A stretch of DNA of 64,000 nt from Patescibacteria group bacterium (GTDB lineage Bacteria > Patescibacteriota > Kazan-3B-28). This document shows, one piece after another, positions 1-64,000 of the stretch. Numbering within the stretch: position 1 is the stretch's first letter; every line of letters begins with the position of its first letter. The stretch is from assembly GCA_041649135.1 (NCBI GenBank), contig JBAZNQ010000001.1, positions 163,037 to 227,036 of the forward strand. The letters are read 5' to 3'. Below the pieces are notes generated by a model. That model had not been told where the DNA came from. It saw only the letters and a program-made list of their open reading frames with translations, and did no database searches. The position numbers and the translations under genes are program-made.

Positions 1-175
1 ACCCCGTTGGCTTACGCAAAAGCAAGGATAATAGGCTGTCACCGGCGCCCCCTATGGGGCGCCTCACTTTGTGCCGGCTTGTTTTGGCACAGGATTTAGC
101 CTATGCTGAACTGTCCATGCGATAGCGCAAGGATAATTTTAGCACCCCGACATCATTACGAGGAGGAAAAGTACG

Positions 176-949
176 ATGCCAGATGGAGACATCCAACAAC
201 GATTACAGGTGATTCTAGGTGCGCAAGCCAAGGCAACCACTGCTCAAGCCAAAAGCGTAAGGGCTACCTCCCAAGCCAAAGCCGCTCTAGAACAATTAAG
301 AGCGGAATTGGTCAATGGTACTGTCACTACTGGTGATCCGATCCGTGACTACGTCCTCTCAACTGCTTATTGTCGAGAAGGAGAGGATTTATTAACCCAG
401 CTGGAAGAGCAGTACCAATATTTCCTGTCGCTTCAGCGCACACTCACCGGAAAATGTGGTCAGCTCATCATGGTCGCTAGGTGGGAGGTCGGTTTACACA
501 CGGTTGCCTATCGTGAACCCGGTCCCAACGAACAAGACACTCACCAAGATTATGAGTTGCATGTTGGTATCCTCACGGGAGAGCAACTTGTTGGAGGGCA
601 AAGGCGCGAATTAAATTTCCCCACCCATGACGGCTACCAAAGTTGGTATTATTACGGCTATGGAGCAATGGGTCGTCATCCCGAGCCTGTTGAATGGGTA
701 CATCATGAACTACCGGCAGTTTATGGTATACCTCTGCAGTCGGAGTTTCCGGCAGACGAACGATTCCGTCCCTTACTTCGTGGATGCATGGAAATCAATT
801 TCTCTCTCCTAGTGGTCGGGAACAACGCAGTTCGCGAACGCATTAGTGAACTCCCAGAGTTCCAAGAAGCGTTTGCTGTTATGGAACAACGCCTTGGCAC
901 TCTTTTCCCGAACGATCCTCCACCTTTAATTAGTGCTAATCCGCAGTAG
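176..949 (+). CDS. hypothetical protein (GC-rich relative to neighbours)
   Basis: 257-aa ORF with GAGGAGG RBS about 8 nt upstream; no recognisable motif; intrinsic terminator follows at 961-997. Confidence 0.4.
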   Translation: MPDGDIQQRLQVILGAQAKATTAQAKSVRATSQAKAALEQLRAELVNGTVTTGDPIRDYVLSTAYCREGEDLLTQLEEQYQYFLSLQRTLTGKCGQLIMVARWEVGLHTVAYREPGPNEQDTHQDYELHVGILTGEQLVGGQRRELNFPTHDGYQSWYYYGYGAMGRHPEPVEWVHHELPAVYGIPLQSEFPADERFRPLLRGCMEINFSLLVVGNNAVRERISELPEFQEAFAVMEQRLGTLFPNDPPPLISANPQ

Positions 950-960
950 TACTGCCCCTT

Positions 961-997
961 AAAGCGCCTCGTGCTCTCACGTGGCGCTTTTTCTTTT
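961..997 (+). terminator. rho-independent terminator
   Basis: AAAGCGCCTCGTG-ctctc-CACGTGGCGCTTT hairpin followed by TTTCTTTT. Confidence 0.6.
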
Positions 998-1034
998 GGT
1001 ACAATTAAACAGCTAAGTAATAAAAGGAGGGATT

Positions 1035-1430
1035 ATGAAAGGTTTTGTAATTAATCTAGAACAAGAAACTATCGCCAATGGCGATTTTCGACGGGTGTTA
1101 TACACCGGGCACCATACCCAGTTGGTTTTGATGACGCTTCAGCCAAACGAAGAAATTGGTTCAGAAGTTCATCAAACCGTTGATCAATTTTTCCGGTTTG
1201 ATGAAGGCGAAGGGAAAGTTGTTATTGATGGATTTGAACATTCCGTTAGTAATGGATTTGGGGTTGTTATTCCCGCCGGTGCCGAACATAATGTTATCAA
1301 TACGTCGGATAAACCTCTGAAACTCTACACTCTTTACTCTCCTCCAGAACACATTGACGGTACCATTCGCCACACCAAAGCCGACGCCATTGCTCAACCA
1401 GAAGAATTTGACGGCAAGACCACGGAATAA
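1035..1430 (+). CDS. cupin domain protein
   Basis: AAGGAGG RBS 7 nt upstream; 131-aa beta-rich protein with cupin-like His/Glu motifs (EVHQTVDQFF ... VIPAGAEHNVIN). Confidence 0.55.
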   Translation: MKGFVINLEQETIANGDFRRVLYTGHHTQLVLMTLQPNEEIGSEVHQTVDQFFRFDEGEGKVVIDGFEHSVSNGFGVVIPAGAEHNVINTSDKPLKLYTLYSPPEHIDGTIRHTKADAIAQPEEFDGKTTE

Positions 1431-1464
1431 TACCGTTGTGGTAGCGTAGAATAAGTTGTTGTAC

Positions 1465-2586
1465 TTAGTCCCTTTGCAGAGAGGAAAGAATTTCCATCAC
1501 TACGTCGCGAGTAGTTTGGCGGGCTTGTTGCAATTCTGTGGATGTATAAAGTAATGACCGATCGAGTACCACGTCAAACAGCTCTATCGAGCCTGAATTA
1601 TGCGGCGTAAACCCAATTCGTAAATGATTTTCTGGAGTAATCGCCCAAGAGTAACCAAAATTGACATCACCTTGCAAAACCTCTGGTAAGGTATCGTATA
1701 CCTTACCCCATTCCAGTTCTTCAAACATGTCTTCCGCCAATCCAACCACCAGAGCAATCTGATGTGTCATTTCAGTACAATCTTCGTCAAGATTGATGTC
1801 AATAAATCTGCCAGTATTCTCAAACACCGACAGGTTAGTGTATTGTTTTAAATAATTTTGCAAAATCTGTTGTAGACGATCGGTGACATACGTTGTTCGC
1901 AGGGAAAGCAGTTTTGCGTTTATTTTATCTTCTGGGGAAGTATCAGGATTGTACAGCTCAATAAAAGATTGCTCCTCTGGAACCATCCGACGATTAACGA
2001 TATGACTATGCAAGATTGGCACGCTTTGGGCACCAACAATTAATTGTGGTTTTTCGCTGTTGGTTTCTTCCAAACGTGGTCTCGCACTTCGATTTACACC
2101 AATAATAAATTGTTGGTCAGGGAACTCTTCTGCCAGCTTATTTCTAATTGCCAAATTTAAACTAATAAACTCGGTCTGTTCTTGCGGGTCGAGTCCGGTA
2201 AGGTTATCAAATGCTCGTCCTATCTCACCCAGACCGGCTGGTTCTCGAAAAATAGTAATATGCTGTCCGCTATAGGGAGATGTTGGTTCGGCAACTATAA
2301 ACTTATTTACTATTCCAAGTAATGCACCTTCATCAGTAAATTGGTTTATCATATAGTCTGGGTCTTCAGCCAACCGACACAGATGGTCATATCTTTGTAT
2401 TGGAGTCATTTCGGCCATTGTTCCACCCGGCAACCAACGAACCTCGGCATGAACAGGGTAGGCAATTGCCTGTCTTGGTTTGTTTTCTCGAGCGTATGAT
2501 TCCTCTAGCCCACACAGAGCCTGTGTTACCAGCTGTTCTCTGGTCGAAATTTTTCCATATTCATATTGTTGAAACCTCTCATTCAT
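1465..2586 (-). CDS. hypothetical protein; weak HIT/GalT-like His-x-His motif
   Basis: 373-aa ORF; the only motif noticed is VPILHSHIV; family not resolved. Confidence 0.35.
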   Translation of the reverse strand: MNERFQQYEYGKISTREQLVTQALCGLEESYARENKPRQAIAYPVHAEVRWLPGGTMAEMTPIQRYDHLCRLAEDPDYMINQFTDEGALLGIVNKFIVAEPTSPYSGQHITIFREPAGLGEIGRAFDNLTGLDPQEQTEFISLNLAIRNKLAEEFPDQQFIIGVNRSARPRLEETNSEKPQLIVGAQSVPILHSHIVNRRMVPEEQSFIELYNPDTSPEDKINAKLLSLRTTYVTDRLQQILQNYLKQYTNLSVFENTGRFIDINLDEDCTEMTHQIALVVGLAEDMFEELEWGKVYDTLPEVLQGDVNFGYSWAITPENHLRIGFTPHNSGSIELFDVVLDRSLLYTSTELQQARQTTRDVVMEILSSLQRD

Positions 2587-2649
2587 ATCAGGAGAATACT
2601 ACAATTATCCGCTCCTGTAAAGCAAAAATCTATTTTCCCCACCCACTCA

Positions 2650-2745
2650 CTTATTACTCTTTACCGAAGTATATTGATGGCACAACCTGTGCGACTAAGA
2701 CAGAAACTATAGTGGGGCCAGAAGAATTTGGCGGCGAAACTACTG
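2650..2745 (+). pseudogene. relic 3' fragment of a second cupin gene copy
   Basis: nt 2652-2743 parallel the cupin C-terminus at 1331-1426 (PKYIDGT..KTETIVGPEEFGGETTD vs PEHIDGT..KADAIAQPEEFDGKTTE), including a 23/29-nt match around CCAGAAGAATTTG; no upstream remainder. Confidence 0.4.
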
Positions 2746-2833
2746 ATCGGCGGTTTGTTTTGTCCGTTCTTCAGCTTTTTCTAAGGTGGTAATGAAATAA
2801 CAGGTTTATCGCGGGCATGGGGGGTGCCCCCTA

Positions 2834-4687
2834 GTGCCTATGAGAAACCTATTAGACAAATTGCTGTTGCGTGAAACCTATGGCCAAATTAAGGTTTGGG
2901 TTTTGGCGCACAAACTGATCAGCACTACTCTTGGAATGGTCATTTTAGGATTATTGGTTTGGGGAGGTTGGGCTATTAAAGCACAAGCTGGTCCTACCAG
3001 CTACATTTTAGCTACTGTCCAAAAAGGCACTATCATGTCCACCGTAACTGGGACCGGACAGGTGTCTGCTTCACACCAAATTGATTTAACCCCTCAAGCT
3101 TCAGGCAAAGTTACTGCGGTCAAAGTTAAATCCGGACAATCAGTCAAAGCTGGCACTCTATTGGTTCAATTAGATTCCAGCGATGCATACAAGACCGTTC
3201 GGGATGCTCGAGCCAGTTTGGCCAGTGCCCAACTTTCTCTCAAAAAAACCCAGAATTCAATTACTCAATCAGTAGTTCAGGCTGAAGATTCACTAACACA
3301 GGCCCAGCAAAACCAAATCCAATCTCGGGCCAGTCTGGCTAAATCATATGACGACAGTCTGGCTACTATTGATACAGCCGTTCTTAACTTGTCAACTATA
3401 GTCGATACTTTAGAAGATGTTATTTTTGGACAAGACTATAGCCCCACACAAAGTAATGCTGATTATTACTTTGACATTCTCCAGCGCTGCAAGGGTTATG
3501 ACGGTTTAGCAGACTCATACCGCAACAGCACCACCAGCGCCTACTACACCGCCAAAACGGCCTATGATGACATTAGCTCTAGATACAACTCCGTTATTAA
3601 TACATCAGATGATGACGTTATCAGCCAATTGGTATCAGACACCTACACTTCAGTTAAGACAATTCTGGAAACCCTCAAGACTACCAATAATTATCTTAAC
3701 TATGTGAATAGCCAGGCTACTAATTATAACCAGATCATTCCGGCATCCCTTGGCTCTCATCGAAACACGATTGCCTCTGCTACTACCCAAGCTAACTCGT
3801 ATCTCAATAGTCTATATAGCAGCAAGACCAGCATCCAGAACAATCTTAACGCGGTCAATAATGCCGCAACCTCTGTTAGCATGAAAACTAATTCCCTTGA
3901 GCAAGCCAAGACTATCAATGCGGATTTAGATTTGGCCACGGCCCAGTTAAATGTTACACAACGCAGTAATGCCTTAAATGATGCCCTCCAAGCATTAGCG
4001 GATTACTCCGTCAAAGCCCCATTCGACGGCGTAATTGCTAAAGTTAATGTCCAAGTAGCAGATTCAGCGTCTGGTGGAACTGTGGTTGCAACCATTATCA
4101 CCAAACAAAGTTTGGTTGAAATACCGCTCAATGAAGTTGATGTAGCCAAAGTATCACTTGGCGACAAAGCCACGATTGCTTTTGACGCGATCGAGGATTT
4201 GAGTATCAGCGGTTCAGTAGCCTCCATTGACTACATCGGAACAGTTGAACAGGGTGTAGTCAACTATACTGTCACTTTGTCTTTTGATACCCAGGATGAT
4301 CAAATTAAGCCTGGTATGAGTGCCAGCGCAACTATCATTACCGATTTAAAACAAGATGTGTTAATTATTCCTAGCAGTGCCGTGAAATCGCAGGGTGAAA
4401 TGTACTACGTGGACAAGTTTAACCAGATCTATTCAGATACCGAGGCCGCTGCCGGGATCACTTCCGATGCTGCTCCTACTCAACAAACTGTTGAAGTGGG
4501 GATCACTGATGACACTAACACTGAAATCATTTCCGGACTTTCTGAAGGTGATCAAATTATTATTAAAACAGTTAAAGCAACCTCCAGTAGCAAAAAGGCT
4601 ACCACCACTTCCAATAGTCTATTAGGGGGTAGTGGAGGCTCTCGTCCTCAAAGCAGCGGTGGCACGATGATGGGTCCAATGCCTTAA
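2834..4687 (+). CDS. efflux transporter periplasmic adaptor subunit (HlyD/MacA-like membrane fusion protein), unusually long
   Basis: N-terminal TM helix; biotinyl-lipoyl-like hairpin (GKVTAVKVKSGQSVKAGTLLVQLD); long Ala/Gln-rich coiled-coil region; C-terminal beta-barrel; Gly/Ser-rich tail; directly upstream of ABC ATPase and permease. Confidence 0.7.
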   Translation: MPMRNLLDKLLLRETYGQIKVWVLAHKLISTTLGMVILGLLVWGGWAIKAQAGPTSYILATVQKGTIMSTVTGTGQVSASHQIDLTPQASGKVTAVKVKSGQSVKAGTLLVQLDSSDAYKTVRDARASLASAQLSLKKTQNSITQSVVQAEDSLTQAQQNQIQSRASLAKSYDDSLATIDTAVLNLSTIVDTLEDVIFGQDYSPTQSNADYYFDILQRCKGYDGLADSYRNSTTSAYYTAKTAYDDISSRYNSVINTSDDDVISQLVSDTYTSVKTILETLKTTNNYLNYVNSQATNYNQIIPASLGSHRNTIASATTQANSYLNSLYSSKTSIQNNLNAVNNAATSVSMKTNSLEQAKTINADLDLATAQLNVTQRSNALNDALQALADYSVKAPFDGVIAKVNVQVADSASGGTVVATIITKQSLVEIPLNEVDVAKVSLGDKATIAFDAIEDLSISGSVASIDYIGTVEQGVVNYTVTLSFDTQDDQIKPGMSASATIITDLKQDVLIIPSSAVKSQGEMYYVDKFNQIYSDTEAAAGITSDAAPTQQTVEVGITDDTNTEIISGLSEGDQIIIKTVKATSSSKKATTTSNSLLGGSGGSRPQSSGGTMMGPMP

Positions 4688-4695
4688 ATAAGTCC

Positions 4696-5406
4696 ATGAT
4701 TGAAGTTAAAACCGTCAGTAAAATTTATCAAACTGGGACTGAAGATTTTGTAGCGCTTGATCAAGCGTCTTTTACCGTTGAAGACGGCGAATTTGTCGCC
4801 ATCATGGGACCGTCTGGTTCGGGCAAATCAACTCTAATGCATATTTTGGGCGCGCTCGACACTCCCACTTCAGGCACTTATATTTTAGATGGCCACGATG
4901 TCTCAACTTTAACCGATGATCAATTAGCTGACATTCGTCGTGATCGAATCGGCTTTGTGTTCCAATCGTTTAACTTATTGCCTAGAGCCTCTGTTCTAAG
5001 AAATGTCACTTTACCATTGGTTTACGCCAATATCTTGCCAGAAGAACGCAAACGGCGAGCTGTAGCAGTTTTACTAGCCGCTGGTTTAGATGAGACTCAT
5101 TTTAATCGGAGATCTAATCAGCTCTCTGGTGGTCAAATTCAACGGGTTGCCATTGCCCGAGCATTGGTTAACAACCCCAGCCTAATCTTAGCGGATGAAC
5201 CAACTGGTAACCTTGATTCCAAGACCAGTGAAATTGTTTTAAGTACTTTTCAAAAGTTAAACCAAGAACAACATCGGACAATTATTTTAATTACTCACGA
5301 ACAAGATGTCGCGGAACACGCTCAAAGAATCATTCTTATCAAAGATGGCAAAATCGTATCAGATAAAAAGACGCATACTCGCCGAATCGCCAAGGCAAAC
5401 TTATGA
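4696..5406 (+). CDS. ABC transporter ATP-binding protein (MacB/LolD-type)
   Basis: Walker A GPSGSGKST, ABC signature LSGGQIQRVAIARAL, Walker B ILADEPTGNLD. Confidence 0.85.
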   Translation: MIEVKTVSKIYQTGTEDFVALDQASFTVEDGEFVAIMGPSGSGKSTLMHILGALDTPTSGTYILDGHDVSTLTDDQLADIRRDRIGFVFQSFNLLPRASVLRNVTLPLVYANILPEERKRRAVAVLLAAGLDETHFNRRSNQLSGGQIQRVAIARALVNNPSLILADEPTGNLDSKTSEIVLSTFQKLNQEQHRTIILITHEQDVAEHAQRIILIKDGKIVSDKKTHTRRIAKANL

Positions 5407-6632
5407 TTACTTCAGATATTTTTGAAGAGACCTATATCGCTATCTCGTCGAACAAAGCTCGGTCTAGTTTGACTATGCTGGGAGTTGTAATTGGAATTAG
5501 TTCAGTTATTGCAATGGTAGCTATTGGGCAAGGCTCCCAAAGTTCAATCGAATCAAGTATTGAATCCATTGGGTCTAATCTAGTTCAGATTATGCCGGGG
5601 GTTCAACAAAGTACTGGTTCACGGATTAGCGCTGGTCAGGGTTCAGCGCGAACACTAACCCAAGCCGATGCTGATGCAATAGCGACAGAAATTTATCTTG
5701 CTTCGTCGGTCGCTCCAGAACTTTCTGGTCGCTATCAAGTTTCCGCCAAGGGTGGCAATAACACTAATACTTCCGTGGTTGGTATCACCGAAACCTACCC
5801 CGCTGTTCGTAACGTTGTGTTGGCAGAAGGCACACCGATCGCGTCGCAGCACTTAGCCAGCTTGTCTAAAGTAGCTGTACTCGGCTTTGCGGTCAGCGAA
5901 GATTTATTTGGCGAAGATGTCAGCCCGATCGGTAAAACGATAAAGATAAAAAACACGTCTTTCAAGGTAATTGGTATCAACGAGGAAAAGGGTAGTAGCG
6001 GTATGGGAGGAAGTCAGGACGATATGATTTTTATTCCCTTAACTACCGCCCAAAAATTTCTCGCCGGTTCAGAATATGTAACAACTGTTAGCGTTCAAGC
6101 AGTCGATGCTGATTCTATTGCTGACATGCAGCAAGCTATTACCGATCTTTTGTTGGTTCGTCATAATATTGCCGACGAAGATTCTGCCGACTTTCGGATT
6201 ATGAATTTAGCTGACGTAGTTGAAACTGCGTCCAGCGTAACCGAAACATTTACTCTTTTGTTGGGAGCAGTCGCCGGAATTTCTTTATTAGTGGGCGGTA
6301 TTGGCATTATGAACATGATGCTAACTACTGTTACTGAAAGAACCCGCGAGATCGGGCTACGTAAAGCGATCGGTGCCAAAAAATGGGATATCAGCTTACA
6401 GTTTTTGGCAGAATCAGTTGCCTTAACTTTTATTGGCGGCTTAGTTGGGATCGTCTTAGGTTGGTTAATTGCCTTTTTGATTTCAGAATTAGGCGGTGTG
6501 CAAACAACAGTTTCTTGGGGATCAATTCTGCTAGCTTTTAGCGTATCAGCCGGTATCGGAATTGCTTTCGGCTATTATCCGGCTCGCCGCGCAGCTAGTT
6601 TAAATCCAATTACAGCATTAAGGTATGAATAA
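5403..6632 (+). CDS. ABC transporter permease, FtsX/MacB-like
   Basis: 4-nt ATGA overlap with the ATPase gene; N-terminal TM helix, large periplasmic domain, three C-terminal TM helices with the conserved RTREIGLRKAIGA motif. Confidence 0.8.
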   Translation: MITSDIFEETYIAISSNKARSSLTMLGVVIGISSVIAMVAIGQGSQSSIESSIESIGSNLVQIMPGVQQSTGSRISAGQGSARTLTQADADAIATEIYLASSVAPELSGRYQVSAKGGNNTNTSVVGITETYPAVRNVVLAEGTPIASQHLASLSKVAVLGFAVSEDLFGEDVSPIGKTIKIKNTSFKVIGINEEKGSSGMGGSQDDMIFIPLTTAQKFLAGSEYVTTVSVQAVDADSIADMQQAITDLLLVRHNIADEDSADFRIMNLADVVETASSVTETFTLLLGAVAGISLLVGGIGIMNMMLTTVTERTREIGLRKAIGAKKWDISLQFLAESVALTFIGGLVGIVLGWLIAFLISELGGVQTTVSWGSILLAFSVSAGIGIAFGYYPARRAASLNPITALRYE

Positions 6633-6659
6633 TATTTATAAAATTGATGGAGGAAAAGT

Positions 6660-7088
6660 ATGAAGAAATCTAAATCGGGTTTAGTAGTGCTCGGGCTGGC
6701 AGTTATAGTACTTGGTGGAACTTTCTATGGCGGGATGAAATACGGTCAGACCAGCCAACCATCGCGTATGGGCAATCGTCCCAGCGGGCTGACCAATTTA
6801 ACCACCGCTAACAATAATTTTGTTGGTGGAGAAATTTTATCGAAAGACGACAGTAGTATCACCATCAAATTACAGGATGGTGGATCTAAAATAGTTTTTG
6901 TATCTGACTCTACGCAGGTTATGAAATCAGCCACCGGTTCGCTTGCCGATCTTAGCGTTGGGCAGCAAGTTAGTGCTAACGGTACTTCCAATACCGATGG
7001 CAGTATCAGCGCCACCACTGTTAGTGTCCGACCAGCCGGTGAGCCGTCTCTACCAGCTCCTGTGACATCGGACGATACCAAAAAATAA
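6660..7088 (+). CDS. secreted/membrane-anchored hypothetical protein
   Basis: GGAGG RBS; signal/anchor helix; Ser/Thr/Gly-rich. Confidence 0.45.
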   Translation: MKKSKSGLVVLGLAVIVLGGTFYGGMKYGQTSQPSRMGNRPSGLTNLTTANNNFVGGEILSKDDSSITIKLQDGGSKIVFVSDSTQVMKSATGSLADLSVGQQVSANGTSNTDGSISATTVSVRPAGEPSLPAPVTSDDTKK

Positions 7089-7171
7089 TTTTTTGTTTAA
7101 GCGTTCTTTCAGTTAACCGCGTAAAACTAATAATGATATCCGATTAATTTTTAGAAAGGAGGTATGAATGT

Positions 7172-7681
7172 ATGAAAAATAAATTCATTCTACCAGCGCT
7201 AGTAGTTATGGCGACCGGAGTAGCATTACTGGGTGGAAGTTTTGTCCACGCCCAAACCACCACTGATTCCGGACAGCATGTGTCGATCATTCAACGATTG
7301 GTGGAAAAGTTTGGCCTAAAGGAAGCTGACGTTCAAGCGGTATTTGACGAAGATAAAGCCGCTCGTCAGACAGAAATGAAGGCAAAAACGGAAGAGCAGC
7401 TAACCCAGCTAGTAACAGACGGCAAAATTACTGAAGCCCAGAAGCAACTGATTGTTGCTAAACGGGCAGAGTTAGAAGCTAGCCGTTCAACCGAACCAGT
7501 CAAAGACTCATCTTTAACTGCCGAACAGCGCAAGACTCAAATGGAAGCCAGCAGAACTGAATTGGAAGCTTGGGCAAAAACCAACGGCATCGACGTCAAG
7601 TACGTTCTTGGCGGTTTTGGTGGCAAAGGTTTTGGCGGTCATGGAATGAGGGGTGAAATGCCACCGACCCCGGCAAACTAA
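7172..7681 (+). CDS. secreted hypothetical protein
   Basis: AGGAGG RBS; signal peptide; Gly-rich C-terminus GGFGGKGFGGHG. Confidence 0.45.
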   Translation: MKNKFILPALVVMATGVALLGGSFVHAQTTTDSGQHVSIIQRLVEKFGLKEADVQAVFDEDKAARQTEMKAKTEEQLTQLVTDGKITEAQKQLIVAKRAELEASRSTEPVKDSSLTAEQRKTQMEASRTELEAWAKTNGIDVKYVLGGFGGKGFGGHGMRGEMPPTPAN

Positions 7682-7707
7682 CCTATCGTCTCCCATTGTG
7701 ACCTCCC

Positions 7708-7742
7708 GCAAACTGTCCTACTACTCCGGTAGGACAGTTTGC
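7708..7742 (+). terminator. strong hairpin (14-bp perfect stem), possible terminator without U-tract
   Basis: GCAAACTGTCCTAC-tactccg-GTAGGACAGTTTGC, 27 nt after the stop of the 7172-7681 ORF. Confidence 0.4.
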
Positions 7743-7846
7743 TGTAATAGTGGTAATCTTACAGGCAGAGGAGTATTCAGCTAATTTTCAGCTAACTGTT
7801 AGAAACTAGCCTTATCAACCAACTGCCCGATCTGTTAATTCGATGA

Positions 7847-7894
7847 GTCTATAAGTCTATCTGTCTATTAGTCCATAAGTCTATTAGTCTACCC
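7847..7894 (+). repeat. octamer tandem repeat (GTCTATNN)x6 directly against the start codon
   Basis: gtctataa gtctatct gtctatta gtccataa gtctatta gtctaccc, then ATG at 7895. Confidence 0.8.
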
Positions 7895-8578
7895 ATGAGA
7901 ATACTAATCGTTGAAGACGAGCACAAAATTGCCAACTCTATCAAGAAAGGGTTGGAACAGGAATCCTATGCCGCTGATGTGGCCTACGATGGCGACGAAG
8001 GGCTGGCGGGAGCCTTAGCCGAGGATTACGACGTGATCATTCTTGATCGAATGTTACCCGGCTCCGTTGATGGCATGGCGATTTGTCGTGAATTGCGTCA
8101 GGCAAAAAAGCATACTCCGATCTTGATGCTCACCGCCAAAGATCAAATTCGTGACCGAGTTGAAGGATTAAACGCTGGTGCTGATGACTATCTCGTCAAA
8201 CCTTTCTCGTTCGAAGAACTGTTAGCTCGCATCCGTACCCTTCTGCGTCGCCCCAAAGAGACCATCGGCACAATTTTGCAAGTTGATGATCTAACTTTAA
8301 ATCCGGCTACCTACGAAGTTAAACGAGCCAACCAGTCGATTAAATTATCCCAAAAAGAATTCGCTCTACTGGAATATCTGATGAGAAACGCAAACCAAGT
8401 TTTATCTAAAGATAATATCATCAGCCATGTCTGGGATTTTGAGGCCGATATTCTGCCAAATACGGTGGAGGTGTACATCGGCTATTTGAGAAATAAAATT
8501 GATCGTCCTTTTAAATCTGCCAAACTAATTCATACTTTAAGAGGTTTCGGCTATAAGTTAGTCTCCAAATCCCCATGA
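7895..8578 (+). CDS. two-component response regulator, OmpR family
   Basis: REC domain (ILIVEDE, phospho-acceptor-like [16 protein letters not shown]) plus C-terminal winged-helix ([10 protein letters not shown]). Confidence 0.85.
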
Positions 8579-9579
8579 TCGATTCGGCTGTTCTCAAATT
8601 AACTGGTTGGTATCTCGCCATTATCATGGCGTTGAGTATCGGGTTCAGCGTATTCTTATATCAGACATATGGCGCAGAATTTGCGCGGGGGATTCGTCGC
8701 CAAGATGCGTTTTTTAATGAGATTATCCCGCGAGGCTTGCCGGGGTTTGAGAAATTTCGTCAAGCCCAAATCACCGAAGGGGAAAGCCGACTAAAGAGCA
8801 ATTTAGCCCTGTTTAATTTAATTATTTTTATCGCCGGTGGTGCTACTAGTTATCTTTTTGCGCGGCGTACGCTTAAACCTATTAGTGAAGCTTTTGAAGC
8901 CCAAAGTCGCTTTACTGCCGACGCTTCGCATGAATTGCGAACTCCTTTAACTGCTATGCAAACAGAAATTGAGGTCGCACTCCGTGATGATAACCTCACC
9001 AAAGTCGACACTGAAGCGCTCTTGCGCAGCAATCTGGAAGAAGTTGCCAGATTGAAAACTCTTTCCGATGGATTATTGAAGTTAGCCCGCGATGGCGGCT
9101 CTCAAGACTCTTGGAAAAAACTTCAGCTCAAACATTTAATTGCCATCGCACTCAAATCTATTGTTCCGTTGGCCGATCAAAAATCGATCGAAATCGTTGA
9201 TCAAACCACGAACGTTCAACTTCAAGGTGATCAAACAAGTCTAGTTGAGCTACTAGTGATTTTGCTGGATAACGCTGTGAAGTATAGTGGACCGAACACA
9301 AAAATTGATCTCACCACCCAACGATCTAGCGCCAACGTCTCTTTAGCGATTACTGACCAAGGACAGGGGATTAAGACTTCTGATCTGCCGCACATCTTTG
9401 ACCGATTTTATCGGGCAGATACTTCTCGCTCCAAAGCCAAGACTAATGGCTATGGTCTCGGCTTATCTATTGCCAAAAAAATTGTTGATGCCCACGGTGG
9501 CAAAATTGAGGTCAAAAGTGAAATCGGCAAAGGTTCAACTTTTGTTGTAAAATTGCCGTTAGCTCAAGCTTCTAAATGA
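8575..9579 (+). CDS. sensor histidine kinase
   Basis: 4-nt overlap with the RR gene; two N-terminal TM helices; HisKA H-box [10 protein letters not shown]; HATPase_c N/G boxes ([26 protein letters not shown]). Confidence 0.85.
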
Positions 9580-9671
9580 CGCCAATCATTTCCGTCAAAA
9601 ACTTGACACAAAATTCAGGTCTAGTTACAGCGGTTCCTCTTTGCCGTATTTTTTAATACAATAAAGCCGTT

Positions 9672-10133
9672 ATGGCTAAGTCTCATTCTTTGTCTGGCAA
9701 TTCACTCAAACTAACTCCTCGTCGAGTTCGCGATGTTAATAAAGAACACCGCGATAGTTTTTCTACGCTCGACCATGCTGCCCTCTGGGTTACTGACCAC
9801 GTTGGCACTATGGGTTTCTTTTTGGTCGTTTTCGTTTGGACCTTCGGTTGGCTAGGCTGGAATACGTTGGCCCCCATTGAATTGCGATTTGATCCATTTC
9901 CTGCTTTCGTCTTATGGCTGTTTATTTCCAATATGATCCAGATCATGTTAATGCCGTTAATTATGATCGGGCAAAACCTTCAAGGTCGACATGCTGAATT
10001 ACGCGCTGAAGCGGATTTTCAGGTCAACAAACGCTCCGAAAGAGAGATTATTAGCATCATTGACCATCTTGAACGTCAACATGAGACCATGTTGAAAGTC
10101 CTCAAACATCTAGAATCTAACAAGAAAAAGTAA
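9672..10133 (+). CDS. DUF1003-like membrane protein
   Basis: two TM helices and conserved pattern (WVTDHVGTMGFF ... PFPAFVLWLFISNMIQIMLMPLIMIGQN). Confidence 0.55.
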   Translation: MAKSHSLSGNSLKLTPRRVRDVNKEHRDSFSTLDHAALWVTDHVGTMGFFLVVFVWTFGWLGWNTLAPIELRFDPFPAFVLWLFISNMIQIMLMPLIMIGQNLQGRHAELRAEADFQVNKRSEREIISIIDHLERQHETMLKVLKHLESNKKK

Positions 10134-10183
10134 ACCCAATCGTTCTTTAGGGGAGTTATTACCAAGCTTTTTAGCCCATCTCT

Positions 10184-10250
10184 GGGTTGCTTCCCCGCAA
10201 CCCGAACCTCCTGCTAGTGCCCGCGACAGCCCACCTCGTCGCGGGCTTTC
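10184..10250 (+). terminator. tandem GC-rich hairpins after the DUF1003 gene
   Basis: GGGTTGC-ttcccc-GCAACCC and GCCCGCGAC-agcccacct-GTCGCGGGC followed by TTTCCC. Confidence 0.4.
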
Positions 10251-10284
10251 CCTATATGCCAAAAATCCACTCCAAGCCTATAAT

Positions 10285-10653
10285 GTGGTAGTCCCTATGT
10301 TGAAATTTAAACATAGTCTAATTAACGCTGTTCGGGGGATTCGTGACCTGATTCGCACCCAGCAGAATTTTGTTATCGAACTGACGATTGCACTGTTTGT
10401 ACTTTGGTTAGCCTATGCCCTTCATCTCTCCACCCTTGAGCGAGTCGCGATCGTGATCATGATTACTTTTGTATTAGCCGCCGAAGCTGCTAATAGTGTT
10501 TTGGAGAATATTTTAGACGGGGTCAGTAAAAATTTTTCTCCCCGTTTTCGCACCGCCAAAGACATGCTTGCTGGCATCACTCTAATCGTTGCCTTCGGTG
10601 CCGCGATCATTGGTATTATTATTTTCTATCCCTATTTAAAAAACTTCTTATGA
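10285..10653 (+). CDS. dgkA: diacylglycerol kinase / undecaprenol kinase family (DgkA)
   Basis: three TM helices; DgkA-like EAANSVLE motif; TATAAT 22 nt upstream; true start may be M5 (MLKFKH). Confidence 0.6.
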   Translation: MVVPMLKFKHSLINAVRGIRDLIRTQQNFVIELTIALFVLWLAYALHLSTLERVAIVIMITFVLAAEAANSVLENILDGVSKNFSPRFRTAKDMLAGITLIVAFGAAIIGIIIFYPYLKNFL

Positions 10654-11912
10654 CTAAATTTGTTATTCAAGGCGGTAAACCATTGAAGGGAAGTGTAAAA
10701 GTTCACGGTGCCAAAAACGCCGTCTTACCGATCATGGCATCAACAATTTTGGCCAATGATATTTTTGTGATCAATAATGTTCCCCAAATTAGTGATGTTG
10801 ATGTCTTGTCTGAAATTTTAAAGGATTTAGGCTCTCTCGTCTCTTGGACTGGTGATCATCAACTTACTATTGATAATACTCATCTTCATTATGCTGAACT
10901 GGATTTTGAAAAAATTCGTAAAATTCGTTCGTCCTTGATGATCGTCGGGCCAATGCTGGCTCGCTTTGGCAAAGCTCGCTTTGTCGAACCGGGTGGTTGT
11001 CAACTTGGTACTCGGTCTATTGATACCCATCTCCATGCGTTTGAAGCACTTGGAGCAAAAGTTGAATTTGATGGCGAACGGTATGAAATTGTTGCTGACC
11101 ATCTCACCGGTACTCGTGTAGTTCTAGATGAAATGAGTGTCACTGGCACCGCCAATGCCGTCATGGCCTCTGTATTAGCCCAAGGTACGACCGAGTGGCA
11201 TCTGATGGCCGCCGAACCGGAGAATATTAATCTCATGAATAATCTAGTGTTAATGGGTGCCAAGATTTCTGGGATTGGCAATCATACTTTGACCATTGAA
11301 GGAATGGGCCAACTTCATGGAGCCACTTTAACCGTAATTCCCGATCGTATGGAGGCTGCCACTTATGCTGTTATCGCCGCAGCCACCCACGGCGAGATAA
11401 CTATCGATGGCTATATTCGAGATCACCAAGACTCTGTCAGTCAACTACTGACACATATTGGCGTAGATCTAGAATTTATCACTTCTACTCAAGTTCGAAT
11501 CAAACCAAATCTCAATCTAAGATCTTTTCGGTTACGGACCGATATTTACCCCGGTTTTCCCACCGATGTTCAAGCTCCTTTTGGCGTACTCGCTACTCAA
11601 TGCCATGGCACAACCGAAATTTTTGAAACTCTCTACGATGCTCGTTTGGGATATATCAAAGATCTTGAATTAATGGGCGGGGATATCGATCTATTGGATA
11701 TTCATCGTGCCAAAATTACCGGTCCCACCAAATTGTGCGGTCAAACAGTTACTTGCCCTGATATTCGCGCCGGTGCTGGGTTACTAATTGCCGCTTTGAT
11801 TGCCGATGGTACTACTACATTAAATAATGCGAACGTTATTAATCGGGGATACACCGCTATCATTGAAACATTAAGTAGTCTGGGTGCTGATATCCGAATC
11901 GTGTCAGACTAG
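10650..11912 (+). CDS. murA: UDP-N-acetylglucosamine 1-carboxyvinyltransferase
   Basis: full-length similarity pattern (KFVIQGGKPLKGSVKVHGAKNAVLPIMA; catalytic Cys-region CQLGTRSIDTH; C-terminal GGDI..HRA). Confidence 0.9.
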   Translation: MTKFVIQGGKPLKGSVKVHGAKNAVLPIMASTILANDIFVINNVPQISDVDVLSEILKDLGSLVSWTGDHQLTIDNTHLHYAELDFEKIRKIRSSLMIVGPMLARFGKARFVEPGGCQLGTRSIDTHLHAFEALGAKVEFDGERYEIVADHLTGTRVVLDEMSVTGTANAVMASVLAQGTTEWHLMAAEPENINLMNNLVLMGAKISGIGNHTLTIEGMGQLHGATLTVIPDRMEAATYAVIAAATHGEITIDGYIRDHQDSVSQLLTHIGVDLEFITSTQVRIKPNLNLRSFRLRTDIYPGFPTDVQAPFGVLATQCHGTTEIFETLYDARLGYIKDLELMGGDIDLLDIHRAKITGPTKLCGQTVTCPDIRAGAGLLIAALIADGTTTLNNANVINRGYTAIIETLSSLGADIRIVSD

Positions 11913-12150
11913 ACAGACAAAATAATTTACGCTAAATTCGAATTGCCAGCCTAGGGGGAATCACCCTGGGTTGAGTTTGTTCTTGGGGTGGATCGATGAG
12001 TTGTAGTCGTAAACCGACGAGAGACGACAAAAGTGCTGATGCCGGAAAGAGCAAGAAGCCGCCAACCATACGCCGTGTCAGCTGTGGCAAGGGTGGGAAG
12101 TACGCCGCAGGCAGAGGCAAGCGTCGTTAACTACTCGTTCTTCCTCAAGA

Positions 12151-12180
12151 GGGCAGCCCAATGGGCTGCCCTTCTTTTTC
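12151..12180 (+). terminator. rho-independent terminator
   Basis: GGGCAGCCC-aatg-GGCTGCCC followed by TTCTTTTTC. Confidence 0.65.
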
Positions 12181-12308
12181 GCTCTGGGAGACAATTCTAA
12201 TCGATCTACCCTGTTGCCAATTTGTCCACATCTGATAATCTCCTTGTCATAGGAGAAGCCCACCTGTACAATACCATTGTAGTTATAGCACTTAAAAAAG
12301 GAGTCCTC

Positions 12309-12506
12309 ATGGCTTTCAGCTACAAGAACAAAAAAGGTTCAACATATTTCTTGCACTCAAAAGAAGTCACCCTTAAGGGTGGTCGCAAACAACGGATTTA
12401 TTACTTCGGTAAAGAGGTCAAGGCCGGTGCCTGTGACGCCGTCCCAGCTGGTTACAAAGTTAAGGAAAGTGCCCGGACTGGTTTGCCAATTTTGTACAAA
12501 GGATAA
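12309..12506 (+). CDS. small hypothetical protein (66 aa)
   Basis: AAAGGAG RBS 6 nt upstream of ATG 12309; Lys/Gly-rich; imperfect hairpin terminator about 12575-12600. Confidence 0.3.
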   Translation: MAFSYKNKKGSTYFLHSKEVTLKGGRKQRIYYFGKEVKAGACDAVPAGYKVKESARTGLPILYKG

Positions 12507-12684
12507 TTACCCCTTTGTCATGCTGAACTTGCCTGCTCGGCCAGGGTTTCAGCGCCTAACCGTCTATTTTAAAAAACACTCGCTCGTAAGGGCGGGTGTT
12601 TTTATGTACTTGACCAACAAACAAAACAGTAGCTAGAATGAGCCATCTTAGATTTGCACCTGAACAAGATTGGAGGTTAACTCT

Positions 12685-13152
12685 ATGGGCTACAAAGATG
12701 GTGAACCGATCATCGGTTCCAACAATCGGAGTGAATCAACTCCGGCAGGCTGGCACTTTCCCAGCACCGAGTTCACACTCGCAGAACTTAATCCCAAATC
12801 CGTCAGATTCGTTGGCACACCTTCGCCTCATTGCCGTCCCACCCTGCTAGTTCAGCATTTTCACAGTAACGGCGATCAGGCAAGTTGGCGTGTAAGCTAT
12901 CGAGCAGAATGGGCACCCTGTTGTGAAATCTCGATTGTGGTTATTATGACCACCAACGAACTCCGTTGTGCCTTCACAGAGGCAAAGAGTAATTATGGTA
13001 GCGATTGGGTATTTCAGCGATCAGATGATTGTCTATCGATACCCACTCACGATCATGGTGTCAACATTCTGTTAACTGCCGAGATTTGCGAAGCAATCGA
13101 GAAATTCTTAGCGCAAAACGCTAAGTCACCCGCTGTGTCTCAAGGAGAGTAA
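12685..13152 (+). CDS. hypothetical protein (GC-rich)
   Basis: GGAGG RBS 8 nt upstream of ATG 12685; Cys/His-containing 155-aa protein. Confidence 0.35.
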   Translation: MGYKDGEPIIGSNNRSESTPAGWHFPSTEFTLAELNPKSVRFVGTPSPHCRPTLLVQHFHSNGDQASWRVSYRAEWAPCCEISIVVIMTTNELRCAFTEAKSNYGSDWVFQRSDDCLSIPTHDHGVNILLTAEICEAIEKFLAQNAKSPAVSQGE

Positions 13153-13155
13153 CAA

Positions 13156-13779
13156 ATGTCCATCGAAACCATCCTGAACCTAGTCGTCTTATGTGTCATC
13201 GTAGCGATTGGCGCTATTGCAACCATCGCCATCATCGCCCGTATACGACGGCATGGTCAGCAAACGTCCTATAACTCCATGGCAGGCGGTATTGCCACAT
13301 GGCTAGCATCCGATTCCCATTTGCTTGTCCATATGGCAGAGTTTTCGCGAGCCACGTTAACTGACGAGCTGCTCCAGAGCCTTCGTCAGCACGAACCATG
13401 GATCATCAACGCAGTACAGGCTGGCACCACCTATCTCGCCGGTGGCCAATCGTTTTATCTGATTTGTCTCTACGACCAGAACCAGTCCGACATCTGCAAA
13501 ATCGAAGATGGTGATACGCACATTGCATTAAAAGAATGCTTGTGCCGGCTGCTATTCGCCTTTTTCCCTGCTAAATCCGCTGGCCAGAACGAAGACGCTT
13601 GGCTCGATTGGGCACGCACACATTTCGAGCTGTTCTTGATACCTCTTAACGAGGATCTGTCGGTTCGAGACAGCTGCTTCAACTTGAAGCACGCTCGTAA
13701 CTTGCCTGGTTCACTGGAGATCTGGATTGCCGAGGACATGCCGCTGAACAAACCGCTGCACACGCCTAACCCCGAGTAG
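13156..13779 (+). CDS. hypothetical membrane-anchored protein (GC-rich)
   Basis: N-terminal TM helix (LNLVVLCVIVAIGAIATIAIIA); tightly follows the previous ORF. Confidence 0.4.
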   Translation: MSIETILNLVVLCVIVAIGAIATIAIIARIRRHGQQTSYNSMAGGIATWLASDSHLLVHMAEFSRATLTDELLQSLRQHEPWIINAVQAGTTYLAGGQSFYLICLYDQNQSDICKIEDGDTHIALKECLCRLLFAFFPAKSAGQNEDAWLDWARTHFELFLIPLNEDLSVRDSCFNLKHARNLPGSLEIWIAEDMPLNKPLHTPNPE

Positions 13780-13796
13780 GTCTGACCATCTTTCTA

Positions 13797-13823
13797 AAGC
13801 CGCTCCTAACCAGAGCGGCTTTT
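13797..13823 (+). terminator. rho-independent terminator
   Basis: AAGCCGCTC-ctaacca-GAGCGGCTT followed by TT. Confidence 0.6.
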
Positions 13824-14063
13824 CATATGGATTTATAAATACCTAGGGCAAGCCCAATAGTTTTGTCTTGGTAGCCCTAGTGGGACAGAATTGGAACCAA
13901 CTAATGGGGGAGATTAGGGCTTTAATGGATCTCTCAAAAGAGATCAGTTATGCCAGCTAGGAGCGACTACCACATGGGATTAGAACCGGCGACATCCGCT
14001 ATTGTGACAGGTTTGGAGTGGACCTAGAATAATACTATTGATAGTCGTGTATAAAATAAGGGC

Positions 14064-14091
14064 TTGACAAATAATGTACATATGATATATC
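14064..14091 (+). promoter_or_regulatory. sigma70-like promoter for the GHKL operon
   Basis: TTGACA (14064-14069), 16-nt spacer containing TG, TATATC (14086-14091); AT-rich; 35 nt upstream of ORF 14126. Confidence 0.4.
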
Positions 14092-14125
14092 CTGATCAAG
14101 GATATATTAATAACAGATTTAAGGT

Positions 14126-14344
14126 ATGGAGCCGAGTAAGCGAGAAAGGTTTAAAAAACTAGCTGTTTATCGGACAAATGAAGTTCTTAAACGGTTAAAG
14201 GTTCTTGGTAACTGCTCAAACCGCAGTGCTTATGAATATACCGAGGACGAAATAAACAAAATTTTTTCAGAGATCGAACGGAAGGTGAGAGAGACAAAAT
14301 CTAAATTTCACTTCCCCAAAAGTCATGGTGGTTTTAAATTGTGA
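14126..14344 (+). CDS. small basic hypothetical protein, first gene of GHKL operon
   Basis: 72-aa Lys/Arg-rich ORF; 9-nt gap to the next gene. Confidence 0.35.
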   Translation: MEPSKRERFKKLAVYRTNEVLKRLKVLGNCSNRSAYEYTEDEINKIFSEIERKVRETKSKFHFPKSHGGFKL

Positions 14345-14353
14345 GGATTAAAT

Positions 14354-16027
14354 ATGAATCAAATACTTTCGTCTATTCCAATCGTCATTAAAGATCAACA
14401 TACTCTTTTGAATCGCATAGCAGAGGGGTACCAGTCAATTGAGAAAGTGTTGATGGAGTACATCGACAACTCGCTCGATAGTGCTGAAATCATTTTTGAT
14501 GAAGATACTAAACGGTATGGCCGTGATATATCCATAACGGTTGCTATTGATCGCAAGAACAACACTGTCAGCATAAGAGACAACTGTGAGGGCATGGACA
14601 AGATTACAGTTGGTGGTTTGGCTAATAAGGTGAATGAGTCCGGCAAACCTGCACAAGCTCGTGCTTGGGTGACGGGACGGTTTGGATTGGGTATTCATGC
14701 TTTTCGACTAGTGGCGCAAGCATTGGAGGTTACATCGCAATGTAAAGGCGCAGAGCCAACAGCTATCGTTATCGATAAAGACAGGCGAGAAGCAGAACTT
14801 TTTAAGCCGACCGCAGTAGGGCTAACACCGAGCGGAACACTGGTGCAGTTGTGTGGTGTGGAAAAAACTAGACTCAAACATTTAAACCCAGTTGAGTTGG
14901 CGAAAGAAATTGAAATATATTTTGAAGGCTTTTTGTGGCGAAACTTGAAAATTATTGTTGTAGACGGAGACACCTCTTACGCGTGCGAACCCTATGATTA
15001 TGAAAAATTAAAGGGGATCGAAATCAATGAGGTTATTACCACTTGGAATGCTGGCAAAACTCGTATTATTAAGCCAACCGAGAGAGGGATTATAGTTCAT
15101 CTAAAGATTTGTACCGAAGAAGGTAACAATAGAGCCCCTTACTTTGCTTGCAAGGGTAGGAGAATTAGTTATATTCCACAGCTTGATTCATTTATTGCTA
15201 AAACCGAACATCGCAGGAAAGTTTGGGGGCATCACCTATTGACTGGCTATATTGAAGTCCAAGACAATCTTGAGCCAGTTATTACCCGTGATGACTTTGC
15301 GGGAGGGACGGGAAGACAGCAGAACCGAACAGGTATCTATGAGGAGGTTGTTAAGCTGGAAGACAAAATTCATGATGCCATTGAGGCAGTGAACAACAGT
15401 AAGAGCGATGAGAGTTTTCGCAACCTTGCGTCCCGCTTAACAGACATTCTTTCCGATCTAGCGAAAGAGGAGGAGCTTAATTTAAGGTATCAACAGAACG
15501 GTGACAAAAATAAAAAAGGGGAGAAGGAACCCATTACGCCAGATCCGAATGGTTTAGATTACAAGGTTGATAAAAAAATAATTTACGATGGCCCCGGTCC
15601 CATCCATCCCAACCCACATAAGGAAATTATTAATGCCATCAGTGATCCAGATGGCTCCGTAGAGGGAACTAAAATTGAAAAAGAAAAGCAGGGTATAAGA
15701 ATTGAGTTCAGTCAGTTACCTTCCCCTTTGAGAACCCATTATGGTGATAGTGTAATTACCATATTCGTAAAACATAAAGATTTTCAAGATCGGAAGGGTG
15801 ATACACAGCTTGCGGAGCTAGGATCAATGAAGATTACAGCTAGATTGGCAAACTATTTGGCGGCTATAATTTCTAGTGAGTTCAAAGAAGTCTTTTATCA
15901 ACAGAAACACATAGAACCACCACGTGCCGATATTCTGAACCAGCAAATTGACTTTATCTTTAAGATGGAAGATCGCATGAAAGACTTCATCGATAAACCG
16001 TTACAATCTATAGGGATAATCAAATAA
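14354..16027 (+). CDS. GHKL (Bergerat-fold) ATPase, Hsp90/MORC/MutL-like N-terminal domain plus about 350-aa uncharacterised C-terminal region
   Basis: N-box E35-YIDNSLD42, G1 box D76-NCEGM, G2 box G108-RFGLGIHAF in canonical order and spacing; AGGA RBS. Confidence 0.6.
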   Translation: MNQILSSIPIVIKDQHTLLNRIAEGYQSIEKVLMEYIDNSLDSAEIIFDEDTKRYGRDISITVAIDRKNNTVSIRDNCEGMDKITVGGLANKVNESGKPAQARAWVTGRFGLGIHAFRLVAQALEVTSQCKGAEPTAIVIDKDRREAELFKPTAVGLTPSGTLVQLCGVEKTRLKHLNPVELAKEIEIYFEGFLWRNLKIIVVDGDTSYACEPYDYEKLKGIEINEVITTWNAGKTRIIKPTERGIIVHLKICTEEGNNRAPYFACKGRRISYIPQLDSFIAKTEHRRKVWGHHLLTGYIEVQDNLEPVITRDDFAGGTGRQQNRTGIYEEVVKLEDKIHDAIEAVNNSKSDESFRNLASRLTDILSDLAKEEELNLRYQQNGDKNKKGEKEPITPDPNGLDYKVDKKIIYDGPGPIHPNPHKEIINAISDPDGSVEGTKIEKEKQGIRIEFSQLPSPLRTHYGDSVITIFVKHKDFQDRKGDTQLAELGSMKITARLANYLAAIISSEFKEVFYQQKHIEPPRADILNQQIDFIFKMEDRMKDFIDKPLQSIGIIK

Positions 16028-16029
16028 TT

Positions 16030-16947
16030 ATGTCAGTACCAAACGACAATTTACTTGTGGCATTGATTGATGAGTTAGCTCCTGTTAATAATAAATTCCG
16101 AGCAACTCGTGATGCTGTGTCAAAAATCGAGCTAATGTGGGATTTTGGTGGGATCTTAAGCAAATATCTTAAGAAGAACAATCTAAAGCTCCATGAGTTG
16201 CTCTACAAAATTTACGATCCTTATAGCATGGTGAAGATGAGTTACATCACCCGCGACCTCGGAAGCTATGCATATCGCATTCACCAACACTTTAAAAGTC
16301 GATCAGAAATCAGAGATGTTTTAGATGGGCTGATTAGTTACGGAGTTTTTCGTGAAGCTGTCCCATTGCTTTTCAACCCAAAGTACAAATTATCTGATAC
16401 TCGCAAACAAGAAATATTAAAGATGCTGGTTTCCTCCTCTCTCTCTGTTAGCATAGTGGCCTATCGGTTGAAAACACTTAAAAAACAAATAAACCCAATA
16501 TCGAACCCAAGAAACCAAAGGGCAATGGAGTATCAGAGCGAACATGACTACTTGTTGCGCTTGCACAGGGATCTCAACGTCTTTTACGGTCAAAATCCAA
16601 CATACCCGTCAGCTAAACCAACAGAGGAAAAGTTTGGTAGTAAGGCAAGTAGAGAGGCCTTCGTTGCGGTACTGATGGCCTTATCCAGCGAAGCATTTTT
16701 GGGAGGTATAGACAATATCAATCCATCCGCTCTTGATAAAGAGCGGGCGAATCTATTTGAAATTGTGAACAGCAACTCTCAAAAGAGAGCAAGGTTTCGT
16801 AAATGGAGTGTCGGAACCAACGAATTGCTTAAAATCGCAGAGGCCTTACATTCTCTCAACAGTGAATCCGACTATTTGAGTTACGAATCTAAATTAAGAG
16901 GCGGGGCAATTGGGCCGTATAATAATGGACAAAGGCAACTCGGGTAG
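16030..16947 (+). CDS. hypothetical protein (alpha-helical, no motif recognised)
   Basis: 305-aa ORF 2 nt after the GHKL gene; overlaps the next gene by 38 nt. Confidence 0.45.
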   Translation: MSVPNDNLLVALIDELAPVNNKFRATRDAVSKIELMWDFGGILSKYLKKNNLKLHELLYKIYDPYSMVKMSYITRDLGSYAYRIHQHFKSRSEIRDVLDGLISYGVFREAVPLLFNPKYKLSDTRKQEILKMLVSSSLSVSIVAYRLKTLKKQINPISNPRNQRAMEYQSEHDYLLRLHRDLNVFYGQNPTYPSAKPTEEKFGSKASREAFVAVLMALSSEAFLGGIDNINPSALDKERANLFEIVNSNSQKRARFRKWSVGTNELLKIAEALHSLNSESDYLSYESKLRGGAIGPYNNGQRQLG

Positions 16948-17317
16948 AAAATTATTCGATGGCAAAGATAAATACTCGGTCCTCCAGAAATTAGAGGAAG
17001 CGTTTATACTAGGTGCTACCGATGGAGAAGCTTGTCTGTATGCAGATATTTCAACCTCTGCCCTATATGCTTACCAGAAGCGAAATCCCGCATTTCTGGA
17101 GCGTAAAGAGCTATTAAAACTGAAGCCTGTTCTACGAGCTCGACGAACAGTCGTAAAGGCACTCGAGACCAATCCAGATTTAGCACTCAAGTATTTAGAA
17201 AGAAAAATGCGGATAGAATTCAGCACGGGTCAACGGGTTCAGATCGGTTTGGACAAACATGTCTTAAGTGATGAGGATAAGGACCATCTGGATATCATTC
17301 TACAGTCCAACTCCTAG
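16910..17317 (+). CDS. HTH protein resembling phage terminase small subunit (gpP-like HTH) N-terminus
   Basis: pattern G-R-K..DKYS..LQKLEEAFILGATDGEACLYADIS.SALYAYQKRNPAF matches terminase-small/HTH_23-like domains. Confidence 0.4.
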   Translation: MGRIIMDKGNSGRKLFDGKDKYSVLQKLEEAFILGATDGEACLYADISTSALYAYQKRNPAFLERKELLKLKPVLRARRTVVKALETNPDLALKYLERKMRIEFSTGQRVQIGLDKHVLSDEDKDHLDIILQSNS

Positions 17318-19146
17318 GACAGCCCATCTTCTTCAGTAGACGAGTCTGGTTGAGTCTCATCTGGATTTTTTAAATTCAAACCAAAGTCCGTATGAAGGTC
17401 ATAACCCACCCGAAACATGTATCGTTCGACGGCCTTTCTGTCTCCATCGGCGTGAAGGTATATTTCGAGCCCTTCCGAATAAACGTCGCTGGCAGAGGCC
17501 ATACCGACGAGTTCTTTGTGTATCCAGTCATCCAAGCGATCATTCAAGAACCCAGCTGTGGTAAATTTATCAGAATGCCCCGCAGCTGTAGCACCCAACT
17601 TAAACAGCATCTTTAATGCTTCCGCAGCCATATCTTTAAAAGATGATGCCACAATGCTCTTTATCGCATTACGAAGGTTTGTGGCAGCAAGATCAGCACC
17701 GCTACGATTACCTACCTTGATGGCTGCAACACCAAACGAATAAAAAATGTAATAAAGCTGGAATACTACATCGGGGAAGTTTGTTATATGCTTGCTTTCT
17801 TCTGGCGTCAGCATCATCAAACGCCTGAAAACAACATCTACTGCATCAAAGTAGATTAGGGGGTACCAGTCTGGATGATTCTGATCATAAATAGCACTAA
17901 TACTAAATAGGGCGGCAAAAAGATTTTGGGTTTGATTTTTGTATTCCCAGTCGTCGGGCATTAGAGGCTCCTCGTGGTAAGACTGTCCAATAAAGAGTTT
18001 CTCGCCGAGCCAACCAATACACACAAACATTTCATCTAACCCATTATCCTTTTCGTTGTGTTGATCCATAATCCGCTCTGCTGTCTTTTCAAAAAGGTTT
18101 ATTACCCTTTTAACGACTACCGGGTGTGAAGTTACCCGAGTTTCGGCGATACGTTTCCAAAAATTAGTTAATACCTTTAGTGAGTCCGTGTTTCCAGAAT
18201 CAACCAACATCTCCGCAATGGACTGGGTGGTGTCCAATATAGATAAAATAACCGAGCCAAGGCCTTGATGTTGTATAACCTCTGCATGAGCATTGAACAT
18301 ATCAATTAAGTGTTCTAGGTAATGAGACAGCAGCCCTCGGTTAGCGTCCCAATTAGGCCATCCCTCGATCTTTTTGCGCACTTTTATAAACCGATCACTA
18401 ATGGCAGTAACTGATTCGAGAAAACGATTATAGGTGACTAGGTCAAGACGCACCAAAGCATCAATAGCAATCTGATTGGCCGACGCAAACGGATCAGTGG
18501 CTTTTTGGGAAATTTTGGTCAAATATGAATACCTTTTCATCTGGCGATCAAAGACCATTGATTGTTCAAGCTCCTCTTCTTGCGCTTTTAACTGTGTTGT
18601 TTCAGTATCCAATACTTCTTCCTGAACCTTGCCCGATTGGTCAAATTGTGCGAGTACAACGCTCATACGCCACATGCGGTTATCCTTGGGGCTAACAATC
18701 CCATATTTTTTATGTAAGAAGCTTTCGATTGCATTCGTAGTTGCCCTCTTGAGACTATCCAAAAGAAACTGACTTGGTTGCAGATATCGAAAATTTCGCA
18801 AAACTGCTCCAAGAAACAATGCAACCGTCCCTCCCAACCCTATCCAAATTAGCACTAGCATCCAACCAGCGCTTACGAGTTCCTGTGTGTGAAAATAGTA
18901 CTGGGGAACAAAATCATATTGCCCCAATGTTAACGAGAGACCGGCAAAAGCAGTCCACCCTAGCAAAACCACACTCAACAGCATAAATATTATGAGAACG
19001 GTGTCTTTCAGTATCAATTGCACTTCTCGATCAGAAAATCTACTGTAAATAATTTGGATGAAAACAAAAAATACAGCGACACAAATCCCGAGTACCGCTA
19101 CTTCGATGCCGAGCAAGCTATTGTAGTAATTTTGTAATCCGGTCAT
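17314..19146 (-). CDS. large membrane protein: four N-terminal TM helices plus roughly 480-aa cytoplasmic domain of unknown function
   Basis: 610-aa ORF convergent with the GHKL operon (4-nt overlap); hydrophobic helices in the first about 115 aa; no catalytic motif recognised. Confidence 0.5.
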   Translation of the reverse strand: MTGLQNYYNSLLGIEVAVLGICVAVFFVFIQIIYSRFSDREVQLILKDTVLIIFMLLSVVLLGWTAFAGLSLTLGQYDFVPQYYFHTQELVSAGWMLVLIWIGLGGTVALFLGAVLRNFRYLQPSQFLLDSLKRATTNAIESFLHKKYGIVSPKDNRMWRMSVVLAQFDQSGKVQEEVLDTETTQLKAQEEELEQSMVFDRQMKRYSYLTKISQKATDPFASANQIAIDALVRLDLVTYNRFLESVTAISDRFIKVRKKIEGWPNWDANRGLLSHYLEHLIDMFNAHAEVIQHQGLGSVILSILDTTQSIAEMLVDSGNTDSLKVLTNFWKRIAETRVTSHPVVVKRVINLFEKTAERIMDQHNEKDNGLDEMFVCIGWLGEKLFIGQSYHEEPLMPDDWEYKNQTQNLFAALFSISAIYDQNHPDWYPLIYFDAVDVVFRRLMMLTPEESKHITNFPDVVFQLYYIFYSFGVAAIKVGNRSGADLAATNLRNAIKSIVASSFKDMAAEALKMLFKLGATAAGHSDKFTTAGFLNDRLDDWIHKELVGMASASDVYSEGLEIYLHADGDRKAVERYMFRVGYDLHTDFGLNLKNPDETQPDSSTEEDGLS

Positions 19147-19536
19147 TGGTTATGGAGTTATTTACGCAAAGAGCGGGTTGCCCCCGCTACATCTATTTTA
19201 CCACCAGTTGACCTAGTCGACCCCTAATAATGGCCGGTATCAATAGTGCCCTCTTGGCAAGGAATACCTCTGTGCTAATATGGAGGCGTTCACCCACAAC
19301 TTAATAAAACCGAAGAACTTTTCTATATGAAGAGATTCGTCATGGATAAAGGCGGGCAGATGCTCGGCGTCCATGACGATCTACTCTTCGGAGCAAGAGG
19401 TTGTGGGTGAACCGCTAGAGGTCTGCCCACTTTTGATATGAATTTATATCTACCCCCTCGCCCCAATCTTCCTTATAACAAAAACCGCAACAAGGCCACT
19501 TTAAAGTTCCCCTTTACACGTGAGGAGCTGACAAAG

Positions 19537-19773
19537 ATGGCCAAAAAGGAGAGTTTCTTTGAAGAGAAAAGACTAGGAGAGTTTATGCGGTTTGGAGAAA
19601 TGTTTCTTTTGGGTAATCTCTGGGCGATGATGTGGGTTGGTGGGTTCGGCGTCAACGGCATTTCGATAGGCGTAATCGTGGGAGGTTGGTTAATTGGAGG
19701 AATGGCAGCCATATCTTGGGGTCGCAAAATAGATCGACTTAAAAAGGGTGACTGGAAATCTTTATGGCCCTAG
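19537..19773 (+). CDS. small membrane protein (two TM helices)
   Basis: GAGGAG RBS 9 nt upstream of ATG 19537; Gly/Trp-rich helices. Confidence 0.3.
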   Translation: MAKKESFFEEKRLGEFMRFGEMFLLGNLWAMMWVGGFGVNGISIGVIVGGWLIGGMAAISWGRKIDRLKKGDWKSLWP

Positions 19774-19903
19774 AATAGTTATCCATATTGACGCCTATTG
19801 AAATATTGATAGACTGAATGTACAAGTAGCTGGCCTTTGGGCCATTCGACATATCGCTGACGGCACAGTTAGTTTTTAGAAAAATGACGGCAATTATTTT
19901 GTA

Positions 19904-20152
19904 ATGCCGTCATTTATGCGTACCCAAACCCGTGGTTTGCTCACAAACCAGTCTAACCTGTCTGATGAAGAAGCCCTAAATCGTTGGAATGCAACGGGGA
20001 GACTGACCATTGAACAATGTCGGAAGATCGACCCCAGATTAATGAAATTGTCAGACAAAGATATATTAGTTATTTTGCATGACCTGTACGGGTTAGGGCA
20101 GCTAGCCTTTGATCAATGGTCCGAACAAAGACAGTTCCAAAAATCCCATTAG
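19904..20152 (+). CDS. small hypothetical protein upstream of the recombinase (possible directionality/regulatory factor)
   Basis: 82-aa ORF; its start codon lies inside an 11-bp perfect palindrome (19882-19915). Confidence 0.3.
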   Translation: MPSFMRTQTRGLLTNQSNLSDEEALNRWNATGRLTIEQCRKIDPRLMKLSDKDILVILHDLYGLGQLAFDQWSEQRQFQKSH

Positions 20153-20192
20153 GGTTATTGAAGGACTTCTAAAAGTGGAATACGTTTAGACT

Positions 20193-21722
20193 ATGCGTAC
20201 TTCAGACACAACAGAGCAGGAGAACAAAAGGGGCATTATTTACTGCCGCGTATCATCAAAAGACCAACTAGAGGGAACCAGCCTAGAAACACAAGAGCGA
20301 TTCTCTACCGAATACGCAATTAATCATGGTATCAAGGTTATTAAGGTTTTTGTCGAACGAGGGGAAAGCGCAAAAACAGCCAATAGAACGGAGTTTAATA
20401 AAGCATTAGCTTTTTGTACTGATAAGAAAAATAAGATTCAGTATTTCATTGTTTATAAACTAGATCGATTTGCTCGCAATCAAGATGATCATGTCACTGT
20501 AAAAGCGATACTACGCCGTGCGGAGGTAGAATTGAGATCCGTCACGGAACCGATTGACCAAACTCCAATTGGCCGTGCCATGGAGGGAGTGCTATCTGTA
20601 TTCGCTGAATTTGATAACAATGTTAGAACCGAGCGTACTAAACAAGGTATGCTAGAGCGCGTCCAAGAGGGAATGTGGGTATGGCCGACTCCATTGGGTT
20701 ATTGCAGACCATTCAAGGGCTCTAATATTACACCAGAACCAGAAGTATCTCCTTTAATTCGATTGGGGTTTGAAGAGTATTCAAAGGGAATCTACACCTA
20801 CAAAAGCTTGGCCAAATTTTTGTCTGACCGAGGGTTGAGAACCAGAGGCGGATATCTGCCCTCTCATCAATTCATAGATAAAATGATAAAAAATCCAATT
20901 TACAAAGGATTTATAGAAGCATGGGGTGGACACAAGGGATCGTTCGAAGCAATCGTGTCAGAGGAGCTATTTGATTCGTGCCAAGTAAGCCGTAAGGGTT
21001 TATCACACAAAGCCCCTAGGATGTCCAGAAACCCCCTATTCCCTTTGCGAGGAGTTATATGTAAGGAGTGTTCCAGTCCGATCACTGGTAGCAAATCCAC
21101 GGGCAATAGTGGCAAGAAATATCCCTATTATCATCACCCACATCAGCATTGCTCTCTGGCACAATCAGTCCCAAAAGAGAACTTTGAACAACTATTCGTC
21201 GAGTTTTTGAACAACATTACCCCAGACCACCAATATGAGAAGTTATTCAAAGCAGTGGTGTTGGACATTTGGCAAAACAATTACAAAAGGTTTGACGAGG
21301 ACAATGCCAGAGTTCGAAGAGAAATCGCAAAGTTGGAACAAGAACGTCAAAAGGTTTTTGATCTTCACAGAACAGGGATATATACAGACAGCGAGTTTGA
21401 TGAGCAGAGAAACTTCATTAATCGAATGATAGATGAAAAACGTCTTCTGGTTCACGAAAAGGCAGTAGAAGAATTTGATATGGAAGAGGCTCTAAACTAT
21501 TGCTTCAACTTTATCAAACAAACCTCTAAAACATGGCTTGAAGCTGATTTCCCTCACAAATTACAGTTTCAGAAATTGATATTTAAGGGGAATATCGAAT
21601 TTGATGGAAAAAAGTTTGGAACCACCAAATTGTCAGCTCTGTATGCTCTAAATCGAGAATATTCTGGTGAAAAATCCCATTTGGTAGCGCCACGGGGAAT
21701 CGAACCCCGGTTACAAGAATGA
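20193..21722 (+). CDS. large serine recombinase (resolvase/invertase catalytic domain + recombinase domain + zinc ribbon)
   Basis: catalytic-serine context IIYCRVSSKDQ; resolvase core (YKLDRFARN); Cys/His cluster (CKECSSP...HHPHQHC); C-terminal 41 nt overlap the tRNA-Glu gene antisense. Confidence 0.8.
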   Translation: MRTSDTTEQENKRGIIYCRVSSKDQLEGTSLETQERFSTEYAINHGIKVIKVFVERGESAKTANRTEFNKALAFCTDKKNKIQYFIVYKLDRFARNQDDHVTVKAILRRAEVELRSVTEPIDQTPIGRAMEGVLSVFAEFDNNVRTERTKQGMLERVQEGMWVWPTPLGYCRPFKGSNITPEPEVSPLIRLGFEEYSKGIYTYKSLAKFLSDRGLRTRGGYLPSHQFIDKMIKNPIYKGFIEAWGGHKGSFEAIVSEELFDSCQVSRKGLSHKAPRMSRNPLFPLRGVICKECSSPITGSKSTGNSGKKYPYYHHPHQHCSLAQSVPKENFEQLFVEFLNNITPDHQYEKLFKAVVLDIWQNNYKRFDEDNARVRREIAKLEQERQKVFDLHRTGIYTDSEFDEQRNFINRMIDEKRLLVHEKAVEEFDMEEALNYCFNFIKQTSKTWLEADFPHKLQFQKLIFKGNIEFDGKKFGTTKLSALYALNREYSGEKSHLVAPRGIEPRLQE

Positions 21723-21756
21723 GAATCTTGCGTCCTAACCGTTAGACGATGGCGCC
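21682..21756 (-). tRNA. tRNA-Glu (anticodon CUC)
   Basis: reverse complement GGCGCCATCGTCTAACGGTTAGGACGCAAGATTCTCATTCTTGTAACCGGGGTTCGATTCCCCGTGGCGCTACCA folds as a cloverleaf (D arm GTCT/GGAC, anticodon stem CAAGA/TCTTG with loop TTCTCAT, T arm CGGGG-TTCGATT-CCCCG, encoded CCA); close to the E. coli tRNA-Glu pattern. Confidence 0.8.
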
Positions 21757-21831
21757 CTAACAACTTAATTATAGCAGTATCAGCCCGCCATCTTTGATAC
21801 ACTAAAATCGTATACCTGTCTAATCTTTACT

Positions 21832-22083
21832 ATGTTTGGAGAAGGCATTCACAACCCAATTCCAGCAGAAGAGCCAGCCAAGATCGAAACTCCTGAAACC
21901 GAACCGACAGTGCAACCACCCGCTCTTTTTGATTACGCCTGTACACTAAACCCCAAATCGGGTGAGTTTACTTATCCCACCAACATCCCGCCGAACGGAT
22001 ACGTTCACTATATCGGTCCCGACGGTTGGCATGTTACTAACGATCCGGACCGAATAGCGGAAGCAGAGCTGTGGCGAAACTAA
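21832..22083 (+). CDS. small hypothetical protein
   Basis: 83-aa Pro-rich ORF; no RBS; weak. Confidence 0.25.
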   Translation: MFGEGIHNPIPAEEPAKIETPETEPTVQPPALFDYACTLNPKSGEFTYPTNIPPNGYVHYIGPDGWHVTNDPDRIAEAELWRN

Positions 22084-22120
22084 AGTTCGTTGCCCCAATA
22101 TTCCGCCTCTTACTAAATCC

Positions 22121-22173
22121 TAGATCCCAGATACTAGATACTAGATGCTAATCCCTAGATACTAAATGCTAAT
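22121..22173 (+). repeat. heptamer-periodic tract (TAGATRC-like) including a tandem duplication of the nfo start region
   Basis: tagatactagatgctaat (22135-22152) and tagatactaaATGctaat (22156-22173), 17 of 18 identical; the second copy contains the nfo start codon. Confidence 0.7.
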
Positions 22174-23017
22174 AGGTTATCATGTTTCAACTAGTGGGGG
22201 ATTGTACAAAGCCTTTCAAGAAGCTGAAGCTTTAGATTGTACCGCTATCCAAATTTTTGTTGGCAGTCCTCAAATGTGGAATACACCAACCATTTCTGCT
22301 AAGAATGTGGAAAAATTTAAACAGGCTTGGAAAAAATCCAAAGTCAAAAAAGTTCTTGTCCATGCTGCTTATTTGCCTAACCCGTCTAGCCACAAAGCCA
22401 GTTTACGCAATTTTAGTCTCAAAAAAATGAAAGATGAAATAAAGATCGCTTACGCGATTGATGCTGATGGCTACAATTTTCATTGCGGCAGTAATCAGGA
22501 CGGCAACCAAGCTGGCACACTCAATGCCATTCATACTTTGAACCGCCTGGCTGAATTAACTGATGAAAAATGGCCGGTCAAACTCATCATTGAAAGCGAT
22601 GCTGGTGCTGGTAATCGAATTGGCGACACCATTGAGGAACTAGGTATCATTTGGAAAGGATTAAAAAACAAAACACGTTTTGGCTTTACTTTAGATACGT
22701 GTCATATGTTCGTTTCAGGCATTGATGTCCGAACCAAGAAAAATGTACAGGAAATTTTGAGCAAATTTGATAAACTCATCGGACTAGACCATCTCCACTT
22801 CATTCACGCCAACGATGCTTTGTTTGGACTCGGCTCCAAAAAAGATCGCCATGCTAACATTGGCCAAGGTGAAATTGGTCAAACTGCTTTCAAATATTGG
22901 TTGAAGTCTCCCAAATTGAAAAAAGTTGCCTTTATTTTAGAAACCCCCCGCTCCGGTAACCTTAAACAAGACCTCCAAGATATTCTTCTACTCAAAAAAC
23001 TCGCCCGCTCCAAGTGA
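22166..23017 (+). CDS. nfo: endonuclease IV (AP endonuclease family 2)
   Basis: TIM-barrel Nfo pattern (IGYHVSTSGG, metal-binding His/Asp/Glu positions HxH, DTCH, LETP). Confidence 0.85.
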   Translation: MLIGYHVSTSGGLYKAFQEAEALDCTAIQIFVGSPQMWNTPTISAKNVEKFKQAWKKSKVKKVLVHAAYLPNPSSHKASLRNFSLKKMKDEIKIAYAIDADGYNFHCGSNQDGNQAGTLNAIHTLNRLAELTDEKWPVKLIIESDAGAGNRIGDTIEELGIIWKGLKNKTRFGFTLDTCHMFVSGIDVRTKKNVQEILSKFDKLIGLDHLHFIHANDALFGLGSKKDRHANIGQGEIGQTAFKYWLKSPKLKKVAFILETPRSGNLKQDLQDILLLKKLARSK

Positions 23018-23263
23018 CAAAACCAGCAAAGAGCGTCTAATACTTAGTATCAAAAAGTTGGTGTATCTAAAAACCGGTGTATCTCAAAGTCGGTAATGAG
23101 TAACAACTCCAGCCCGTTGAGTTCTGCGACCGCTAATTTGAACGGGCTAGCCAAGAGAAAGTAATCCCGCTTAAATGATAAAATCGTAGCGCCGTAACCC
23201 TACGACCGTCTTCTGATTGGTAATTACCCGATATTTTAGTGATATAATCGAATTGGTACTTGT

Positions 23264-23340
23264 CCCGTTAGAAATTTAACGGGCAGTCTGAACCAGCGAG
23301 AACCCAGCTCTAGGCATACCAAGCACAAATTTCTAACGGA
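23264..23340 (+). promoter_or_regulatory. 5' leader with hairpin and a distal copy of its arm adjacent to the start codon (possible translational riboregulator)
   Basis: TATAAT at 23243-23248; CCCGTTA-gaaatt-TAACGGG hairpin (23264-23283); AAATTTCTAACGG (23328-23340) is the exact reverse complement of 23265-23277 and ends 1 nt before ATG 23341. Confidence 0.35.
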
Positions 23341-23658
23341 ATGGATAATCAAATCGTCAACGCCGTTATCGATACTGCCACTGACCAGGCCAAACAAGCA
23401 GCCAATACCGCCGCTCAAGGTATCTTTGAGCGGATTTTTAATGCTTACAATGCGTTTGTCGGAATGTTCCCCGATGGATTTCAATGGGTAGTTTCCCTAG
23501 TCCTCATCCTTGCTATTGCTTCCTTTCTTTTTAATCTCATCAAAAAGAACTGGCTCTGGATCATTCTCTTGGTCGTTATTTTCCCCGGCGTTCTACCGAT
23601 CTTGAAAAATATTTTCGATTCATTGACGGCCATGTTCATCGGCAAGCCGATGTCATAA
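23341..23658 (+). CDS. small membrane protein (two TM helices)
   Basis: 105-aa ORF; hydrophobic helices WVVSLVLILAIASFLF and LWIILLVVIFPGVLPIL. Confidence 0.4.
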   Translation: MDNQIVNAVIDTATDQAKQAANTAAQGIFERIFNAYNAFVGMFPDGFQWVVSLVLILAIASFLFNLIKKNWLWIILLVVIFPGVLPILKNIFDSLTAMFIGKPMS

Positions 23659-23910
23659 ATTTTTCATTTCATTCTGATAAATTCACCCAGGGGGTAAGGT
23701 ACCCATGTTGCTTCGTAGGTAGTTGTACCCTCCCATCGTCCATTCCCATCTTCACTTCCCGGTCTCAAGAGCAATTTTACGAACAGTAGGCGAAATTGGC
23801 TGCTGTTTCTGTGCTTTTGTCGGCTGGATGGCGGGATGGGTAACATATGGTTTCTTCCAATTGGTCCAGTCTGTTCTAGAAGTACTGGAGTCAGTATTCT
23901 GGAGAAACCA

Positions 23911-23948
23911 AAAAAGCGGCCGGCAGTAATGCTTAGGCCGCTTTTCCT
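23911..23948. terminator. bidirectional rho-independent terminator
   Basis: AAAAGCGGCC-(14-nt loop)-GGCCGCTTTT. Confidence 0.6.
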
Positions 23949-24042
23949 ATATCCTAGATATTTTGGTATGCTGGAAGAGATTTTTCCCTCATCTAGCTGA
24001 TATTTTGGCTATTGGTGATTGATTATTGGTTATTAACTCTTT

Positions 24043-25476
24043 ATGGCTAACACTAGAATTTTCATCTCCGACACCCCCAACCACATTGGCGAGACCATTA
24101 CTGTTTATGGCTGGATCCACAGCAAACGGGTAATGGGCCAGACCGTGTTTATCGATCTCCGCGACAGCTCTGGTTTAGTCCAAGTCGTGTTTGGTGAGGA
24201 GATGAGATCATCCATCGAAACAGTCAAGCCAGAATCGGTGGTTATGATTACTGGTGAAGTTGTCGAACGGGGAGGCAAAAATATCAACGAAAAAATTACT
24301 ACCGGCAAAATTGAAATTCAAGGCAAGGGTATTGAGGTAAAAAACGAATCTTTAACTCCGCCATTTGAAATTAGTCAGGAAAATGTAATAGACGAAGAAA
24401 CCCGTCTAAAATATCGCTATCTCGATCTCCGCCACGAACGCATGCACCAAAATCTCATCATGCGTCACAAAATTATTGCCTTTATCCGCGGATTTTTGGA
24501 TAACCGCCAATTTGTCGAAGTGGAAACACCGTTACTATCTGCTCCCACCCCCGAAGGCGCTCGCGACTTTTTGGTACCCAGTCGTAAATATAAGGGTTCA
24601 TTTTATGCATTGCCGCAAGCTCCTCAACAATATAAACAACTGCTGATGGTAGCTGGGTTGGAGAGATATTATCAAATTGCCAGATGTTTTCGCGATGAAG
24701 ATTCCCGCGGTGACCGTCAGCCAGAGTTTACCCAACTCGATTTAGAAATGTCATTTGTTGATCGTGAAGATGTCATCAAACTAAATGAAGAACTACTAAT
24801 TGATTTAGTTACTACTCTCTATCCCAACAAAAAAATCCAAACCACGCCTTTCCCCAAGCTAACTTATGCGGAAGTTATGGAAAAATATGGCACCGACCGT
24901 CCTGACTTGCGGAAAGACAAGAATGACCCCGACCTGTTAGCATTTTGCTGGATTACTGATTTCCCATTCTTTGAGCGTGTCGAGAGCGACCGTCCCGATT
25001 CTGCTGAACAGCAGAACGAGGGGAAAACCAAGTGGACGTTCACCCACAATCCATTCTCTGCACCGCTTGAAACATCAACCAAAGATCTATTGGATGGTAA
25101 AAATATCGACAAGATTATTTCTGCTCAATATGACATTGCGCTAAATGGTTTTGAAATCGGCGGCGGTAGTATCCGTAACCATAAACCCGACGCTCTGTTA
25201 GCCGCTCTAAAGATCATGGGGTATGACACAAAAAAAGCGGAAGCCGATTTTGGCCATCTGCTTGAAGCTTTTCGATATGGCGCTCCACCCCATGGCGGTA
25301 TCGCTTGGGGACTTGACCGACTGGTAATGATCCTTCAAAACGAACCCAATATCCGTGAAGTGATCGCTTTCCCCAAGACTGACAAAGGCCGCGACCCAAT
25401 GATGGATTCCCCGCGAGAAGTTGATACCGCCACTCTCAACGAATTAGGCTTAACGCTTAAGAGAACGAAAAGTTAA
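24043..25476 (+). CDS. aspS: aspartyl-tRNA synthetase, short archaeal/non-discriminating type (no GAD insertion)
   Basis: OB-fold anticodon-binding N-terminus; class II motifs (FRDEDSRGDRQPEFTQLD, GGGSIR, GLDRLVM); 477 aa; contains an in-frame palindromic insert at 24994-25023. Confidence 0.9.
   Translation: MANTRIFISDTPNHIGETITVYGWIHSKRVMGQTVFIDLRDSSGLVQVVFGEEMRSSIETVKPESVVMITGEVVERGGKNINEKITTGKIEIQGKGIEVKNESLTPPFEISQENVIDEETRLKYRYLDLRHERMHQNLIMRHKIIAFIRGFLDNRQFVEVETPLLSAPTPEGARDFLVPSRKYKGSFYALPQAPQQYKQLLMVAGLERYYQIARCFRDEDSRGDRQPEFTQLDLEMSFVDREDVIKLNEELLIDLVTTLYPNKKIQTTPFPKLTYAEVMEKYGTDRPDLRKDKNDPDLLAFCWITDFPFFERVESDRPDSAEQQNEGKTKWTFTHNPFSAPLETSTKDLLDGKNIDKIISAQYDIALNGFEIGGGSIRNHKPDALLAALKIMGYDTKKAEADFGHLLEAFRYGAPPHGGIAWGLDRLVMILQNEPNIREVIAFPKTDKGRDPMMDSPREVDTATLNELGLTLKRTKS
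24994..25023. repeat. palindromic mini-insert CGATTCTGCTG-N-CAGCAGAACGAGGG, copy in aspS
   Basis: cccgattctgctgaacagcagaacgagggg encodes RPDSAEQQNEG in frame. Confidence 0.75.
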
Positions 25477-25537
25477 AAATGAATAGTGGATAACGATGGT
25501 GTCATAAGCGACGATTTTTTTATAATAAGTAATTTCC

Positions 25538-25572
25538 TTAACTGTTCACCATTAACTATTAACTTTTAACTG
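25538..25572 (+). repeat. TTAACT direct repeats (4 copies) directly upstream of the start codon
   Basis: ttaactg ttcacca ttaacta ttaactt ttaactg ttt ATG. Confidence 0.7.
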
Positions 25573-25575
25573 TTT

Positions 25576-26505
25576 ATGAGTAGTTTCGCTTTACTACTAG
25601 TTGTCCTGCGATTTTTTACCGGCGCACTTGATACCGCCCAACAACAATTGTTGGGAGTTTTTGACATTTTCTCTGGCAATCAAACAGTTGCCGATTTTGC
25701 CCAAAGCCTAAACTATCTTATTGGCCCAATCCGCAATTTAAGTTACGCCGATCTTGCTCTCGATACCAAAGCTGCCATTATTACTGATGTCCATAGTGGT
25801 CGAATTTTATATAGCAAAAACAGTACTACTCAACTTCCGATTGCCTCACTCACAAAAATCATGACCGCTCTAGTTGTCCTAGATCAGCACGGCGATCAAC
25901 TCAATACTGTCATTTCTGTCCCAGCAGAAGCAGTTAATGTTACCGGATCGAAGATGTCACTTTATGCCAACGAAAAAATTACTATTCATAATTTATTGAA
26001 AGGGATGTTAATTGAATCCGCCAACGACGCCGCAACTGCCTTGGCTTATACAATTAATGGTAATCCGAAAGATTTTGTAGCTAGCATGAATCAAAAGGCT
26101 GGTAGTCTTGGACTAATTGGCACTCACTTTACTAATCCAGTTGGTTTTGATGATGACCAACACTATTCCACCGCTGAAGATGTAGTCAAATTGGCTAGTG
26201 CCGCAATGGACAATAAAGTTTTTGCCGACATCGTTGCTACACCCAAAGCTACCGTCCGTGATGTTACCGGCAAATTCGTTCATCAGCTCATCACCACCAA
26301 TAAACTCCTTAGCCAGTATAAAAACGTCATTGGCATCAAGACCGGCACGACCGATGAGGCAGGTGAGTCATTAGTAGCCGCTGTAAGCGGTGATAGCGGC
26401 CAAACGGTCATCGTAGTACTCCTTGATAGCCCCAACCGTTTCCAGGAGGGTAAAAAGGCGCTAGACTGGGCTCTGAAAGCCTACTCTTGGATCGAACCTC
26501 TCTAA
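25576..26505 (+). CDS. D-alanyl-D-alanine carboxypeptidase (S11 family, PBP5/6-like)
   Basis: signal peptide; SxxK (ASLTK), SxN (ESAND), KTG (KTGTT) motifs. Confidence 0.7.
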   Translation: MSSFALLLVVLRFFTGALDTAQQQLLGVFDIFSGNQTVADFAQSLNYLIGPIRNLSYADLALDTKAAIITDVHSGRILYSKNSTTQLPIASLTKIMTALVVLDQHGDQLNTVISVPAEAVNVTGSKMSLYANEKITIHNLLKGMLIESANDAATALAYTINGNPKDFVASMNQKAGSLGLIGTHFTNPVGFDDDQHYSTAEDVVKLASAAMDNKVFADIVATPKATVRDVTGKFVHQLITTNKLLSQYKNVIGIKTGTTDEAGESLVAAVSGDSGQTVIVVLLDSPNRFQEGKKALDWALKAYSWIEPL

Positions 26506-26643
26506 GAACGACCAATTTCGAATTTCTAAATCCTAAACACTAAACAAACCCAAAATCAAAAATCTGAAATAAAAAAATGTTTAGGAAATTGTAATTTATG
26601 ATTTGTTTAGGATTTTGTATTTCGTGCTTATAATTTTATTGCT

Positions 26644-27978
26644 ATGTCCTATCTCGTTGCTATCGTCGGCCGACCCAATGTCGGCAAATCAACCTTGTTT
26701 AATCGCTTGATCGGAGAAAAGCGGGCGATTTTGGCTGAAGAACCGGGTACAACTCGAGATGTGTTATTTAGCAATGTTACTTGGAACAAAATTACTTTTA
26801 CTGTCGCCGATACGGCTGGCATTGAATTGGACAACAAATCCGAGCTGACCAAAAATGTTATGCTTCAGACCAAAGCTGCTCTCACCAGCGCTGATCTAAT
26901 TTTATTTCTGGTTAGCGCCAAAGAGGGGATTCACCCCGATGATCAAGCCGTTGCTAAATTAGTTCGCAAGCATAACAAGCCAATTCTATTGTTGATCAAT
27001 AAAACTGATAAAAAAGTTAGTCCAGATGTCATCGCCGATTTCCTTCGCCTTGGGTTCAAACAAACTTTTGAAACTTCCAGTATCACCGGCAAGGGCATTG
27101 GCGAAGTTTTAGATGAGACCGTTTTTCAATTAAATAAGATCAAGCGACCAATTGTTCCCACTGTCGTCGATGAAAATTTAATTCGGGTAGCTATTCTTGG
27201 TCGGCCCAACGTCGGTAAATCGACTTTATTCAATAAACTAATTGGCAAAGATCGTAGTCTGGTCAGTAAGATCGCCGGCACTACCCGCGACACTATTGAT
27301 GAACGAGTTGCCTTTGATGGTTGTACTTTAGAATTTGTCGATACCGCCGGCCTACGCCGACGTGGAAAAGTTGAAGTTGGAATTGAAAAATTCTCCAGCC
27401 TGCGGATGCTTCGCGCTGTCCAAGCTTCTGACATTTGTTTAGTTTTAATGGAAGCCGATGAAGGTGTCATCGCCCAAGATCAACACATTATCGAGATGGT
27501 GCTGGAGCTTAGCAAAAGCCCAATTTTAGTTGTTAACAAATGGGACTTGATCGAAAAGACTGGCAAAGTTACTGCCGACTACGATAAATATTTAAATCAA
27601 AAATATCGCTTCGCTACTTGGATCCCCAAAATTTATGTTTCCGCTTTAACCGGTCAACGTGTCGATAAAATTAAACAACTAGTTACTGACACTTGGACTC
27701 TCCGCAATATTCAGCTTACTGACGAAAAAATTAACGACATCATTAAACTAGCCGTCATCAAACGCACCCCGAGTGGTAAATATGTCACTCCCGTCGTTCA
27801 TTCCGCTCGTCAAGTCGCGACCAATCCGCCCAAAATCGAGCTAGTCGCTGATCATCCCGAAGGTCTTCACTTTACCTATCTTCGTTATTTAGAAAACAAA
27901 CTCCGTGAAACTTGGCCCCTGCCGGGTGTCCCGATTATCTTCGCCCCCCGTCCTCGTGCCCGCCACCAAAGAAAATAG
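26644..27978 (+). CDS. der: ribosome-associated GTPase Der (EngA)
   Basis: two tandem GTPase domains (GRPNVGKSTLFN twice, DTAG twice, NKxD twice) and a C-terminal KH-like domain. Confidence 0.9.
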   Translation: MSYLVAIVGRPNVGKSTLFNRLIGEKRAILAEEPGTTRDVLFSNVTWNKITFTVADTAGIELDNKSELTKNVMLQTKAALTSADLILFLVSAKEGIHPDDQAVAKLVRKHNKPILLLINKTDKKVSPDVIADFLRLGFKQTFETSSITGKGIGEVLDETVFQLNKIKRPIVPTVVDENLIRVAILGRPNVGKSTLFNKLIGKDRSLVSKIAGTTRDTIDERVAFDGCTLEFVDTAGLRRRGKVEVGIEKFSSLRMLRAVQASDICLVLMEADEGVIAQDQHIIEMVLELSKSPILVVNKWDLIEKTGKVTADYDKYLNQKYRFATWIPKIYVSALTGQRVDKIKQLVTDTWTLRNIQLTDEKINDIIKLAVIKRTPSGKYVTPVVHSARQVATNPPKIELVADHPEGLHFTYLRYLENKLRETWPLPGVPIIFAPRPRARHQRK

Positions 27979-28125
27979 TCGCGAGTCACGGGTATCGAGT
28001 TATGAGCGAGAGATATCCAAAATTTACTTTGTGAGAATGGTTTTTTTATTTGACACCAAAGTGCTGTTGGAACATAATATGCCCATCATAGGGGGCTCTG
28101 ATGCCCCTTACTTTGGAGGTGCACA

Positions 28126-28833
28126 ATGTCCGCGACACAATCACAGGACTTTGCGGATAAGGCAAGTTCAAGCAAGGGGCTTTCAGTAGCAGAAGTTCCA
28201 GCAAGAACTCTCATTCGCGTTACAACACTTAACAATACCTATGAGCTACTTGTTGTTGACCCCGCAACAAGCGGCATCTTGGTATGCAGTACTCATCCTC
28301 GCTGGCCCGGCCCATTGTTCTACAACACAGCTGGTGACCAGTTCACCGCTATTCCCATCGTAATCAAGGTGGGCAGCCGCCTGCGAATGCACAATCTCGA
28401 GAGTGACGAAGGTATCACAACTTCGAATGTACATTCAATCGAAATTGTGGAGGACGAGAAGCGTATTGGAGAAATCCTAGCTGCACGCGACAATCCCACA
28501 TCCGGCATTTCGGAAGAAGAGTTCGACAAGCAGAGGATGAACTCTGAAACCGAATTTCTGCCTGAGGCGGAACGTGATTGGGCACGGGATTTCCTCACCG
28601 AGTTTCTGTACTGCAGAGAGGGGTACTTTTTAATCTTGTCAGTTCTTCTGGCAGCCTATGAACACAACTGCTTATCGCAGGCGCGGGAATCGCTCAAGAA
28701 GGCTCACGACAAGCACTGGTACTTCCAGCATCCCGAAAGGCGCGGCCTGCTTCTGACTCCGAGCGACGAGAGCCATCTTGCAGAAGTTTACGCAGAGCTT
28801 GGCATCGAACCTCCAGGAAAATCCAAGAGCTAA
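28126..28833 (+). CDS. hypothetical protein (GC-rich)
   Basis: 235-aa ORF; no motif recognised; terminator follows. Confidence 0.4.
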   Translation: MSATQSQDFADKASSSKGLSVAEVPARTLIRVTTLNNTYELLVVDPATSGILVCSTHPRWPGPLFYNTAGDQFTAIPIVIKVGSRLRMHNLESDEGITTSNVHSIEIVEDEKRIGEILAARDNPTSGISEEEFDKQRMNSETEFLPEAERDWARDFLTEFLYCREGYFLILSVLLAAYEHNCLSQARESLKKAHDKHWYFQHPERRGLLLTPSDESHLAEVYAELGIEPPGKSKS

Positions 28834-28847
28834 CAACTGACTGTTCC

Positions 28848-28875
28848 CAGCCCCGGGGTTAAGGGGCTATTTTTA
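28848..28875 (+). terminator. rho-independent terminator
   Basis: AGCCCC-ggggttaa-GGGGCT followed by ATTTTTAT. Confidence 0.6.
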
Positions 28876-28913
28876 TACCAAAACTCTCTGATATAAGTTC
28901 CGACTTTATCATC

Positions 28914-28964
28914 GGCCATTGGAGCAAGGTCGTGATATTTCTATCCCCTTTGAGCCAATTGCGT
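28914..28964. repeat. dispersed repeat family 'GGCCATTGGAGC ... GAGCCAATTGCGT', copy 1
   Basis: matches 59313-59364 (GGCCATTGGAGC-N20-ATCCCCTT[T/C]GAGCCAATTGCGT). Confidence 0.7.
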
Positions 28965-29181
28965 TAGCCAATTAGAAAATCAGCCGGTATGGATAGCGTC
29001 TGTTTGACGACCGAAGGGAGGAGTATAGCGTATAGTCCAGAAAGGCTGATTTTCTATTTTGGCTAGTAATTGGTGAGCAGGGGTGTCTTTTTTGAGGCAC
29101 TTTTTGGACAAGCAAAAAGTGCCCATCCGATTAAACGGGGATGGGCCCGTTCAGAAAAGAAAAAATAAGTAAAATTAGGGG

Positions 29182-29213
29182 TTGAAGGGGAAATCTCCCC
29201 TTGGGTGTATAAT
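29182..29213 (+). promoter_or_regulatory. promoter with consensus -10 (TATAAT 29208-29213)
   Basis: TGTATAAT at 29206-29213; possible -35 TTGAAG at 29182 but the spacer is 20 nt; AGGAGGG RBS precedes ATG 29249; structured hairpins at 29096-29145 upstream. Confidence 0.45.
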
Positions 29214-29248
29214 GAACACGTCATATCCTAACCATTTAGGAGGGCAAC

Positions 29249-29494
29249 ATGGCAGATAAAAAAATCGGCAAAGTCGTACACTACTACGACAAGATTGGCG
29301 TAGCCATTATCGATTTGGCAAGCGATCTTAAGCTTGGCGATACTGTCACTTTCAAAAAAGGTGACACGGAAAAAACCGAAACCATCGAGTCAATTCAGAT
29401 CGAACGCGCGGCGGTAGAATCGGCCAAAAAGGGAGATGTTGTCGGCATTAAAGTCGACGAGCCCTTAAAGGAAGGTACCGAAGTCTACGCGTAA
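29249..29494 (+). CDS. small beta-barrel protein resembling EF-Tu domain 2 (translation-factor-like)
   Basis: 81 aa; pattern KIGKVVHYYDKIGVAIIDL..LKLGDTV.F.....E.T.ESIQIERAAVESAKKGDVVGIKV typical of standalone EF-Tu domain-2-like proteins. Confidence 0.45.
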   Translation: MADKKIGKVVHYYDKIGVAIIDLASDLKLGDTVTFKKGDTEKTETIESIQIERAAVESAKKGDVVGIKVDEPLKEGTEVYA

Positions 29495-29509
29495 AAGTAA
29501 CTAAAAAAG

Positions 29510-29541
29510 TAAAAAGCTCCGTGAATATTACGGAGCTTTTG
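29510..29541. terminator. bidirectional rho-independent terminator
   Basis: AAAAGCTCCGT-gaatatt-ACGGAGCTTTT between convergent genes. Confidence 0.7.
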
Positions 29542-29553
29542 AAGTGAACGACC

Positions 29554-29994
29554 CTAAGAAGCACCTAGCAACTTCTCGAGAAAAACTCGGATATCCCCCA
29601 AAACAAAATCGTCCTTGGGGAACACACGGGGAGTCATGTCTGGCATTGCCATTGTCCACTCACTCACGACTTTCTCAATGTCACCATTCGTAGCAATGCA
29701 GACAACCGGTGGCACCCATCCATGTTCGACAGCAATCTGTTGTAATTGCTGAATAACTTGGATGCCAGTCAATTGCGGCATGTCATAATCACATATCGCA
29801 ATCACAGTACGCCATCCCGTTGTTACTGCTTCTCGATACAGACCTAGGAGTATACTGCCATCGTCACAGAGATCGCAACGCCCAATAATCCCACCCCGCT
29901 GCAATTTTTCAAGACGTTTTCTGGCTGTAACCAAGATGCCTCTGGAGTCATCCACCACCAGCACCATCGCCTTATTCAAACGAGTGCCTGACAT
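29554..29994 (-). CDS. stand-alone response-regulator receiver (CheY-like REC) domain protein (GC-rich)
   Basis: MVLVVDDS N-terminus, phospho-acceptor-like ICDYDMP, conserved T/K positions; 146 aa. Confidence 0.55.
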   Translation of the reverse strand: MSGTRLNKAMVLVVDDSRGILVTARKRLEKLQRGGIIGRCDLCDDGSILLGLYREAVTTGWRTVIAICDYDMPQLTGIQVIQQLQQIAVEHGWVPPVVCIATNGDIEKVVSEWTMAMPDMTPRVFPKDDFVLGDIRVFLEKLLGAS

Positions 29995-30374
29995 ACCATG
30001 GCTCCTTACAGATGTGGTACACTAAAAGCGTGCTAAATCTCACGACTAGCACCAGAAGTATAATACAGAAGCACATTTCTCGCAAACATGGTTGAAGGTA
30101 TCGAAGGCCCAAGAGAGCCTAGAAAAGTCGAAGAAATTACCGAAGCACAGCGGAGTGCTAAGGATTTAGAGAACCATGTTCCTCCACCACCAACTATTGA
30201 AACTCCTCCGTCTACACCCAAACCACCCGCAGAACCGAATTTAGATACCGATACTGTCACCATCAGCCCCAAAGCTTATGCACTACTTAAACAATCTCAA
30301 GAAAATAAACCTACCCAACCAGAAAACTTAGACGAAATTCCTGACCCCACCGAAAAAGAAGAATTAGAATAGCT

Positions 30375-30890
30375 ATGACGAAACTCATTATCGGTCTCGG
30401 CAATCCTAGCCCTAAATATGCTTCCACTCGTCACAATGTCGGCTGGATGGTTTTAGATTTGCTGGCCAAACATCTCAATCTAGAATTTACCAATCATGCC
30501 CGTACTGAATCGGTTATCGCCGCCGGCAAAGGCTTTAAACTCCTCAAGCCCCAAACGTTCATGAATGATTCTGGCCGCGCTGTTGCCAAAGCCGCCCGCT
30601 ATTTTGATATTCCGTCTGAAGATATTATTGTTGTCCACGACGACATTGATTTGCCTCTTGCTGCTATTCGTCGCCGACTATCCGGCAGTAGCGGGGGGCA
30701 CAATGGTGTCCAATCCATCATCGAACAACTCCATACCAAAGACTTTGCCAGGATCAAAATCGGCATCGATCGACCAACTGGCCGCATCACCCCCGCTAGT
30801 TATGTTCTCCAGCCATTTACCAAAACCCAACTGACTGACTTAAAGCCAGCCCTCGAAAAAGCTGTTGATTTGTTACTTAAAGAATTGTAG
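30375..30890 (+). CDS. pth: peptidyl-tRNA hydrolase
   Basis: LIIGLGNPSPKYASTRHNVGWMV N-terminus with catalytic His; HDDIDLP; GGHNG motif. Confidence 0.9.
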   Translation: MTKLIIGLGNPSPKYASTRHNVGWMVLDLLAKHLNLEFTNHARTESVIAAGKGFKLLKPQTFMNDSGRAVAKAARYFDIPSEDIIVVHDDIDLPLAAIRRRLSGSSGGHNGVQSIIEQLHTKDFARIKIGIDRPTGRITPASYVLQPFTKTQLTDLKPALEKAVDLLLKEL

Positions 30891-31185
30891 GCTAAAAAAG
30901 CAAAAGGAAGGAACTATGCCCTTCCCTTTGCCGTAATTCTCCTAGCTTGTCCGGTATCAGCCAAAGCCTTTTACCCAAGCCCTTATGTGAAATTTAATTT
31001 CCAAGGGTGGGGATGCCGGTTGGAATAAGCAGGGAGAAGTTTGCTCGCAACCTCGTACTATCAGATCCCGAGGTGCCGAGGGAAAGCTGATTTTGTGACC
31101 AAACTTCTACCGGCTTGTGATTGGCTTTTTCATAATTGCCAATTATTTCATTATAACACATAAAAACAATTTAGTCAAGACTTAA

Positions 31186-34100
31186 GTGGGTGAAAGTTTT
31201 TACCGGTCGTTGCTGGAACGCTTTATCAACATTGAGCCGTTCCGACAGTTTGTAACTGTTGCCGGTACCAAATCTCTAACTTTAACTGGGCTCAATCAAT
31301 TTGGGCGAGTGTTAATGTTGGCCGGCCTACGTCAACAACACAATAAACCGATTGTCCTAATCACTAAAAACGATCAGGAAGTATTCAAAATTCAAAAATT
31401 ACTTAGTGAACTCTGGAACATCGAAGCCCTAATTTACCCACCGCTTCGCTCCGATTCACTCAATCGTCAGGAATTTATTACTAATTTCCAACAACGAATT
31501 TTAGTCGGAGAGCAGATGCATCGGGCTGGCGTGATTACATTATTTTCTGGTCGGCATCTCATTGAGCCCTTAAGTGTTCCTTCGACTAGTCTTCGCTTAT
31601 CGGTCGGGGATGACATCTCGCCCATCCAACTCATGGGGGATTTGTCCGCCCTCGGTTTTGAGCGTCAGGTGAAAGTTTTTCAAATCGGTGAAATTGCCAA
31701 TCGGGGAGAGGTGGTAGACATTTTCCCACTCTCTACTGACACTCCGTGGCGAATTACTTTTGCTGGTAACAAAATTGAGCAAATCTATACTTTTGATCCG
31801 CTTGACGGTCGGAAAGGGGAGTCTTATCAAACTATTGAAGTCCCGTCACTCAAAATTAAAAACTTCGCTCCCACTCTCGCCGAATTTCTGGAAGAGCATC
31901 GCCGAGATTTCTTAGTAGTGATGGATCATTCCGAAGAAATTCTTCAATCACTTTATGAGATCTTCATGGCCAGTGAAAATGTCGGATTAGTAAGCCTAAA
32001 TCAATCCCTCAATCGTCTGCCAATTATCAAGATCGAAACCATTGCCTCCACCGAGACTGATCAGTTCAATTTTGAATTTCTCACTCCACCGATCTATTCC
32101 TCTCAAATTGATCGGCTAGTCAAAGATACTAAAAAGTATCTTGCTGAAGGTTGGACAGTTGCGATCGCGACCGACAAGGATCGCTCGATCACCCAAATCT
32201 TCAACGAAGCCAACGTGGCTGTCGATGTTAACCCGATCTTGCTACCAGCTATTAGTGGAATTGGCACTATTATCCCATTGTTAAAAACTCTGATCCTGAC
32301 CGATGAAGAAATTTTTGCTATTGTCACTCATTCCGATGTAAAAACTTCTACCAAACAACAGCGTGTTTTTATGGCCGAGATTCAGCGAGGCGACTACATC
32401 GTTCATACTGATCATGGCATCGGCCGGCTGACTGATGTCCAAAAGATCTCGCTTAGTGGCATCGAGCGTGAGTATTTGATCCTAGATTATGCCAAAGGCG
32501 ATAAATTATACGTTCCTGTTGATCAAATCGACAAAATCTCTAAATATGTCTCTGTTGATGGTCGTGAGCCCCAATTAACTCGACTCTCCAGTCAGTCATG
32601 GAAACGAGTTATTAGTAAAATCCGCAAAGAATCCCACAAATTCGCCAAAGAACTTCTCGATTTATATGCCAAACGCCAATTAAGTCACGGCATCAGTTTT
32701 GATGCCGACTTAAGTTGGGAGAAGGCTTTGGCTGATTCATTTGCTTATCAGGAAACTCCTGACCAAGAAACTGTCATCAATGAAATCTTGCGGGACATGG
32801 AACGCGACAAGCCGATGGACCGGCTATTAGTGGCTGATGTCGGTTTTGGCAAAACCGAAGTGGCTATTCGCGCCGGTTTTAAAGCTGCTACTTCCGGTTA
32901 CCAAGTAGCTGTGCTCGCCCCCACCACTATTTTAGTCGAACAGCATTACAAGACTTTTACTGAACGGTTAAAGTCTTTTGATGTGAAAATCGCTGCTCTT
33001 TCTCGTTTTAAATCTAAATCCGAACAAGCGCAAACTGTTGCTCAAGTCAAACTCGGTGAAGTTGATATCGTAATTGGTACCCACCGATTATTGTCTAAAG
33101 ACATCAGGTTCAAAAATCTCGGATTAATTATTATTGACGAAGAACAGCGCTTCGGCGTCGCGCACAAAGAGAAACTCAAATTACTTCGAAGTGAAGTTGA
33201 TGTCTTATCTCTTACTGCTACCCCCATTCCGCGCACGCTTAATCTAGCACTCTCTGGTATTCGGGACATTTCCGTGATCGAAACTCCGCCTACCAATCGA
33301 TTGCCAATTATTACCTCTGTTGTGCCATATAGTAGCAACACCGTCAAAGATGCTATCGAGCGCGAGATCAAACGTAGCGGACAAGTCTACTTTATTCATA
33401 ATCGGGTTCAGACTATCGATACCGTTCAACATCGGCTCGAACAACTCATGCCGGAGATCAAATTCGTTCATGCTCATGGTCAGATGAGTGAACGCATGCT
33501 GGCAAAAATCATGCAGGATTTCAATCAGCACAAGTACGATGTGTTGATCGCTTCAACGATTATTGAAAACGGCATCGATAATCCCAACGTCAATACTTTA
33601 ATTGTTGATGATGCTGGTCGTTTTGGCCTCTCCCAACTTCATCAGCTTCGCGGTCGAATTGGTCGCGGGCAGGTTCAGGGTTACGCCACTTTTATGTACA
33701 ACAAAGGTAAAATGTCGGAACGAGCTTTAGAACGTCTACGCACCATCCAAGAACATACTGATCTCGGTAGTGGTTACAATATCGCGATGCGGGATATGCA
33801 AATCCGCGGTGCTGGCGGAGTCCTGTCCAAACAACAACACGGCCACATTACCGCCATTGGTCTAAGTCTTTACACCAAACTGATCAATAAAGCCGTTGAA
33901 GAAATGCGCAGCGGCCAAAAAATTGATGTCTCTGATGTTACTATCGATCTGCCGGTTAGCGCCTATTTACCGGTCAAATATGTTGATGCCGAAAGTCAAC
34001 GACTCAAGATTTACCAGACTCTCGGTACGATTGAAGATAAAAAGTTACTCAACGAAGAGTTCAAGCGATTGGAGGAAAACTATGGCAAACTGCCAGTCGA

Positions 34101-34386
34101 AGTTGCCAATCTCAAAAAACTTCTTCATCTCAAACTGACTGCTCTTAGCACCCAGATGATTACTGCCATTACTGCTCGGAATCTGAATCCATCCAATCTC
34201 GCGCCCCTTTATCAAATTACGATTCAATTTACTAAGCCACTTAAACCCAAAACTCTCGAACCTATTGTTGGTCAACTTTCCAGTTTGCAGATAGGGGAGA
34301 AGGACATCAAATTCAACCATTCTGATTTTGGTGGCGATTGGCTAGATGGACTGACCAGATTAGTAGAGCAAATTCACCTAGTCTAG
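31186..34386 (+). CDS. mfd: transcription-repair coupling factor
   Basis: UvrB-homology N-terminus; RecG-like SF2 helicase (DVGFGKTEVAIRA, DEEQRFGV, TATPIPRTL); TRG motif; C-terminal TRCF domain; GTG start. Confidence 0.9.
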   Translation: MGESFYRSLLERFINIEPFRQFVTVAGTKSLTLTGLNQFGRVLMLAGLRQQHNKPIVLITKNDQEVFKIQKLLSELWNIEALIYPPLRSDSLNRQEFITNFQQRILVGEQMHRAGVITLFSGRHLIEPLSVPSTSLRLSVGDDISPIQLMGDLSALGFERQVKVFQIGEIANRGEVVDIFPLSTDTPWRITFAGNKIEQIYTFDPLDGRKGESYQTIEVPSLKIKNFAPTLAEFLEEHRRDFLVVMDHSEEILQSLYEIFMASENVGLVSLNQSLNRLPIIKIETIASTETDQFNFEFLTPPIYSSQIDRLVKDTKKYLAEGWTVAIATDKDRSITQIFNEANVAVDVNPILLPAISGIGTIIPLLKTLILTDEEIFAIVTHSDVKTSTKQQRVFMAEIQRGDYIVHTDHGIGRLTDVQKISLSGIEREYLILDYAKGDKLYVPVDQIDKISKYVSVDGREPQLTRLSSQSWKRVISKIRKESHKFAKELLDLYAKRQLSHGISFDADLSWEKALADSFAYQETPDQETVINEILRDMERDKPMDRLLVADVGFGKTEVAIRAGFKAATSGYQVAVLAPTTILVEQHYKTFTERLKSFDVKIAALSRFKSKSEQAQTVAQVKLGEVDIVIGTHRLLSKDIRFKNLGLIIIDEEQRFGVAHKEKLKLLRSEVDVLSLTATPIPRTLNLALSGIRDISVIETPPTNRLPIITSVVPYSSNTVKDAIEREIKRSGQVYFIHNRVQTIDTVQHRLEQLMPEIKFVHAHGQMSERMLAKIMQDFNQHKYDVLIASTIIENGIDNPNVNTLIVDDAGRFGLSQLHQLRGRIGRGQVQGYATFMYNKGKMSERALERLRTIQEHTDLGSGYNIAMRDMQIRGAGGVLSKQQHGHITAIGLSLYTKLINKAVEEMRSGQKIDVSDVTIDLPVSAYLPVKYVDAESQRLKIYQTLGTIEDKKLLNEEFKRLEENYGKLPVEVANLKKLLHLKLTALSTQMITAITARNLNPSNLAPLYQITIQFTKPLKPKTLEPIVGQLSSLQIGEKDIKFNHSDFGGDWLDGLTRLVEQIHLV

Positions 34387-34510
34387 AGCCAATAATTTGA
34401 CTTGAATCAAATAAGGGGAGTATCTTAAAAGTAACCACTTGAGCGGCAGTGGTGTACCATCCTTGTAGTCTTTATGTTGTCTCACCATTTAAGCAGGAGG
34501 AGCACGCGTC

Positions 34511-34903
34511 ATGGTCATGGCCATAGGGTCAAGGGAATTGCTAGGTCTGATCGTCTTGACGGTTACCACGATGTGGTACTGTGCCAACGAGAAGACGGAT
34601 TATCCCATTAACAATGCCGCCGGAGAACCGGTGAAAGTTAACGGGCGTAATTTTACCGTCAAGATTTCTCGCTTCGACAGTAGCCACTATCAAGCCACGC
34701 TTCGGCTTGGTGACAAAGAAATAGGTAGTCCCGCCATCATTCCCGACAAACGTCGAATCAGTCAGTGCTGCTTGAATGAATGGGCTGGGCTACTCCAAGC
34801 TCTCCTAAAAGAGGAGAGACCAGCACCGGACAGTAGTCGATTGATTCTACCGTCGTCGGTTTCATCACCGTCAGCTACTGCAACACCTAGCCTTGCTGGG
34901 TAG
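34511..34903 (+). CDS. hypothetical protein (GC-rich)
   Basis: 130-aa ORF, start uncertain. Confidence 0.25.
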   Translation: MVMAIGSRELLGLIVLTVTTMWYCANEKTDYPINNAAGEPVKVNGRNFTVKISRFDSSHYQATLRLGDKEIGSPAIIPDKRRISQCCLNEWAGLLQALLKEERPAPDSSRLILPSSVSSPSATATPSLAG

Positions 34904-34967
34904 CAGGCCGTTCCAAAAGCCACCAGTCCGCTCAAGTTTAGTGGTTCGAGGAGAAAGGCGTAATTCT

Positions 34968-35003
34968 AGGGTCAGAGTAATGTTACTCTGACCCTTTCTC
35001 TTT
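34968..35003 (+). terminator. rho-independent terminator (13-bp perfect stem)
   Basis: AGGGTCAGAGTAA-tg-TTACTCTGACCCT followed by TTCTCTTT. Confidence 0.6.
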
Positions 35004-35073
35004 ATAAGATTATCTTGACTGAAAGCAGAAAATCTGTAAAAATCAACCAGTACCTTAACCTTACCGTGGAGGG

Positions 35074-35466
35074 ATGATTGCCATGATCGTAGACAAGAAA
35101 ATGATAGAGCAGGTGATACAAGCCGTAAAACGACTCACTCACCACCCAGAAGAATCCCGACGCCTGCTAGTATGTTCTCACCCTAAGGCCGAAATCTTGG
35201 TCGAGCGAAGGAGAACGGAGGAAGATGACACTCTTCTCATCCGCTTTTGGGTCGGTGACGATGACAAACCATCCGATCGCTACCAGATACCCTTCCATCT
35301 GCTATTCAAAGAGCCAGTAATAACGTTGGAAAAAGTGACAATCTTTGTGCAGCAATTCGAGATACCGCACAATCGCTCGCTGTCTCCGGCGGAAAGAGTT
35401 GTCCACGGAGGCAGTTATACTGGCCGCAATGGCAATCATGCCGGAGGTGGTTTCGGAGATCGATAG
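35074..35466 (+). CDS. hypothetical protein
   Basis: 130-aa ORF; Gly-rich C-terminus. Confidence 0.3.
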   Translation: MIAMIVDKKMIEQVIQAVKRLTHHPEESRRLLVCSHPKAEILVERRRTEEDDTLLIRFWVGDDDKPSDRYQIPFHLLFKEPVITLEKVTIFVQQFEIPHNRSLSPAERVVHGGSYTGRNGNHAGGGFGDR

Positions 35467-35689
35467 GGGACTACGGCGCAAACGGAAAGATAGAGGTTCT
35501 GTCAAAAACGGAGCCTCTTTTTATTAATTCTGTTTATTCCCTTAATAGTTTTTATCAATCTCAAATAAAGAACAAAACAATTTGAAATAAAATCCTACAC
35601 CTCCTCTGGAGATAGACAACGTCGCACATTGTATCTTGTACGACATTACATCAAGGATAAGGAGAACACCCCTTCCTTCGTCATTCCGA

Positions 35690-36317
35690 GTGAAACGAAG
35701 AATCCAGCAAAGCGTTTATCAATTTCTTTTTATCTTGACCTTGAATCCGACTTCGAATTTTCCAATTCGTTTTTGCAGATGGACTGACTACTATCGCCCA
35801 AGGCTCAATTGCCACCTCCCCGACCTCTGATACTCGTAAAGCTAAATACAGGTCTTCTGGGGCCAATGAAAAGGCCTACTAGCCAACCTTTGTCATTGCG
35901 AGAAGTTTTACGACGAAGCAATCTACTCCCGTCATCCTGAATTAATTTCAGGATCTTTAAAATCGGAACATAAATCGGCTTCAACCAGAAGAAATCTAAA
36001 CTCATCAACCAGGAGGCTAGCCCACCAGTCAACCAGACTCCCCCACCGACCGCTGAAACGACGCTCCTTGACTTTTTAGATTCGTCGTCCTGAGCGTAGT
36101 CGAAGGATCTATCATCAAATCTGGAAATCAGCTTTTGGAGCCAGTTTTTAGATGCGACCGAATCCCCGTCAATGCATGCAACGATTTCTCCCCGCACTTC
36201 CTTAAAGCCTCTAATTCTGGCATAAACAATTCCGCTCGGCCCATTCTCCTCAACAACTCTCCAATTTGTCCCGTCCTTCGCGTGCCCCGTTGTCATTCCT
36301 GCGAAGGCAGGAATCCA
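35690..36317. repeat. cluster of 5 GTCAT-headed palindromic mini-elements (about 25-32 nt each)
   Basis: 35690-35715 GTCATTCCGAGTGAAACGAAGAATCC; 35892-35923 GTCATTGCGAGAAGTTTTACGACGAAGCAATC; 35931-35955 GTCATCCTGAATTAATTTCAGGATC; 36084-36109 GTCGTCCTGAGCGTAGTCGAAGGATC; 36293-36317 GTCATTCCTGCGAAGGCAGGAATCC. Confidence 0.75.
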
Positions 36318-36503
36318 TTTTTGCTCCTTATCATCATCCTGACTTGACCAGAATCTTTTCGCGATCTCCACCGTCTTATCACTACAATTATGCGCCACCA
36401 AAATAACCTCATCCGGCATCAAAGTCTGCTGTTGAATTGATTTCAAACACCGCGCAATATTACCCGCTTCATTGTGGGCAACAATTAATACCGATATCTT
36501 CAT
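35805..36503 (-). CDS. glycosyltransferase family 2, N-terminal domain intact, interrupted in frame by palindromic mini-elements (possible pseudogene)
   Basis: MKISVLIVAHNEAGNIARCLKS...DEVILVAHNCSDKT...ACIDGDS typical of GT2; segments IPAFAGMTTGHAK, RSFDYAQDDE and LIQDDG are encoded by the GTCAT palindromes; C-terminal third is low-complexity. Confidence 0.5.
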   Translation of the reverse strand: MKISVLIVAHNEAGNIARCLKSIQQQTLMPDEVILVAHNCSDKTVEIAKRFWSSQDDDKEQKWIPAFAGMTTGHAKDGTNWRVVEENGPSGIVYARIRGFKEVRGEIVACIDGDSVASKNWLQKLISRFDDRSFDYAQDDESKKSRSVVSAVGGGVWLTGGLASWLMSLDFFWLKPIYVPILKILKLIQDDGSRLLRRKTSRNDKGWLVGLFIGPRRPVFSFTSIRGRGGGN

Positions 36504-36566
36504 GTGATGTCCCTATAATTGGAGATTGGACATTGGCGAATTGGACATTAAAACCGCCTCGCGGTT

Positions 36567-37094
36567 TTAATGTCCCTCCGGTTGGATTACGGCATTTTCA
36601 ACCGCCGCCCAATGTGAATCTTCATTACTTTCTGGAACTAGAATCGTTATCTGATCTCCCGGCGTTAGTTTAAAGTAAGTCACCGAGGCCAACAGAACAG
36701 CATAGGATTTGCCGCCAGCGACTACTTTATATTCATCATCTTCATAAACCAGCGTGCCCAAAAGTTTTTTACGGTCAACTGGTCCAATTTGTTTAAAGAT
36801 AAACGAGCCATCGTCTTGGATCGTCAGCTTTAACACATCCCCTACCACCAATTTAGATTTGCTGGCGTAGTTAGCTGGTACGGGATACTTCTTGCCGTCG
36901 TGGTCCAACATATACTGACCGTCGAACACACCTTCAACCACGTTGCCCTCGGACTTCAAATTAACAGCTCTACCACCCACATCATCAAATTGGACTCCTA
37001 TCAGTTCTGTTAAAACCTGTTTGGCTGATGCCAAATTAGCGGTCGCTGTTTCCAACAACTGCTTTACCATCTCGATTTTTGCTTTGTCTGCCAT
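36567..37094 (-). CDS. hypothetical protein, last gene of the VirB4-like ATPase operon
   Basis: 175-aa ORF. Confidence 0.4.
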   Translation of the reverse strand: MADKAKIEMVKQLLETATANLASAKQVLTELIGVQFDDVGGRAVNLKSEGNVVEGVFDGQYMLDHDGKKYPVPANYASKSKLVVGDVLKLTIQDDGSFIFKQIGPVDRKKLLGTLVYEDDEYKVVAGGKSYAVLLASVTYFKLTPGDQITILVPESNEDSHWAAVENAVIQPEGH

Positions 37095-37214
37095 TTTTTA
37101 TTTCTCCTTTCACTTGGGACATTTTATGTTCCCTTACTTCTATTTTTCCAACTTTGGAACGTTTGACGTTCCGAAGCATTGTAATTGATCTCGCCTTCAC
37201 TGTCAATCTCCCAC

Positions 37215-37253
37215 ATTGGTTTAGATTGGTGAGATTGAATAGATTGATTAGAC
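37215..37253. repeat. 9-mer tandem repeat GATTGGTNA family, copy a
   Basis: attggttta gattggtga gattgaata gattgatta. Confidence 0.7.
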
Positions 37254-39641
37254 TCCCCCTAATCCCGTATCTTTGGTGTACTTAATCCTTTCTCCAACTT
37301 GCATCTCTACTAGTCGTTTATCTTTCCCAAATTTTAAGCGCGCCAACTGACGGATCGCTTCCGCAATCTTTGGGTTACCTTCACCCATTGGCGGCAAAGC
37401 CTGCAAAGTAAATGGCCGACTCAACATCCCGTCAATCATCAATTTGACGTAGGCATTTCTATTTTCAATGTTGATCAAATCATTTTGACTAACATCTGGC
37501 TCAAATTGTTTCCCGATCGCTTCCGCATCCGGCGCACCGATCGTAAACGCTACCAATGAACCCACATTGCCAAATACCGCATCCCGGATCTTTTCTTCCA
37601 ACTGGGCAACAAATTGGTGCGCAATCGTCAAATTTAGTTTGTATTTCCGCGCCTCCGACAAAATCGTCGCGATCGAATCCGTGGTTACATTCTGGAACTC
37701 ATCAATATATAAATAGAAATCCTGACGTGCGCTCTCCGGCATATCCGCACGGCTAAGCGCCGCCATCTGCATCTTTGAGACCAGAATAAAGCCCAATAGG
37801 TTGCTGTTAATATCGCCAGTCAAACCCTTAGCCAGATTGACTAACAAAATCTTTTTGTTGTCCATCACATCACGGATATCAAACGAACTCTTAGCCTGAC
37901 CAACAATATTTCGCATCATTTCGTTACTAATAAACCGGCCGATTTTACTGATGATGTAGGAGAACAACTCCCCTACCTGATTACTTTTTTCGGCTTGGAC
38001 GAATTCCTCTTTCCAGAATCGCTGTACTGTCGGATCTGTTACCGAAGTCAATTTCGCCTCTCGAAACGCTTTGTCAGTAAACACCCTCGGGATATCAATT
38101 AGGGTCGCTCCTCCCCTTTCGTCTGCCAATAATAACAACATGGCATTGCGCATATAATGTTCAAAAATCGGGCCAACGATCCCAGAACTATTTGGATCAA
38201 ATAATTTATAAAAGATCGAGATCATCTCCGACACCACCATATCTTTTTCGGCTGGCGTCTTTGCTTCCAACAAGTTCAAGCCCAATGGTCGGTCAATGTC
38301 CGGCGGATAGAAATGAATCACATCATCAACTCGTAGTTTGGGTATTCTCTGTAATAACCACTCGATCATGTCGCCGTGAGGATCAATTACGCACACTCCC
38401 TCGCCATTATTAATATCCTGCAGAGCCAAATTTTGCATCCAAGTAGATTTGCCGGTACCAGTTTTACCAATCACGTAAATGTGCCGGCGTCTATCATCCC
38501 GGGAAATCCGCACTTGTTTTTCCATACCGCGAAAAACATTTTTCCCCAGCAGTATTCCTTCTTTGGGAAGATTTTCCGGTGCTACCAATCGTTTAGCTTT
38601 CAACCATCGCACATTCGGAGTTTCGGTCTTAGCCGTTGGCAAATGAAATATGGTCGCCAACTCTTCCGTATTCAAAATATCTGCATCTCTGGAATTACCA
38701 AATTGACGTAGAACATAATTACTCAATACTTCACCCTCTGGAATTTTTGCTGGCACCAAAGCATTGAGTTCCGGCGCATTAAATTGCAAGAAACTATCTA
38801 TCAATGTTTTTAAATGACTCCTCGCCTGAAGATCATCCGCCGCGGCCGCTACCAATCGAATTACCACCTCAAAACCAGTCTTTGATGCTTTAGTCTCCAC
38901 CGCCCGAATTACATCTTCCTGACCAGACGTAATTGGCTTGGGCGCAGATTTATTTTCTTCTGGTTGGGTAGTTGTTACTAATCCCCCCAATCCTTTTAAC
39001 ACTCCTTCGCCAATACTTCCGCCGCCACCTTTGCCCTGTTGCAGATTCTTAGCCGCCTGATGAGCTTGTTTCGCCCAACGATTGTCTGCTACTGGTCGAA
39101 ACGCCACTTGGATCGCCGCTCCTGCACCACTATCGGCCAATTTGCTCAAAGCATTAGTCAATGCCCCCAATCCATCCACCGCCAACGTTTGATAAGTTCG
39201 CAACGGAAAATAAGTTGGCTTCTTTAGCTGCAACTGAATACTGGCTACCCGTCCCTCTTTTACAAAAAAATTCGGATACGGTGCTTTTTCTACAATTGCG
39301 TCCGAATACTGTGAAGTGATTTGCTTTTCCACAAAATCTACCAATTCACTTGGTACATTCATATAAAAAGTAATCAACTCTTGTTCAGTTGCTATCTCAA
39401 AAGTCAGATGCCGCTCCCCTACCACATCTCGAATTCCTCCCAGATTACTAAAAATTGCCTCCATTGGAGCAATCATCGACTTCAAATCGGCCTGCGGATC
39501 ATCTTTTGGCCGCGGCACTGCAATCATCAAATTAGTTCGAGTCCGAATGTTGTCTTGGCTCACCCGCCCACTTTTTCTAAATAAAAACACTCCCCCAACC
39601 GAGATTAAAGCCAAGGTTAAAATTAAGTAAAACCAAAGCAT
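37248..39641 (-). CDS. membrane-anchored VirB4/TraC/HerA-like (AAA_10) ATPase
   Basis: N-terminal TM helix; Walker A IGKTGTGKST; Walker B LYIDEFQN; downstream EARKYKLNLTIAHQ motif; paralog of 47650-50526. Confidence 0.7.
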   Translation of the reverse strand: MLWFYLILTLALISVGGVFLFRKSGRVSQDNIRTRTNLMIAVPRPKDDPQADLKSMIAPMEAIFSNLGGIRDVVGERHLTFEIATEQELITFYMNVPSELVDFVEKQITSQYSDAIVEKAPYPNFFVKEGRVASIQLQLKKPTYFPLRTYQTLAVDGLGALTNALSKLADSGAGAAIQVAFRPVADNRWAKQAHQAAKNLQQGKGGGGSIGEGVLKGLGGLVTTTQPEENKSAPKPITSGQEDVIRAVETKASKTGFEVVIRLVAAAADDLQARSHLKTLIDSFLQFNAPELNALVPAKIPEGEVLSNYVLRQFGNSRDADILNTEELATIFHLPTAKTETPNVRWLKAKRLVAPENLPKEGILLGKNVFRGMEKQVRISRDDRRRHIYVIGKTGTGKSTWMQNLALQDINNGEGVCVIDPHGDMIEWLLQRIPKLRVDDVIHFYPPDIDRPLGLNLLEAKTPAEKDMVVSEMISIFYKLFDPNSSGIVGPIFEHYMRNAMLLLLADERGGATLIDIPRVFTDKAFREAKLTSVTDPTVQRFWKEEFVQAEKSNQVGELFSYIISKIGRFISNEMMRNIVGQAKSSFDIRDVMDNKKILLVNLAKGLTGDINSNLLGFILVSKMQMAALSRADMPESARQDFYLYIDEFQNVTTDSIATILSEARKYKLNLTIAHQFVAQLEEKIRDAVFGNVGSLVAFTIGAPDAEAIGKQFEPDVSQNDLINIENRNAYVKLMIDGMLSRPFTLQALPPMGEGNPKIAEAIRQLARLKFGKDKRLVEMQVGERIKYTKDTGLGGV

Positions 39642-39958
39642 TAATTAGAATGATTCAAACTATTTACAATTATATACGGAGCACGACCACTATATGGATC
39701 CCTTGATATTACCTCGTTGACCATTCTGATTGGAAGCTCTGGGGATTGTGTCGCCGCTGGTTCAGAGGCTTCGTCAGAAACCCGTTCCAGATCATAAACA
39801 TCCGGCATCAACAACGAATGTTGATCAAAGTTCTTCTCATCAACATCACCATCCAACTGTTGAGCCGCCCACTTATCGTGTCGTTGTCGCCGCTCAACTT
39901 GTTCTTGAATTCTCTTTTCCCCCTCCCGTGAATCCCAACTGAACTTTTCTGGGGTCAT
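39641..39958 (-). CDS. hypothetical acidic protein preceding the ATPase
   Basis: 105-aa ORF; stop overlaps the ATPase start. Confidence 0.35.
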   Translation of the reverse strand: MTPEKFSWDSREGEKRIQEQVERRQRHDKWAAQQLDGDVDEKNFDQHSLLMPDVYDLERVSDEASEPAATQSPELPIRMVNEVISRDPYSGRAPYIIVNSLNHSN

Positions 39959-40006
39959 TTGGATTTAATTAAAATCCGATATTATTTTCATTATACCACA
40001 CTTACT

Positions 40007-41446
40007 TTATTCTGTCAATAGACGGTCTAAAATTTCCTTTACCAGAGCTGGTTCTGCCGCACCCTGACTCTTAGCCATCACTTGCCCAACCAGATACCCT
40101 ACTACTCGATTGTCCCCCGCTTTTGCCTTTACTACCACATCTGGGCTCTCGTTCATAACCGTTCTGACTAGCGCTTCCAATTCATCACTTCCCATCGTTT
40201 TGAGTTCGCCAACCAATTCAGCCGGCGTTTTGCCAGTTTTCTGCATCGCTTCATATAATTTTTGCGCCGCGTTGCTAGACAGTTTGTTTGCCATTACCAC
40301 CGCAATAAATTCGTCAAATCCTGTTCCCTTTGAAAACTTTTTCGGAAGCCAATTTGCCACTAACACCGGATCAAAATCTTTATGCTCATGCATTATCCAC
40401 ACAAAACTGAACAACATATCAATGTCTTGTAGTTCGCCTACCCGCGCATACGGCAATCCAAATTCCTCCGCCTTCAATCGCAAAGTTGATAAAGACATTG
40501 GCAAAGTCTCGGAAATCTTATCGATTTTTTCTTTATCAATGTAGATTGGCGGCAAATCCGGTTCTGGGAAATATCGATAGTCTACCGAGCCTTCCTTGCT
40601 CCGTTGCGAAACTGTCGTACCGGTTTTTTCATCCCAACCTCTAGTTTCCTGCATCACCCGCTCACCTTTTTCCAACAACTCTATCTGTCTTTCAATTTCA
40701 TATTTTAAAGCTTGTTCCATAAACCGAAATGAATTCATATTTTTTACTTCTACTTTAGCTCCCAACGTGTCTTGCCCCATTGGCCGAACCGACACATTCG
40801 CATCTACTCGCAAATGCCCTTTTTCCATATCCGCCTTCGACACACCCAAGCTTCTAACCAATCTCTGTAATTCTTGCAAAAACGCTTTCGCCTCCTCCGG
40901 TGATTTGATATCCGGCTCGGTCACGATCTCTGCCAACGGTGTCCCGCATCGATTCAAGTCCACCAACGTAGCCTCTTTTTCGTGCACTAACTTTCCCGCG
41001 TCTTCTTCCAAATGTAATCTAGTAATCCCAACCGCAAACTCTTTTTTGGTCTTTCTATCTGGTGCCAAATAATCCACATCTAAATTACCTTTTTCGCCCA
41101 CCGGATAGAAAAATTGAGAGATCTGATAAGCCTTCGGTAAATCCGGATAAAAATAATTCTTCCGATCAAACCTCTGCAAAGGATTAATCGTACAACCCAA
41201 CGCCAAGGCCAATTTAATTCCCCAGTCAATTGCCTGCTCGTTCATCACCGGCAACACCCCCGGATAGCCCATACACACCGGACAGACATTGGTATTCGGT
41301 TCCGCAGTTTCTGAATTATTATCGCATCGGCAAAACATCTTGGATTTAGTATCCAACTGAACATGAATTTCCAATCCAATCGTCGCCTGATATTTTTCTG
41401 TCGTCGTATTCATATCATTGAGTCCGCCCTTGCCATCTTTTACCAT
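40007..41446 (-). CDS. gatB: Asp-tRNA(Asn)/Glu-tRNA(Gln) amidotransferase subunit B
   Basis: IGLEIHVQL N-terminus; GatB core; C-terminal YqeY-like domain. Confidence 0.9.
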   Translation of the reverse strand: MVKDGKGGLNDMNTTTEKYQATIGLEIHVQLDTKSKMFCRCDNNSETAEPNTNVCPVCMGYPGVLPVMNEQAIDWGIKLALALGCTINPLQRFDRKNYFYPDLPKAYQISQFFYPVGEKGNLDVDYLAPDRKTKKEFAVGITRLHLEEDAGKLVHEKEATLVDLNRCGTPLAEIVTEPDIKSPEEAKAFLQELQRLVRSLGVSKADMEKGHLRVDANVSVRPMGQDTLGAKVEVKNMNSFRFMEQALKYEIERQIELLEKGERVMQETRGWDEKTGTTVSQRSKEGSVDYRYFPEPDLPPIYIDKEKIDKISETLPMSLSTLRLKAEEFGLPYARVGELQDIDMLFSFVWIMHEHKDFDPVLVANWLPKKFSKGTGFDEFIAVVMANKLSSNAAQKLYEAMQKTGKTPAELVGELKTMGSDELEALVRTVMNESPDVVVKAKAGDNRVVGYLVGQVMAKSQGAAEPALVKEILDRLLTE

Positions 41447-41484
41447 TCACTATTCACCGTTAACTATTAACTATTCATAATTCC
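41443..41484. repeat. ATTCACT/TTAACTA heptamer repeats against the gatB start
   Basis: ccattcactattcaccgttaactattaactattcat; gatB ATG (reverse complement) at 41444-41446. Confidence 0.65.
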
Positions 41485-41892
41485 CAACTGCCTCAAACTA
41501 TCCTTAAATAATCTAACCGCCCGTTCGGCTTCGTGCCGCGCCAATTTCATATCAATTTCATGTGCTAATTGATTACGTAGTTTATGCGCGTCCCATGCCG
41601 CTTGTACATTATTAAACAAACTCTTACCATTTTTTAATCGCTCGCCCAAACCATTGCCGGCAATTCCCATCACGCTCAATCCATAATCTAAAATTTTGTC
41701 CGCTTCAAACACTGCCTTCACCCACGACGATTCATTCTCATCTGCCATGAGGAGCTCAACGTTATTCCACATCTCTCGAATCCGTTCTCGGTCTGCTGCT
41801 GACAGCGCCCGTTTTCTCGATATCAACACCAGCAGACCAACTGCTACAATCCCTACTACCACAATGCTAATGACAATAATAATTGGATTCAT
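41467..41892 (-). CDS. membrane-anchored hypothetical protein inserted between gatA and gatB
   Basis: N-terminal TM helix ([21 protein letters not shown]); 141 aa; 4-nt overlap with the gatA end. Confidence 0.45.
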
Positions 41893-43316
41893 CTTATTCT
41901 TTCGTAAGCATCTGCCACTTTTAATATCGTTGGTTCATCAAATTGTTTACCCATAATCTGCAGACCCACTGGCAGACCATCAACTTCACCGCACGGTATC
42001 GAAATCGCTGGGATGCCTGCTAGACTCGCTGGGGTAGTTAATAAATCCGCTTTGTACATCGCTAGTGGATCTTGCGCTCTTTCGCCGATCTTAAAAGCCA
42101 CCGTTGGAGTAGTTGGCGAAATAATCACATCAACATAGTTGGGATTGTTCTCTTTATCAAATGCCCAATCAAAATCTTTTTTAATTAGTGTTCTCACCCT
42201 TTGCGCTCTGTCATAATACGCATCGCGAAAACCAGCCGAGAGCGTATAAGTTCCCAACATGATCCGTCGCTTCACCTCCGCCCCAAACCCCTCCGCCCGA
42301 GTTTGAAAATACATTTCGACCAATCCAAGTTCGTTTTGGTGAGATTGGTTAGATTGATTAGATTGGTGAGATTTTTTCGACACCTGTGTCGAAAACCCAT
42401 ATCTCATTCCATCATATCTCGCCAAGTTAGCCGAAACTTCAGCGGGCTGAAGAATATAGTAAGTCGCTAAAGCATATTTGAAATGAGGCATTTTTATCGA
42501 TTGGTAGTTACTCGGATTAACCATCTTTTTCAATAAATCACATGCTTTAAAATACGGCTCCAACATCGCCTGTCCACTACCGCCTTCCATGATGAAATCG
42601 TCTAAAAATCCAATCTTCAACTTACTAATATCACCATCCAAAAATTCTTCATACGCTGGGACTGGAATATCAACTGTCGTCGAATCATACTCGTCATGCC
42701 CGGCGATCACCTGTAAAACCTTCGCCGCGTCTCGGACTGTTGTGGTAATCGGTCCAATTCTATCTAACGAGCTTGCCATCGCGATCAATCCATACCGGCT
42801 CACCCGTCCGTAAGTTGGCATCAGCCCGACCACTCCACAAAAACTAGCCGGCTGACGAATTGAGCCACCAGTGTCGCTCCCTAGCGCAAATGGCACCATT
42901 CCGGCCGCTACCGCGGCCGCCGAGCCCCCCGAACTGCCTCCCGGCACTCGTGATTCATCAACTGGGTTCTTGGTTACACCAAAGGCTGAATTTTCAGTTG
43001 AAGAACCCATCGCAAATTCGTCTAAGTTTGATTTTCCCACCATCACCGCTCCAGCTTCCCGCAATTTTTTCACTACTGTCGCTTCATACGGTGATACAAA
43101 ACCAGCCAACATTTTTGACGCCGCCGTAGTTGGTAGTTCCAGCGTCATAATATTATCTTTGCAAATATACGGCACATTAAGCTTGCCGGCTTTTGCCAAT
43201 GCTGGTTTTTCATTAGTTGATAAAACTGCATTCAAGCCTTGTTTGTCGTGAATGATTTTAAGCGATTCCGCCACTGCTTTCTCAATCCCTATTTTTCCCG
43301 CTTCCTCAATTTTCAT
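41889..43316 (-). CDS. gatA: Glu-tRNA(Gln)/Asp-tRNA(Asn) amidotransferase subunit A
   Basis: amidase signature [14 protein letters not shown], catalytic Ser/Lys context; contains an in-frame SHQ/SNQ repeat insert. Confidence 0.9.
42335..42373. repeat. 9-mer tandem repeat GATTGGTNA family, copy b (inside gatA CDS)
   Basis: ttttggtga gattggtta gattgatta gattggtga; translates in the gatA frame to [13 protein letters not shown]. Confidence 0.75.
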
Positions 43317-43331
43317 TGTTCCTACTCGTCC

Positions 43332-43374
43332 GATTGATTAGATTGGTTAGATTGGATAAATTGGTTAGATTATC
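43332..43374. repeat. 9-mer tandem repeat GATTGGTNA family, copy c
   Basis: gattgatta gattggtta gattggata aattggtta gattatc between gatA and gatC. Confidence 0.7.
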
Positions 43375-43699
43375 TTCTGAACACACTCTTCACTTTTATA
43401 TATCCTTTCTCGCTAACCGGTGCCCGTTTCAAAAACTCCTCCCGACTAATTTCTGACGGTCGCACATAATCCCCATCCATTACATCACTTTGGCCAGTAA
43501 TTTGTCCCGATTCTGCTGGACAGCAGAACGAGGGATTTCCATCCACCTGATTAGTATCGACCTTCCCCAACTCTTCAACATAACCTAAAACTGCCGACAG
43601 TTCCTTGGTATATTCAGCCTTTTCAGCATCAGTTAGAGCGATATAAGCCAGCTTGGCCACCCACTCCACCTCTTCTTGTGATAATTTTTTAGATACCAT
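43370..43699 (-). CDS. gatC: amidotransferase subunit C
   Basis: LSQEEVEWVAKLAYIALTDAEKAEYTKELSAVLGYVEELGKVDTNQV pattern of GatC; contains the TTCTGCTGGACAGCAGAA palindrome at 43506-43535. Confidence 0.7.
   Translation of the reverse strand: MVSKKLSQEEVEWVAKLAYIALTDAEKAEYTKELSAVLGYVEELGKVDTNQVDGNPSFCCPAESGQITGQSDVMDGDYVRPSEISREEFLKRAPVSEKGYIKVKSVFRR
43506..43535. repeat. palindromic mini-insert TTCTGCTG-N-CAGCAGAA, copy in gatC
   Basis: cccgattctgctggacagcagaacgaggga, 28 of 30 identical to the aspS copy; read in frame on the minus strand. Confidence 0.75.
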
Positions 43700-43886
43700 A
43701 AAATTCCTACCTTAACCCCCAATCCAACAGGGCTATTATAGCGTAAAAAAATACCCCCGTAACCTAACAGTCACGGGGGCCCAGCCGAGATTAGTAGTGA
43801 ACGCCCACCATAGAGGTAACATCTTCTTCCTCTGGTATATTTACCGCTGCCTTCCTGTAACCAGTTGTCATGAATCTACCCACGAG

Positions 43887-44120
43887 CTAATTCGCAATCC
43901 CATCATACGGCGACACCCTCTCCCCAGCTTCAGCAATGTAGAGCAGATCGTTTTCCTTCAATACACCGCTGGCCAGATATCCCTCCCAAATCTTTCTCCG
44001 CTCCTCGGCGGTAGTAGCCCGACTTAACTCTTGCACACAATTCTCGGCAACCTTTGTGGGCATTAAGTCAACCCCAGGCGTTCGCTCGATAACGACCATT
44101 CCCTCTGGTACTATCTGCAA
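43887..44120 (-). CDS. small hypothetical protein
   Basis: 77-aa ORF. Confidence 0.25.
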   Translation of the reverse strand: MQIVPEGMVVIERTPGVDLMPTKVAENCVQELSRATTAEERRKIWEGYLASGVLKENDLLYIAEAGERVSPYDGIAN

Positions 44121-44254
44121 AGGTGCACCTCCCCAAAATCATTGATGGCTCCACCATAGCACCCCCAACACTAAGTTGACAAATAGCCCACTCAAATTTA
44201 CGCTGGGAGCGACACCGTAAGGTGCACCTTATTACAAACCGTGGGAGGAAAAGA

Positions 44255-44653
44255 GTGGCGAAAGCTGACATCCTTGGATTGACTCGAGGGTTCCTTCTCG
44301 ATGAAAAAGATGTCGTCATCATAGTTGGCACAAATCAGACACAACTGCGCCAAGCATCGAATTACGAGCGAGGCGGTGCTGGGTGGGTAACCACCCGCTC
44401 TCCCGATGAGTTGGAACAATGCATCAAGGATCTGCGAGAAGAATCTTACAGGGTCAGATTGGTGATTTTGTTGCCAGAGTCCGCGACCATCAAGACTACC
44501 GCTGACTGGGACAAAATCAAGAAGATCTGTGGCCCTGACGTCATAATCACGACATGGATACCACACCAAACTGCTGCTAGCACCAAAACAGGAGTTTTCT
44601 CCGTCCCCTCCACTAACATCTTGGGAGAATCTGCTACAGCAGCCCCTTCGTAG
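44255..44653 (+). CDS. hypothetical protein
   Basis: GGGAGG RBS 6 nt upstream of GTG 44255; preferred over the antisense ORF 44198-44749. Confidence 0.3.
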   Translation: MAKADILGLTRGFLLDEKDVVIIVGTNQTQLRQASNYERGGAGWVTTRSPDELEQCIKDLREESYRVRLVILLPESATIKTTADWDKIKKICGPDVIITTWIPHQTAASTKTGVFSVPSTNILGESATAAPS

Positions 44654-44802
44654 ACCATGCTGGAACCGCCCAATCAAGAATCCCCTACCTCCCAAAACCG
44701 GCTCTCCCAAGAGCCGGTTTTCATTTATACCTAAATCGAAGACCCGCAACTATACGCGGGTCTTATTCCTGCTTGGTACATACGAGATCTGGCCCTTAGC
44801 CC

Positions 44803-47060
<2,258 letters not shown>

Positions 47061-47642
47061 TTACCACTCCGCCGGTATCTCTGCCGGCTCTCTCACAAAA
47101 CACCGCCGACAAGTCGGTTTGTATTCGTATGTCCCATCTTCCGGCACTACCGCCGGCAATCCCTGTGTTACTGGTGTACCCCGATGAAAAATTTGAGTAT
47201 AAGCAGCCTCTAGTTTGCGACACTGATAGCAAACTGCCCGCTTATATCGAACTTCCTTGGGTGCCAATTCAAATAATTTTTTAACGATCGCAAACATTGT
47301 TCCCCGATAATCCATATCCAATCCCGATACCACCACGTCCACCCCATTAAGCAACAATTTCTGGATCACCTCTGCCTCACTGACATCAAACATATGAATT
47401 TCATCAATACCAACATGCGTGAGTCCTACCATCGGGATCTCGTTCAAACTCGCAATTTTATCAGCCGCAATTCCTATCCCCACCCGAGACTGGATTTTAG
47501 TATCTCGAACATTCAATCGCGGCTGATACAGCCGCACTACCGCGTCAGTATGTTGAAGCGGCGCAAAAATTGCGACCACATCAAAAGACTTGCCGCTCAT
47601 CATCGGCCCAACGATCATCGTTAGTTGTCCGTTAGTTATCAC
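47061..47642 (-). CDS. tdk: thymidine kinase
   Basis: P-loop MIVGPMMSGKS, VGIDEIHMFD, SGLDMDYRG, C-terminal Zn ribbon CxxC...CxxC; most plausible start is GTG 47642, 8 nt after the upstream stop; the long upstream ORF extension is unlikely. Confidence 0.8.
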   Translation of the reverse strand: MITNGQLTMIVGPMMSGKSFDVVAIFAPLQHTDAVVRLYQPRLNVRDTKIQSRVGIGIAADKIASLNEIPMVGLTHVGIDEIHMFDVSEAEVIQKLLLNGVDVVVSGLDMDYRGTMFAIVKKLFELAPKEVRYKRAVCYQCRKLEAAYTQIFHRGTPVTQGLPAVVPEDGTYEYKPTCRRCFVREPAEIPAEW

Positions 47643-47649
47643 CCGTCTA

Positions 47650-50526
47650 TTATAACGGACTTTGATCACCCTTGGGCTGGTCTGGCCCCCGCTCATCAGT
47701 CCGATCATCGTCAATGGTCTTGATCGGCTTTGGTTGTTCCGTCGCCGGCAACTGTAACTCCTGTTCCCCACTCGCAACTCGCGACTCATCACCCGTTACT
47801 CTTTTCGCCCTCTCAAGCGCCTCTTTAAATGAGCTAGCCTCACCCTTCAGATCTTCCGTGATCGTTTTAGCGATTTCTTCCTTTTGTTCCGGATTAAGCT
47901 TTTCCTGTTTCTTTTTTTCGATATTAGAGATCAAGCTCTTCAAGCCAGTTAGATCCGGACCCATCTTTGGAACTCCGCTCACCCGTTGAACTGGTCTAGG
48001 CTCACCTGTTCCCACTCCTGACCGAAATGGTTGTCCCGACGGTCGAGATTTTGGCGCCGGCTGAACCATTGCACCAGTCTGTGATGTTCGAATGTTTTCT
48101 TCCACCTGTTCTGACTTAGCTGAATATTGTTGACGTGACCATGCCAGCACCTTGGCTTTGTTGTTATTTTTATCCGCACTCGGTGGTAATGTTACCGCTG
48201 AAAACGCCCCTGCCGTCAACCCATCAATCGATAACTTCACGTAAATATTATAGATATCCAAATTCACCAAATCCTGTTCGGTAAAAACTGGTGCAAATTC
48301 TTTGGTCAAAAACGCCGCATCATCACTCCCAACTCGAAACGCGATCAACGTTCCCACGTTGCCAAATACCGCCTTGCTCACCACTTCCGACAATTGAGCA
48401 ATGTACTGGTGCGCCATGGTTAAACTTAAACCGTATTTTCTGGCTTCCGACAAGATCGTCGCAAAAGAATCAGTCGCAAAGTTTTGAAACTCATCTACAT
48501 ACAGGAAGAAATCTTTTCTCGTGGCGACTGCCGCATCTGCCCGACTCATCGCCGCCAACTGCATCTTAGTAATAATTAACGCCCCTAATAGCGCGGCATT
48601 GTCTTCTCCGATCAAACCCTTCGACAACTTCACCATCACAATTTTTTCTTCATCCATCAGCCGACGAATATTGATCGAGCTTTTGGTCTGACCAACAATA
48701 TTGCGAATAATTGACGAAGACAAAAACTGACCAACTTTATTTAAAATTGGTGAGATCGTTTCACTTCTCTGCCGCTGATCAAGTTTGTTGTACTCACCAA
48801 TCCACCGATTTTTAATAATCGGATCCTGCACTTTATCGATCACCTGTTCTCGAAATGCGTCATCCACAAATAATCTCGGCACCATGATCAAAGTCGCACC
48901 CGGATAATCAAGCAGTGCCAAAATCGCTGACGCCAACCAGTATTCCAACCGTGGCCCCCAAGATTCACCGAAGATCTTTTTAAATACCCCCACTACTCCG
49001 CTAGCTGTTACTAATTTATATTTTGGATCTTCAACTTCCAAAATGTTAAATCCGATCGGAAACTCCTTGTCGCTTGGATCGAACACCACCACATCTTCGA
49101 TCCGGTTATCCGGAATTCGATCCAATACATAATCCACGTATTCACCGTGCGGGTCTACCACCGCTACCCCTCGGTTTTCGACGATATCATCGATCGCCAT
49201 ATTCTGCAGGAGTGTTGATTTACCAGTACCGCTTTTCCCGATCACGTAGACGTGTCGTCTCCGATCAGCAATTTTGACACCAAATTTTTCCTGACTCCCG
49301 CGAAAATTGGTTACCCCCAGATTCGTCAGTAATTCCGCCGGAGTTTCATCTACTAACGGCAAATTCGCCGGTGGTTCACCTTTTTTCGCTCCCGCCCACA
49401 CCAAGTGCGGTGTGGTTACTGTTTTGTTTGGCAAATGGTAAATACTTGCCAGTTCGCTCACATTCAAAATAAATCCCGGTCGGACAAATAATCGATTAGC
49501 ATACTCTGTTAATATTTCCTGTCGCGATAAACTATCCGGCAGTGCTATAAACCCATTCAGATTAGTAGTGTTGTATTGTTTGTATGAGCCTACTACTAAA
49601 TCTAATTTCTGTTGCGCCGCAGCGACCGTATCGTCCACCGCGACAATTCTCACCATGGTCTGGAAACCTAGCTTGGTACTTTTCTCTTCGATCCGCTTGA
49701 GTGATTCTTCTACCCCTGGCGCTAATTCGATCTTTTTGTCCTTTTCCGGACTGCTCGTCGCCTCGGTGGCTCCGCCACTAATCGCTGTTCTCATGACATC
49801 CGAAGCCAAACCACTTAAACTTTTCATTAATGCCGCTCGAAAACTTTTTCGGCCAGCTTTCACATCCGCAATATATTTCACCGCTCGGTTCCGCCAACTA
49901 TCCCCTTCTGGCCGGATCAATATCTGTACCCAAATCTGCGAATCACCTTGCAATTTGCTCAAAGTCGCAGTAATTGCCGCCAATGGATCAACATCAAAAC
50001 TCTCAAAACTTTTAATTGGGAAAAGATCTTCTCGTACCAATTGCAAATTCGCCGATGCCACCGCTAAATTCTCTGGTATCTTAGTCGCATCAGCATAATC
50101 TTTAAATTCATGGATCGTCACCCCTGGGTACTGTGCGTAGATTTGTCCCTCAACATATCCTTGTAAATGTTTTGGTGCCCAAACAAAAAATCGGATCGAT
50201 TTCTCTTTGGCTTGCATCTCAAAACTGATATGCTCCTGCCCCGCCCGCAGTTTGTCACTATCTGGTCGATAAATTCCATGTAGGCTGGAGAACATCAATT
50301 CTGCCGCCAAAGCGGTAATTTCATTATCTTTCGGCACTTCGATCGCCAACAGCACTCCTTCCTGCGGCCCCATCACACTCCCGATCACCGGAACTGTGGT
50401 GAATTTTTGTTGCTCTACTTTGCCTATTCGACTCCTCTGCCAAAACCAAATCACTAGGCCAAAAAATATCAGCCACCCCACTGCCAGTAGACCCAGCGCT
50501 ATCAAGTTGGAAGAGTTCTCTAACAT
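47650..50526 (-). CDS. membrane-anchored VirB4/TraC/HerA-like (AAA_10) ATPase, long paralog with basic Pro-rich C-terminal tail
   Basis: N-terminal TM helix; Walker A IGKSGTGKST; Walker B LYVDEFQN; EARKYGLSLTMAHQ. Confidence 0.7.
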   Translation of the reverse strand: MLENSSNLIALGLLAVGWLIFFGLVIWFWQRSRIGKVEQQKFTTVPVIGSVMGPQEGVLLAIEVPKDNEITALAAELMFSSLHGIYRPDSDKLRAGQEHISFEMQAKEKSIRFFVWAPKHLQGYVEGQIYAQYPGVTIHEFKDYADATKIPENLAVASANLQLVREDLFPIKSFESFDVDPLAAITATLSKLQGDSQIWVQILIRPEGDSWRNRAVKYIADVKAGRKSFRAALMKSLSGLASDVMRTAISGGATEATSSPEKDKKIELAPGVEESLKRIEEKSTKLGFQTMVRIVAVDDTVAAAQQKLDLVVGSYKQYNTTNLNGFIALPDSLSRQEILTEYANRLFVRPGFILNVSELASIYHLPNKTVTTPHLVWAGAKKGEPPANLPLVDETPAELLTNLGVTNFRGSQEKFGVKIADRRRHVYVIGKSGTGKSTLLQNMAIDDIVENRGVAVVDPHGEYVDYVLDRIPDNRIEDVVVFDPSDKEFPIGFNILEVEDPKYKLVTASGVVGVFKKIFGESWGPRLEYWLASAILALLDYPGATLIMVPRLFVDDAFREQVIDKVQDPIIKNRWIGEYNKLDQRQRSETISPILNKVGQFLSSSIIRNIVGQTKSSINIRRLMDEEKIVMVKLSKGLIGEDNAALLGALIITKMQLAAMSRADAAVATRKDFFLYVDEFQNFATDSFATILSEARKYGLSLTMAHQYIAQLSEVVSKAVFGNVGTLIAFRVGSDDAAFLTKEFAPVFTEQDLVNLDIYNIYVKLSIDGLTAGAFSAVTLPPSADKNNNKAKVLAWSRQQYSAKSEQVEENIRTSQTGAMVQPAPKSRPSGQPFRSGVGTGEPRPVQRVSGVPKMGPDLTGLKSLISNIEKKKQEKLNPEQKEEIAKTITEDLKGEASSFKEALERAKRVTGDESRVASGEQELQLPATEQPKPIKTIDDDRTDERGPDQPKGDQSPL

Positions 50527-50545
50527 GAAAAACTATCAGCTAACT

Positions 50546-51673
50546 TTATTGTTGATCAGTCGTCGGTACATATGTTCCTTTGCCGACTTTCTGAAACAAC
50601 TTTTTATTCTGCAGATTCGCTACCACCGTATTGCGTTTCACTTGTCTGTCTTTCAAAACTGCCTCGGAAACTTCTTCTACGGTTAGCGGCCGACCGGCTT
50701 CTTTCATTATTTTCATTATGACATCAGCCACAACCCCCGGCTGATACCCCCACTCTTTCAGACCATAAATTCCTCGTCCCACCAACACAAACCTCGCATC
50801 GCCAATTAATTCATTATGCACTGTCCGGCTCAAAACTAGTTTATCAGGATATCGTTGATTAATCGCATCACTAATATCACGGAAATGCATTGGTTGATGA
50901 GTTTTTTGTAAAATTAAATAAATTTTATCTCTAATTCGTTTTGGCACTACTGTTGGCCAGATTGTCAGACCCCATTTCTCATCTGGTGTCTGGGCTAATT
51001 TTGCTCCCACTCGGAGTACTCCTGCCAACATACTCGGTGTTACCGGCTGTCCGATCGTTTCTGAAACACTGCTAAATTTTGTCCAGATTTCCTCTTCCGC
51101 AATTGGTTTGTTAACACTCGCCAGAATTTTTTCTACTTCAATTAAGATCTTTTCTACTAATTTATCAGACAAGTTTTTCTTTACCCAACCCATCTTCATC
51201 ACACCAATTTTGGGTAGACTGACTACATTTTTGTCCAACGCCATCGACAGTCTTAACGCATTCAACTCTGCTTCATATCGCTGATCTGGTGTCAATTTAA
51301 AATACCGCGCTAAACCATCCAACGATACGATCCCGCCAGTTTCGGTTATCACCCCAGCAATGATTTTTAACAACCTAGTCAGATCCTTACTTGGCTTCTC
51401 TGCTAATTTTATAATGGCTGATGTTTCAATCTGTCGCACTCGTTCACGAGTTACGTTAAATCTCTGACCCACTGCTTCTAGTGTCATTTTTTTACCATCA
51501 GATAAACCAAACCGCGCGACTAGCACTTCGCGCTCACGATCTTTTAGCGCATTAACTGCGCCGGAAACCACTACTAACGGATCCAACAACTCGCGGTTTT
51601 TTTCTTCCTGTTCAACCATAATTGATTTTATGACCGAACTGGCTTCCGACTGATTGTGTTCAAATTCCTCCAT
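50546..51673 (-). CDS. DNA-binding protein with sigma-70 region-4-like HTH and C-terminal HARE-HTH-like domain
   Basis: [15 protein letters not shown]...[19 protein letters not shown] (sigma r4-like); C-terminal HFRDISDAI...[16 protein letters not shown] resembles RNAP delta-subunit HARE-HTH; start chosen at M13 (AAAGGA RBS). Confidence 0.5.
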
Positions 51674-52031
51674 GGGTTTTATCCTTTCCCTGCCCGTCCC
51701 CAGTAGCATCTACATCTCAAAGAGGTTAATGACCCATTTGCGACAAGATGAACCACAGGCAAGTCCCCACTCCCCAATTCCGCTCGATTATATCATACAT
51801 CACCTACTTTGTCAACCCAGCCGTCAAAATATTAAAGGAAAAAGCGGCAGTAGAAGCTACTGTCCCCTATTATTACACCCACTGGCCCTTCAACGAAGGG
51901 TCGTTCTGAAATGAGCAAAACTACCGCACGCGCGGACATGTTTGAGCCCTGCCGATACAAGAGGCAGGGTGAGTTCGTCCAAATATAAGTTCAGTAAGGT
52001 AGTTTTGCCATTGAATAGACCCGCAGTTGCG

Positions 52032-52070
52032 GGCCACGGCTTTGCCTACTTTCGCCAAGACGAAAGTAGG
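52032..52070. repeat. conserved hairpin element 'GGCCACGGCTTTG + stem-CCAAGA-stem', copy 1
   Basis: ggccacggctttg CCTACTTTCG ccaaga CGAAAGTAGG; partner at 59512-59551 shows compensatory stem changes. Confidence 0.7.
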
Positions 52071-52125
52071 GCTGGATCAAACGCCAGCTTGCGTTTGGTT
52101 CTAGTCGACTGCAAGTCGACACAAA

Positions 52126-52410
52126 TTACTGCCCTAGCTCACCAAAAATCGTCCGAATCTCTTTAACGATCTGATTTTTAGTCGCCAAATCTGTTACCAT
52201 CGTGTACCTATCCAACAGCGACTGAATGGTAATAAAATCTTCTTTTGACACATTAATCGTCGAAGGCAAATCTACAGTATTAATCACCTGCGCACTGGCT
52301 CCCCCGCTGATCTGTGGTAAATACTGCGCCCCAATTACCAAAACTCCCAGCACCACTACGATGCCGGCAATCACCCCCGCCGTCCTGGTCGCCTTGCTAT
52401 CCACAGACAC
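52126..52410 (-). CDS. small membrane protein
   Basis: 94-aa ORF with one TM helix. Confidence 0.3.
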   Translation of the reverse strand: MSVDSKATRTAGVIAGIVVVLGVLVIGAQYLPQISGGASAQVINTVDLPSTINVSKEDFITIQSLLDRYTMVTDLATKNQIVKEIRTIFGELGQ

Positions 52411-52633
52411 ATCCTATCACAAATAAAGAACTCCACTGCGTTTGCACCCACAATGGAGGTCCGAGTGAGGATTAAGGTTCATCTCTCCGGCGCTAAGTAG
52501 TCACGATGTGACAAATGCCGTACTTTCATGCTAACCAAAATCTACTCTCCCGGAAACAATCCCTCAATTCAGTCATAAAATCACACTTACTAAATAAGTG
52601 CACCTTGTCACAATATTTTTACTAAATACTTCT

Positions 52634-54640
52634 TTACAGTTCTTGATGAATTTTGGTTGCCAGTCGTTTCCCCACAATCTTTGCAATGTCATTCACGGTA
52701 GCGTTTTTTACACCAGACATGGAGCCAAACTCTTTCACTAATTTCCTGCGAGTCGTCGCTCCAATGCCGCCGATCTTTTCTAACCCAGATTGGGTTGTCC
52801 GCTTCTTACGCAAATGAGTATGATAAGCAATCGCAAACCGATGAGCTTCATCACGAATATTTTGTAATAAAATCTTAGTCGGCGAATTATTCGGTAGATC
52901 CCCCATAGCTTTAGCGGAGGGGGATGGTCTCCATAATATTAGTTCATCTCTCGCCTTCGTCCGACTATGACTGCCCTTGGCAATCCCGATCACTGCCACT
53001 TTAAATCCCTGTAATACTTTTGCGATCGTATTTACTTGGCCCCTGCCGCCATCGATCAAAACCACATCTGGCAAGCCGGCAAACGCAGTGTCGCCGAGCT
53101 TGCCACCCCGAGCTTGCCGAGGGGCTACCTGTTTTTCTGATGCTAGATACGCAAATCTCCGTTTCAATACTTCCGCCAGAGACGCAAAATCATTTGGCCC
53201 AGTTACAGTTTTTATTTTAAATCGGCGATACTGTTTTTTATCCATTTGTCCCTTTTCCCACACCACCATCGCCCCGACCGCGTCAGTCCCCTGCAAATTA
53301 GAAATGTCGTACGCTTCAATTCGCTCTAATTTTTTCAATTTCAAAATTTTCTTTAATCCATCCACTCCCTCGGTTGCGACTAATTTTTCCAATTGCCACC
53401 GACCAGATATCTGATTAAACTTCATTTCTGCGTTCGACTGTGCCAACCGCACGATTGCCCGCTGTCGACCTTTGGTTGGAACTATCAGTTTTATCTTTTT
53501 GCCAGTCACACCTTCCAGCCATTTCTCAAATCCCTTGCTCGCGTCAATCATTTCAGGCGACATAATTACCTTTGGCAAATCCGCCGCCTCACTATAATAA
53601 TCCCGTAAAAACCCTGCCAAAATCTCAGACAGTTCCGTTTCGTATTTCGAGTCAATCGCATACTGCTGATAATTTAACAATTTGCCGGAGCGGACTTGTA
53701 ATAACACCACCATCGTCTTGTTCAGTTCTCGCGCTACTCCAATCGCATCTTCACTAACCGACAAATTGGTCTTCACCACACTTTGCCGCTCGTTAATCGC
53801 TTCCATCGCTTTCAACCCGTCGCGAATCCGCGCTGCCCGCTCAAATTCTTTATTTGCCGACAATCTCTGCATCTCCGATTTTAATTGGTTGATAACTAAC
53901 TGATAATTACCATGCAAAAATCGCACCACTTGTTCTATTGTTTTGTGATACTCTTTACTTTCAACTTTGCCGATACACACCCCCGGACAAATTTTCAGAT
54001 GATAATTCAAACAGGCACGACCACGCCCGCTTTTCAGACTAGCCGTCGTGATTTGATTAGTGGCGCTACACAACGGAAATGTTCGCTTGATCAATTTCAG
54101 CACCTCGTAGACTGATCCGGAAGAAGCATACGGCCCAAAATATTTTGCTCCATCTCTCACCACCTTCCTCGCCAACAAAATCCGCGGAAATTCTTCATTA
54201 ACCGTAATTCGAATATATAAATAGTTCTTATCGTCCCGCATCATCACATTAAATTGCGGTCGATATTTCTTGATCAGCTCGTTCTCTAAAATAAATGCTT
54301 CGACTTCGTTGCTAACTGTAATCGTGTCAATCTTGCTAATTCGCTCCACAAGTGCTCGCGTTTTTTGGTCAACACCATTGGTTAGTGGCTTATGGCTAGT
54401 GGCTCCCTTAAAGTAGCTCGCTATCCGTTTCCTCAAATCCTTCGCCTTCCCAACATAAATCACCTTCTCCTCCCGATCTCCCCGAACCAACTTGCTGTCA
54501 TCCTGAACTCGTTTCAGGATCTTAGATGCTGAAATAAATTCAGCATGACGCGGAGTGGAACATCCATACATCAAATACACTCCCGGCCCACTCGGGATTT
54601 TCTTCAAATCAGGTTTAAACATTTTTGCCATCTTCTTCAT
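52634..54640 (-). CDS. uvrC: excinuclease ABC subunit C
   Basis: GIY-YIG (PGVYLMY...IYVGKAKDLRKRIASYF), UvrBC motif, endonuclease V-like domain, C-terminal HhH; start ambiguous between 54622 and 54682; two GTCAT palindromes inserted in frame in the GIY-YIG domain. Confidence 0.85.
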   Translation of the reverse strand: MKKMAKMFKPDLKKIPSGPGVYLMYGCSTPRHAEFISASKILKRVQDDSKLVRGDREEKVIYVGKAKDLRKRIASYFKGATSHKPLTNGVDQKTRALVERISKIDTITVSNEVEAFILENELIKKYRPQFNVMMRDDKNYLYIRITVNEEFPRILLARKVVRDGAKYFGPYASSGSVYEVLKLIKRTFPLCSATNQITTASLKSGRGRACLNYHLKICPGVCIGKVESKEYHKTIEQVVRFLHGNYQLVINQLKSEMQRLSANKEFERAARIRDGLKAMEAINERQSVVKTNLSVSEDAIGVARELNKTMVVLLQVRSGKLLNYQQYAIDSKYETELSEILAGFLRDYYSEAADLPKVIMSPEMIDASKGFEKWLEGVTGKKIKLIVPTKGRQRAIVRLAQSNAEMKFNQISGRWQLEKLVATEGVDGLKKILKLKKLERIEAYDISNLQGTDAVGAMVVWEKGQMDKKQYRRFKIKTVTGPNDFASLAEVLKRRFAYLASEKQVAPRQARGGKLGDTAFAGLPDVVLIDGGRGQVNTIAKVLQGFKVAVIGIAKGSHSRTKARDELILWRPSPSAKAMGDLPNNSPTKILLQNIRDEAHRFAIAYHTHLRKKRTTQSGLEKIGGIGATTRRKLVKEFGSMSGVKNATVNDIAKIVGKRLATKIHQEL
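54498..54549. repeat. two abutting, oppositely oriented GTCAT palindromic mini-elements inside uvrC
   Basis: 54498-54522 GTCATCCTGAACTCGTTTCAGGATC (plus strand) and 54525-54549 reverse complement GTCATGCTGAATTTATTTCAGCATC; together encode the extra GCSTPRHAEFISASKILKRVQDDSKLVRGD. Confidence 0.75.
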
Positions 54641-54666
54641 TATAGAAGCCAAGCTACAATCCGATA

Positions 54667-54695
54667 TAAAAAAGCCCCCCATCGGAAGGGGGGCT
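54667..54695 (-). terminator. rho-independent terminator on the minus strand just upstream of uvrC
   Basis: reverse complement AGCCCCCC-ttccgat-GGGGGGCT followed by TTTTTTAT. Confidence 0.55.
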
Positions 54696-55793
54696 CGACG
54701 ACCGTAGTCGCCTCATCCACTTTTCCCATACCGGCACGCGGTTGCTCTCTATTGCAGTAAAGAGCTGTCGCCATGAGTAAGCGCTTGAGACCGAACTCGA
54801 AAGTCCGATCACTCACAGCCAAGCCGAGAACGAAAAGTGGAAGGTACGTGCCGAAGGCCGACATATCAGCCCCCAAAGGAGCTACGCCGACCTTTACAGG
54901 CAACGCCACCGTTGTCGCCACAGCCAATGCTGTAGTCACCAACCGCACCGCCAAACTACCATAGCTAATATCGCTCGTCAATCCATTCAGAGACCTATCG
55001 CTATTTCAACAAAAAGCCCCTTCCGGATGTCTCCCCCACAAAAGTAGGAGCTAGCTTCCGAAAGGGGCGGGGTTCTGTTGGGTTTCAACTACCTTATGCC
55101 CCGTCTCGCGGTATATCTCCAAGAACCCCAAGCGCAACTCAATTGCCCCGATGACCAGCAGAACCCCTACAAGGAGCAATCCGCATTCTCATTTTAGCAT
55201 TTTTGCAACTGTATACATAAGAAAAACCCCGCCCGAATCAATCGGGCGGGGACAAGGGTTGTATCGGCCCTCCGGTCAAACATGGGTTAGGGACGTCAAC
55301 TAACCACAGTGATCCGGCGCTTAAGCAGCCCCAGAAAAAACATCACGAGACTCACTGGGGGAAGATTGATTATGGTTATCTGCTGATGCGGGACAGTTGG
55401 TGCTGGTGCACGCTCAAACCAACCAGTCTGTCATCAACAACGTTTCCATAATTACGGAGGGACCACTTAATTAGTATCTCTCCGCATCTCCACTTAACCC
55501 ACGTCTCGTCCTCCGTGGAAGGCCTCCACGACACACGCGCAACGCTGATTACCCAACACCACACGTTGCGGGCAAATTTAAGGAGCAGAGAGGAGAAGCA
55601 GTTTGCTTACCGTATTCTGGTAGATCTCGGCTGACGCAAGTGCTAATGGACCCATCGTGAATCCCAACTTGGCATCAGTTGCCAACTGCTTCTCCTAACG
55701 GCTTCAGCGATCACGCTAACCATCCCCCGCGGAGCTTTGTCTTATTCAGAGTCTACTCCAGATGATCAGCATCTCGCTCAAGCCGTACAGCCC
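54696..55793 (-). ncRNA. candidate non-coding transcript(s): GC-rich, ORF-poor, hairpin-rich 1.1-kb region between uvrA and uvrC
   Basis: no ORF longer than about 110 aa in any frame; only Ala/Val-rich low-complexity ORFs; minus-strand promoter at 55794-55822 and minus-strand terminators at 55222-55251 and 54667-54695 imply two transcripts of about 550 nt; identity unknown. Confidence 0.3.
55222..55251 (-). terminator. rho-independent terminator on the minus strand
   Basis: reverse complement CCCCGCCCGA-ttgatt-CGGGCGGGG followed by TTTTTC. Confidence 0.6.
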
Positions 55794-55822
55794 AATCTAG
55801 CAATCCATCCGATCAGCGTCAA
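55794..55822 (-). promoter_or_regulatory. sigma70-like promoter on the minus strand
   Basis: reverse complement TTGACG (55817-55822), 17-nt spacer, TAGATT (55794-55799), directly downstream of the uvrA stop. Confidence 0.4.
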
Positions 55823-55825
55823 GCC

Positions 55826-58687
55826 CTATTTAAACAACTTCGACAAGTACTGTCCGGTATAACTTCGCTTAATTTTTGCCACTTGTTCCGGTGTCCCTTC
55901 AGCGATAATTTCACCGCCCATATCCCCGCCCTCTGGGCCCATATCGATAATCCAGTCCGCCGTTTTAATGACATCTAGATTATGTTCAATGACGATTACT
56001 GAATTATTCTTTTCCACTAGCCGATGCAACACATTTAATAAATTCTTCACATCTTCAAAGTGCAAACCGGTCGTTGGCTCATCCAGAATATACAAAGTTT
56101 TTCCAGTTGCCCGTCGTGATAATTCAGTCGCCAATTTTATTCGTTGCGCTTCACCTCCGGATAATTGTGTTGCCGGTTGACCAAGTTTAATGTAGCCCAG
56201 ACCGACTTCCTGCAAAGTATCCAATTTATTTTTGATCGGCGGGATATTGGCAAAGAATTCCGATGCATCATCAACTGTCAGGTCTAGGACATCGGCAATA
56301 TTTTTGCCCTTGTAATGGATCGATAAAGTTTCCTGATTATACCTTCTGCCCTGGCACACATCACACGGCACATACACATCCGGTAAAAAATGCATCTCGA
56401 TTTTTATAACTCCATCTCCGCGACAATTTTCGCACCGACCGCCTCTCACGTTAAATGAAAATCTTCCTTGTTTAAAACCCCGCATCTTAGCTTCCGGCAA
56501 TTGCGTAAATAGATCCCGAATATACGTGAATAAGCCTGTATAAGTCGCCGGATTACTTCTGGGACTCCGACCGATCGGCGACTGGTCAATATTAATTACC
56601 TTATCCAAATAATTGATACCATTAATCGCCTGATGTTGCCCCGGCTGTTCATGCGCCCCGTAAAAATCACGCGATAACCGCTTCGCCAAAATTTCATTGA
56701 TCAGTGTTGATTTACCCGAACCCGACAATCCTGTTACACACACAAAAGTCTGCAATGGTAGCCGCACATCCAGATTTTTTAAATTGAACTCGCTCGCTCC
56801 CAAGATCTCCAGCCATTTCCCATTTGGCGTCCGACGCTTTTTCGGCACTTCAATTTTTTTTGTCCCAGCCAAATACTGACCCGTTAATGACTTTTTATTC
56901 TTTTCAATCTCATTAGGCGTACCCTCCGCCACGATCTCTCCGCCATACTTACCAGCCAGCGGTCCCACATCAATTACCCAATCCGCGGTTCTGATAGTTT
57001 CTTCGTCGTGTTCTACTACCAGCACTGTATTTCCCAAATCCCTTAATCCCATCAGAGTTTTGATCAACCGGCGATTATCGTATTGATGTAAACCGATAGA
57101 CGGTTCATCCAAAATATAAATTACACCAGACAGACCCGAGCCAATTTGAGTTGCCAACCGAATTCGTTGGGCTTCCCCACCCGATAATGTATTAGCCGAC
57201 CGGTCTAAGGTCAAATACTGCAGCCCTACATTTTGCAAAAAGCCCAACCGTTCTGACACTTCCTTCAAAACCTGTTTCACGATCATCTGGTCTTGTGCGC
57301 TAAGTTTTAATTCGGCAAAAAAATCCACCGCATTTCTCACTGGCAATTTTGATACTTCCACAATTGATTTTTCTCCTACCGTTACCGCCATTACCTCCGG
57401 CTTCAATCGGCTACCATTACACTCCGGACACATCTTGCTAGTCATATACTGTTCAATTTCCGCTCGAATAAAATCGGAATCAGTCTCTTTGTACCGCCGC
57501 ATCAAATTTGGTACGACTCCCTCGTACTTCACAACATATTCATTAGTTTTGCCATGCGGGGTTTGATATTTGACTGTTATTTCTTCCGTACCCGCTCCGT
57601 ACATCACGATCTCGATCGCCTTCTCTGATAATGTGTCCACTGGCGCATTAATATCAAATTTAAATTTCTTCGCTACCGCTTCCAAAATTCGGTTATTCCA
57701 TCCTCCACCGCTGACCATGTGCGCCCCCCACGGTCGAATTGCCCCCTCTGTAATGCTCAATTTTTTATTTGGCATCAATAAATCAGGATTCAACTCCAGC
57801 GTTACTCCCAGCCCCGTACATTTTGGACATGCGCCATGTGGACTATTAAATGAAAAATGTCGTGGCTCAAATTCCGGAATACTAATATCACACTTTGGGC
57901 ATGCCAGACTCTCCGAGAAAAACCAATCTTGTTCCCCATCCGACACTTTTAATTTCCCCTGTCCCAATTTCAAGGCCGTCTCCAACGAATCGGCCAATCG
58001 CGTCCGAGTATCCTGACTAGCATCTGCTAAGTCCAATCTGTCCACCACTACTTCAATGGTGTGCTTTTTGTTTTTGTCCAATTCAATTTTTTCTTCTAGT
58101 TCATAAACACTCCCATCCACCCGAGCTCGGACATAACCACCTTTCCTCAAATCCGCCAACTCCTGCTTGTACTCCCCTTTTCTGTCTGACACCACCGGCG
58201 CCAAAATCATGGCCGACTTTAATTTTAATCCCAGTACATGTGCCAAAATTTGATCAATGCTCTGCCGTACCACTATTTGTCCGCACTTGGGACAATGCGG
58301 CACACCGACACGGGCATACAACAACCGCAAATAATCATAAATCTCGGTAATTGTTCCAACCGTTGATCGGGGGTTAGACGATGACGACTTTTGATCAATT
58401 GAAATCGCCGGAGATAGCCCTTCGATACTATCCACATCCGGTTTATTACTGGCACCTAAAAATTGTCTAGCATATGCCGACAATGATTCAACATATCGGC
58501 GGTGTCCTTCAGCATAAATCGTATCAAACGCCAACGAGCTCTTCCCCGAACCAGACATTCCAGTAATCACCACCATTTGGTTCTTGGGGATTTTTACATT
58601 AACATTTTTAAGATTGTGCTCACGCGCCCCGCGAACCTCAATATAGTTTTTCATTTGTTCCGCTAATGAAAAAATTTTATTACTCAC
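55826..58687 (-). CDS. uvrA: excinuclease ABC subunit A
   Basis: two ABC ATPase modules ([36 protein letters not shown] twice) and Zn-finger Cys clusters; 953 aa. Confidence 0.9.
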
Positions 58688-58730
58688 CAGCCCCAGTTAA
58701 TCCAAAGTGTTAGTCGTATCCGTACTCGTA

Positions 58731-59189
58731 TCAATTTCCACCGGGCAAATCTAGCTGATTAGTTAAAAATCCATTGCCATATTCCATATCGCCACCCTTG
58801 CATTGCACCCCGATCAACCAGCCACCGATCATATATAGCAACAATCCGGTTAGCGCCGCGACGATCATCTGTTTCGATAATCCAACACTTAATTCTCCCC
58901 CCGATGCTCCCATTGAAGTGGCATAAATAATTCCTGCGGCAATTACCATCAACACTGCTAGTGTTACCAATACCGTCGAACCAAGATCAATTGCCGTACA
59001 CACATATTGACCAAAAGTCAGACTGGTAGTGGTACTACTTGCGTTATCTCCAGTCGCCGCCAACACTGCTGCCAGCAATCCGCTAGCTTGCGATACATAT
59101 ACCAATCCCACCAGCCCCACGGCGCCCCAGTAGATCTTGATCAACCACTTCGCCCAGCCCAGTTTGTGATTATTCTTCTTATTCATCAT
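58731..59189 (-). CDS. hypothetical membrane protein (four TM helices)
   Basis: start taken at MMNKKNN (59189); the longer N-terminal extension lies in the repeat region. Confidence 0.35.
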   Translation of the reverse strand: MMNKKNNHKLGWAKWLIKIYWGAVGLVGLVYVSQASGLLAAVLAATGDNASSTTTSLTFGQYVCTAIDLGSTVLVTLAVLMVIAAGIIYATSMGASGGELSVGLSKQMIVAALTGLLLYMIGGWLIGVQCKGGDMEYGNGFLTNQLDLPGGN

Positions 59190-59312
59190 CACTAGCCTGA
59201 TTTCAGGCTGTATTGTACACGAAAACCCCACTCTCTTCAATCCCCAGAGAGAATCTAAACGATCTAACCAGCCTTCGCCGAACACCCCACCCAGTCAAGT
59301 TTTCTCCCATCT

Positions 59313-59410
59313 GGCCATTGGAGCTTGAGCGTCTTGGGTTTTGAATCCCCTTCGAGCCAATTGCGTCCTATCCTAATTTGGCCATTGGAGCGAAGTCGTC
59401 TTGAATTGAG
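59313..59410. repeat. dispersed repeat family 'GGCCATTGGAGC ... GAGCCAATTGCGT', copy 2 (59313-59364) plus partial copy 3 (59380-59410)
   Basis: matches 28914-28964. Confidence 0.7.
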
Positions 59411-59511
59411 ATAAATTGCCGTCGCGGGGGCATGTTTGACGAGGTGGCAACCGAGGAGTTTGCCCTTTAAGCGGTAAGGCAATTTGTCCAATGAACAGAC
59501 CGAGCGAACAC

Positions 59512-59551
59512 GGCCACGGCTTTGGATACTTTCCCCAAGAGGAAAGTATCC
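59512..59551. repeat. conserved hairpin element 'GGCCACGGCTTTG + stem-CCAAGA-stem', copy 2
   Basis: ggccacggctttg GGATACTTTCC ccaaga GGAAAGTATCC. Confidence 0.7.
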
Positions 59552-59609
59552 GCCCCTCAAGGGTGGCGTAGACCCTTGGAAAGAAAAATAAACATTTCTG
59601 TTTCTGTCT

Positions 59610-59635
59610 GGATTCCCGATCAGGTCGGGAATGAC
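59610..59635. repeat. GTCAT palindromic mini-element (intergenic copy)
   Basis: reverse complement GTCATTCCCGACCTGATCGGGAATCC. Confidence 0.7.
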
Positions 59636-59674
59636 GAAGGAAAAAAGAAACAAAAACAAAGCCGAAGGCAAAAC

Positions 59675-61873
59675 CTAAGACTTCTCTTCAAATCCACACT
59701 TCGTACAAACCGGATAGCCTTTTTTCGCTGGTTTAGTCATCATTTCTCCGCAAGTTGGACAAGGCTGCTCTACTGGTTCATCCCACGAAGCAAAATCACA
59801 CTTCGGATAATTACCACATCCCCAAAATACTTTCCCACGTTTGGTCCGACGTACTACTACTCGTCCTTCCTTACATTTCGGACAAGCCATATCGACTGTC
59901 GGCAAATTAATATTTTCAATATTTTTGCATTCCGGATAATTGCTACAACCATAAAACGGACCAAACCGGCCAGTTTTTTTCACCATCGGCGCTCCACACT
60001 TACTACACACTTTGTCAGTTGCTTCAACCGTGCTCTTACCATGACCATCAATTGGTTCGGTATATTTACATTCCGGAAATCCCGAACAAGCCATAAATTT
60101 TCCAAACCGACCGGTTTTTATCACCATCGGTTTACCACATTTGATGCAGACTTTATCAGTCGCTTCATCTTCTGTTACTTGTTTGACCACTTCTTTGTCC
60201 TTTAATTGTATTTGCTTAATAAATGGTTCATAAAATTCCCGTATTACCGGCTCCCATTTCTTTTTGCCTTCCGCCACTTCATCCAGATCATCTTCCATCC
60301 GCGCTGTAAAATTATAATCCACGATATTGGGAAAATGTTCTACTAGAAAATCATTTACCATCATCCCGACTGGTTGCGGGATCAACATTCGTTTTTCTTT
60401 TTTGACATAGCCTCGCACACCCAAAGTTACGATCGTTGGCGCATAAGTACTCGGTCGGCCAATTCCCATCTTTTCCATTTGCTTTACCAGCGATGGTTCA
60501 GTATACCGAGCCGGTGGTTCAGTAAAATGCTGGGTCGGCGAAACTTTCAACAATTTTAGTATCTCATCATTAGATACTACTGGCAGTTTATTTTCTTGAA
60601 ATGGCCACCTATCAAATACTTTTGCAAAACCGGGGAAAATAATTATTGCCCCATTTGCTTTACTCTCCACGGTGTCCGACCTCACGATCACTTCTTTGGT
60701 TTGGATCTGCGCCGATTTCATTTGGCACGCGATCATTCTCTGCCAAACCAATTTGTATAATTTAAACTGCTCATCGGTTAGTTTGCCTCGCACTTGGTCG
60801 GGAGTTAGCGCTGGATTAGTCGGCCGAATTGCTTCATGAGCTTCCTGTGCCCCTTTACTCTTGGTTTTATAGAATCTTGGTTTCTCCGGCAGATATTCCC
60901 CTCCAAACATCTGTTCGATAGTCTGTCTCGCTACCATCACCGCCGACATTGCCAAACTCGTTGAGTCAGTTCGCATATAAGTAATTAGACCAACCTGTCC
61001 GCTTCCAACATCCACCCCTTCGTATAGTTGCTGGGCTACCGTCATCGTGCGCTTTACCCCAAACCCCAACTGCGTTCCTGCCGCTTGCTGAAGTGTTGAA
61101 GTAGTAAACGGTGCTGCTGGATGACGTTCTTTCATATCATCCTTAATGCCAACGATCTTGTGTTCGGTAGCATTCTCCAATATCTTCACGATCCGATCAG
61201 CGTCAGCTTGTACCACCAAAGTCGGAACCTGACCATTTTCTTTGATGACCTCGGCAACCAACTGTTCGCTACCAGTAGTTTGAAATTGCGTTTCGATCGT
61301 CCAATATTCTTGAGGATCAAATGCTTCGATCTCCCGTTCTCGTTCGACTAATAATCGCAACGCTACTGATTGCACCCGTCCGGCTGATAACCGCCTAAAG
61401 ATCTTCCGCCACAATAACGGGCTTAATTTATAGCCCACTAACCTATCCAAAATTCTCCGCGCTTGTTGGGCATCAACCAAATTCAGATCAATTTTGCGAG
61501 TATGTTTAAACGCCTCCTTAATTGCTTCAGGTGTAATTTCATGAAACGCCACCCGATGGATTTTTTCATCAGCCTTTTTCAAAACTTGCTGAATATGCCA
61601 GCCGATCGCTTCTCCCTCACGATCCTCGTCAGTTGCTAGATAGACCTCATTAGCCTTACTCGCCAGTTCTTTTAATTTAGTTACTGTTTTTCGACTCGCA
61701 GTTGGGATGACATATTCCGGTTGGAAATCATCCTCCACCGCCACCCCCAATTTTGATTTCGGTAAATCCCGAACGTGCCCATAAGACGCTTCCACTTTAT
61801 ATTTATCACCCAAAATCTTGGCAATTGTTCTTGCCTTTGTTGGTGATTCCACAATAACTAAATCTTTGGTCAT
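59675..61873 (-). CDS. topA: DNA topoisomerase I
   Basis: TOPRIM N-terminus (LVIVESPTKARTIAKILG), catalytic Tyr region, three C-terminal CxxC...CxxC zinc ribbons. Confidence 0.9.
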   Translation of the reverse strand: MTKDLVIVESPTKARTIAKILGDKYKVEASYGHVRDLPKSKLGVAVEDDFQPEYVIPTASRKTVTKLKELASKANEVYLATDEDREGEAIGWHIQQVLKKADEKIHRVAFHEITPEAIKEAFKHTRKIDLNLVDAQQARRILDRLVGYKLSPLLWRKIFRRLSAGRVQSVALRLLVEREREIEAFDPQEYWTIETQFQTTGSEQLVAEVIKENGQVPTLVVQADADRIVKILENATEHKIVGIKDDMKERHPAAPFTTSTLQQAAGTQLGFGVKRTMTVAQQLYEGVDVGSGQVGLITYMRTDSTSLAMSAVMVARQTIEQMFGGEYLPEKPRFYKTKSKGAQEAHEAIRPTNPALTPDQVRGKLTDEQFKLYKLVWQRMIACQMKSAQIQTKEVIVRSDTVESKANGAIIIFPGFAKVFDRWPFQENKLPVVSNDEILKLLKVSPTQHFTEPPARYTEPSLVKQMEKMGIGRPSTYAPTIVTLGVRGYVKKEKRMLIPQPVGMMVNDFLVEHFPNIVDYNFTARMEDDLDEVAEGKKKWEPVIREFYEPFIKQIQLKDKEVVKQVTEDEATDKVCIKCGKPMVIKTGRFGKFMACSGFPECKYTEPIDGHGKSTVEATDKVCSKCGAPMVKKTGRFGPFYGCSNYPECKNIENINLPTVDMACPKCKEGRVVVRRTKRGKVFWGCGNYPKCDFASWDEPVEQPCPTCGEMMTKPAKKGYPVCTKCGFEEKS

Positions 61874-61940
61874 AAATTTTTTCTTCCCCCTGTTCCCCGA
61901 TCCCTGATCCCTGATCCCTAGCCCTCGCAGACCCTTCGTA

Positions 61941-61964
61941 GTTCCGCTGAAGAGCAGAACGTAG
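61941..61964. repeat. degenerate intergenic copy of the TTCTGCTG-N-CAGCAGAA palindrome
   Basis: gttccgctgaagagcagaacgtag between topA and dprA. Confidence 0.45.
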
Positions 61965-61969
61965 TCGGG

Positions 61970-62842
61970 CTAACCCCTCACCCCAAACTTCCCCATACCA
62001 GCATTAATAATAACTCCGCGCATTTCTAAGAAGGTTACGATAACGTTTATCTCCGATGTCGTCAATTCTGTCAATTGGGCAATCTCATCAATTGTCTTGG
62101 CACCAGAGGTAAGTGTGTCATAAATGATTTGTTCCAATTCCGTCAAATCATTCGCTACTGCCACCATTGGCGCCTCTACCACATCATTGGGTCCCAAAAC
62201 TGGTTTAGCCCCTTCCGCGATCAATTGATTCGGACCAAAAGCATTTGGATTGGTAATCTGCCCCGGTACCGCTAAAACTTCTCGATTATAATCCAACCCC
62301 AATCTAGCAGTAATCAATGCCCCGCTTCCTTCTGCCGCTTCCACCACCACGATCTTGTGACTCAAACCAGCAATAATCCTATTTCGTTGTGGAAAATGTT
62401 GTTTCAACGGCGGCGTCCCTGCGGGATATTCCGAAATTAAAGCTCCTCCGTTTTGAAGGATCACCTTAGCCAATTCTCTATTGGTAGGCGGATAAATTGA
62501 TTCATCATCAATCCCTGAACCCAACACCGCCACTGTTACTCCTTTTTGATTGACCACCGCCTGATGTGCCAAACTATCCACTCCGTAAGCCAAGCCACTC
62601 ACGATCACACATCGATTGGCTAGCTTTTCTGCTAAAACTGTCGCCACTTGGATCCCATATGGAGTCGGTTTACGCGAACCAACCATAGCCACCATTTCAT
62701 CACCTCGCCAATCTAAATTCCCCCGCACATACAATTTCTGTGGCGGATCAGAAATTTCTTTCAACTGGGCAGGATATTCTGCATCAGTCATATCAACTAC
62801 TCGAATATCGTTTACAACTTCCATAACGTTTTCAGAATACAT
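61970..62842 (-). CDS. dprA: DNA processing protein A (Smf), Rossmann-like DNA-binding domain
   Basis: MVAMVGSRKPTPYG..VIVSGLAYGVDSLAH..GGALISEYP pattern of DprA. Confidence 0.8.
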   Translation of the reverse strand: MYSENVMEVVNDIRVVDMTDAEYPAQLKEISDPPQKLYVRGNLDWRGDEMVAMVGSRKPTPYGIQVATVLAEKLANRCVIVSGLAYGVDSLAHQAVVNQKGVTVAVLGSGIDDESIYPPTNRELAKVILQNGGALISEYPAGTPPLKQHFPQRNRIIAGLSHKIVVVEAAEGSGALITARLGLDYNREVLAVPGQITNPNAFGPNQLIAEGAKPVLGPNDVVEAPMVAVANDLTELEQIIYDTLTSGAKTIDEIAQLTELTTSEINVIVTFLEMRGVIINAGMGKFGVRG

Positions 62843-62903
62843 ATAATATATGTGATTGGTCTACCCCATGTTAATCCACCAGACCATGATCGCAGTAACA
62901 TAG

Positions 62904-63001
62904 AACTCTCTACTCTCTACTCTCTACTCTCTACTCTCTACTCTCTACTCTCTACTCTCTACTCTCTACTCTCTACTCTCTACTCTCTACTCTCTACTCT
63001 C
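62904..63001 (+). repeat. heptanucleotide microsatellite (TACTCTC)x13-14 in the dprA/hypothetical divergent promoter region
   Basis: perfect 7-nt periodicity from 62911 to 63001, then TTACT and ATG 63007. Confidence 0.9.
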
Positions 63002-63006
63002 TTACT

Positions 63007-63501
63007 ATGAAACCTAAACCATTTGTCCGTAGTTTTTGGGGAATCGCCTTTATCCTCATCCTCACTCTGGTCTTATTGGGTGTAAAAAACTATCGCACAA
63101 ATTACTTCGGTTTTAATCTCGACCATTCAAATTTAGTTGGTACATTGATTGATAAAAAACAGGCTGGTACAGCCCATTTGATCACTAGTGACACCGAACT
63201 AGCCAAACTCTGCCATCTGACTAAAGATGCTCAAATCGATTGGCAAAATCAAGTCGTCTTCGCCTTTTTTGGGCTAACCAAATCCAGCGACCAACTTGAA
63301 TTAACCAGTCTCCGACGGCAAGGTGCTGATGTCAACCTCCATTACGCCGTTACTCCCCGATCTACTCCGACCACCAATTATCCAGTACTATTGACTGTCG
63401 TTGATCGCACTCGGTTAATCGCTTCCAGCACTCTGACTGTAAAATTTATCAATAACAATACCATTACCAATCTCTTCACCATCACCCCTGACCAAATCTA
63501 G
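63007..63501 (+). CDS. hypothetical membrane-anchored/secreted protein
   Basis: N-terminal TM helix (FWGIAFILILTLVLLGV); 164 aa; flanked on both sides by heptamer microsatellites. Confidence 0.4.
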   Translation: MKPKPFVRSFWGIAFILILTLVLLGVKNYRTNYFGFNLDHSNLVGTLIDKKQAGTAHLITSDTELAKLCHLTKDAQIDWQNQVVFAFFGLTKSSDQLELTSLRRQGADVNLHYAVTPRSTPTTNYPVLLTVVDRTRLIASSTLTVKFINNNTITNLFTITPDQI

Positions 63502-63559
63502 TTTCCTGTCCCCACTCTCCATTATTCATTCTTATTTCTTCACTCGTCATTCTTAATTC

Positions 63560-63629
63560 TTCTCTCTTCTCTCTTCTCTCTTCTCTCTTCTCTACTCTCT
63601 ATTCTCTATTCACTATTCACTATTCACTA
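63560..63629 (+). repeat. drifting heptamer microsatellite (TTCTCTC)x4 then TTCTCTA then (TTCACTA)x3, against the next start codon
   Basis: 10 consecutive 7-nt units ending 6 nt before ATG 63636. Confidence 0.85.
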
Positions 63630-63635
63630 TCCCCC

Positions 63636-64000
63636 ATGGCCCTCGACATTTCCGTTAACACAATTTTTAAAATTCTCATCGTCCTACTGGGGCTTTGGTT
63701 TGTATTTGTAATTCGCGATATCATCGCCATCATTTTTGCTGCCCTCATTGTTACTGCCGCGCTTTCTCCTGTCGTTGATCGCATGGCCAAAAGCGGCATC
63801 CCTCGAGTACTCACCATTCTGGTTGCCTATTTACTACTAATTGGCCTGATTGGCGTTTTGGTCTATTTCATCTTACCGCCAGCTATCACCCAGCTCCGCC
63901 AACTAGCCGATCAACTCCCCAGTTACTTTAGCTACTTCCAAAATCTGGTGAACAACATCAGAGAGTTCGGTCTTGAGAACCATCTTATCACCGACTCTCA
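63636..64000 (+). CDS. AI-2E family transporter (PerM/YdiK-like), 5' partial, continues beyond the window
   Basis: MALDISVNTIFKILIVLLGLWFVFVIRDIIAIIFAALIVTAALSPVVDRMAKSGIPRVLTIL matches the conserved AI-2E N-terminus. Confidence 0.55.
   Translation, partial: MALDISVNTIFKILIVLLGLWFVFVIRDIIAIIFAALIVTAALSPVVDRMAKSGIPRVLTILVAYLLLIGLIGVLVYFILPPAITQLRQLADQLPSYFSYFQNLVNNIREFGLENHLITDS

Follow-up and report, generated by a model that had tools for sequence, protein, structure and literature searches.

A small integrative element at tRNA-Glu(CUC) of a Patescibacteria bacterium with a p72-GHKL-p305 cassette that is most likely an uncatalogued paraMORC-type defence system

The DNA analysed here (64,000 nucleotides, referred to as the window) originates from a Patescibacteria (CPR) genome. 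Between murA and a tRNA-Glu gene, where every ORF of the first-pass annotation was recovered at the same coordinates, the following features were identified:

12309-12506, plus strand: 65-aa core gene of the host, not part of the element (amino-acid identity of 94% to the empty-site relative L017 and of 85% to L023)
12640-13780, plus strand: separate 1.36-kb insertion between the host gene and attL, not in L023 or L017
13866-13905, plus strand: attL, left end of the element, TCTTGGTAGC|CCTAGTGGGACAGAATTGGAACCAACTAAT, conserved in recombinase loci
14064-14093, plus strand: cassette promoter, TTGACA, 16-18 nt spacer and TG-n-TATATC/TATCCT (promoter scan)
14085-14107, no strand assigned: ATATATCCT-GATCA-AGGATATAT, a perfect inverted repeat and putative operator that overlaps the -10 box
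14126-14344, plus strand: p72, highly conserved 72-aa leader protein of GHKL operons (1573 clusters, E-value ≤0.01)
14354-16027, plus strand: MORC/paraMORC-like ATPase of 557 aa with GHKL and S5/transducer modules, a long helix and an unassigned C-terminal domain
16030-16947, plus strand: p305, helical throughout and rich in Arg/Lys, partner protein of the 557-type GHKL ATPase
16925-17317, plus strand: solo TerS homologue overlapping the end of p305, 130 aa (ATG at 16925) or 135 aa (TTG at 16910)
17314-19146, minus strand: convergent 610-aa membrane protein, 3-4 N-terminal helices and a large soluble domain
19438-19773, plus strand: small membrane protein of 111 aa, or 78 aa with a start at 19537 (ORF list and hydropathy)
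19904-20152, plus strand: p82, conserved small protein (tblastn matches in 21 recombinase loci)
20193-21722, plus strand: large serine recombinase of 509 aa with Resolvase and Recombinase domains (Pfam) and a match to the phrog_95 integrase (E-value 2e-83)
21682-21756, minus strand: tRNA-Glu(CUC) (ARAGORN and Rfam, 62.7 bits)

The mobile island at tRNA-Glu with a large serine recombinase that had been proposed for this interval is present, and both ARAGORN and Rfam confirmed the tRNA gene on the minus strand, but the extent given for the island (9.8 kb, 11954-21756) did not hold. A 7.8-kb integrative element (approximately 13,870-21,690) is inserted in the 3' end of tRNA-Glu(CUC). A single island starting at 11954 was rejected since the left 1.9 kb consist of host DNA and a separate insertion, the latter with two genes (155/160 aa and 207 aa) and a GC content of approximately 49% (GC profile). 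Nor is everything between murA and the tRNA non-housekeeping, as the 65-aa gene is 94% identical in the island-less relative L017. This relative, in which the gene order is murA, the 65-aa gene, tRNA-Glu and an AP endonuclease gene with a murA-tRNA gap of only 1.16 kb, lacks the whole region and provides the empty site. In L023 the same host gene is followed by a 3.4-kb element, with attL located approximately 50 nt past the 65-aa gene and without the 1.36-kb insertion. The sequence at 11954 that had been read as a copy of the tRNA T-arm, GGGGGAATCACCCTGGGTT, has no match to the tRNA at ≤3 mismatches; this supposed att remnant forms the stem and loop of a hairpin that resembles a terminator, directly 3' of murA (11947-11973).

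The left end of the element is instead marked by attL, in which an arm specific to the element comes after a brief duplicate of the tRNA 3' terminus (TTGGTAGC). Over 38 nt it is 100% identical to the corresponding site in L023, whereas the flanks are only 68-80% identical. In each of 14 other recombinase loci (metagenomic), a single copy of the motif CCWARTGGG-N-TTGGAAY lies on the plus strand, 3.4-8.6 kb upstream of the tRNA, and approximately 445 kb of sequence from other loci contained none. Immediately left of the motif, 5-7 nt vary in concert with the acceptor stem of the resident tRNA. The tRNA 3' end (approximately 21682-21690), with which attL has TTGGTAGC in common, holds attR and probably the crossover, and the attB and attP sequences were reconstructed for the element. 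The att sites share only a few bases, and long direct repeats are absent. Defined attL and attR sites, together with the unoccupied site of a relative, are as expected of a site-specific integrative element. No excised or empty form was found from the same population, and an att-motif scan of viral contigs gave chance-level matches only, with no recombinase nearby.

With its end at 21722, the recombinase ORF has 41 nt in common with the tRNA 3' half, as the first-pass annotation had reported, and its last 13 codons are the antisense of that half. Resolvase (PF00239, E-value 5e-32, residues 15-162, nucleophilic-serine context IIYCRVSSKDQ, which includes YCRVSS) and Recombinase (PF07508, E-value 2e-10, above the cut-off) were recovered; the annotated zinc ribbon is only probable because the PF13408 score (E-value 1.3e-3, 19.5 bits) falls under the Pfam cut-off of 25.3 bits. 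The protein resembles CcrB and XisF (NCBIfam). Relatives were identified at 40 loci and are 43-67% identical except for the two weakest, partial matches. Of 30 related loci, 23 have the 3' end of the recombinase gene inside an antisense tRNA, mostly Glu. In all 21 loci with a tblastn match, p82 precedes the recombinase gene by 50-250 nt. Its product, which had no match in Pfam, PHROG or phage searches and is a candidate directionality or regulatory factor, represents the sole protein family common to all elements, the remaining cargo being variable. These loci constitute a CPR-wide family of elements of 3.4-8.6 kb, defined by a large serine recombinase ending in a tRNA, the 82-aa gene and the conserved left-end site. 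In two sister elements (L032, L037) the gene immediately preceding p82 and the recombinase encodes a RepSA/REP_ORF2-G2P initiator, and a third (L041) has an FtsK/HerA-like ATPase.

With the systems of phiC31, Bxb1, TP901-1 and SCCmec CcrAB the element shares a recombinase of approximately 500 aa with Resolvase, Recombinase and a zinc-ribbon region, and att sites with few common bases and no long direct repeats. Unlike these systems, it targets a tRNA 3' end with the integrase ORF entering the antisense strand of the tRNA, and it has a conserved 82-aa gene directly upstream of the recombinase. Targeting of tRNA genes is typical for tyrosine integrases and unusual for serine integrases. The rep-xis-int gene order of pSAM2-type elements matches that of L032 and L037, but pSAM2 uses a tyrosine integrase and the element copy in the window is without a Rep. 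Both pSAM2-type and PICI-type elements differ in their hosts, that of the present element being a CPR bacterium.

Within the cargo, the four-gene operon and membrane protein proposed as one system did not withstand comparison with other loci, as only three genes recur together. The triad p72, GHKL and p305 was found in L003, L004, L005, L008 and L062, and the pair GHKL and p305 in L011 and L014. Since the triad is present in other genomes without the recombinase, conservation of the cassette is independent of the latter. Neither the recombinase nor the terS-like gene is a conserved GHKL partner. The 610-aa protein, for which hydropathy supported 3-4 N-terminal hydrophobic helices (four had been annotated), belongs to a family of 166 representative clusters of approximately 600 aa without a Pfam match; as a GHKL partner it was rejected because it is missing from all other GHKL loci and from the sister elements. 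The 111-aa small membrane protein had no homologue in the sister elements. The conserved unit is p72, GHKL and p305, which is self-contained with its own promoter and palindromic putative operator.

The annotated promoter of the operon was located (TTGACA and an extended -10 box), and conserved TTGACA and TATAT(CC) boxes precede the p72 genes of 10 loci that belong to different phyla. The arms of the putative operator are 9 nt long, a length equalled in 1 of 300 shuffles, and inverted repeats of the half-site AGG(A/G)TAT were found at the promoters of L063, L072 and L075, with an imperfect one in L003. That p72 is a real protein follows from codon usage, 26 of 55 identical residues using different codons; its top 120 clusters are all at least 74% identical. 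It had neither an Xre-type HTH match nor a Pfam family. p72 is the first gene of a much more extensive set of operons, and in every context examined it is followed by the gene of a GHKL-type ATPase, usually with R-M or defence genes adjoining; it was also found alone in lytic cyanophages. The large partner proteins are divergent and differ between operons (in L062, p72 is 81% and the partner proteins 30% identical). They are GHKL-type by their motifs, an identity that is firm for some and only weak for the 785-aa and 757-aa forms, which have the motifs and weak hhalign or Pfam scores. p72 resembles the controller (C) proteins of type II R-M systems, and also antitoxin-like leaders, in being the small first gene of an operon, in the palindromic putative operator over its own promoter and in a DNA methyltransferase included in one p72 operon; it differs in lacking the Xre-type HTH match and in being much more conserved than its partner proteins.

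The GHKL boxes annotated in the 557-aa protein (EYIDNSLD, DNCEGM, GRFGLGIHAF) are invariant in 51 relatives, including residues E35, D38, N39, D42, D76, N77, G80, G108 and G113. Only a generic GHKL family, HATPase_c_3, was matched in Pfam (E-value 8.6e-10). The protein has a Bergerat fold directly followed by an S5-fold transducer domain, and the closest solved folds in a fold search were SMCHD1 and MORC2/3, the match of the family profile to the PDB being limited to residues 12-192. The C-terminal region is covered by no Pfam family, and no Pfam or PADLOC match to the DUF4263 PD-(D/E)xK nuclease (Shedu) was obtained in the 51 family members. A housekeeping identity (HtpG/Hsp90, MutL, GyrB/ParE) was discounted, in line with the earlier assignment, the NCBIfam HtpG model reaching 25 bits (residues 46-139) against a cut-off of 371. 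For p305, the fold search was uninformative and gave weak ParB/KorB-like HTH matches.

R-M or defence genes were found at a distance of ≤5 kb in L004, L014, L067, L072, L075, L099 and L100, with no single fixed partner, and were absent from L003 and L011, where the surroundings are housekeeping (ZnuA and RecG; glycolysis genes and SecG). The neighbours include a GajA/GajB-like (Gabija-like) pair, Hypoth_Ymh and PycTM in L004, MvaI/BcnI, Dcm and a second HATPase_c_3 protein in L014, HpaII R-M, Vsr and Fic in L067, RadC-MTase and AlwI in L072, and an MTase inside the operon in L075. Plasmid copies adjoin Dcm/Vsr or MutH/Sau3AI and Dcm, and one copy lies in the integrase-proximal region of the temperate phage NatCom_9291; in viral contigs the family is nearly absent (1-2 of 2.9 million). 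The operon had not been recognised as a described system in the first-pass annotation, and indeed no PADLOC model matched it (PADLOC-DB 2.0). Among all island proteins the one hit was a chance-level match of p207 to Cas8e (E-value 0.025), and the GHKL family members gave only scattered single-member matches. No nuclease, TIR, HEPN or pore-forming effector was recognisable in the triad.

The terS-like annotation was borne out by a match of the 135-aa protein to phrog_4102 terS (E-value 1e-13). It is 44-52% identical to proteins of the Streptococcus satellites Javan588/594/560 and of the phages IPP16/IPP26. In IPP16/IPP26 and TP901-1-type phages the homologous gene lies directly upstream of TerL, the downstream protein of IPP16 being 62% identical to the TP901-1 TerL. 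By these similarities the protein is a true TerS homologue, which would permit a phage-satellite lifestyle.

Judged solely by its gene neighbourhood, the cassette would be of the paraMORC kind and act against phages or mobile DNA, and a tRNA-Glu element carrying p72-GHKL-p305 in this role is the account that we favour, with moderate confidence. In such a system the GHKL protein might dimerise on ATP and clamp DNA, p305 could supply the DNA-binding or effector step, and p72, as the palindrome suggests, may act as a dimeric repressor or inhibitor that holds the operon or the ATPase off. The solo TerS suggests that a helper phage might package the element as well. A PICI-like phage satellite, in which the recombinase excises the element after helper induction and TerS redirects the large terminase of the helper to the 7.8-kb DNA for packaging, is possible but rather unlikely. 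It overlaps with the defence account instead of excluding it, as the GHKL cassette could be either immunity cargo or the interference module of the satellite. The small size, the integrase at one end and a solo TerS without neighbouring TerL or capsid genes, which the element copy in the window shares with PICIs, argue for a satellite, together with the identity to the Javan588/594/560 proteins and to the TerL-preceding gene of IPP16 and TP901-1-type phages. Against this, no domain of a replication module (primase/rep and ori) or master repressor was detected in any element protein and no capsid-remodelling gene was found; PICI-type repressor, primase and capsid-size genes are all lacking. TerS was present in 0 of 13 sister elements examined, some of which bear rolling-circle Rep or FtsK/HerA-like genes instead, the 2.9 million viral contigs contained no close relative, and no CPR helper phage is known here.

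Still less plausible is a non-defensive role in which the cassette would act on behalf of the mobile DNA that carries it, for instance in DNA compaction, topology, partition or the control of replication. GHKL and S5 ATPases such as MutL, Topo VI-B, MORC and SMCHD1 do act on DNA, p305 has its weak ParB/KorB-like matches, and the cassette was located in three mobile settings, namely an integrative element, plasmids and a prophage. The same cassette, however, occurs at chromosomal sites without mobility genes (L003, L005, L008, L011), sister elements of the same recombinase family manage without it, its neighbours are mostly R-M or defence rather than replication genes, and a Toprim or catalytic-tyrosine partner is lacking. 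We give very little weight to the 9.8-kb island of the first-pass annotation, with GHKL operon, terS-like gene and 610-aa protein as one system: the genes are adjacent and the first four co-oriented with overlapping or abutting ends, yet the left end is host DNA, a separate insertion and a terminator, and the membrane protein and TerS are missing from every other GHKL locus. An ancestral core region without any mobile element, for which the absence of long flanking direct repeats might speak, is hardly conceivable given that L017 lacks the entire region and that the attL, p82 and recombinase architecture is found in 14 loci with differing cargo.

The favoured paraMORC-type defence cassette can be compared with two described groups. 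Prokaryotic MORC and paraMORC GHKL ATPases are encoded in R-M operons (Iyer, Abhiman and Aravind 2008; PMC2292703), and the 557-aa family shares with them the order of N-terminal GHKL, S5/transducer and family-specific C-terminal extension, a patchy, laterally mobile distribution, and neighbours that include Dcm, Vsr, restriction endonucleases and UvrD-type helicases. Unlike paraMORC, the cassette has no fixed SF-II helicase or nuclease partner; its fixed partners are p72 and, for the 557-type, p305, neither of which is mentioned in PMC2292703. VcSduA of Vibrio cholerae is a GHKL-Shedu (paraMORC3) single-protein defence system with a GHKL ATPase, a middle clamp-like domain, a C-terminal DUF4263 PD-(D/E)xK nuclease and experimentally shown anti-phage activity (PMC12137116). 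In contrast, the 557-aa protein is without the DUF4263 nuclease domain or a Shedu HMM match and is encoded in an operon with two other proteins. VcSduA nevertheless shows that this class of GHKL ATPase is able to run a defence system, and the p72-led operons are a large undescribed group that adjoins restriction and anti-phage genes in many bacteria.

All of the open reading frames named in the first-pass annotation were present in the ORF list of the window, and in the NCBI annotation the genes of this region are without exception labelled "hypothetical protein" or "ATP-binding protein". The features referred to in the following are:

11947-11973: terminator-like hairpin directly after murA
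12309-12506: 65-aa gene
12,510-13,867: separate insertion of 1.36 kb with two co-oriented genes of unknown kind (genes 12640-13780)
13866-13905 (+): attL, left end of the element
14126-14344 (+): p72, 72-aa gene
14354-16027 (+): GHKL ATPase, 557 aa
16030-16947 (+): p305
17314-19146 (-): TM610, 610-aa membrane protein
19904-20152 (+): p82, 82-aa gene
20193-21722 (+): recombinase, 509 aa
21682-21756 (-): tRNA-Glu(CUC), with attR in its 3' end (~21682-21690)

The recombinase contains the Resolvase and Recombinase domains, whereas the zinc ribbon also assigned to it stayed below threshold, and its reading frame ends 41 nt into the tRNA, the only match of an Rfam scan of 11-23 kb. The left end of the island had been placed at 11954 on the basis of a degenerate copy of the tRNA T-arm. 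Using the T-arm pattern with up to three mismatches the sole match was the tRNA itself, the proposed att remnant is the stem-loop of the hairpin after murA, and a general repeat search of the island returned no convincing long att repeats. An empty site was provided by a related Saccharibacteria genome (L017), the murA of which is 65% identical to that of the window and which keeps the synteny of the window (murA, 65-aa gene, 86-aa ORF, tRNA-Glu(CUC), AP endonuclease, and onward) without the island, the distance from murA to the tRNA being 1.16 kb as compared to 9.77 kb. Since its 65-aa gene shares 94% amino acid identity with window 12309-12506, the latter is host DNA and 11954 is the wrong boundary. 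The insertion between this host gene and attL was missing from both L017 and the comparison locus L023; its genes encode 155/160 aa and 207 aa, the longer product with an N-terminal hydrophobic helix, and its GC content is ~49% vs ~43% in the surroundings. In L017 the place between the 65-aa gene and tRNA-Glu is taken by an unrelated 86-aa ORF, for which reason this interval resembles a variable hot spot.

Further observations were made outside the element. Downstream of the murA terminator and before the 65-aa gene, 170 nt without a convincing ORF end in a strong terminator-like hairpin at 12149-12173, which has 11 pairs (8 GC) followed by a T-run; this stretch (window 11975-12175) could be a small RNA gene and gave no match to Rfam at E <= 1. 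Just upstream of the AP-endonuclease gene, at 22111-22166, there are three tandem units of 14 nt (TACTAGAT-like). From ~35000-37000 onward gene orientation changes from the + to the - strand and the GC skew falls from ~0 to ~-0.25 over the remaining 28 kb, which could be a replication-related strand switch.

Relatives of the recombinase were identified at 40 loci in a metagenome scan (43-67% identical except for the two weakest, partial matches), and in 23 of 30 loci scanned the 3' end of the recombinase gene overlaps the antisense of a tRNA 3' end, namely 20 tRNA-Glu (UUC or CUC), two tRNA-Arg(UCU) and one tRNA-Ala(CGC). The relatives at L024, L033, and L059 end inside tRNA-Ala(CGC) or tRNA-Arg(UCU) and not tRNA-Glu; the tRNA target has switched within the family with the overlap of gene and tRNA retained. 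Homologs of p82 were identified by tblastn in 21 loci, in each case immediately before the recombinase gene. This is the sole protein family shared across all the elements and had no match among phage records; none of the other island genes was present in the recombinase-family loci.

In L023 the host 65-aa gene is followed after ~50 nt by a 38-nt stretch that is 100% identical to window 13868-13905, the flanks being just 68-80% identical. Each of 14 independent recombinase loci has a single copy of the motif CCWARTGGG-N-TTGGAAY, located on the recombinase strand and, in the ten loci with both ends covered, 3.4-8.6 kb upstream of the tRNA. It was not found in ~445 kb of unrelated loci, and its 22 matches in a scan of viral contigs, none with a recombinase, are about the number expected by chance. 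The 5-7 bases to the left of the motif read GGTAGC, GGCAGC or GTGAC, in covariation with the 3' acceptor strand of the tRNA at that locus. We read this conserved site as a putative attL comprising a few displaced bases of the tRNA end and then the P' arm of the element, which resembles the tRNA T-stem as expected if one protein reads all the half-sites. Crossover probably takes place within or adjoining TTGGTAGC, at ~13,870 and ~21,685, and the attP reconstructed on this basis has AAATCCCATTTGGTAGC to the left and CCTAGTGGGACAG to the right of the junction, with TCCCA-N14-TGGGA centred at the putative crossover. From this placement of attL and attR the element measures ~7.8 kb and not 9.8 kb, the left part of the original island being the host gene and the separate insertion. 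The tRNA-Glu-integrated element belongs to a recurrent CPR family, and no earlier description of a CPR serine-recombinase element was found in the searchable literature.

The cargo of the sister elements with the same recombinase family is diverse:

L043, 996-5462: DndB-HEPN protein and HEAT-repeat protein
L036, 2996-4117: Mrr-type endonuclease
L041, 6877-8976: HerA/FtsK-like ATPase
L032, 8954-9817, and L037, 2894-3706: RepSA/REP_ORF2-G2P rolling-circle initiator directly upstream of p82 and the recombinase; L032 with a trypsin-like protease as additional cargo

The order Rep-p82-recombinase corresponds to the rep-xis-int order of pSAM2-type elements. With Rep, FtsK/HerA-like, DndB-HEPN, and Mrr-type proteins in its elements, the recombinase family therefore mixes cargo of plasmid-like and of defence type.

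The 135-aa protein, described initially as terS-like, does match a small-terminase PHROG. Homologs sharing 44-52% identity with this 130/135-aa protein are encoded by the Streptococcus satellites Javan588, Javan594, and Javan560 and by phages IPP16, IPP23, and IPP26. Since the IPP16 homolog is encoded directly upstream of a protein 62% identical to the TP901-1 TerL (tblastn annotation), the island protein is a genuine TerS homolog; a phmmer search with the IPP16 TerL against PDB sequences returned nothing. An integrative element of 7.8 kb with a TerS standing alone shows a hallmark of satellites, and the carrier might accordingly be a phage satellite, which would be compatible with a defence cassette as its cargo. 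We regard this as rather doubtful, however, as no replication or repressor module is present among the element proteins and the sister elements are without this TerS gene. Neither TerS nor TM610 was found in scans of viral contigs. The latter has 3-4 N-terminal hydrophobic helices and belongs to a family of its own with ~166 representative clusters and no Pfam match.

The 557-aa protein contains HATPase_c_3 with the N, G1, and G2 boxes as quoted in the first-pass annotation, and its assignment as a non-housekeeping protein held, MutL and HtpG orthology being rejected by a curated family scan. Its sequence profiles match the N-domain of Hsp90/HtpG alone, and a Topo VI/VIII-like enzyme was ruled out because there is no Toprim or catalytic-tyrosine partner. 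The AF2 model (pLDDT 85) shows a GHKL domain and an S5-like transducer as well as a helix of 45 residues, and its C-terminal part is beta-rich plus helical. No nuclease or other effector domain was detected in any family member (Pfam, PADLOC), and PADLOC returned nothing usable for all the island proteins and 51 GHKL relatives. The model of p305 consists entirely of helices (pLDDT 89.7), and the protein has numerous Arg, Lys, and Asn residues that are invariant; its only fold matches were weak and ParB/KorB-like. No Pfam family was found for p305, TM610, p72, and relatives, p72 giving weak hints of the DUF4145/DUF5677 type.

The ATPase has 75 relatives (~555 aa). Genes homologous to p72 (70-81 aa, upstream) and to p305 (286-297 aa, downstream) flank it in five independent neighbourhoods, namely L003, L004, L005, L008, and the viral contig L062, and the more distant L011 and L014 have the GHKL-p305 pair without p72. 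The terS-like gene and the 610-aa protein, which had been grouped with the ATPase, are missing from all seven loci, as is the recombinase. The pair is flanked in L004 by a GajA/GajB-like pair, SF1 helicase, Prim-Pol, Hypoth_Ymh, and a PycTM protein, in L005 by DUF3800 and Fic, and in L003 and L011 by ordinary housekeeping genes. In L014 (8001-14800) it stands back to back with a second HATPase_c_3 protein (741 aa), an MvaI/BcnI-type endonuclease, and a cytosine methylase, such that one defence island holds two different MORC-like ATPases. Searches of PLSDB plasmids (tblastn) with the ATPase and p305 returned nothing.

This portable p72-GHKL-p305 cassette is one branch of a far larger set of p72-led GHKL operons. 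At E <= 0.01 p72 matched 1,573 clusters, of which the best 120 were all at least 74% identical. It is truly coding, with 26 of 55 identical residues differing in codon between the window and L003; an RNA element was rejected since synonymous sites vary. Between L062 and the window p72 is 81% and the adjacent ATPase 30% identical. One member of its 90% cluster (P0377, 191 aa) is a fusion or has a mis-called start. The large proteins following p72 elsewhere do not align with the 557-aa family, yet have the N, G1, and G2 boxes in order:

L063 (Hydrogenedentes) and L072: p72, then a 785-aa protein; near L072 a RadC-methylase and AlwI endonuclease
L067: p72, then a 505-aa protein and two more genes; nearby HpaII R-M, Vsr, and Fic
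L075: p72, then a DNA methyltransferase and a 757-aa protein

Sequence support for assigning these three partners to GHKL is moderate: HATPase_c_3 was detected in the 505-aa protein (E 7e-5), one 785-aa copy had a Pfam E of 0.12, the other copy and the 757-aa protein had no Pfam match, and hhalign placed all three on the motif region (E 0.001 to 0.18).

Distant p72 homologs (30-40% identical, HMM E 1e-19 to 1e-25) stand first in similar operons, in which the large proteins (621-637 aa) have clear GHKL motifs. They are located on plasmids, namely pDSHI06 of Dinoroseobacter shibae, one of Deinococcus actinosclerus, and p3_GEB3 of Priestia megaterium with the WP_275037707 operon, beside Dcm/Vsr, MutH/Sau3AI and Dcm, or a GajA/B-like pair, and adjoining the integrase of the temperate Clostridium innocuum phage NatCom_9291; p72 tblastn matches were also found on Agrobacterium and Rhizobium plasmids. 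The large protein is followed in Priestia and NatCom_9291 by a ~285-aa and a DUF6339 protein, in Deinococcus by a truncated form of this pair, and in Dinoroseobacter by a 461-aa product. The p72-led GHKL operons are enriched beside R-M and defence genes. The searchable literature gave no published description of p72, p305, or the recombinase family, nor one of DUF6339 or of HATPase_c_3 with defence.

The promoter of the p72 operon (TTGACA, TG-n-TATAT) is kept across the p72 loci. In the window, L063, L072, and L075 its -10 box is overlapped or directly adjoined by a palindrome with AGG(A/G)TAT half-sites, a putative operator (ATATATCCT-N5-AGGATATAT). The arm length of this palindrome was reached by at most 6 of 300 shuffles; in L003 it is imperfect. 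Only one of 2.9 million viral contigs contained p72. Solo p72-like genes of 83-89 aa are present amid tiny-gene arrays in the lytic Synechococcus phages S-H34 (L102, 4001-4270), S-N03, MA01/MA10/ME01/MC09, and S-CRES1-3 (S-CRES3: gp49; L103, 3992-4243), with 9 cyanophage records in addition to L102 and L103. They are 32-38% identical (HMM 41-49 bits), and no GHKL gene lies in their vicinity, as would be expected for a regulator or decoy that the phages had captured.

We interpret the tRNA-Glu mobile element with its p72-GHKL-p305 cassette, with moderate confidence, as carrying a paraMORC-type defence system, the confidence being moderate because there is no recognisable effector domain and the interpretation relies on gene neighbourhood. 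In such a system p72 would be an autorepressor or inhibitor, the GHKL ATPase an ATP-driven DNA clamp or sensor, and p305 a DNA-binding or effector partner. More speculatively, the p72-led operons, the hosts of which include CPR, Hydrogenedentes, Alphaproteobacteria, Deinococcota, and Bacillota plus a temperate phage, may be a large undescribed cross-phylum anti-phage family, in which a near-invariant 70-aa protein with its own promoter and operator may restrain variable effectors together with a MORC-like GHKL ATPase that evolves fast. Solo copies of p72 would have been taken up by lytic cyanophages as decoys holding the system off, and, separately, the carrier would be the first described tRNA-targeting serine-recombinase element family in CPR, possibly satellites.

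The genomes of CPR bacteria are tiny, and few defences or mobile elements are known from them. A recurrent serine-recombinase element family with predictable att sites would give rare access to their mobilome and might serve as a genetic tool. The p72-GHKL architecture, which spans many phyla, couples a small conserved regulator with a bacterial MORC/SMCHD1-like ATPase, and its function is directly testable since versions of it are present in the cultivable Priestia megaterium and Dinoroseobacter shibae. The solo p72 genes of lytic cyanophages point to a testable arms-race interaction.

Follow-up and report, generated by a model that had tools for sequence, protein, structure and literature searches.

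A REP-type palindromic unit that was probably dispersed in frame among essential genes of a Patescibacteria genome

In this 64-kb stretch of the genome (a MAG) of an uncultured Patescibacteria (CPR) bacterium (the window, meaning the whole stretch of DNA analysed), the genes aspS and gatC carry the same palindromic unit, GTCCCGATTCTGCTG[A/G]ACAGCAGAACGAGGG, at 24992-25022 and 43504-43534, respectively. The genes and copies are as follows.

24043..25476, + strand: aspS, host gene, a CPR-type short AspRS of 477 aa without the GAD insertion domain; named by NCBIfam
24992..25022, - strand: REP-type unit of 31 nt in aspS, CCTC (tag)-GTTCTGCTG-TT-CAGCAGAAT-CGG (tail)+GAC
24999-25016: 18-nt perfect palindrome, the core of the aspS copy
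43370..43699, - strand: gatC, host gene, 109 aa, with gatA and gatB downstream; named by NCBIfam
43504..43534, - strand: second copy of the unit, in gatC; core at 43511-43528, peptide PSFCCPAESG

With a further copy in trmD of the related genome L121, three copies of the unit are known, every one a singlet and intragenic. They lie in the middle of three unrelated essential genes, on either coding strand and in differing frames, and each adds 10-13 residues in a loop, whereas the orthologues lack them.

The first-pass annotation had reported the two window copies at 24994-25023 and 43506-43535, identical at 28 of 30 positions and encoding RPDSAEQQNEG in aspS and, on the other strand, GNPSFCCPAESGQ in gatC. 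Positions and peptides are as described there, the peptides lying in the + ORF 24043-25476 and the - ORF 43370-43699, and the identity holds within those coordinates; the best common block, however, shifts to 31 nt, of which 30 are identical, the sole mismatch (A/G) lying at the centre of the palindrome. The unit, written as a pattern, is CCTCGTTCTGCTGNNCAGCAGAATCGG. Its 29-nt pattern CCCGATTCTGCTGRACAGCAGAACGAGGG has two matches in the window and none in any of 100 dinucleotide-preserving shuffles (100/100). Read on the - strand, the unit is CCTC, GTTCTGCT, GTYC, AGCAGAAT and CGG, that is, a tag, stem, loop, stem and tail of 4-8-4-8-3 nt. The core is a perfect 8+8 palindrome around a 2-nt centre, hairpin DNA folds of the unit reach -7.4 to -9.4 kcal/mol (z -2.5 to -4.3), and six-frame translation of the GA-centred unit gives zero stop codons across all six frames. 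We rejected a + strand reading in which the CGTC at 24991-24994, just 5' of the aspS copy, would be the tag, as L121 lacks it and gatC has TGTC there. We prefer the - strand reading because a CCTC abutting the stem suits all three copies better.

In aspS, the copy encodes residues 317-327 of AspRS. The protein has 13 extra residues, and a 13-column gap falls at exactly that place in all 22 orthologues aligned (63-75% identity); AspRS of T. thermophilus has a 12-residue gap at the same position. GatC orthologues also align without the segment, and both results agree with the annotation's view of an insertion, not a conserved protein motif. The annotation had also asked whether the inserts fall in surface loops. 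In an AlphaFold2 model of AspRS, the insert lies in a loop, as a low-confidence coil between strands 310-313 and 330-333, with pLDDT < 50 at residues 316-326. The insert-bearing AspRS protein is recorded by several sources. A serine recombinase gene (20193-21722) lies 2.3 kb upstream of aspS.

The claim of a small palindromic insert is correct in that the segment is real and in frame; in gatC, however, the difference is a swapped centre and not a clean 30-nt insertion. In L002, a 99%-identical strain, gatC reads ACCGGT at the position of the window's 18-nt palindrome; the flanks are common to both, the two genes differ by 3 SNPs in 318 nt when the indel is excluded, and the strain difference is an exchange of the centre alone. 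L003 has another perfect palindrome, of 16 nt (TCCGCCAGCTGGCGGA), at the gatC loop. The generalization that every GatC loop extension is a translated palindrome is true of L003 but false for L122 and L124, and was dropped. In gatA, a palindrome at 42374-42395 has a native first arm (FST) and a second arm in place of the native GADEK, a clear local palindromisation in the window genome.

The trmD gene of L121 contains 29 identical nt of the unit, in frame. L121 and the window genome share the S16-KH-trmD-uvrB gene order, with 73% identity for TrmD and 81% for UvrB. Solved TrmD structures show a 13-residue gap at the insert position, and the insert is retained among 98%-identical variants. The window genome's own trmD carries a canonical CGTC-type REP in the loop where L121 bears the unit. 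Recent spread, as the annotation had proposed, is upheld by the 30/31 identity between unlinked genes, by the polymorphism of gatC in a 99%-identical strain and by the 29 nt identical in L121 trmD.

The analysis covered ~83 kb of the window genome, on a contig that is at least 420 kb long. The unit was counted twice in these 83 kb and once more in a JGI metagenome scan with the strict pattern, and its copy number looks low. No Rfam family matched the unit at gathering thresholds, the window and L121 yielding one tRNA only, and the core was unmatched in viral contigs. A comparison of six-frame translations of the unit with a protein database, seeking further in-frame copies, gave none at E <= 10, because matches to the translated unit are too short.

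Other repeats of the window genome are related to the unit or share parts of it. Canonical CGTC-type REPs are present as singlets and as a head-to-head doublet, both intergenic and in frame in genes. The following features lie in the window.

36291..36317, + strand: canonical CGTC-type REP, TGTC-ATTCCTGC-GAAG-GCAGGAAT-CCA
59609..59636, - strand: canonical CGTC-type REP, CGTC-ATTCCCGA-CCTGA-TCGGGAAT-CCA
53102..53146, - strand: 15-aa insertion LASEKQVAPRQARGG, specific to the window's uvrC, including GGTAGCCCCTCG-GCAAGC-TCGGGGT
31067..31082, no strand assigned: CCCGA-GGTGC-CGAGGG, intergenic, upstream of mfd; outer motif of the unit with a short centre; uncertain
61942..61959, no strand assigned: degenerate core-like TTCCGCTGAAGAGCAGAA, intergenic, with a CGTAG direct repeat on both sides

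The first of these REPs is in frame (antisense) in a glycosyltransferase ORF (35805-36503), falls in a 19-aa insertion specific to the window and encodes WIPAFAGMT, the peptide given for CGTC-1 REPs of Rickettsia conorii and Sphingomonas wittichii in the available text of PMC3733652. The second lies upstream of topA, in a stretch without a called gene. Five perfect hairpins of the form ATTC...GAAT that bear a GAC(G) tag occur in 83 kb, against 0.48 in shuffles. An ATTCTGG REP related to the unit forms an inverted doublet at two non-orthologous sites in two genomes, and the doublet apex is TTCTGCCGTACGGCAGAA in L125 versus GCGAAGCGCAT in L121. The uvrC insertion has the outer flanks of the L121 trmD copy with a 6-nt centre replacing the 18-nt core, and also contains a local duplication of GGCAAGCTCGG; GGTAGCCCCTCG is present only in the L121 trmD copy and in this short form. 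A ‘short clamp’ pattern, CCCGA-N5-6-CGAGGG, has four matches in the window against 0.44 expected. It was rejected as a family and is unreliable by itself, because the match in rnc is native coding sequence (FPEKPEG), whereas the uvrC match and the allele of gatC in L002 carry conviction, having extended flanks in common.

Judged on its sequence, the unit appears to be built like the CGTC/CCTC-tagged REP repeats, and would then not be a new type of element. In the available text of PMC3733652, these repeats consist of a CGTC, TGTC or CCTC tag, a stem of 8-9 bp, a loop of 4-5 nt and a 3-nt tail, a layout given as 4-8-4-8-3 (Di Nocera 2013); tag and tail are unpaired, the first and second stem pairs are A/T and the tail consensus is CCA. 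The same portion of PMC3733652 describes a predominance of head-to-head dimers, with intragenic units possible, among them REPs in tRNA synthetase, tRNA modification and uvr genes that encode ~7-10 residues, as well as REPs nested within small target palindromes, and associates no transposase gene with the family. The unit resembles these ~27-nt repeats in its succession of tag, stem, loop, stem and tail, with CCTC a described variant of the tag, and also, as a weaker point, in that no transposase candidate was found in 83 kb of the window genome or beside the core in 117 loci. CCTC stands directly 5' of the stem on the - strand in all three copies; yet CCC within CCCTC is able to base-pair with GGG in the tail region, whereas published tags are unpaired. 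The stem, GTTCTGCT(G)/(C)AGCAGAAT, differs in sequence from the stems described. It forms eight Watson-Crick pairs in the core, with G.T at the first position, where CGTC REPs have A-T, and T-A at the second; the canonical ATTC.../...GAAT copies in the window genome have A/T at both. The unit's centre is 2 nt (AA or GA); in the predicted fold the last pair is open and the loop becomes 4 nt, hence a loop of 2-4 nt against 4-5 nt in the published repeats. Its tail is CGG in all three copies and departs from the CCA consensus, with which the two canonical REPs of the window end. Patescibacteria are absent from the phyla named in the available part of PMC3733652. The findings thus add a new host phylum (Patescibacteria, CPR) and a new REP family to a phenomenon that is itself already known, genes ‘decorated’ by REPs having been described from Rickettsia and Opitutus.

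The GTAG REPs, moved by the HUH/Y1 transposase RAYT in the REPIN/RAYT system (Bertels and Rainey 2011, PMC3116915), are likewise short hairpin repeats, found singly or as inverted doublets, and are thought to travel as single-stranded hairpins. However, they have a GTAG head, and no GTAG lies beside the stem of the aspS and gatC copies; REPINs are also extragenic with tens to hundreds of copies, whereas the unit is intragenic with two copies in 83 kb. In that system a single-copy RAYT gene has the repeats on its flanks, and the 83 kb covered of the window genome showed no such gene. The Rickettsia palindromic elements RPE-1 are ~100-150 bp long and encode 30-50 residues, placed at tolerant surface positions of the host proteins, and reportedly are found, with the frame kept, in numerous unrelated genes of a reduced genome, often essential ones. 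The unit shares with them the in-frame palindromic repeat in essential genes but is shorter, at 27-31 nt and ~10 residues. The small dispersed repeats (SDR) of heterocystous cyanobacteria are said to be hairpins of 21-27 nt, mostly intergenic, and reportedly occur nested in other palindromes (HIP1) and beside heptamer tandem repeats. Compared by description alone, they are similar to the unit in their small hairpin size, and heptamer arrays are present in the window too, one of them beside the degenerate core; they differ in phylum.

We consider it probable that the unit is a small dispersed REP-type palindromic repeat, copied as DNA and tolerated in frame. The copying would most likely involve a single-stranded hairpin and machinery acting in trans, and the unit may tend to enter an existing small palindrome or replace its centre. 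In a gene-dense CPR genome, many landing sites would be coding, and the survivors would be frame-keeping copies in tolerant surface loops of essential proteins. The in-frame occurrence in aspS, gatC and trmD could then be explained because only copies that keep the frame and are tolerated in a loop would survive.

The 18-nt core is not restricted to this unit. In a scan of a genome collection that required the flanking CG, the core was abundant in Opitutae genomes among the matches listed, as the centre of GTAG REP doublets, and Opitutae MAGs have an identical core amid GTAGGT...ACCTAC doublets. In Opitutae (Verrucomicrobiota), it occupies the centre of several distinct REP doublets and of MITE-like elements, and core-less doublet copies exist; the GTAG REP doublets of Opitutales come in versions with the core and versions with CGTTG instead. 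In CPR, the core is found in at least four contexts: the CCCTCG...TCGGG unit; the apex of a CGTC-REP doublet (there in a compensatory variant); a reverse-transcriptase gene in a Kazan-group MAG, where it belongs to a larger palindrome that is in frame; and a hairpin just 3' of a gene. No gene family recurs beside the core in the 117 loci, where all-against-all clustering of 2151 ORFs returned generic families only. A CGA...CGA direct repeat surrounds the core in the CPR copies and is absent from most of at least 130 other core copies. A target-site duplication was rejected, as direct repeats are no commoner than chance over at least 135 core copies, and so was a MITE, since the unit measures 27-31 nt against 50-500 bp and the CGA...CGA repeat is missing from most other core copies. 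Within each compared pair (gatC alleles, doublet apices, Opitutales doublets), the difference consists of 5-7 nt replaced, with no clean insertion; such replacement of 5-7-nt centres is unpredicted by simple transposition. We think it quite unlikely that (A)TTCTGCTG-NN-CAGCAGAA(CG), 18 nt long, is an independent apex cassette that moves among unrelated hairpin centres and phyla. If true, it would be among the smallest mobile units known, and if the sharing of the core reflects transfer and not coincidence, the core could be a trace of DNA exchanged between Opitutae hosts and an episymbiont lineage of CPR.

Palindromes could also spread from hairpin to hairpin with no dedicated mobile-element machinery, by template switching or short-patch gene conversion, such that during replication or repair, with a few flank bases homologous, the apex of one palindrome is overwritten by that of another. 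All three comparable pairs (the gatC alleles, the L125/L121 apex and the Opitutales doublets) show a centre replaced between common flanks, as this explanation would have it, and the local palindromisation in gatA and the different 16-nt palindrome of L003 in the gatC loop point the same way. Every stem also pairs entirely by Watson-Crick rules, and changes occur in both arms, never in one alone, although this evidence is biased because the sequences were chosen for perfect stems. However, the aspS orthologues have neither a palindrome nor a loop already at the insert site, so that the aspS copy, at least, requires ~33-39 nt to have been truly inserted into DNA without homology. The homologous flank is only 6-7 nt, and the 29 nt, identical between genomes with 19-27% protein divergence, are more easily explained by a sequence-specific agent or recent transfer. 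We regard template switching as an unlikely source of the unit. A local quasi-palindrome or template-switch mutation, which would be built from neighbouring native sequence and be unique to one locus, was rejected on the 29-31 nt identical at three unlinked loci; the gatA palindrome at 42374-42395 does fit that description.

Selection of a functional cis-element independently in each gene, whether bound by a dimeric protein or regulating the mRNA as an RNA hairpin, appears very improbable. The perfect 8+8 palindrome and its 2-nt centre do resemble a dimer binding or crossover site, the serine recombinase gene upstream of aspS would fit such a site, and REPs have been proposed as RNA elements 3' of genes in the available text of PMC3733652. 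Yet the copies lie mid-gene in three unrelated essential genes, in either strand and in differing frames, the orthologues lack the segment, near-identical strains are polymorphic for it and no Rfam family is matched at gathering thresholds; moreover, independent selection would not yield 29-31 identical bases, flanks included. A crossover site of the serine recombinase (20193-21722) was set aside, the shape of the site, with its 2-nt centre, being its sole support. As library artefacts can make palindromes and the window is a metagenome assembly, an artefact of assembly or sequencing, for instance a fold-back chimera, was also considered. This is almost certainly not the origin of the unit, as the 29-31 nt are repeated at three loci in two genomes from separate projects, insert-bearing proteins are recorded by several sources and in 98%-identical variants, and the frame is preserved in every copy.

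From a biological perspective, REP-type repeats and the ‘decoration’ of essential proteins now extend to the candidate phyla radiation, where repeats have few non-coding landing places because the genomes are tiny and gene-dense. The strain-level polymorphism of gatC offers material on how CGTC-type REPs move, and in gatC and trmD different small palindromes occupy one loop across related genomes. REP-type inserts are also strain markers; they break contigs when metagenomes are assembled and give rise to unexplained indels in the marker-protein alignments used for CPR phylogeny.

Finally, the annotation had read 61941-61964 as a degenerate copy. The resemblance to the 18-nt core stands, with 2 mismatches over 16 specified core positions at 61942-61959; the flanks of the unit, in contrast, are absent, with more than 7 mismatches in 27 positions to the 29-nt unit. 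As ~0.02 matches are expected per 64 kb at <=2 mismatches, this sequence is probably related to the core but decayed, and not a copy of the 31-nt unit. Both substitutions destroy pairing, and its fold is no better than that of shuffles (z -0.66). It adjoins CCCTGAT heptamer repeats, and heptamer arrays occur in the window.

The hairpin-forming unit is present twice in the window, within ORFs that NCBIfam assigns, as the first-pass annotation had done, to aspS and gatC:

24043-25476, + strand, aspS host ORF
24992-25022, unit copy in aspS, GTCCCGATTCTGCTGAACAGCAGAACGAGGG
43370-43699, - strand, gatC host ORF
43504-43534, unit copy in gatC, GTCCCGATTCTGCTGGACAGCAGAACGAGGG

The two copies are identical at 30 of 31 positions over their best block; the 28 of 30 identity first given for them holds within its own coordinates, and the encoded peptides are the same on checking. 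The pair is beyond shuffle expectation, as the 29-nt pattern matches twice in the window and never in 100 dinucleotide-preserving shuffles. The centre of the unit, or core, is a perfect 8+8 palindrome, TTCTGCTG-NN-CAGCAGAA, and the single-stranded DNA fold of the unit segments reaches -7.4 to -9.4 kcal/mol (z -2.5 to -4.3). Its GA-centred form contains stop codons in none of the six frames; with AA at the centre there is a single one, in an unused frame. A degenerate third copy had also been proposed. The site at 61942-61959 does resemble the core, with two substitutions, but both disrupt pairing, no flank is in common with the unit and the fold is no better than in shuffles; it is probably a decayed relative of the core and not a unit copy. 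ENA contig ERZ27247363:k141_2225525 (420 kb) carries the gene for an identical AspRS, which NCBI attributes to a 'Patescibacteria group bacterium' MAG. The nearest AspRS is 73% identical, and the relatives that carry names are 'candidate division Kazan'. Reading the contig about 10 kb further on each side (L125 and L126) extended coverage of this genome to 83 kb.

In an alignment with 22 AspRS orthologues (63-75% identity), each of them is gapped over 13 columns between FFE and KWTFTH, where the window protein carries RVESDRPDSAEQQNEGKT. The Thermus enzyme likewise lacks 12 residues there, and GatC orthologues also align without the segment. Since the orthologues of both proteins are without it, the general amino-acid conservation that would have argued against a mobile element is not what we find; judged from these alignments, the segment is an insertion and not a protein motif. 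In an AlphaFold2 model of AspRS (mean pLDDT 72), residues 316-326, between strands 310-313 and 330-333, have pLDDT values below 50 and no secondary structure, which is the picture of an exposed surface loop, the location that the first-pass annotation had suggested looking for.

A strict-pattern scan of JGI metagenomes yielded one further unit copy, in trmD of Ga0315284_10000148 (locus L121). This copy, CCCGATTCTGCTGGACAGCAGAACGAGGG, is in frame and encodes APRSAVQQNRG; TrmD proteins of solved structure lack 13 residues at the insert position, and 98%-identical variants retain the insert. The gene order S16-KH-trmD-uvrB is common to L121 and the window genome, and their TrmD and UvrB proteins are 73% and 81% identical, so that 29 nt are identical at different, unlinked loci despite a protein divergence of a fifth to a quarter. 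The same loop of the window genome's own trmD contains a different hairpin, GAG ATT CCG AAA CAA GTT CGG AAT GAC.

The gatC site is polymorphic between strains. Leaving out the indel, the gene from sibling sample ERZ27247358 (P0122, locus L002) and the window gene are separated by 3 SNPs over 318 nt. At the site, the former reads CCCTCG-ACCGGT-TCGGGAC where the window has CCCTCG-TTCTGCTGTCCAGCAGAA-TCGGGAC. The flanks are common and the centre alone differs (6 nt vs 18 nt, both multiples of three); because simple deletion turns neither allele into the other, the ancestral one cannot be inferred. In gatC of another CPR genome (L003 3150-3175, 65% identical), the same loop holds a different perfect 16-nt palindrome, TCCGCCAGCTGGCGGA, encoding NPPAGG. 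The insertion, the polymorphism and the third gene support the in-frame spread of a small palindromic element that had been proposed, and polymorphism between near-identical strains together with 29-nt identity across diverged genomes supports its being recent. The neighbouring 1.4-kb gap between gatC and ligA (43700-45075) contains overlapping ORFs on both strands; a 143-aa ORF there had no Pfam match and the stretch no Rfam match. The L002 alignment to the window ends just upstream of gatC, leaving L002 1-587 unaligned, and the strains are therefore structurally different in this region.

Also present in the 83 kb are five perfect hairpins with the structure ATTC-N4-5-loop-N4-5-GAAT and then GAC(G), against 0.48 in shuffles. 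Read from the tag, they comprise CGTC or TGTC, an 8-9 bp stem opening A-T, T-A, a loop of 3-5 nt and the returning stem, with a CCA tail in two cases. Two are intragenic, the trmD hairpin of the window genome and the following:

36291-36317, intragenic ATTC/GAAT-type REP in a glycosyltransferase, within a 19-aa window-specific insertion, encoding WIPAFAGMT

A head-to-head doublet of this type lies at L125 5247-5330, with a near-identical one in a non-orthologous place in L121 (2425-2500). The doublet, of about 85 nt, reads GTCATTCTGGTAA[apex]CCAGAATCGTAG...ATAAGATTCTGGCCAAGCCAGAATGAC, and its first hairpin has a different apex in each genome.

These hairpins match the features by which Di Nocera et al. 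(2013, PMC3733652) define CGTC-tagged REPs, where the tag is CGTC, TGTC or CCTC, stems have 8-9 bp, loops are 4-5 nt, the 3-nt tail is mostly CCA, head-to-head dimers predominate and no transposase is associated. The supplementary table of that work gives WIPAFTGMT and WMPAFAGMT as CGTC-1 REP peptides of Rickettsia conorii and Sphingomonas wittichii. The same work reports intragenic counts that are highest in Opitutus terrae and R. conorii. It places many intragenic REPs in genes for replication and repair (uvrA, uvrB, uvrC), tRNA synthetases and tRNA modification, and notes that small target palindromes regularly harbour nested REPs. With intragenic and nested REPs already published, the phenomenon inferred by the first-pass annotation is a known one.

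On the - strand, all three unit copies read CCTC, GTTCTGCT, GTYC, AGCAGAAT, CGG. This is the 4-8-4-8-3 layout of the CGTC-tagged REPs, with CCTC as a variant tag. The unit differs from canonical members, however, in that its stem opens with a G.T pair, it has a short centre, it ends in a CGG tail, and pairing is possible between CCC in the tag region and GGG in the tail. Given these four departures within the same layout, we file the unit as a REP-type repeat near the CGTC superfamily and not cleanly within it. It is a new family, in a new host phylum, of a known kind of repeat; it comes closest to the CGTC/CCTC-tagged superfamily and, like the REPs of Rickettsia and Opitutus, has intragenic in-frame copies. 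Also new are the CPR setting, the strain-level swap of the centre, the fact that different palindromes occupy the same loops, and a core common to Opitutae.

Scanning one genome per species with the core pattern TTCTGCTGNNCAGCAGAACG gave at least 117 loci, against about 17 expected by chance over the whole collection by our own arithmetic. The matches listed are mostly from Opitutae/Verrucomicrobiota MAGs, with many copies each, and include two Kazan-group CPR MAGs. Among them, the Opitutales core mostly has a GC centre and CA...CG flanks and sits at the middle of GTAGGT...ACCTAC REP doublets, which also occur with CGTTG in its place; a MITE-like element of another MAG has the core as its interior, and also occurs with about 50 nt of different sequence in that place. 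CCTC is the most frequent tetranucleotide 5' of the stem in these copies, yet in just 18 of 139 among the matches listed. In Kazan MAG RBG_13_50_9 (L033 1944-3041), a reverse-transcriptase-like ORF with a YADD motif has a long in-frame insertion built round the core, within a larger palindrome with 13-nt inverted repeats GCGAAGAATCTAG/CTAGATCCTTCGC; in RIFCSPHIGHO2_01_FULL_44_14, the core forms a hairpin 9 nt past a stop codon. The L125 doublet has an 18-nt compensatory variant, TTCTGCCGTACGGCAGAA, at the apex of one hairpin, where L121 has GCGAAGCGCAT. The recurrent pattern is an 18-nt palindrome centred in another palindrome, replacing 5-7 nt. The identity of the CPR and Opitutae cores may reflect descent, transfer or coincidence; with thousands of repeat families, a chance match of an 8-nt stem can occur, and the common A...CG flanks speak mildly against coincidence.

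We infer that the unit would be copied as a single-stranded hairpin by a putative factor acting in trans, preferably into the centres of existing palindromes, with selection then sparing only frame-keeping copies in tolerant loops. No transposase candidate was found in the 83 kb of the window genome, which agrees with PMC3733652, where CGTC REPs have no dedicated transposase, and no gene family recurs beside the core in the 117 loci listed. The main rival, which we regard as unlikely, is that template switching or short-patch conversion would carry the palindrome from hairpin to hairpin in an enzyme-free manner. This would account for the perfect stems and for the swapped centres. In its favour are L003, with its different perfect palindrome in the gatC loop, and a clear case of local palindromisation in gatA. 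There, a perfect 22-nt palindrome (42374-42395, TTTTCGACACCTGTGTCGAAAA) has native FST codons as its first arm, and its second arm replaces GADEK of relatives; it looks like a local inverted duplication and not a dispersed element. The rival nevertheless has difficulty with the aspS copy, as its orthologues have no pre-existing palindrome. Across the stems, four of seven pairs were changed on both sides and none on one side, a count biased by the choice of sequences with perfect stems.

Other repeats are present in the window. A 9-nt tandem repeat, TTGGTTAGA with variants (42324-42362, 37217-37263, 43316-43380), is intergenic and also lies in frame in gatA, adding 13 residues absent from two syntenic relatives. 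Intergenic heptamer arrays of CCCTGAT, TCTCTAC, TCTCTTC and TTCACTA (61900-61925, 62879-63031, 63507-63657) are unusual for a small genome and reminiscent of those of heterocystous cyanobacteria. Between about 35500 and 36600, genes change from the + to the - strand, GC skew drops from about -0.05 to about -0.23 and keeps that level up to the window end, and 36543-36575 form a palindrome with a 15-bp stem; the region may be a replication terminus or origin. A possible integrated element spans about 12000-21760, where a large serine recombinase (20193-21722) abuts tRNA-Glu (21682-21756, - strand), accompanied by a HATPase_c_3 protein (14354-16027) and several ORFs without Pfam match. A 37-nt repeat, GGCCACGGCTTTG..TACTTTC[G/C]CCAAGA[C/G]GAAAGTA, whose hairpin pairing is retained through a two-sided change, has one copy between a sigma-like gene and uvrC (52032-52070) and another where no gene is called (59512-59551). 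Finally, uvrC (52634-54682) and a DUF87/TraG-like ATPase (47650-50526) have several more in-frame insertions (4-16 aa) that are specific to the window when compared with two syntenic relatives, such as RVTGDESRVASGEQEL at 47755-47802 and GATSHKPL at 54383-54406.

Follow-up and report, generated by a model that had tools for sequence, protein, structure and literature searches.

The window, i.e. the whole stretch of 64,000 nt from a Patescibacteria contig analysed here, contains eight oriented hairpin elements and a decayed ninth copy. They are not a new kind of element but members of the known NTS/SRM family of hairpins, the targets of Ssn nucleases, and in this genome they are probably non-autonomous and served in trans by an Ssn-type gene. 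The family, noticed here in the first-pass annotation of this DNA, is not peculiar to the genome but pan-bacterial and already tied to Ssn nucleases. The Ssn/SRM system has been known only since 2025. The window places its hairpins in a reduced CPR genome, where they act like the selfish palindromes of Rickettsia, sitting in frame in core genes and piling up in a dying gene. Three aspects appear to be unreported in the searchable literature: that SRMs are abundant in CPR genomes, that they often reside in frame in core genes, and that they use the GIY-YIG loop of UvrC repeatedly.

The UvrC protein of the window had its best matches in candidate division Kazan (CPR/Patescibacteria). Furthermore, the gene order uvrA-uvrC-sigma-like-TraG-like-ligA-gatCAB-GT2-mfd-pth is common to the window and to Kazan contigs of 0.4-0.7 Mb.

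Hairpin elements of the window

Six copies, the cleanest ones, came up independently in a hairpin scan, and the remaining two in a relaxed scan. The earlier description of at least eight copies, with a cluster of five and a single intergenic one, was confirmed: the eight elements lie within 1-2 nt of where they had been placed, five of them at 35680-36315 and the intergenic one at 59611-59635, and a decayed ninth was added. All eight share the architecture Y-GTC-(A/G)T-stem-loop-stem-AT-C, followed by Y. Five are perfect 8-bp hairpins with loops of 4-5 nt (DNA dG -6.1 to -7.7 kcal/mol, z -3.4 to -5.1). The stem-loop architecture formerly given for all of them is exact for only these five, because in the three copies with a GAG...CGA interior (35680, 35892 and 36084) only 4-5 pairs close the stem, and the nearest-neighbour model gives no stable fold for them.

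In the cluster, which is on the forward strand, the element at 35680-35704 (GTCATTCCGAGTGAAACGAAGAATC) is of the GAG...CGA subtype with a weak stem and no stable fold. It is followed by a 32-nt element at 35892-35923 (GTCATTGCGAGAAGTTTTACGACGAAGCAATC) with an ATTGC...GCAAT closing stem and a GAG...CGA interior, a class also found in locus L018 and in the uvrC gene of L003. A second contig of the same species (P0121) has one base different in the loop of this element. The copy at 35931-35955 (GTCATCCTGAATTAATTTCAGGATC) is a 25-nt perfect hairpin with stem ATCCTGAA/TTCAGGAT (dG -6.2, z -4.4), and the one at 36084-36109 (GTCGTCCTGAGCGTAGTCGAAGGATC) is a 26-nt element of the GAGCG subtype with the variant head GTCGT. 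The 24-nt perfect hairpin at 36292-36315 (GTCATTCCTGCGAAGGCAGGAATC), which reads ATTCCTGC-GAAG-GCAGGAAT (dG -7.7, z -4.7), is the window copy nearest to the canonical NTS/dRS3 type, and identical 24-mers were found in Lacinutrix and in a Nitrospirota MAG. The decayed ninth copy is at 36333-36355 (ATCATCCTGACTTGACCAGAATC) and can be compared with GTCATTCTGGCTTGACCAGAATC in L248.

Two more perfect hairpins form a tail-to-tail doublet in uvrC. The left one (54497-54521, forward strand, GTCATCCTGAACTCGTTTCAGGATC) has the stem ATCCTGAA/TTCAGGAT and its reverse strand is read as KILKRVQDD, and the right one (54525-54549, reverse strand, GTCATGCTGAATTTATTTCAGCATC) has the stem ATGCTGAA/TTCAGCAT and is read as RHAEFISAS. 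The right hairpin differs from its partner by a compensated C-G to G-C change in the stem, and a 25-mer identical to it is present in a Nitrospirae MAG (L043). The intergenic copy at 59611-59635 (reverse strand, GTCATTCCCGACCTGATCGGGAATC) is a 25-nt perfect hairpin, ATTCCCGA-CCTGA-TCGGGAAT (dG -7.6), with the canonical flanks tcGTCAT...ATCcag, and sits between a 184-aa ORF and topA.

Chance origin of these hairpins is excluded by shuffle controls. Perfect 8-bp hairpins within GTC...C numbered five in the window versus a mean of 0.1 in 60 dinucleotide shuffles; the CTGAA/TTCAG pattern had three window matches versus 0.03 expected and the GAGCG pattern one versus 0.00. A looser statistic, GTCAT with 3 more bp, failed to tell the window from shuffles (6 versus 1.2, with a shuffle maximum of 6), and the 8-bp GTC...C test took its place.

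Relation to NTS/SRM hairpins

NTS (CGTCATTCCCGCGMAVGCGGGAATCYRG) and the broader SRM motifs were defined as targets of Ssn nucleases by Chenal et al. (2025, Nat Commun 16:2388; PMC11893778), and these hairpins contain the dRS3 repeat of Neisseria. SsnA is a 94-aa single-domain GIY-YIG nuclease that binds the hairpin as ssDNA only (the RNA form is not bound) and cleaves a few nt 5' of the GTC head; cleavage depends on the 3 nt 5' of the palindrome and binding on the C on its 3' side (Chenal et al. 2025, PMC11893778). In N. meningitidis SsnA is inactive on a changed palindrome sequence even when the hairpin is kept, and the system reduces transformation by NTS-bearing DNA (PMC11893778). The ssn genes are typically located between two inverted repeat copies, in an IS-like arrangement, and the data on the system cover Neisseria and Wolbachia homologues (Chenal et al. 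2025, PMC11893778).

In the window, GTC just 5' of the palindrome with Y at -1 was present in 8/8 copies (GTCAT in seven, GTCGT in one). On the 3' side C was found in all eight, Y next also in all eight, and A after that in six. The flank consensus of 438 elements from the fetched loci, Y at -1 and Y-A-G after ATC, matches the NTS flanks CGTCAT...ATCYRG. Neither the published SRM string HGTCWYN(0-2)YYVSBRHN(0-5)WNVSBRGN(0-2)RNCYNB nor the NTS CGTCATTCCCGCGMAVGCGGGAATCYRG had a match in the window, L001 or L003, because the stems differ from them at stem positions, e.g. by the T in CCTGC; the SRM search string had been hand-built from 29 genomes of 4 phyla (Chenal et al. 2025, PMC11893778). Membership in the family is thus judged from sequence features, namely the architecture, the flanks, the doublet organisation and the association with Ssn seen elsewhere. 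Rfam has no family for these hairpins, and literature searches with their DNA words and encoded peptides returned primers or nothing; the link came via dRS3.

Further copies beyond the window, for which a search had been proposed earlier, were found both in related loci and across many phyla. GTCATTCCNGCNNNNGCNGGAATC scanned over one genome per species gave at least 120 stretches versus about 17 expected by our own estimate. The matches listed come from Bacteroidota, Alpha-, Beta-, Gamma- and Deltaproteobacteria, Chloroflexota, Nitrospirota, Planctomycetes, CPR (Saccharibacteria, Paceibacteria) and others. Other window subtypes co-occur in these same loci, and the GAG...CGA subtype is also found in other phyla. 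A scan of metagenomes with GTCATSCTGAANNNNNTTCAGSATC again gave at least 120 stretches. The free N positions of GTCATTCCNGCNNNNGCNGGAATC were complementary in 169 of the 171 matches listed and the two free S positions of GTCATSCTGAANNNNNTTCAGSATC in 144 of the 145 listed, indicating that the hairpin itself is maintained.

Neighbouring elements in the loci of the GTCATTCCNGCNNNNGCNGGAATC scan were arranged '+ then -' in 45 cases versus 5, 5 and 5 for the remaining arrangements, and the metagenome doublets, among the matches listed, in 57 versus 14, 5 and 3. Most metagenome doublets were heterotypic; their spacers ranged from 2 to 125 nt and their outer flanks were not conserved. The '+-' pair in uvrC is typical of such doublets, except that its spacer is unusually short. 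Predicted phages have arrays in which the elements are co-oriented.

In summary form, the window elements share with NTS/SRM the oriented structure of 24-32 nt, with a Y-GTC head, an AT-closed palindrome of 7-8 bp, a short loop and a 3' C followed by Y-A-G, as well as the inverted '+ then -' pairs and the distribution across phyla; in addition, the stem variants of the window flank ~95-aa single-domain GIY-YIG genes on other contigs. They differ in that their stems are outside the published NTS consensus and SRM string, in the CPR (Kazan) host, a group outside the RefSeq-based survey of Chenal et al. (2025), in that about half of the copies are in coding or ex-coding DNA versus 2% intragenic in N. 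meningitidis, and in that no ssn gene was found in ~84 kb of this genome.

Insertion in the UvrC nuclease domain

The uvrC gene (52634-54682, reverse strand) has its likely start at 54640, which gives a protein of 668 aa, as in P0001. An opposite-orientation pair that adds some 30 residues here and keeps the frame had been described, and this was correct: the in-frame insert is of 87 nt (29 aa) at 54482-54568, with approximate boundaries, and holds the two hairpins tail to tail, 3 nt apart. It is located in the N-terminal nuclease domain between beta1 (GVYLMY, GIY motif) and beta2 (VIYVGKAK, YIG motif), and the protein alignment has 29 extra window residues between PGVYLM and VIYVGKAK. In the AlphaFold model the insert residues 43-71 have pLDDT <50 and fall between the confident strands 34-40 and 73-80, so that the beta-hairpin is predicted to have its loop extended by a disordered segment.

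The ortholog alignment that had been proposed as a check found the insert to be lineage-variable. The canonical 9-residue GIY-to-YIG spacing was present in 106 of 120 UvrC homologues; ten had no match to the search expression, mostly due to late gene starts, and the other four had longer spacing, in all of them made of hairpin-derived extra residues. The spacing is 38 residues in the window UvrC, with the doublet, 19 in P0003 (L003) with one 26-nt ATTGC-type element, 14 in P0038 (L250) with a decayed GAGCG-type element, and 33 in P0040 (L249) with the same doublet as the window. The site is thus filled in the window, L003, L249 and L250, and it is empty at the DNA level in L001, a 75%-identical relative. 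For the uvrC gene of L001 the gene caller picked a later start codon.

The UvrC of L249 is only 41% identical to that of the window, yet it has the same doublet in the same frames and with the same 6-nt outer flank CTCCGC, and the two doublets have about 80% DNA identity; the second hairpin of L249 is decayed. Since three SRM classes share this one UvrC loop, and the DNA similarity of the doublet outlasts a UvrC identity of 41%, the recurrence suggests a preferred site or conversion between copies. A second palindrome in uvrC (52894) was considered for its GTAG head and rejected, as the head is not conserved in relatives.

A glycosyltransferase pseudogene

The orthologues of the GT2 glycosyltransferase gene code for 234-288 aa and, after FWLKPIY, continue YFWGANFAIRKS...GLSLAPEDLYLALRVSEVG...KTNWKIRS. 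The window version (35681-36503, reverse strand) had been taken for an intact gene with five in-frame inserts. This reading did not hold, and the gene is a pseudogene holding six copies, because the conserved YFWGANFAIRKS... (YFWGANF...) block is replaced by the element 35892-35923, an extra A in the run 35869-35872 produces a 1-nt frameshift, and the C-terminal part has been split off as a separate ORF (35681-35866). The element 35680-35704 lies at the 3' end of the GT2 remnant, its ATGAC end on the reverse strand supplying the TGA stop codon of that ORF, and the element 35931-35955 is read in the GT2 remnant as ILKLIQDD.

Only two in-frame inserts are found, both in the surviving N-terminal ORF and both missing from all the orthologues examined. 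The first, of ~81 nt, comprises the element 36292, read as WIPAFAGMT in the N-terminal domain, and the decayed 36333, read as SSQDDD. The second has exactly 45 nt (36069-36113, RSFDYAQDDESKKS) with the element 36084-36109 (RSFDYAQDD) as its core. The peptides quoted for this gene in the first-pass annotation were correct. In the GT2 genes of L247 and L248 the window insert sites are empty, and those of relatives have further element copies at other sites.

Coding location and reading frame

This genome has about 15 copies in the 84 kb covered. Around half are in coding or ex-coding DNA, and five are read in frame within ORFs. In the same genome trmD has an in-frame copy (EIPKQVRNDG). In L003 ligA has an in-frame doublet at a site that is empty in the window, and on other contigs in-frame copies were found in ValRS (RHPELVSGS, RHAELVSAS) and in a DNA methylase. 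Some copies are intergenic and downstream of genes (59611; 14543 and 16285 in L246).

It had been supposed that the frame is kept by pairing of elements or by length variants of the hairpin. This was not the case, as the inserted segments of 30, 45 and 87 nt are made of hairpins plus extra non-hairpin bases that together sum to multiples of three. TGA is present in some of the reading frames of the element, and the copies observed use the open ones. In the fetched loci 31% and 8% of hairpins are inside long ORFs versus 75% and 67% of random positions, and in N. meningitidis 2% of the NTS are intragenic (Chenal et al. 2025, PMC11893778). The coding location found here is atypical for the NTS/SRM family.

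Ssn-like genes near the hairpins

When the ORFs near 120 hairpin loci were clustered all against all, no neighbour recurred; the largest clusters spanned 11 and 6 loci. Nor did a strict GIY-YIG regular expression match any of these ORFs. Ssn-like genes were located later by tblastn with small GIY-YIG queries. L160 has a 96-aa Ssn-like gene with hairpins on both sides at distances of 25 and 26 nt, GTCATGCTGAACTTGTTTCAGCATC (+) and GTCATTCTGAACTTGTTTCAGAATC (-), which are of the CTGAA stem variant of the window. A 49%-identical gene in L058 (Methylotenera) is bracketed by canonical NTS. Hairpins were found on one side only in L178 (at 55 nt, with the stem variant of the window) and in L161 (at 12 nt), and in L154 the nearest one is at 206 nt. 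The proteins were assigned by Pfam PF01541, found in 120/120 of those listed, and the family of the L160 type has at least 7876 members (E<=1e-5). NCBIfam and PADLOC gave no informative name for them. Among the matches listed, the search with the L160 protein gave near-identical relatives only, none of them on a Kazan contig.

No ssn-like gene was found in the window plus 10 kb on either side (~84 kb of a genome of 420-520 kb) or in four related loci. The 10-kb extensions contain more hairpins.

Comparison with other repeats

The core ATTCC(C/T)...(G/A)GGAAT of the copies 36292 and 59611 is that of dRS3 (ATTCCC-N8-GGGAAT), and inverted hairpin pairs bracket short variable segments as in NIMEs. 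The strict dRS3 pattern does not occur in them, 59611-59635 being ATTCCC-N9-GGGAAT and 36292-36315 ATTCCT-N8-AGGAAT. The other window stems are unrelated to it (ATCCTGAA, ATGCTGAA, ATTGC), and dRS3 is intergenic, unlike the coding copies of the window.

The RPEs of Rickettsia are selfish palindromes that survive in frame and stop-free in essential genes of a reduced genome (Ogata et al. 2000; PMC10969869). The window elements resemble them in their in-frame survival in essential genes, at tolerated surface positions and in a reduced genome, but they are a different sequence family, and RPEs are about 100-150 bp long with a conserved peptide, whereas here we find elements of 24-32 nt or doublets of ~55 nt, in inserts of 30-87 nt. 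With REP, REPIN and BIME elements they have in common an orienting 5' head, inverted and often heterotypic doublets, and a tie to a single-copy nuclease gene with the repeat on its flanks. In contrast to the REP/REPIN-RAYT system, the enzyme flanked by the hairpins is a GIY-YIG nuclease and not HUH/Y1, and REPs are extragenic by definition. As to classical MITEs, which have terminal inverted repeats and a target-site duplication, the doublets have inverted hairpins at both ends, and no duplication was recognisable at the sites compared.

Origin and maintenance of the copies

If the window hairpins are, as we think probable, NTS/SRM elements served in trans, the forward strand would fold into a hairpin in ssDNA and an Ssn of ~95 aa with a GIY-YIG domain would bind the hairpin and the following C and cut 5' of GTC. 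SsnA needs the palindrome sequence, therefore a nuclease of different specificity would be needed for the window stems. The Kazan copies would be spread or maintained by an Ssn-type gene located elsewhere or formerly present. They might land anywhere, insertion being random or hairpin-associated, and selection would then act on the result. Of the insertions into indispensable genes such as uvrC and trmD, only stop-free ones in multiples of three and in surface loops would survive, and dispensable DNA, such as the decaying GT2 gene, would accumulate copies. Several observations count against this explanation: the lack of an ssn-like gene in ~84 kb, of any match to the published strings and of a stable fold in three copies, together with the atypical coding location.

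The most serious alternative, which we regard as unlikely, is that of orphan fossils: the lineage would have no Ssn, and its copies, of this same sequence family, would be inert remnants or acquisitions by recombination with foreign DNA on which nothing acts any longer. The same absence of ssn-like genes in about 84 kb speaks for it, as do the decayed copies (35680, 36084, 36333 and the second hairpin of L249) and the fact that 19% of the genomes with more than 200 SRMs have no detectable Ssn homologue (PMC11893778). Five perfect 8-bp palindromes with compensated differences and a density of ~15 copies per 84 kb, high for a ~0.5-Mb genome, argue in the opposite direction, and the ~80% DNA identity of the uvrC doublet versus 41% identity of UvrC is hard to square with neutral decay. 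Movement by a tyrosine (RAYT/IS200-type) or other transposase, as REP/REPIN-like elements or another type of MITE, in place of a GIY-YIG nuclease, seems very improbable to us. The palindromes, short and oriented by a conserved 5' head, and their inverted doublets do recall the organisation of REP/REPIN/BIME, an analogy drawn by the Ssn paper itself (Chenal et al. 2025, PMC11893778), but the head is GTC(A/G)T in the window copies and in the 438 related elements and not GTAG (GT[AG]G), no Y1_Tnp or other transposase is found among the window ORFs, and the Ssn-like family is the sole one recurring beside hairpins in the 120 loci examined. Target-site duplications, a mark of MITEs, were not recognisable either where filled and empty sites were compared, in three cases in which divergence blurs the picture.

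It is still harder to believe that the hairpins are cis-elements of the host, i.e. terminators, mRNA stabilisers or regulatory hairpins. The intergenic copies located 3' of genes (59611 and those of L246) would fit such a role, but no T-run follows the hairpins, most window copies are inside ORFs or a pseudogene and in both orientations, the asymmetric GTC head and the 3' C would have no role in a simple terminator, Rfam gave no match, and SsnA has no RNA binding (PMC11893778). Finally, the inserts are translated in frame, as ancestral protein segments or chance palindromes would be; we give this reading practically no credit, since 106/120 UvrC homologues lack the extra residues, the site is empty in the close relative L001, the GT2 orthologues lack both inserts and the shuffles exclude chance. 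The ortholog comparisons refute the idea that there was no insertion.

Returning to NTS/SRM hairpins acted upon by an Ssn-type nuclease, we consider it a doubtful but real chance that the tail-to-tail heterotypic doublet is the true mobile unit, a gutted NTS-ssn-NTS analogous to a REPIN, and that it or single SRMs re-enter, or are maintained at, the beta1-beta2 loop of UvrC. If so, site-directed insertion or gene conversion from hairpin to hairpin would have to take place near Ssn cut sites, and SRMs would be a general source of loop insertions in CPR core proteins (UvrC, TrmD, LigA, ValRS, methylases). The filled and empty orthologous sites, together with the gene-less doublets, provide material for testing SRM mobility and the nature of the mobile unit. 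In addition, SRMs explain odd peptides in the predicted proteins and spurious ORFs of many MAGs, such as ...RHAE..SAS..., ...QDD., IPA.AGMT,.ARND. and VIP..AGI.

Hairpin elements in coding and intergenic DNA

The hairpin elements (approximately 25-nt NTS/SRM-type repeats) are found in the same genome beyond the window, where one lies in frame within trmD about 4 kb past its right end (L246, 14208-14232; …KRGEIPKQVRNDGKKV…). The same 10 kb contain four additional elements, all of them in intergenic spacers, and an intergenic doublet containing a nested hairpin was found at 5247-5331 of L245, also from this genome. In another Kazan genome (GCA_001771185.1, locus L003), the gene for NAD-dependent DNA ligase includes an in-frame '+/-' doublet (an inverted pair, 18387-18458) that appears as an insert of about 39 amino acids (…SSWLAQDR…LLPRMTG…), absent from the ligA of the window. 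Two contigs from one common source metagenome also have elements in frame, at least three in a DNA methyltransferase (L148, 273-2336; HPELVSGS, DRFRNKFGMT and HPERSEGS) and two in a valyl-tRNA synthetase (L193, 2-2035; RHPELVSGS and RHAELVSAS).

While bacterial chromosomes have '+/-' doublets, the elements of some predicted viral contigs are all co-oriented. These IMG/VR predicted viral contigs (L289, L267, L282 and L331) carry 9-16 elements with a total bias to a single strand (strand counts of 16/0, 5/0, 0/12 and 9/0, respectively). In L289 the element-bearing strand is opposite to that of the longest ORFs. Another viral locus, L366, encodes a protein similar to Ssn, the small single-domain GIY-YIG nuclease linked to these hairpins, with 66% identity to that of the metagenomic locus L160. 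A different GIY-YIG ORF, of 92 amino acids, was located within a 16S rRNA gene directly after the 27F primer region (L194, 1291-1566). Intron-encoded homing endonucleases are common in CPR, and this ORF is probably one of them rather than Ssn.

Other features of uvrC and the window

The uvrC gene has a second in-frame palindrome at 52894-52927, GTAGATCCCCCATAGCTTTAGCGGAGGGGGAT, translated as SPSAKAMGD and unrelated to the hairpin elements. At the same codon positions the related loci L001 and L003 have ATCCTCCGAAGCTTTAGCGAAGGAGGA, translated as SSFAKASED; the GTAG head is not kept in these relatives and more distant UvrC proteins have no palindrome at this site. An additional insert of about 10 residues, KGATSHKPLTNG, follows SYF (~54380-54410), with no evident palindrome. 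It is common to the homologue P0006 (KGATSHKPLATSG), and different sequences take its place in P0003 and P0007. Between uvrC and uvrA (54683-55825) there is about 1.1 kb with no convincing gene and no Rfam match; the corresponding spacers of L001 and L003 measure 234 nt and about 1.3 kb, respectively.

Two intergenic hairpins of 10-11 bp, at 52045-52070 (CCTACTTTCG-CCAAGA-CGAAAGTAGG) and 59524-59551 (GGATACTTTCC-CCAAGA-GGAAAGTATCC), both have CCAAGA as their loop and TACTTTC at the core of the stem. They could be terminators or form a further family of small repeats.

Finally, the window has a large serine recombinase gene on the + strand (20193-21722; Resolvase and Recombinase domains), the end of which falls within or beside a tRNA gene on the - strand (21685-21756). 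The DNA upstream of the recombinase gene, at ~12-19 kb of the window, holds ORFs without Pfam matches and a HATPase_c_3 protein. The region looks like a mobile element integrated at the tRNA.

Follow-up and report, generated by a model that had tools for sequence, protein, structure and literature searches.

Among described repeats, those closest to the locus analysed here were reported by MacGregor (2015, PMC4679880) as intergenic direct repeats of the heptamer TAACTGA, which occur in marine Beggiatoaceae and also in some cyanobacteria and Bacteroidetes. They are scattered through the genome and mostly end a few nucleotides before a start codon, the commonest class lying 1 nt upstream of it, and they overlap the expected ribosome-binding site in leaders where an SD motif is rare (PMC4679880). 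The genes that follow them cover all functions, essential ones included; close relatives have shorter, repeat-free spacers, strains differ in 7-nt steps, and contigs break at the repeats (PMC4679880). Heptanucleotide units are also given as the most abundant class among the long simple sequence repeats (LSSR) of prokaryotes (Mrazek et al. 2007, as summarised in PMC4679880).

The (ATCTTTC)n repeat of Haemophilus influenzae hmw1A and hmw2A is a phase-variable repeat of the 5' UTR (PMC12721329, PMC8262952). Together with a G-rich arm it folds into a long hairpin that RNase III cuts, and both variation in copy number and its effect on expression have been demonstrated (PMC12721329). Repeat number is likewise described as tuning expression for the ToxR-bound TTTTGAT heptads in the Vibrio cholerae ctxAB promoter (bioRxiv 10.1101/2021.05.14.444153), and for the (AGAT)n 5'-UTR repeat of Moraxella catarrhalis uspA2.

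The window, meaning the whole 64-kb stretch of DNA that was analysed, carries many heptamer arrays. As with the TAACTGA repeats, they lie near start codons of genes of all functions, SD motifs are rare beside them, relatives have shorter and repeat-free spacers, and assemblies break in the arrays. The resemblance is incomplete, as several unit families occur in place of TAACTGA, which only the array at 25538 (TTAACTG/TTAACTA) resembles; orientation follows the chromosome strand and not the gene; the phylum is Patescibacteria; and one array is longer and perfect, with at least 14 copies against 2–6 in BOGUAY. The STRR heptanucleotide sequences, which Mazel et al. are said to have described in 1990 from heterocystous and filamentous cyanobacteria with consensus units of their own, are similar in being dispersed intergenic tandem heptamers of several unit families, as in the Okeania control locus described below, although the units and the taxon differ here.

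With the LSSR the window shares a genome-specific excess of 5–11-nt tandem repeats dominated by period 7, for which polymerase slippage is the proposed cause, and a tolerance of multiple-of-three units in coding sequence, compare the 9-nt repeat in gatA; the LSSR survey, in the form in which it is summarised, includes no Patescibacteria and no description of start-codon placement. Like the hmw repeats, the tract at the centre of this work is a heptanucleotide SSR rich in pyrimidines that exceeds 10 copies and lies between a promoter (here a predicted one) and the start codon of a gene for an envelope-type protein, but it has no partner arm and its leader is predicted to be unstructured. A hairpin of the hmw kind is predicted in the rpmF leader of one relative. 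Tandem repeats between or near promoter and start codon are common to this locus, uspA2 and ctxAB; the latter two are described with a defined mechanism, and ctxAB also with a binding protein. The tract is best filed with the known start-codon-proximal heptanucleotide repeats, in a new phylum, rather than with demonstrated contingency loci. In the literature searched, no relevant report of tandem repeats, heptamers or phase variation in Patescibacteria/CPR was found.

A perfect heptamer tract abuts the start codon of ORF164

The host is a Patescibacteria (CPR) metagenome-assembled genome. On the minus strand, topA (59675-61873) is followed by dprA (61970-62842), which has DNA_processg_A (E = 7e-75) and DprA_WH domains. 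The ENA and NCBI records list a 284-aa DprA, which results if the start is taken at 62824 instead. The best GTDB matches to dprA are from Patescibacteria, at no more than 49% identity. On the plus strand, ORF164 (63007..63501) is followed by the 5' part of a gene for an AI-2E family transporter (63636..64000; Pfam E = 5e-18), of which the full 341 aa are encoded on the source contig. An Rfam scan of the window returned a tRNA as its sole match and no known RNA family near the locus.

ORF164 encodes 164 aa with an N-terminal hydrophobic membrane anchor. It has no match in Pfam, and its sole match in a database search was itself, the hypothetical protein WC553_01185 (MFA5009830.1) of a Patescibacteria group bacterium MAG. 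Homology was recovered by synteny, as relatives have a gene of 173–174 aa (ORF174) at the equivalent position. The ORF174 of relative L032 shares 32% identity with ORF164 (BLASTP, E = 2e-28) and passes the PrcB_C gathering score with 27.5 bits against a cut-off of 24, and the N-terminus MKPKPF of ORF164 is conserved in relative L036. As judged from sequence homology, ORF164 is a real, conserved gene and a homologue of the syntenic PrcB_C-domain protein.

Array 1 consists of (ACTCTCT)x14 at 62905-63002 (period 7, 14.0 copies, 100% matches, score 196 in Tandem Repeats Finder), and an exact-run scan returned the identical 98-nt run. The 14-mer ACTCTCTACTCTCT occurs 13 times in register within it, compared with 0 occurrences in 100 dinucleotide-preserving shuffles. 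The array falls within the definition of a prokaryotic LSSR (a 1–11-nt unit, longer than chance expectation in the genome) and is the longest member of the set of start-codon-abutting heptamer arrays in the window. The ATG of ORF164 at 63007 follows after 4 nt (TACT), and because array 1 contains no G, an SD motif is impossible there. Array 2 (63558-63630, plus strand) is composed of five TCTTCTC units followed by ACTCTCT, ATTCTCT and three TTCACTA units. It is preceded by degenerate ATTCTTA-type units starting at about 63513 and ends 5 nt (CCCCC) before the ATG of the transporter gene at 63636. The basic description in the original prediction was sound: the repeats are real and adjoin two start codons without room for an SD motif, the intervening gene codes for a protein with a membrane anchor, and dprA is divergent from that gene.

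Arrays 1 and 2 occupy lineage-specific insertions at start codons

The locus was compared with those of five sister species or genera (L032, L034, L036, L037 and L038), whose DprA proteins share 65–71% identity with that of the window. The gene order uvrB, AI-2E, ORF174, dprA, topA is kept in all five. Their ORF174-dprA spacers measure 6–25 nt, 3 nt separate the ORF174 stop from the AI-2E start, and the dprA-topA spacer is at most 24 nt long, compared with 96 nt in the window. None of these spacers contains an array in any of the five. Given these short spacers free of arrays, the array 1 tract represents a lineage-specific insertion, placed exactly at a start codon.

The alignment with the relatives leaves no ambiguity. 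In all five the leader continues directly into ATG-AAACC, and L036 reads ...catataatatatgtattcggtctaccct ATG aaaccaaaacc. The window reads ...catataatatatgtgattggtctacccc ATG, then ttaatcc... (34 nt), (ACTCTCT)14, tact and a second ATG, and only then aaacctaaacc. The ancestral divergent spacer of 25 nt (62843..62867, conserved with L036) and the ancestral ATG at 62868 are therefore intact, with 139 nt inserted before codon 2. The inserted segment (62871..63006, plus strand), bordered on the left by the ancestral start codon (62868-62870) and on the right by the present one (63007-63009), comprises a unique 34-nt head (62871-62904), array 1 and TACT. The ancestral ATG now opens a uORF of 11 codons (62868..62903, plus strand; MLIHQTMIAVT), which is presumed to be translated and whose TAG stop (62901-62903) stands 1 nt ahead of array 1. 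The idea that the 34-nt head arose as a now degenerate copy of the ORF164 5' end was rejected, as the local alignment score was 10 compared with a shuffle mean of 11.4.

A second lineage-specific insertion (63502..63635, plus strand) fills the spacer between ORF164 and the transporter gene and contains array 2. Upstream of the transporter gene, the relatives read aaatcTAAtttATG, that is, stop, 3 nt and ATG, while the window reads aaatcTAGttt, 131 nt of arrays and ATG. Only 2 G occur in this insertion, which the folding prediction leaves unstructured. At related loci, a single period-7 array was found in L036 and none in L032, L034 or L035; the cyanobacterial control locus (Okeania, L020) contains 6 in 8.6 kb. 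Other Patescibacteria dprA loci among the GTDB genomes show no period-7 excess, and the arrays are therefore not a phylum-wide trait.

We put the probability at roughly 0.55 that array 1 is a recently expanded, slippage-prone SSR in a 5' leader, drawn from a lineage-specific, genome-wide population of start-codon-abutting arrays. In genes without an SD motif, arrays with units of 7 nt, occasionally 8–9 nt, would have arisen by insertion or growth exactly at the junction of old leader and start codon. Since the relatives express the same genes without an array, the array is not required for expression.

Array 1 lies in a predicted unstructured leader

A TATAAT element (62842-62847, plus strand) beside dprA is conserved in all five relatives and, from its sequence and position, is likely the -10 element of the ORF164 promoter. 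Transcription from this element would be expected to begin at about 62853-62856 and would include array 1 in a leader of about 150 nt. The array, having no G, can form no stable structure, and the leader can be read as open and free of SD motifs, allowing SD-independent initiation at ATG 63007. Genes without an SD motif depend on unstructured start regions. In the window, the predicted folding energy of start regions (-45..+21) averaged -4.2 kcal/mol for genes with an array and -10.1 for the rest (Mann-Whitney p = 2.5e-4), and the ORF164 and AI-2E leaders had a predicted fold of about 0 kcal/mol. Array 1 was fully unpaired in both the MFE and centroid structures (z = -0.27). Such weak predicted structure may nevertheless be a trivial outcome of any tandem repeat that is not self-complementary, rather than a selected property. 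No complementary G-rich arm for an hmw-like hairpin was present in the array 1 leader; the rpmF leader of L036, in contrast, is predicted to form such a hairpin (-34 kcal/mol, z = -3.6).

The promoter scan bears on the proposal that copy number would alter promoter-to-start spacing on both sides of the tract. For dprA, the promoter-like site TTAACA-18-TATATT (62874..62845, minus strand; 10/12 matches by consensus scan only) is outside array 1, with the tract upstream of its -35 element, so that repeat number cannot alter the distance from this predicted promoter to the dprA start. For ORF164, the TATAAT element is upstream of the tract, and only leader length would change, not promoter geometry. 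Neither half of the proposal was upheld. The scan returned no promoter-like site inside array 1, and sites in total no more frequent than chance, and the array interrupts no promoter spacer and no reading frame. A 52-aa ORF (62852-63010) that runs through array 1 and places an ATGA over the start codon was considered as a source of frame-dependent translational coupling. This was judged unlikely because the ORF has a GTG start and no SD motif, begins at or before the inferred transcription start, and has no counterpart in the alternative allele described below.

Initiation at ORF164 might follow termination of the uORF that opens at the ancestral ATG. Changes in the length or identity of the array would then shift both leader length and the distance from uORF stop to main ATG in steps of 7 nt, with an effect that would be expected to be quantitative tuning of translation rather than on/off switching.

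Array 1 belongs to a population of arrays in the window

Across the window, nine segments of period 7 (at least 3 copies, at least 85% matches) were found compared with 0.1 in shuffles, and period 7 was the only strongly enriched period. At this threshold two arrays of period 9 were present and none of periods 6, 8 or 10–13. In a crude ORF map of the window with 53 genes, 10, ORF164 and the AI-2E gene among them, had a 7–9-nt array in the 45 nt ahead of the start codon, and these arrays stop 0–15 nt short of it. A 4-mer SD was present for only one of these ten, compared with 14 of the 53 overall, and clear GGAGG sites lie upstream of other genes in the window. Within co-directional spacers, the array was always at the start-codon end.

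Four of the arrays precede plus-strand genes at short distances. An 8-nt array of AGTCTATA (x5.8, 7846..7891) ends 3 nt before ATG 7895 of an OmpR-type response regulator; a TACTAGA-type array (x7.7, 22111..22164) ends 1 nt before ATG 22166 of AP endonuclease 2; TTGGTTA (x4.3, 24005..24034) ends 8 nt before ATG 24043 of a class II aaRS; and a TTAACTA-type array (x4.9, 25538..25574), identical in two other samples, ends 1 nt before ATG 25576 of a peptidase S11. On the minus strand, an ATTGGAC-type array (x4.4, 36518..36549) lies 14 nt upstream of ATG 36503 of a GT2 glycosyltransferase, an array reading ATTCACT/TTAACTA on the plus strand (41445..41477) abuts the gatB start codon at 41446 and is identical in three other samples, a 9-nt array that reads AATCTAACC on the gatA sense strand (43332..43371) lies 15 nt upstream of gatA ATG 43316, and CCCTGAT (x4.6, GGGATCA on the topA sense strand; 61888..61919) lies 14 nt upstream of topA ATG 61873. 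The genes preceded by arrays are mostly housekeeping genes (gatA, gatB, topA and an aaRS), along with an AP endonuclease, and the arrays of the window are not confined to a few environment-interaction genes, as those of contingency loci are expected to be.

The tract is replaced between otherwise identical strains

Contigs with identical DprA and/or ORF164 were available from four other samples (JGI 3300037067, JGI 3300014205, ENA ERZ27247358 and Logan SRR18595300). Over 58970-63700 (4.7 kb), the JGI contig and the window show just two differences, the block 62899-63005 and a SNP at 63594. In the JGI contig the block is replaced by a 79-nt degenerate heptamer array, ...GTTCCCTACCCACTCCTCTCTCCTCTTCATTCGTCATTCTTAATTCTTAATTCTTCATTCTTCATTACCTCATT (allele B), which is also carried by the other three contigs. 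The ACTCTCT allele was seen again in the Logan assembly of SRR8542065. Contigs from five to six samples thus carry two alleles, which differ in sequence and not in number alone, by replacement of the tract and two flanking substitutions. Given the near-identity elsewhere in the strain contigs, the perfect tract is the fastest-evolving sequence of the region. The arrays at 25538, 26526, 41445 and 43332 are identical across the samples covered by the strain contigs. Some contigs from other samples terminate in or at the array, and an exact search of JGI metagenome contigs with the left flank CCACCAGACCATGATCGCAGTAA returned no match and no further alleles. The uORF of allele B has 28 codons, its stop lying 24 nt before the main ATG, compared with 103 nt in the window allele.

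These observations divide the case for a classical contingency locus, in which slipped-strand changes in ACTCTCT copy number would switch or grade expression of membrane-anchored ORF164 in the manner of hmw1A and hmw2A. The repeat is long and perfect, stands in a leader ahead of an envelope-type protein gene, and is the sole hypervariable spot between identical strains; contigs of other samples break inside or at it, and hmw provides a precedent for a transcribed heptamer SSR (PMC12721329). However, allele B differs in its sequence. The sample contigs show whole-tract replacement at array 1 and no series of copy numbers, and unit slippage alone does not explain the replacement. The array would upset the spacing of neither a promoter element nor a reading frame, a G-rich arm for an hmw-like hairpin is absent, similar arrays before gatA, gatB, topA and an aaRS are invariant, and the tract is wholly absent from the sister taxa. 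We regard this explanation as doubtful.

The original prediction of slipped-strand contingency is therefore supported in part: the tract is hypervariable, being replaced between strains otherwise identical over 4.7 kb but for one SNP, while a copy-number series was not seen among the sample contigs. In the comparison with relatives, the tract is replaced among near-identical strains and absent from the five sister species or genera. The notion of a switch for one gene was not sustained, as the tract is a member of a set of arrays that stand mostly before housekeeping genes and are invariant between strains.

For a slippage-prone leader SSR of the kind favoured here, turnover would proceed by replication slippage together with exchange between neighbouring arrays. 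The SNP at 63594 (plus strand) lies inside array 2 and is A in the window, where it makes an ACTCTCT unit, and G in strain contigs L002 and L003. That the strain carrying (ACTCTCT)n in array 1 is also the one with an ACTCTCT unit at this SNP in array 2 points to exchange between the arrays.

Unit families, orientation and occurrence elsewhere

The units of the window are heterogeneous, comprising ACTCTCT, TTCTCTC, TTCACTA, TTAACTA/G, ATTGGTT, CCCTGAT and TACTAGA as well as 8- and 9-mers. For the TTNACTA and ATTGG families, the plus-strand orientation is kept before both plus-strand and minus-strand genes (6 arrays, a small sample). As orientation is fixed to the chromosome strand, some of the mRNAs contain the unit and others its complement.

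Public metagenomes scanned for TTCTCTACTCTCTATTCTCTA yielded 94 stretches, representing 83 distinct loci. These ACTCTCT/ATTCTCT loci range in GC from 0.29 to 0.64, with arrays of up to 30 copies. An ORF of at least 100 aa starting no more than 30 nt after the array was found in the forward direction at 17 loci and in reverse at 12 (one locus having both), and at 55 there was none. At one locus, assigned to Anaerolineales, the aroA start lies 7 nt beyond the array. The ACTCTCT unit therefore recurs as a heptamer repeat among bacteria and is no peculiarity of the ORF164 locus.

It is conceivable that a trans-acting factor (ribosomal protein S1, a Csp/CsrA-like protein or a transcription factor, for example) binds the arrays in a sequence-specific manner and that the genes behind them jointly form a regulon, an idea also put forward for the TAACTGA repeats of Beggiatoaceae and the ToxR-bound ctxAB heptads. 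This would suit arrays at the ribosome-binding position of many genes, where SD motifs are absent, and unit families that recur at unrelated genes, even in another genus. A single factor is difficult to reconcile, however, with the heterogeneity of the units, with mRNAs that bear either the TTNACTA/ATTGG unit or its complement, and with the forward, reverse and absent ORFs (17, 12 and 55) at the 83 metagenome loci, and we consider such a regulon very unlikely.

Shared cores among arrays

Several arrays are related beyond their units. The allele B spacer and array 2 share TCTTCA[T/C]TCGTCATTCTTAATTCTT (24/25 nt), with a score of 50 compared with a shuffle maximum of 33. Arrays 25538 and 41445 share 26/30 nt, and array 2 matches the array located 13 nt upstream of rpmF in L036 over 27/28 nt (null maximum for the score 28 in both cases). 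The 9-mer of the gatA leader, AATCTAACC, is met again within gatA itself, where it is repeated in frame and encodes SHQ/SNQ. The cores common to different arrays are not simply repetitive. Extending the alignment of allele B and array 2 to the head raised the score to 62, reached by 1/500 shuffles, a marginal gain over the core. The whole insertion was also considered as a copy of the 3' end of ORF164 plus array 2, and this is no more than possible, as only a 40-nt core was clearly significant and the head added little.

Shared cores of this kind could mean that each insert is a copy of a small element, mobile or copy-pasted, with a unique head and a heptamer tail, that targets positions beside start codons, the perfect tract being a secondary expansion within one copy. 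The duplicated ATG flanking the insertion, the similar C-rich head that accompanies the non-repetitive core in allele B and array 2, and the second occurrence of the gatA 9-mer are all in keeping with copying. The 34-nt head (62871-62904), on the other hand, has no other copy within the window, there are neither terminal inverted repeats nor a link to a transposase, the head-extended alignment is marginal, and the flanks of the other arrays are unrelated. Little credence is therefore given to a mobile element.

Assembly support for the tract

The contig with array 1 is the MEGAHIT contig ENA ERZ27247363 k141_2225525 (420 kb), and the copy count of 14 rests on this single contig. The default k list of MEGAHIT includes a k = 99 step. 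As 98 nt equals k-1 for that step, the true array could be longer and have been collapsed, with 14 copies a possible minimum. The left junction of the ACTCTCT allele was confirmed by a second assembler in the Logan contig L031 (SRR8542065), which reads GTAACATAGA followed by ACTCTCT... and ends 30 nt into array 1, as expected at k = 31. That the perfect tract or its length was made by the assembler is exceedingly improbable, since, even though 98 nt equals k-1 of the k = 99 step, repeats exceeding read length are routinely collapsed and other contigs end in arrays, the independent k = 31 assembly has an identical left junction and the flanks show no seam and match those of other strains at 100%, which limits the doubt to copy number and leaves the existence of the tract firm.

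Discussion

Array 1, read as an expanded leader SSR from a wider population of arrays, extends to a new phylum a heptanucleotide-repeat phenomenon known so far from cyanobacteria, Beggiatoaceae and Bacteroidetes. The CPR/Patescibacteria have very small genomes with minimal intergenic DNA and few regulators, and against that background heptamer arrays at the start codons of about one gene in five of the window are notable. Genome annotators should expect contigs to break, and copy numbers to be collapsed, at such loci. The before/after comparisons that the sister genera provide could help to explain how the arrays originate.

A broader proposal, which we hold to be rather unlikely, is that the heptamer arrays form a distinct class of SD-replacing leaders in this lineage, perhaps also in Anaerolineales in view of the aroA locus, that is installed exactly at start codons, spreads between leaders and even into coding sequence by copying or gene conversion, and amounts to a genome-wide 'soft' contingency system. 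If this were true, rapid expansion and replacement of arrays would produce heritable, strain-level differences in expression within near-clonal populations, and would do so in organisms with tiny genomes and few regulators. Taken together, the arrays and the complete turnover of one of them between otherwise identical strains suggest that the phylum holds a still unexplored source of diversity in expression and of translation independent of SD motifs.

Repeat arrays in the topA and rpmF leaders

The array in the topA leader lies at 61888–61930 of the window, where the sense strand of topA is the minus strand. Read on the mRNA strand its sequence is GGGCTAGGGATCAGGGATCAGGGATCGGGGAACAGGGGG, containing six G-runs of at least three residues in a canonical G-quadruplex-forming pattern that ends approximately 15 nt upstream of the topA start codon.

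A long hairpin is predicted in L036, a contig from a relative sharing 65% DprA identity, within the leader of rpmF, the gene for L32 (L036:4669–4785, minus strand). Here, ATTCTCT/ACTCTCT heptamers are located 13 nt upstream of the rpmF ATG and are themselves preceded by a purine-rich heptamer array, TAGAGAC GAGAGCG TAGAGAT GAGAGTA. The two pair with each other in this hairpin (–34 kcal/mol, z = –3.6), with none of 200 shuffled sequences scoring equally well. The predicted hairpin resembles that formed by the repeat in the 5’-UTR of Haemophilus influenzae hmw. In the L036 record, rpmF has apparently been annotated with a start that lies too far downstream.

Candidate start codons of dprA

The start of dprA is ambiguous between two candidates, at 62824 and 62842. 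Relatives keep the upstream ATG (MYSEN...); transcription from the predicted dprA promoter would begin past this codon. In the relative contig L034 an AGGAG sequence precedes the second ATG (MEV...), and both starts are in use in public records, giving proteins of 284 and 290 aa.

Recombination-like features and other genes

A gene for a 509-aa serine recombinase, comprising Resolvase and Recombinase domains, is paired with a tRNA-Glu(CTC) gene at 20193–21756. The 3’ end of the recombinase gene overlaps the tRNA gene (21682–21756), which is encoded on the opposite strand, and the overlap looks like the edge of an element integrated at a tRNA gene. Compared with L025, a JGI contig from a near-identical strain, the 5’ part of a der/engA-like GTPase gene carries 11 substitutions, nine within 82 nt (26667–26748) and two approximately 300 nt downstream (27042–27057), while the adjoining DNA is identical. 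The patch is recombination-like, lying between otherwise near-identical strains.

Two large genes for DUF87/TrwB/TraG-like ATPases, which are type IV coupling protein-like, lie less than 10 kb apart on the minus strand (37248–39641 and 47650–50526), with a homologue at the equivalent position in L036. Adjoining the syntenic rnc–nusB block, L036 also carries a diversity-generating-retroelement-like pair (L036:1453–2922) of a bAvd accessory protein and a reverse transcriptase, of which no counterpart was seen in the window.

Distribution of the arrays and a shared 9-nt unit

Across public metagenome contigs the ACTCTCT/ATTCTCT array was present at 83 distinct loci with a GC content of 0.29–0.64, reaching a maximum of 30 copies and often mixed with TTCACTA, CCAATTA or ACTCCCT units. 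Examples include L090, L054, L066 and L044 (161–202), the last from Anaerolineales (Chloroflexota), where the aroA start follows 7 nt past the array.

Within the window, a 9-nt unit, AATCTAACC / AATCTAATC, is common to the gatA leader array (43332–43371) and a repeat inside gatA itself (42336–42373, minus strand), which is in frame and translated as a 12-residue stretch. The occurrence of one unit in both the leader and the interior of gatA suggests that arrays are copied from site to site, and that they persist within coding sequence if their period is a multiple of three.
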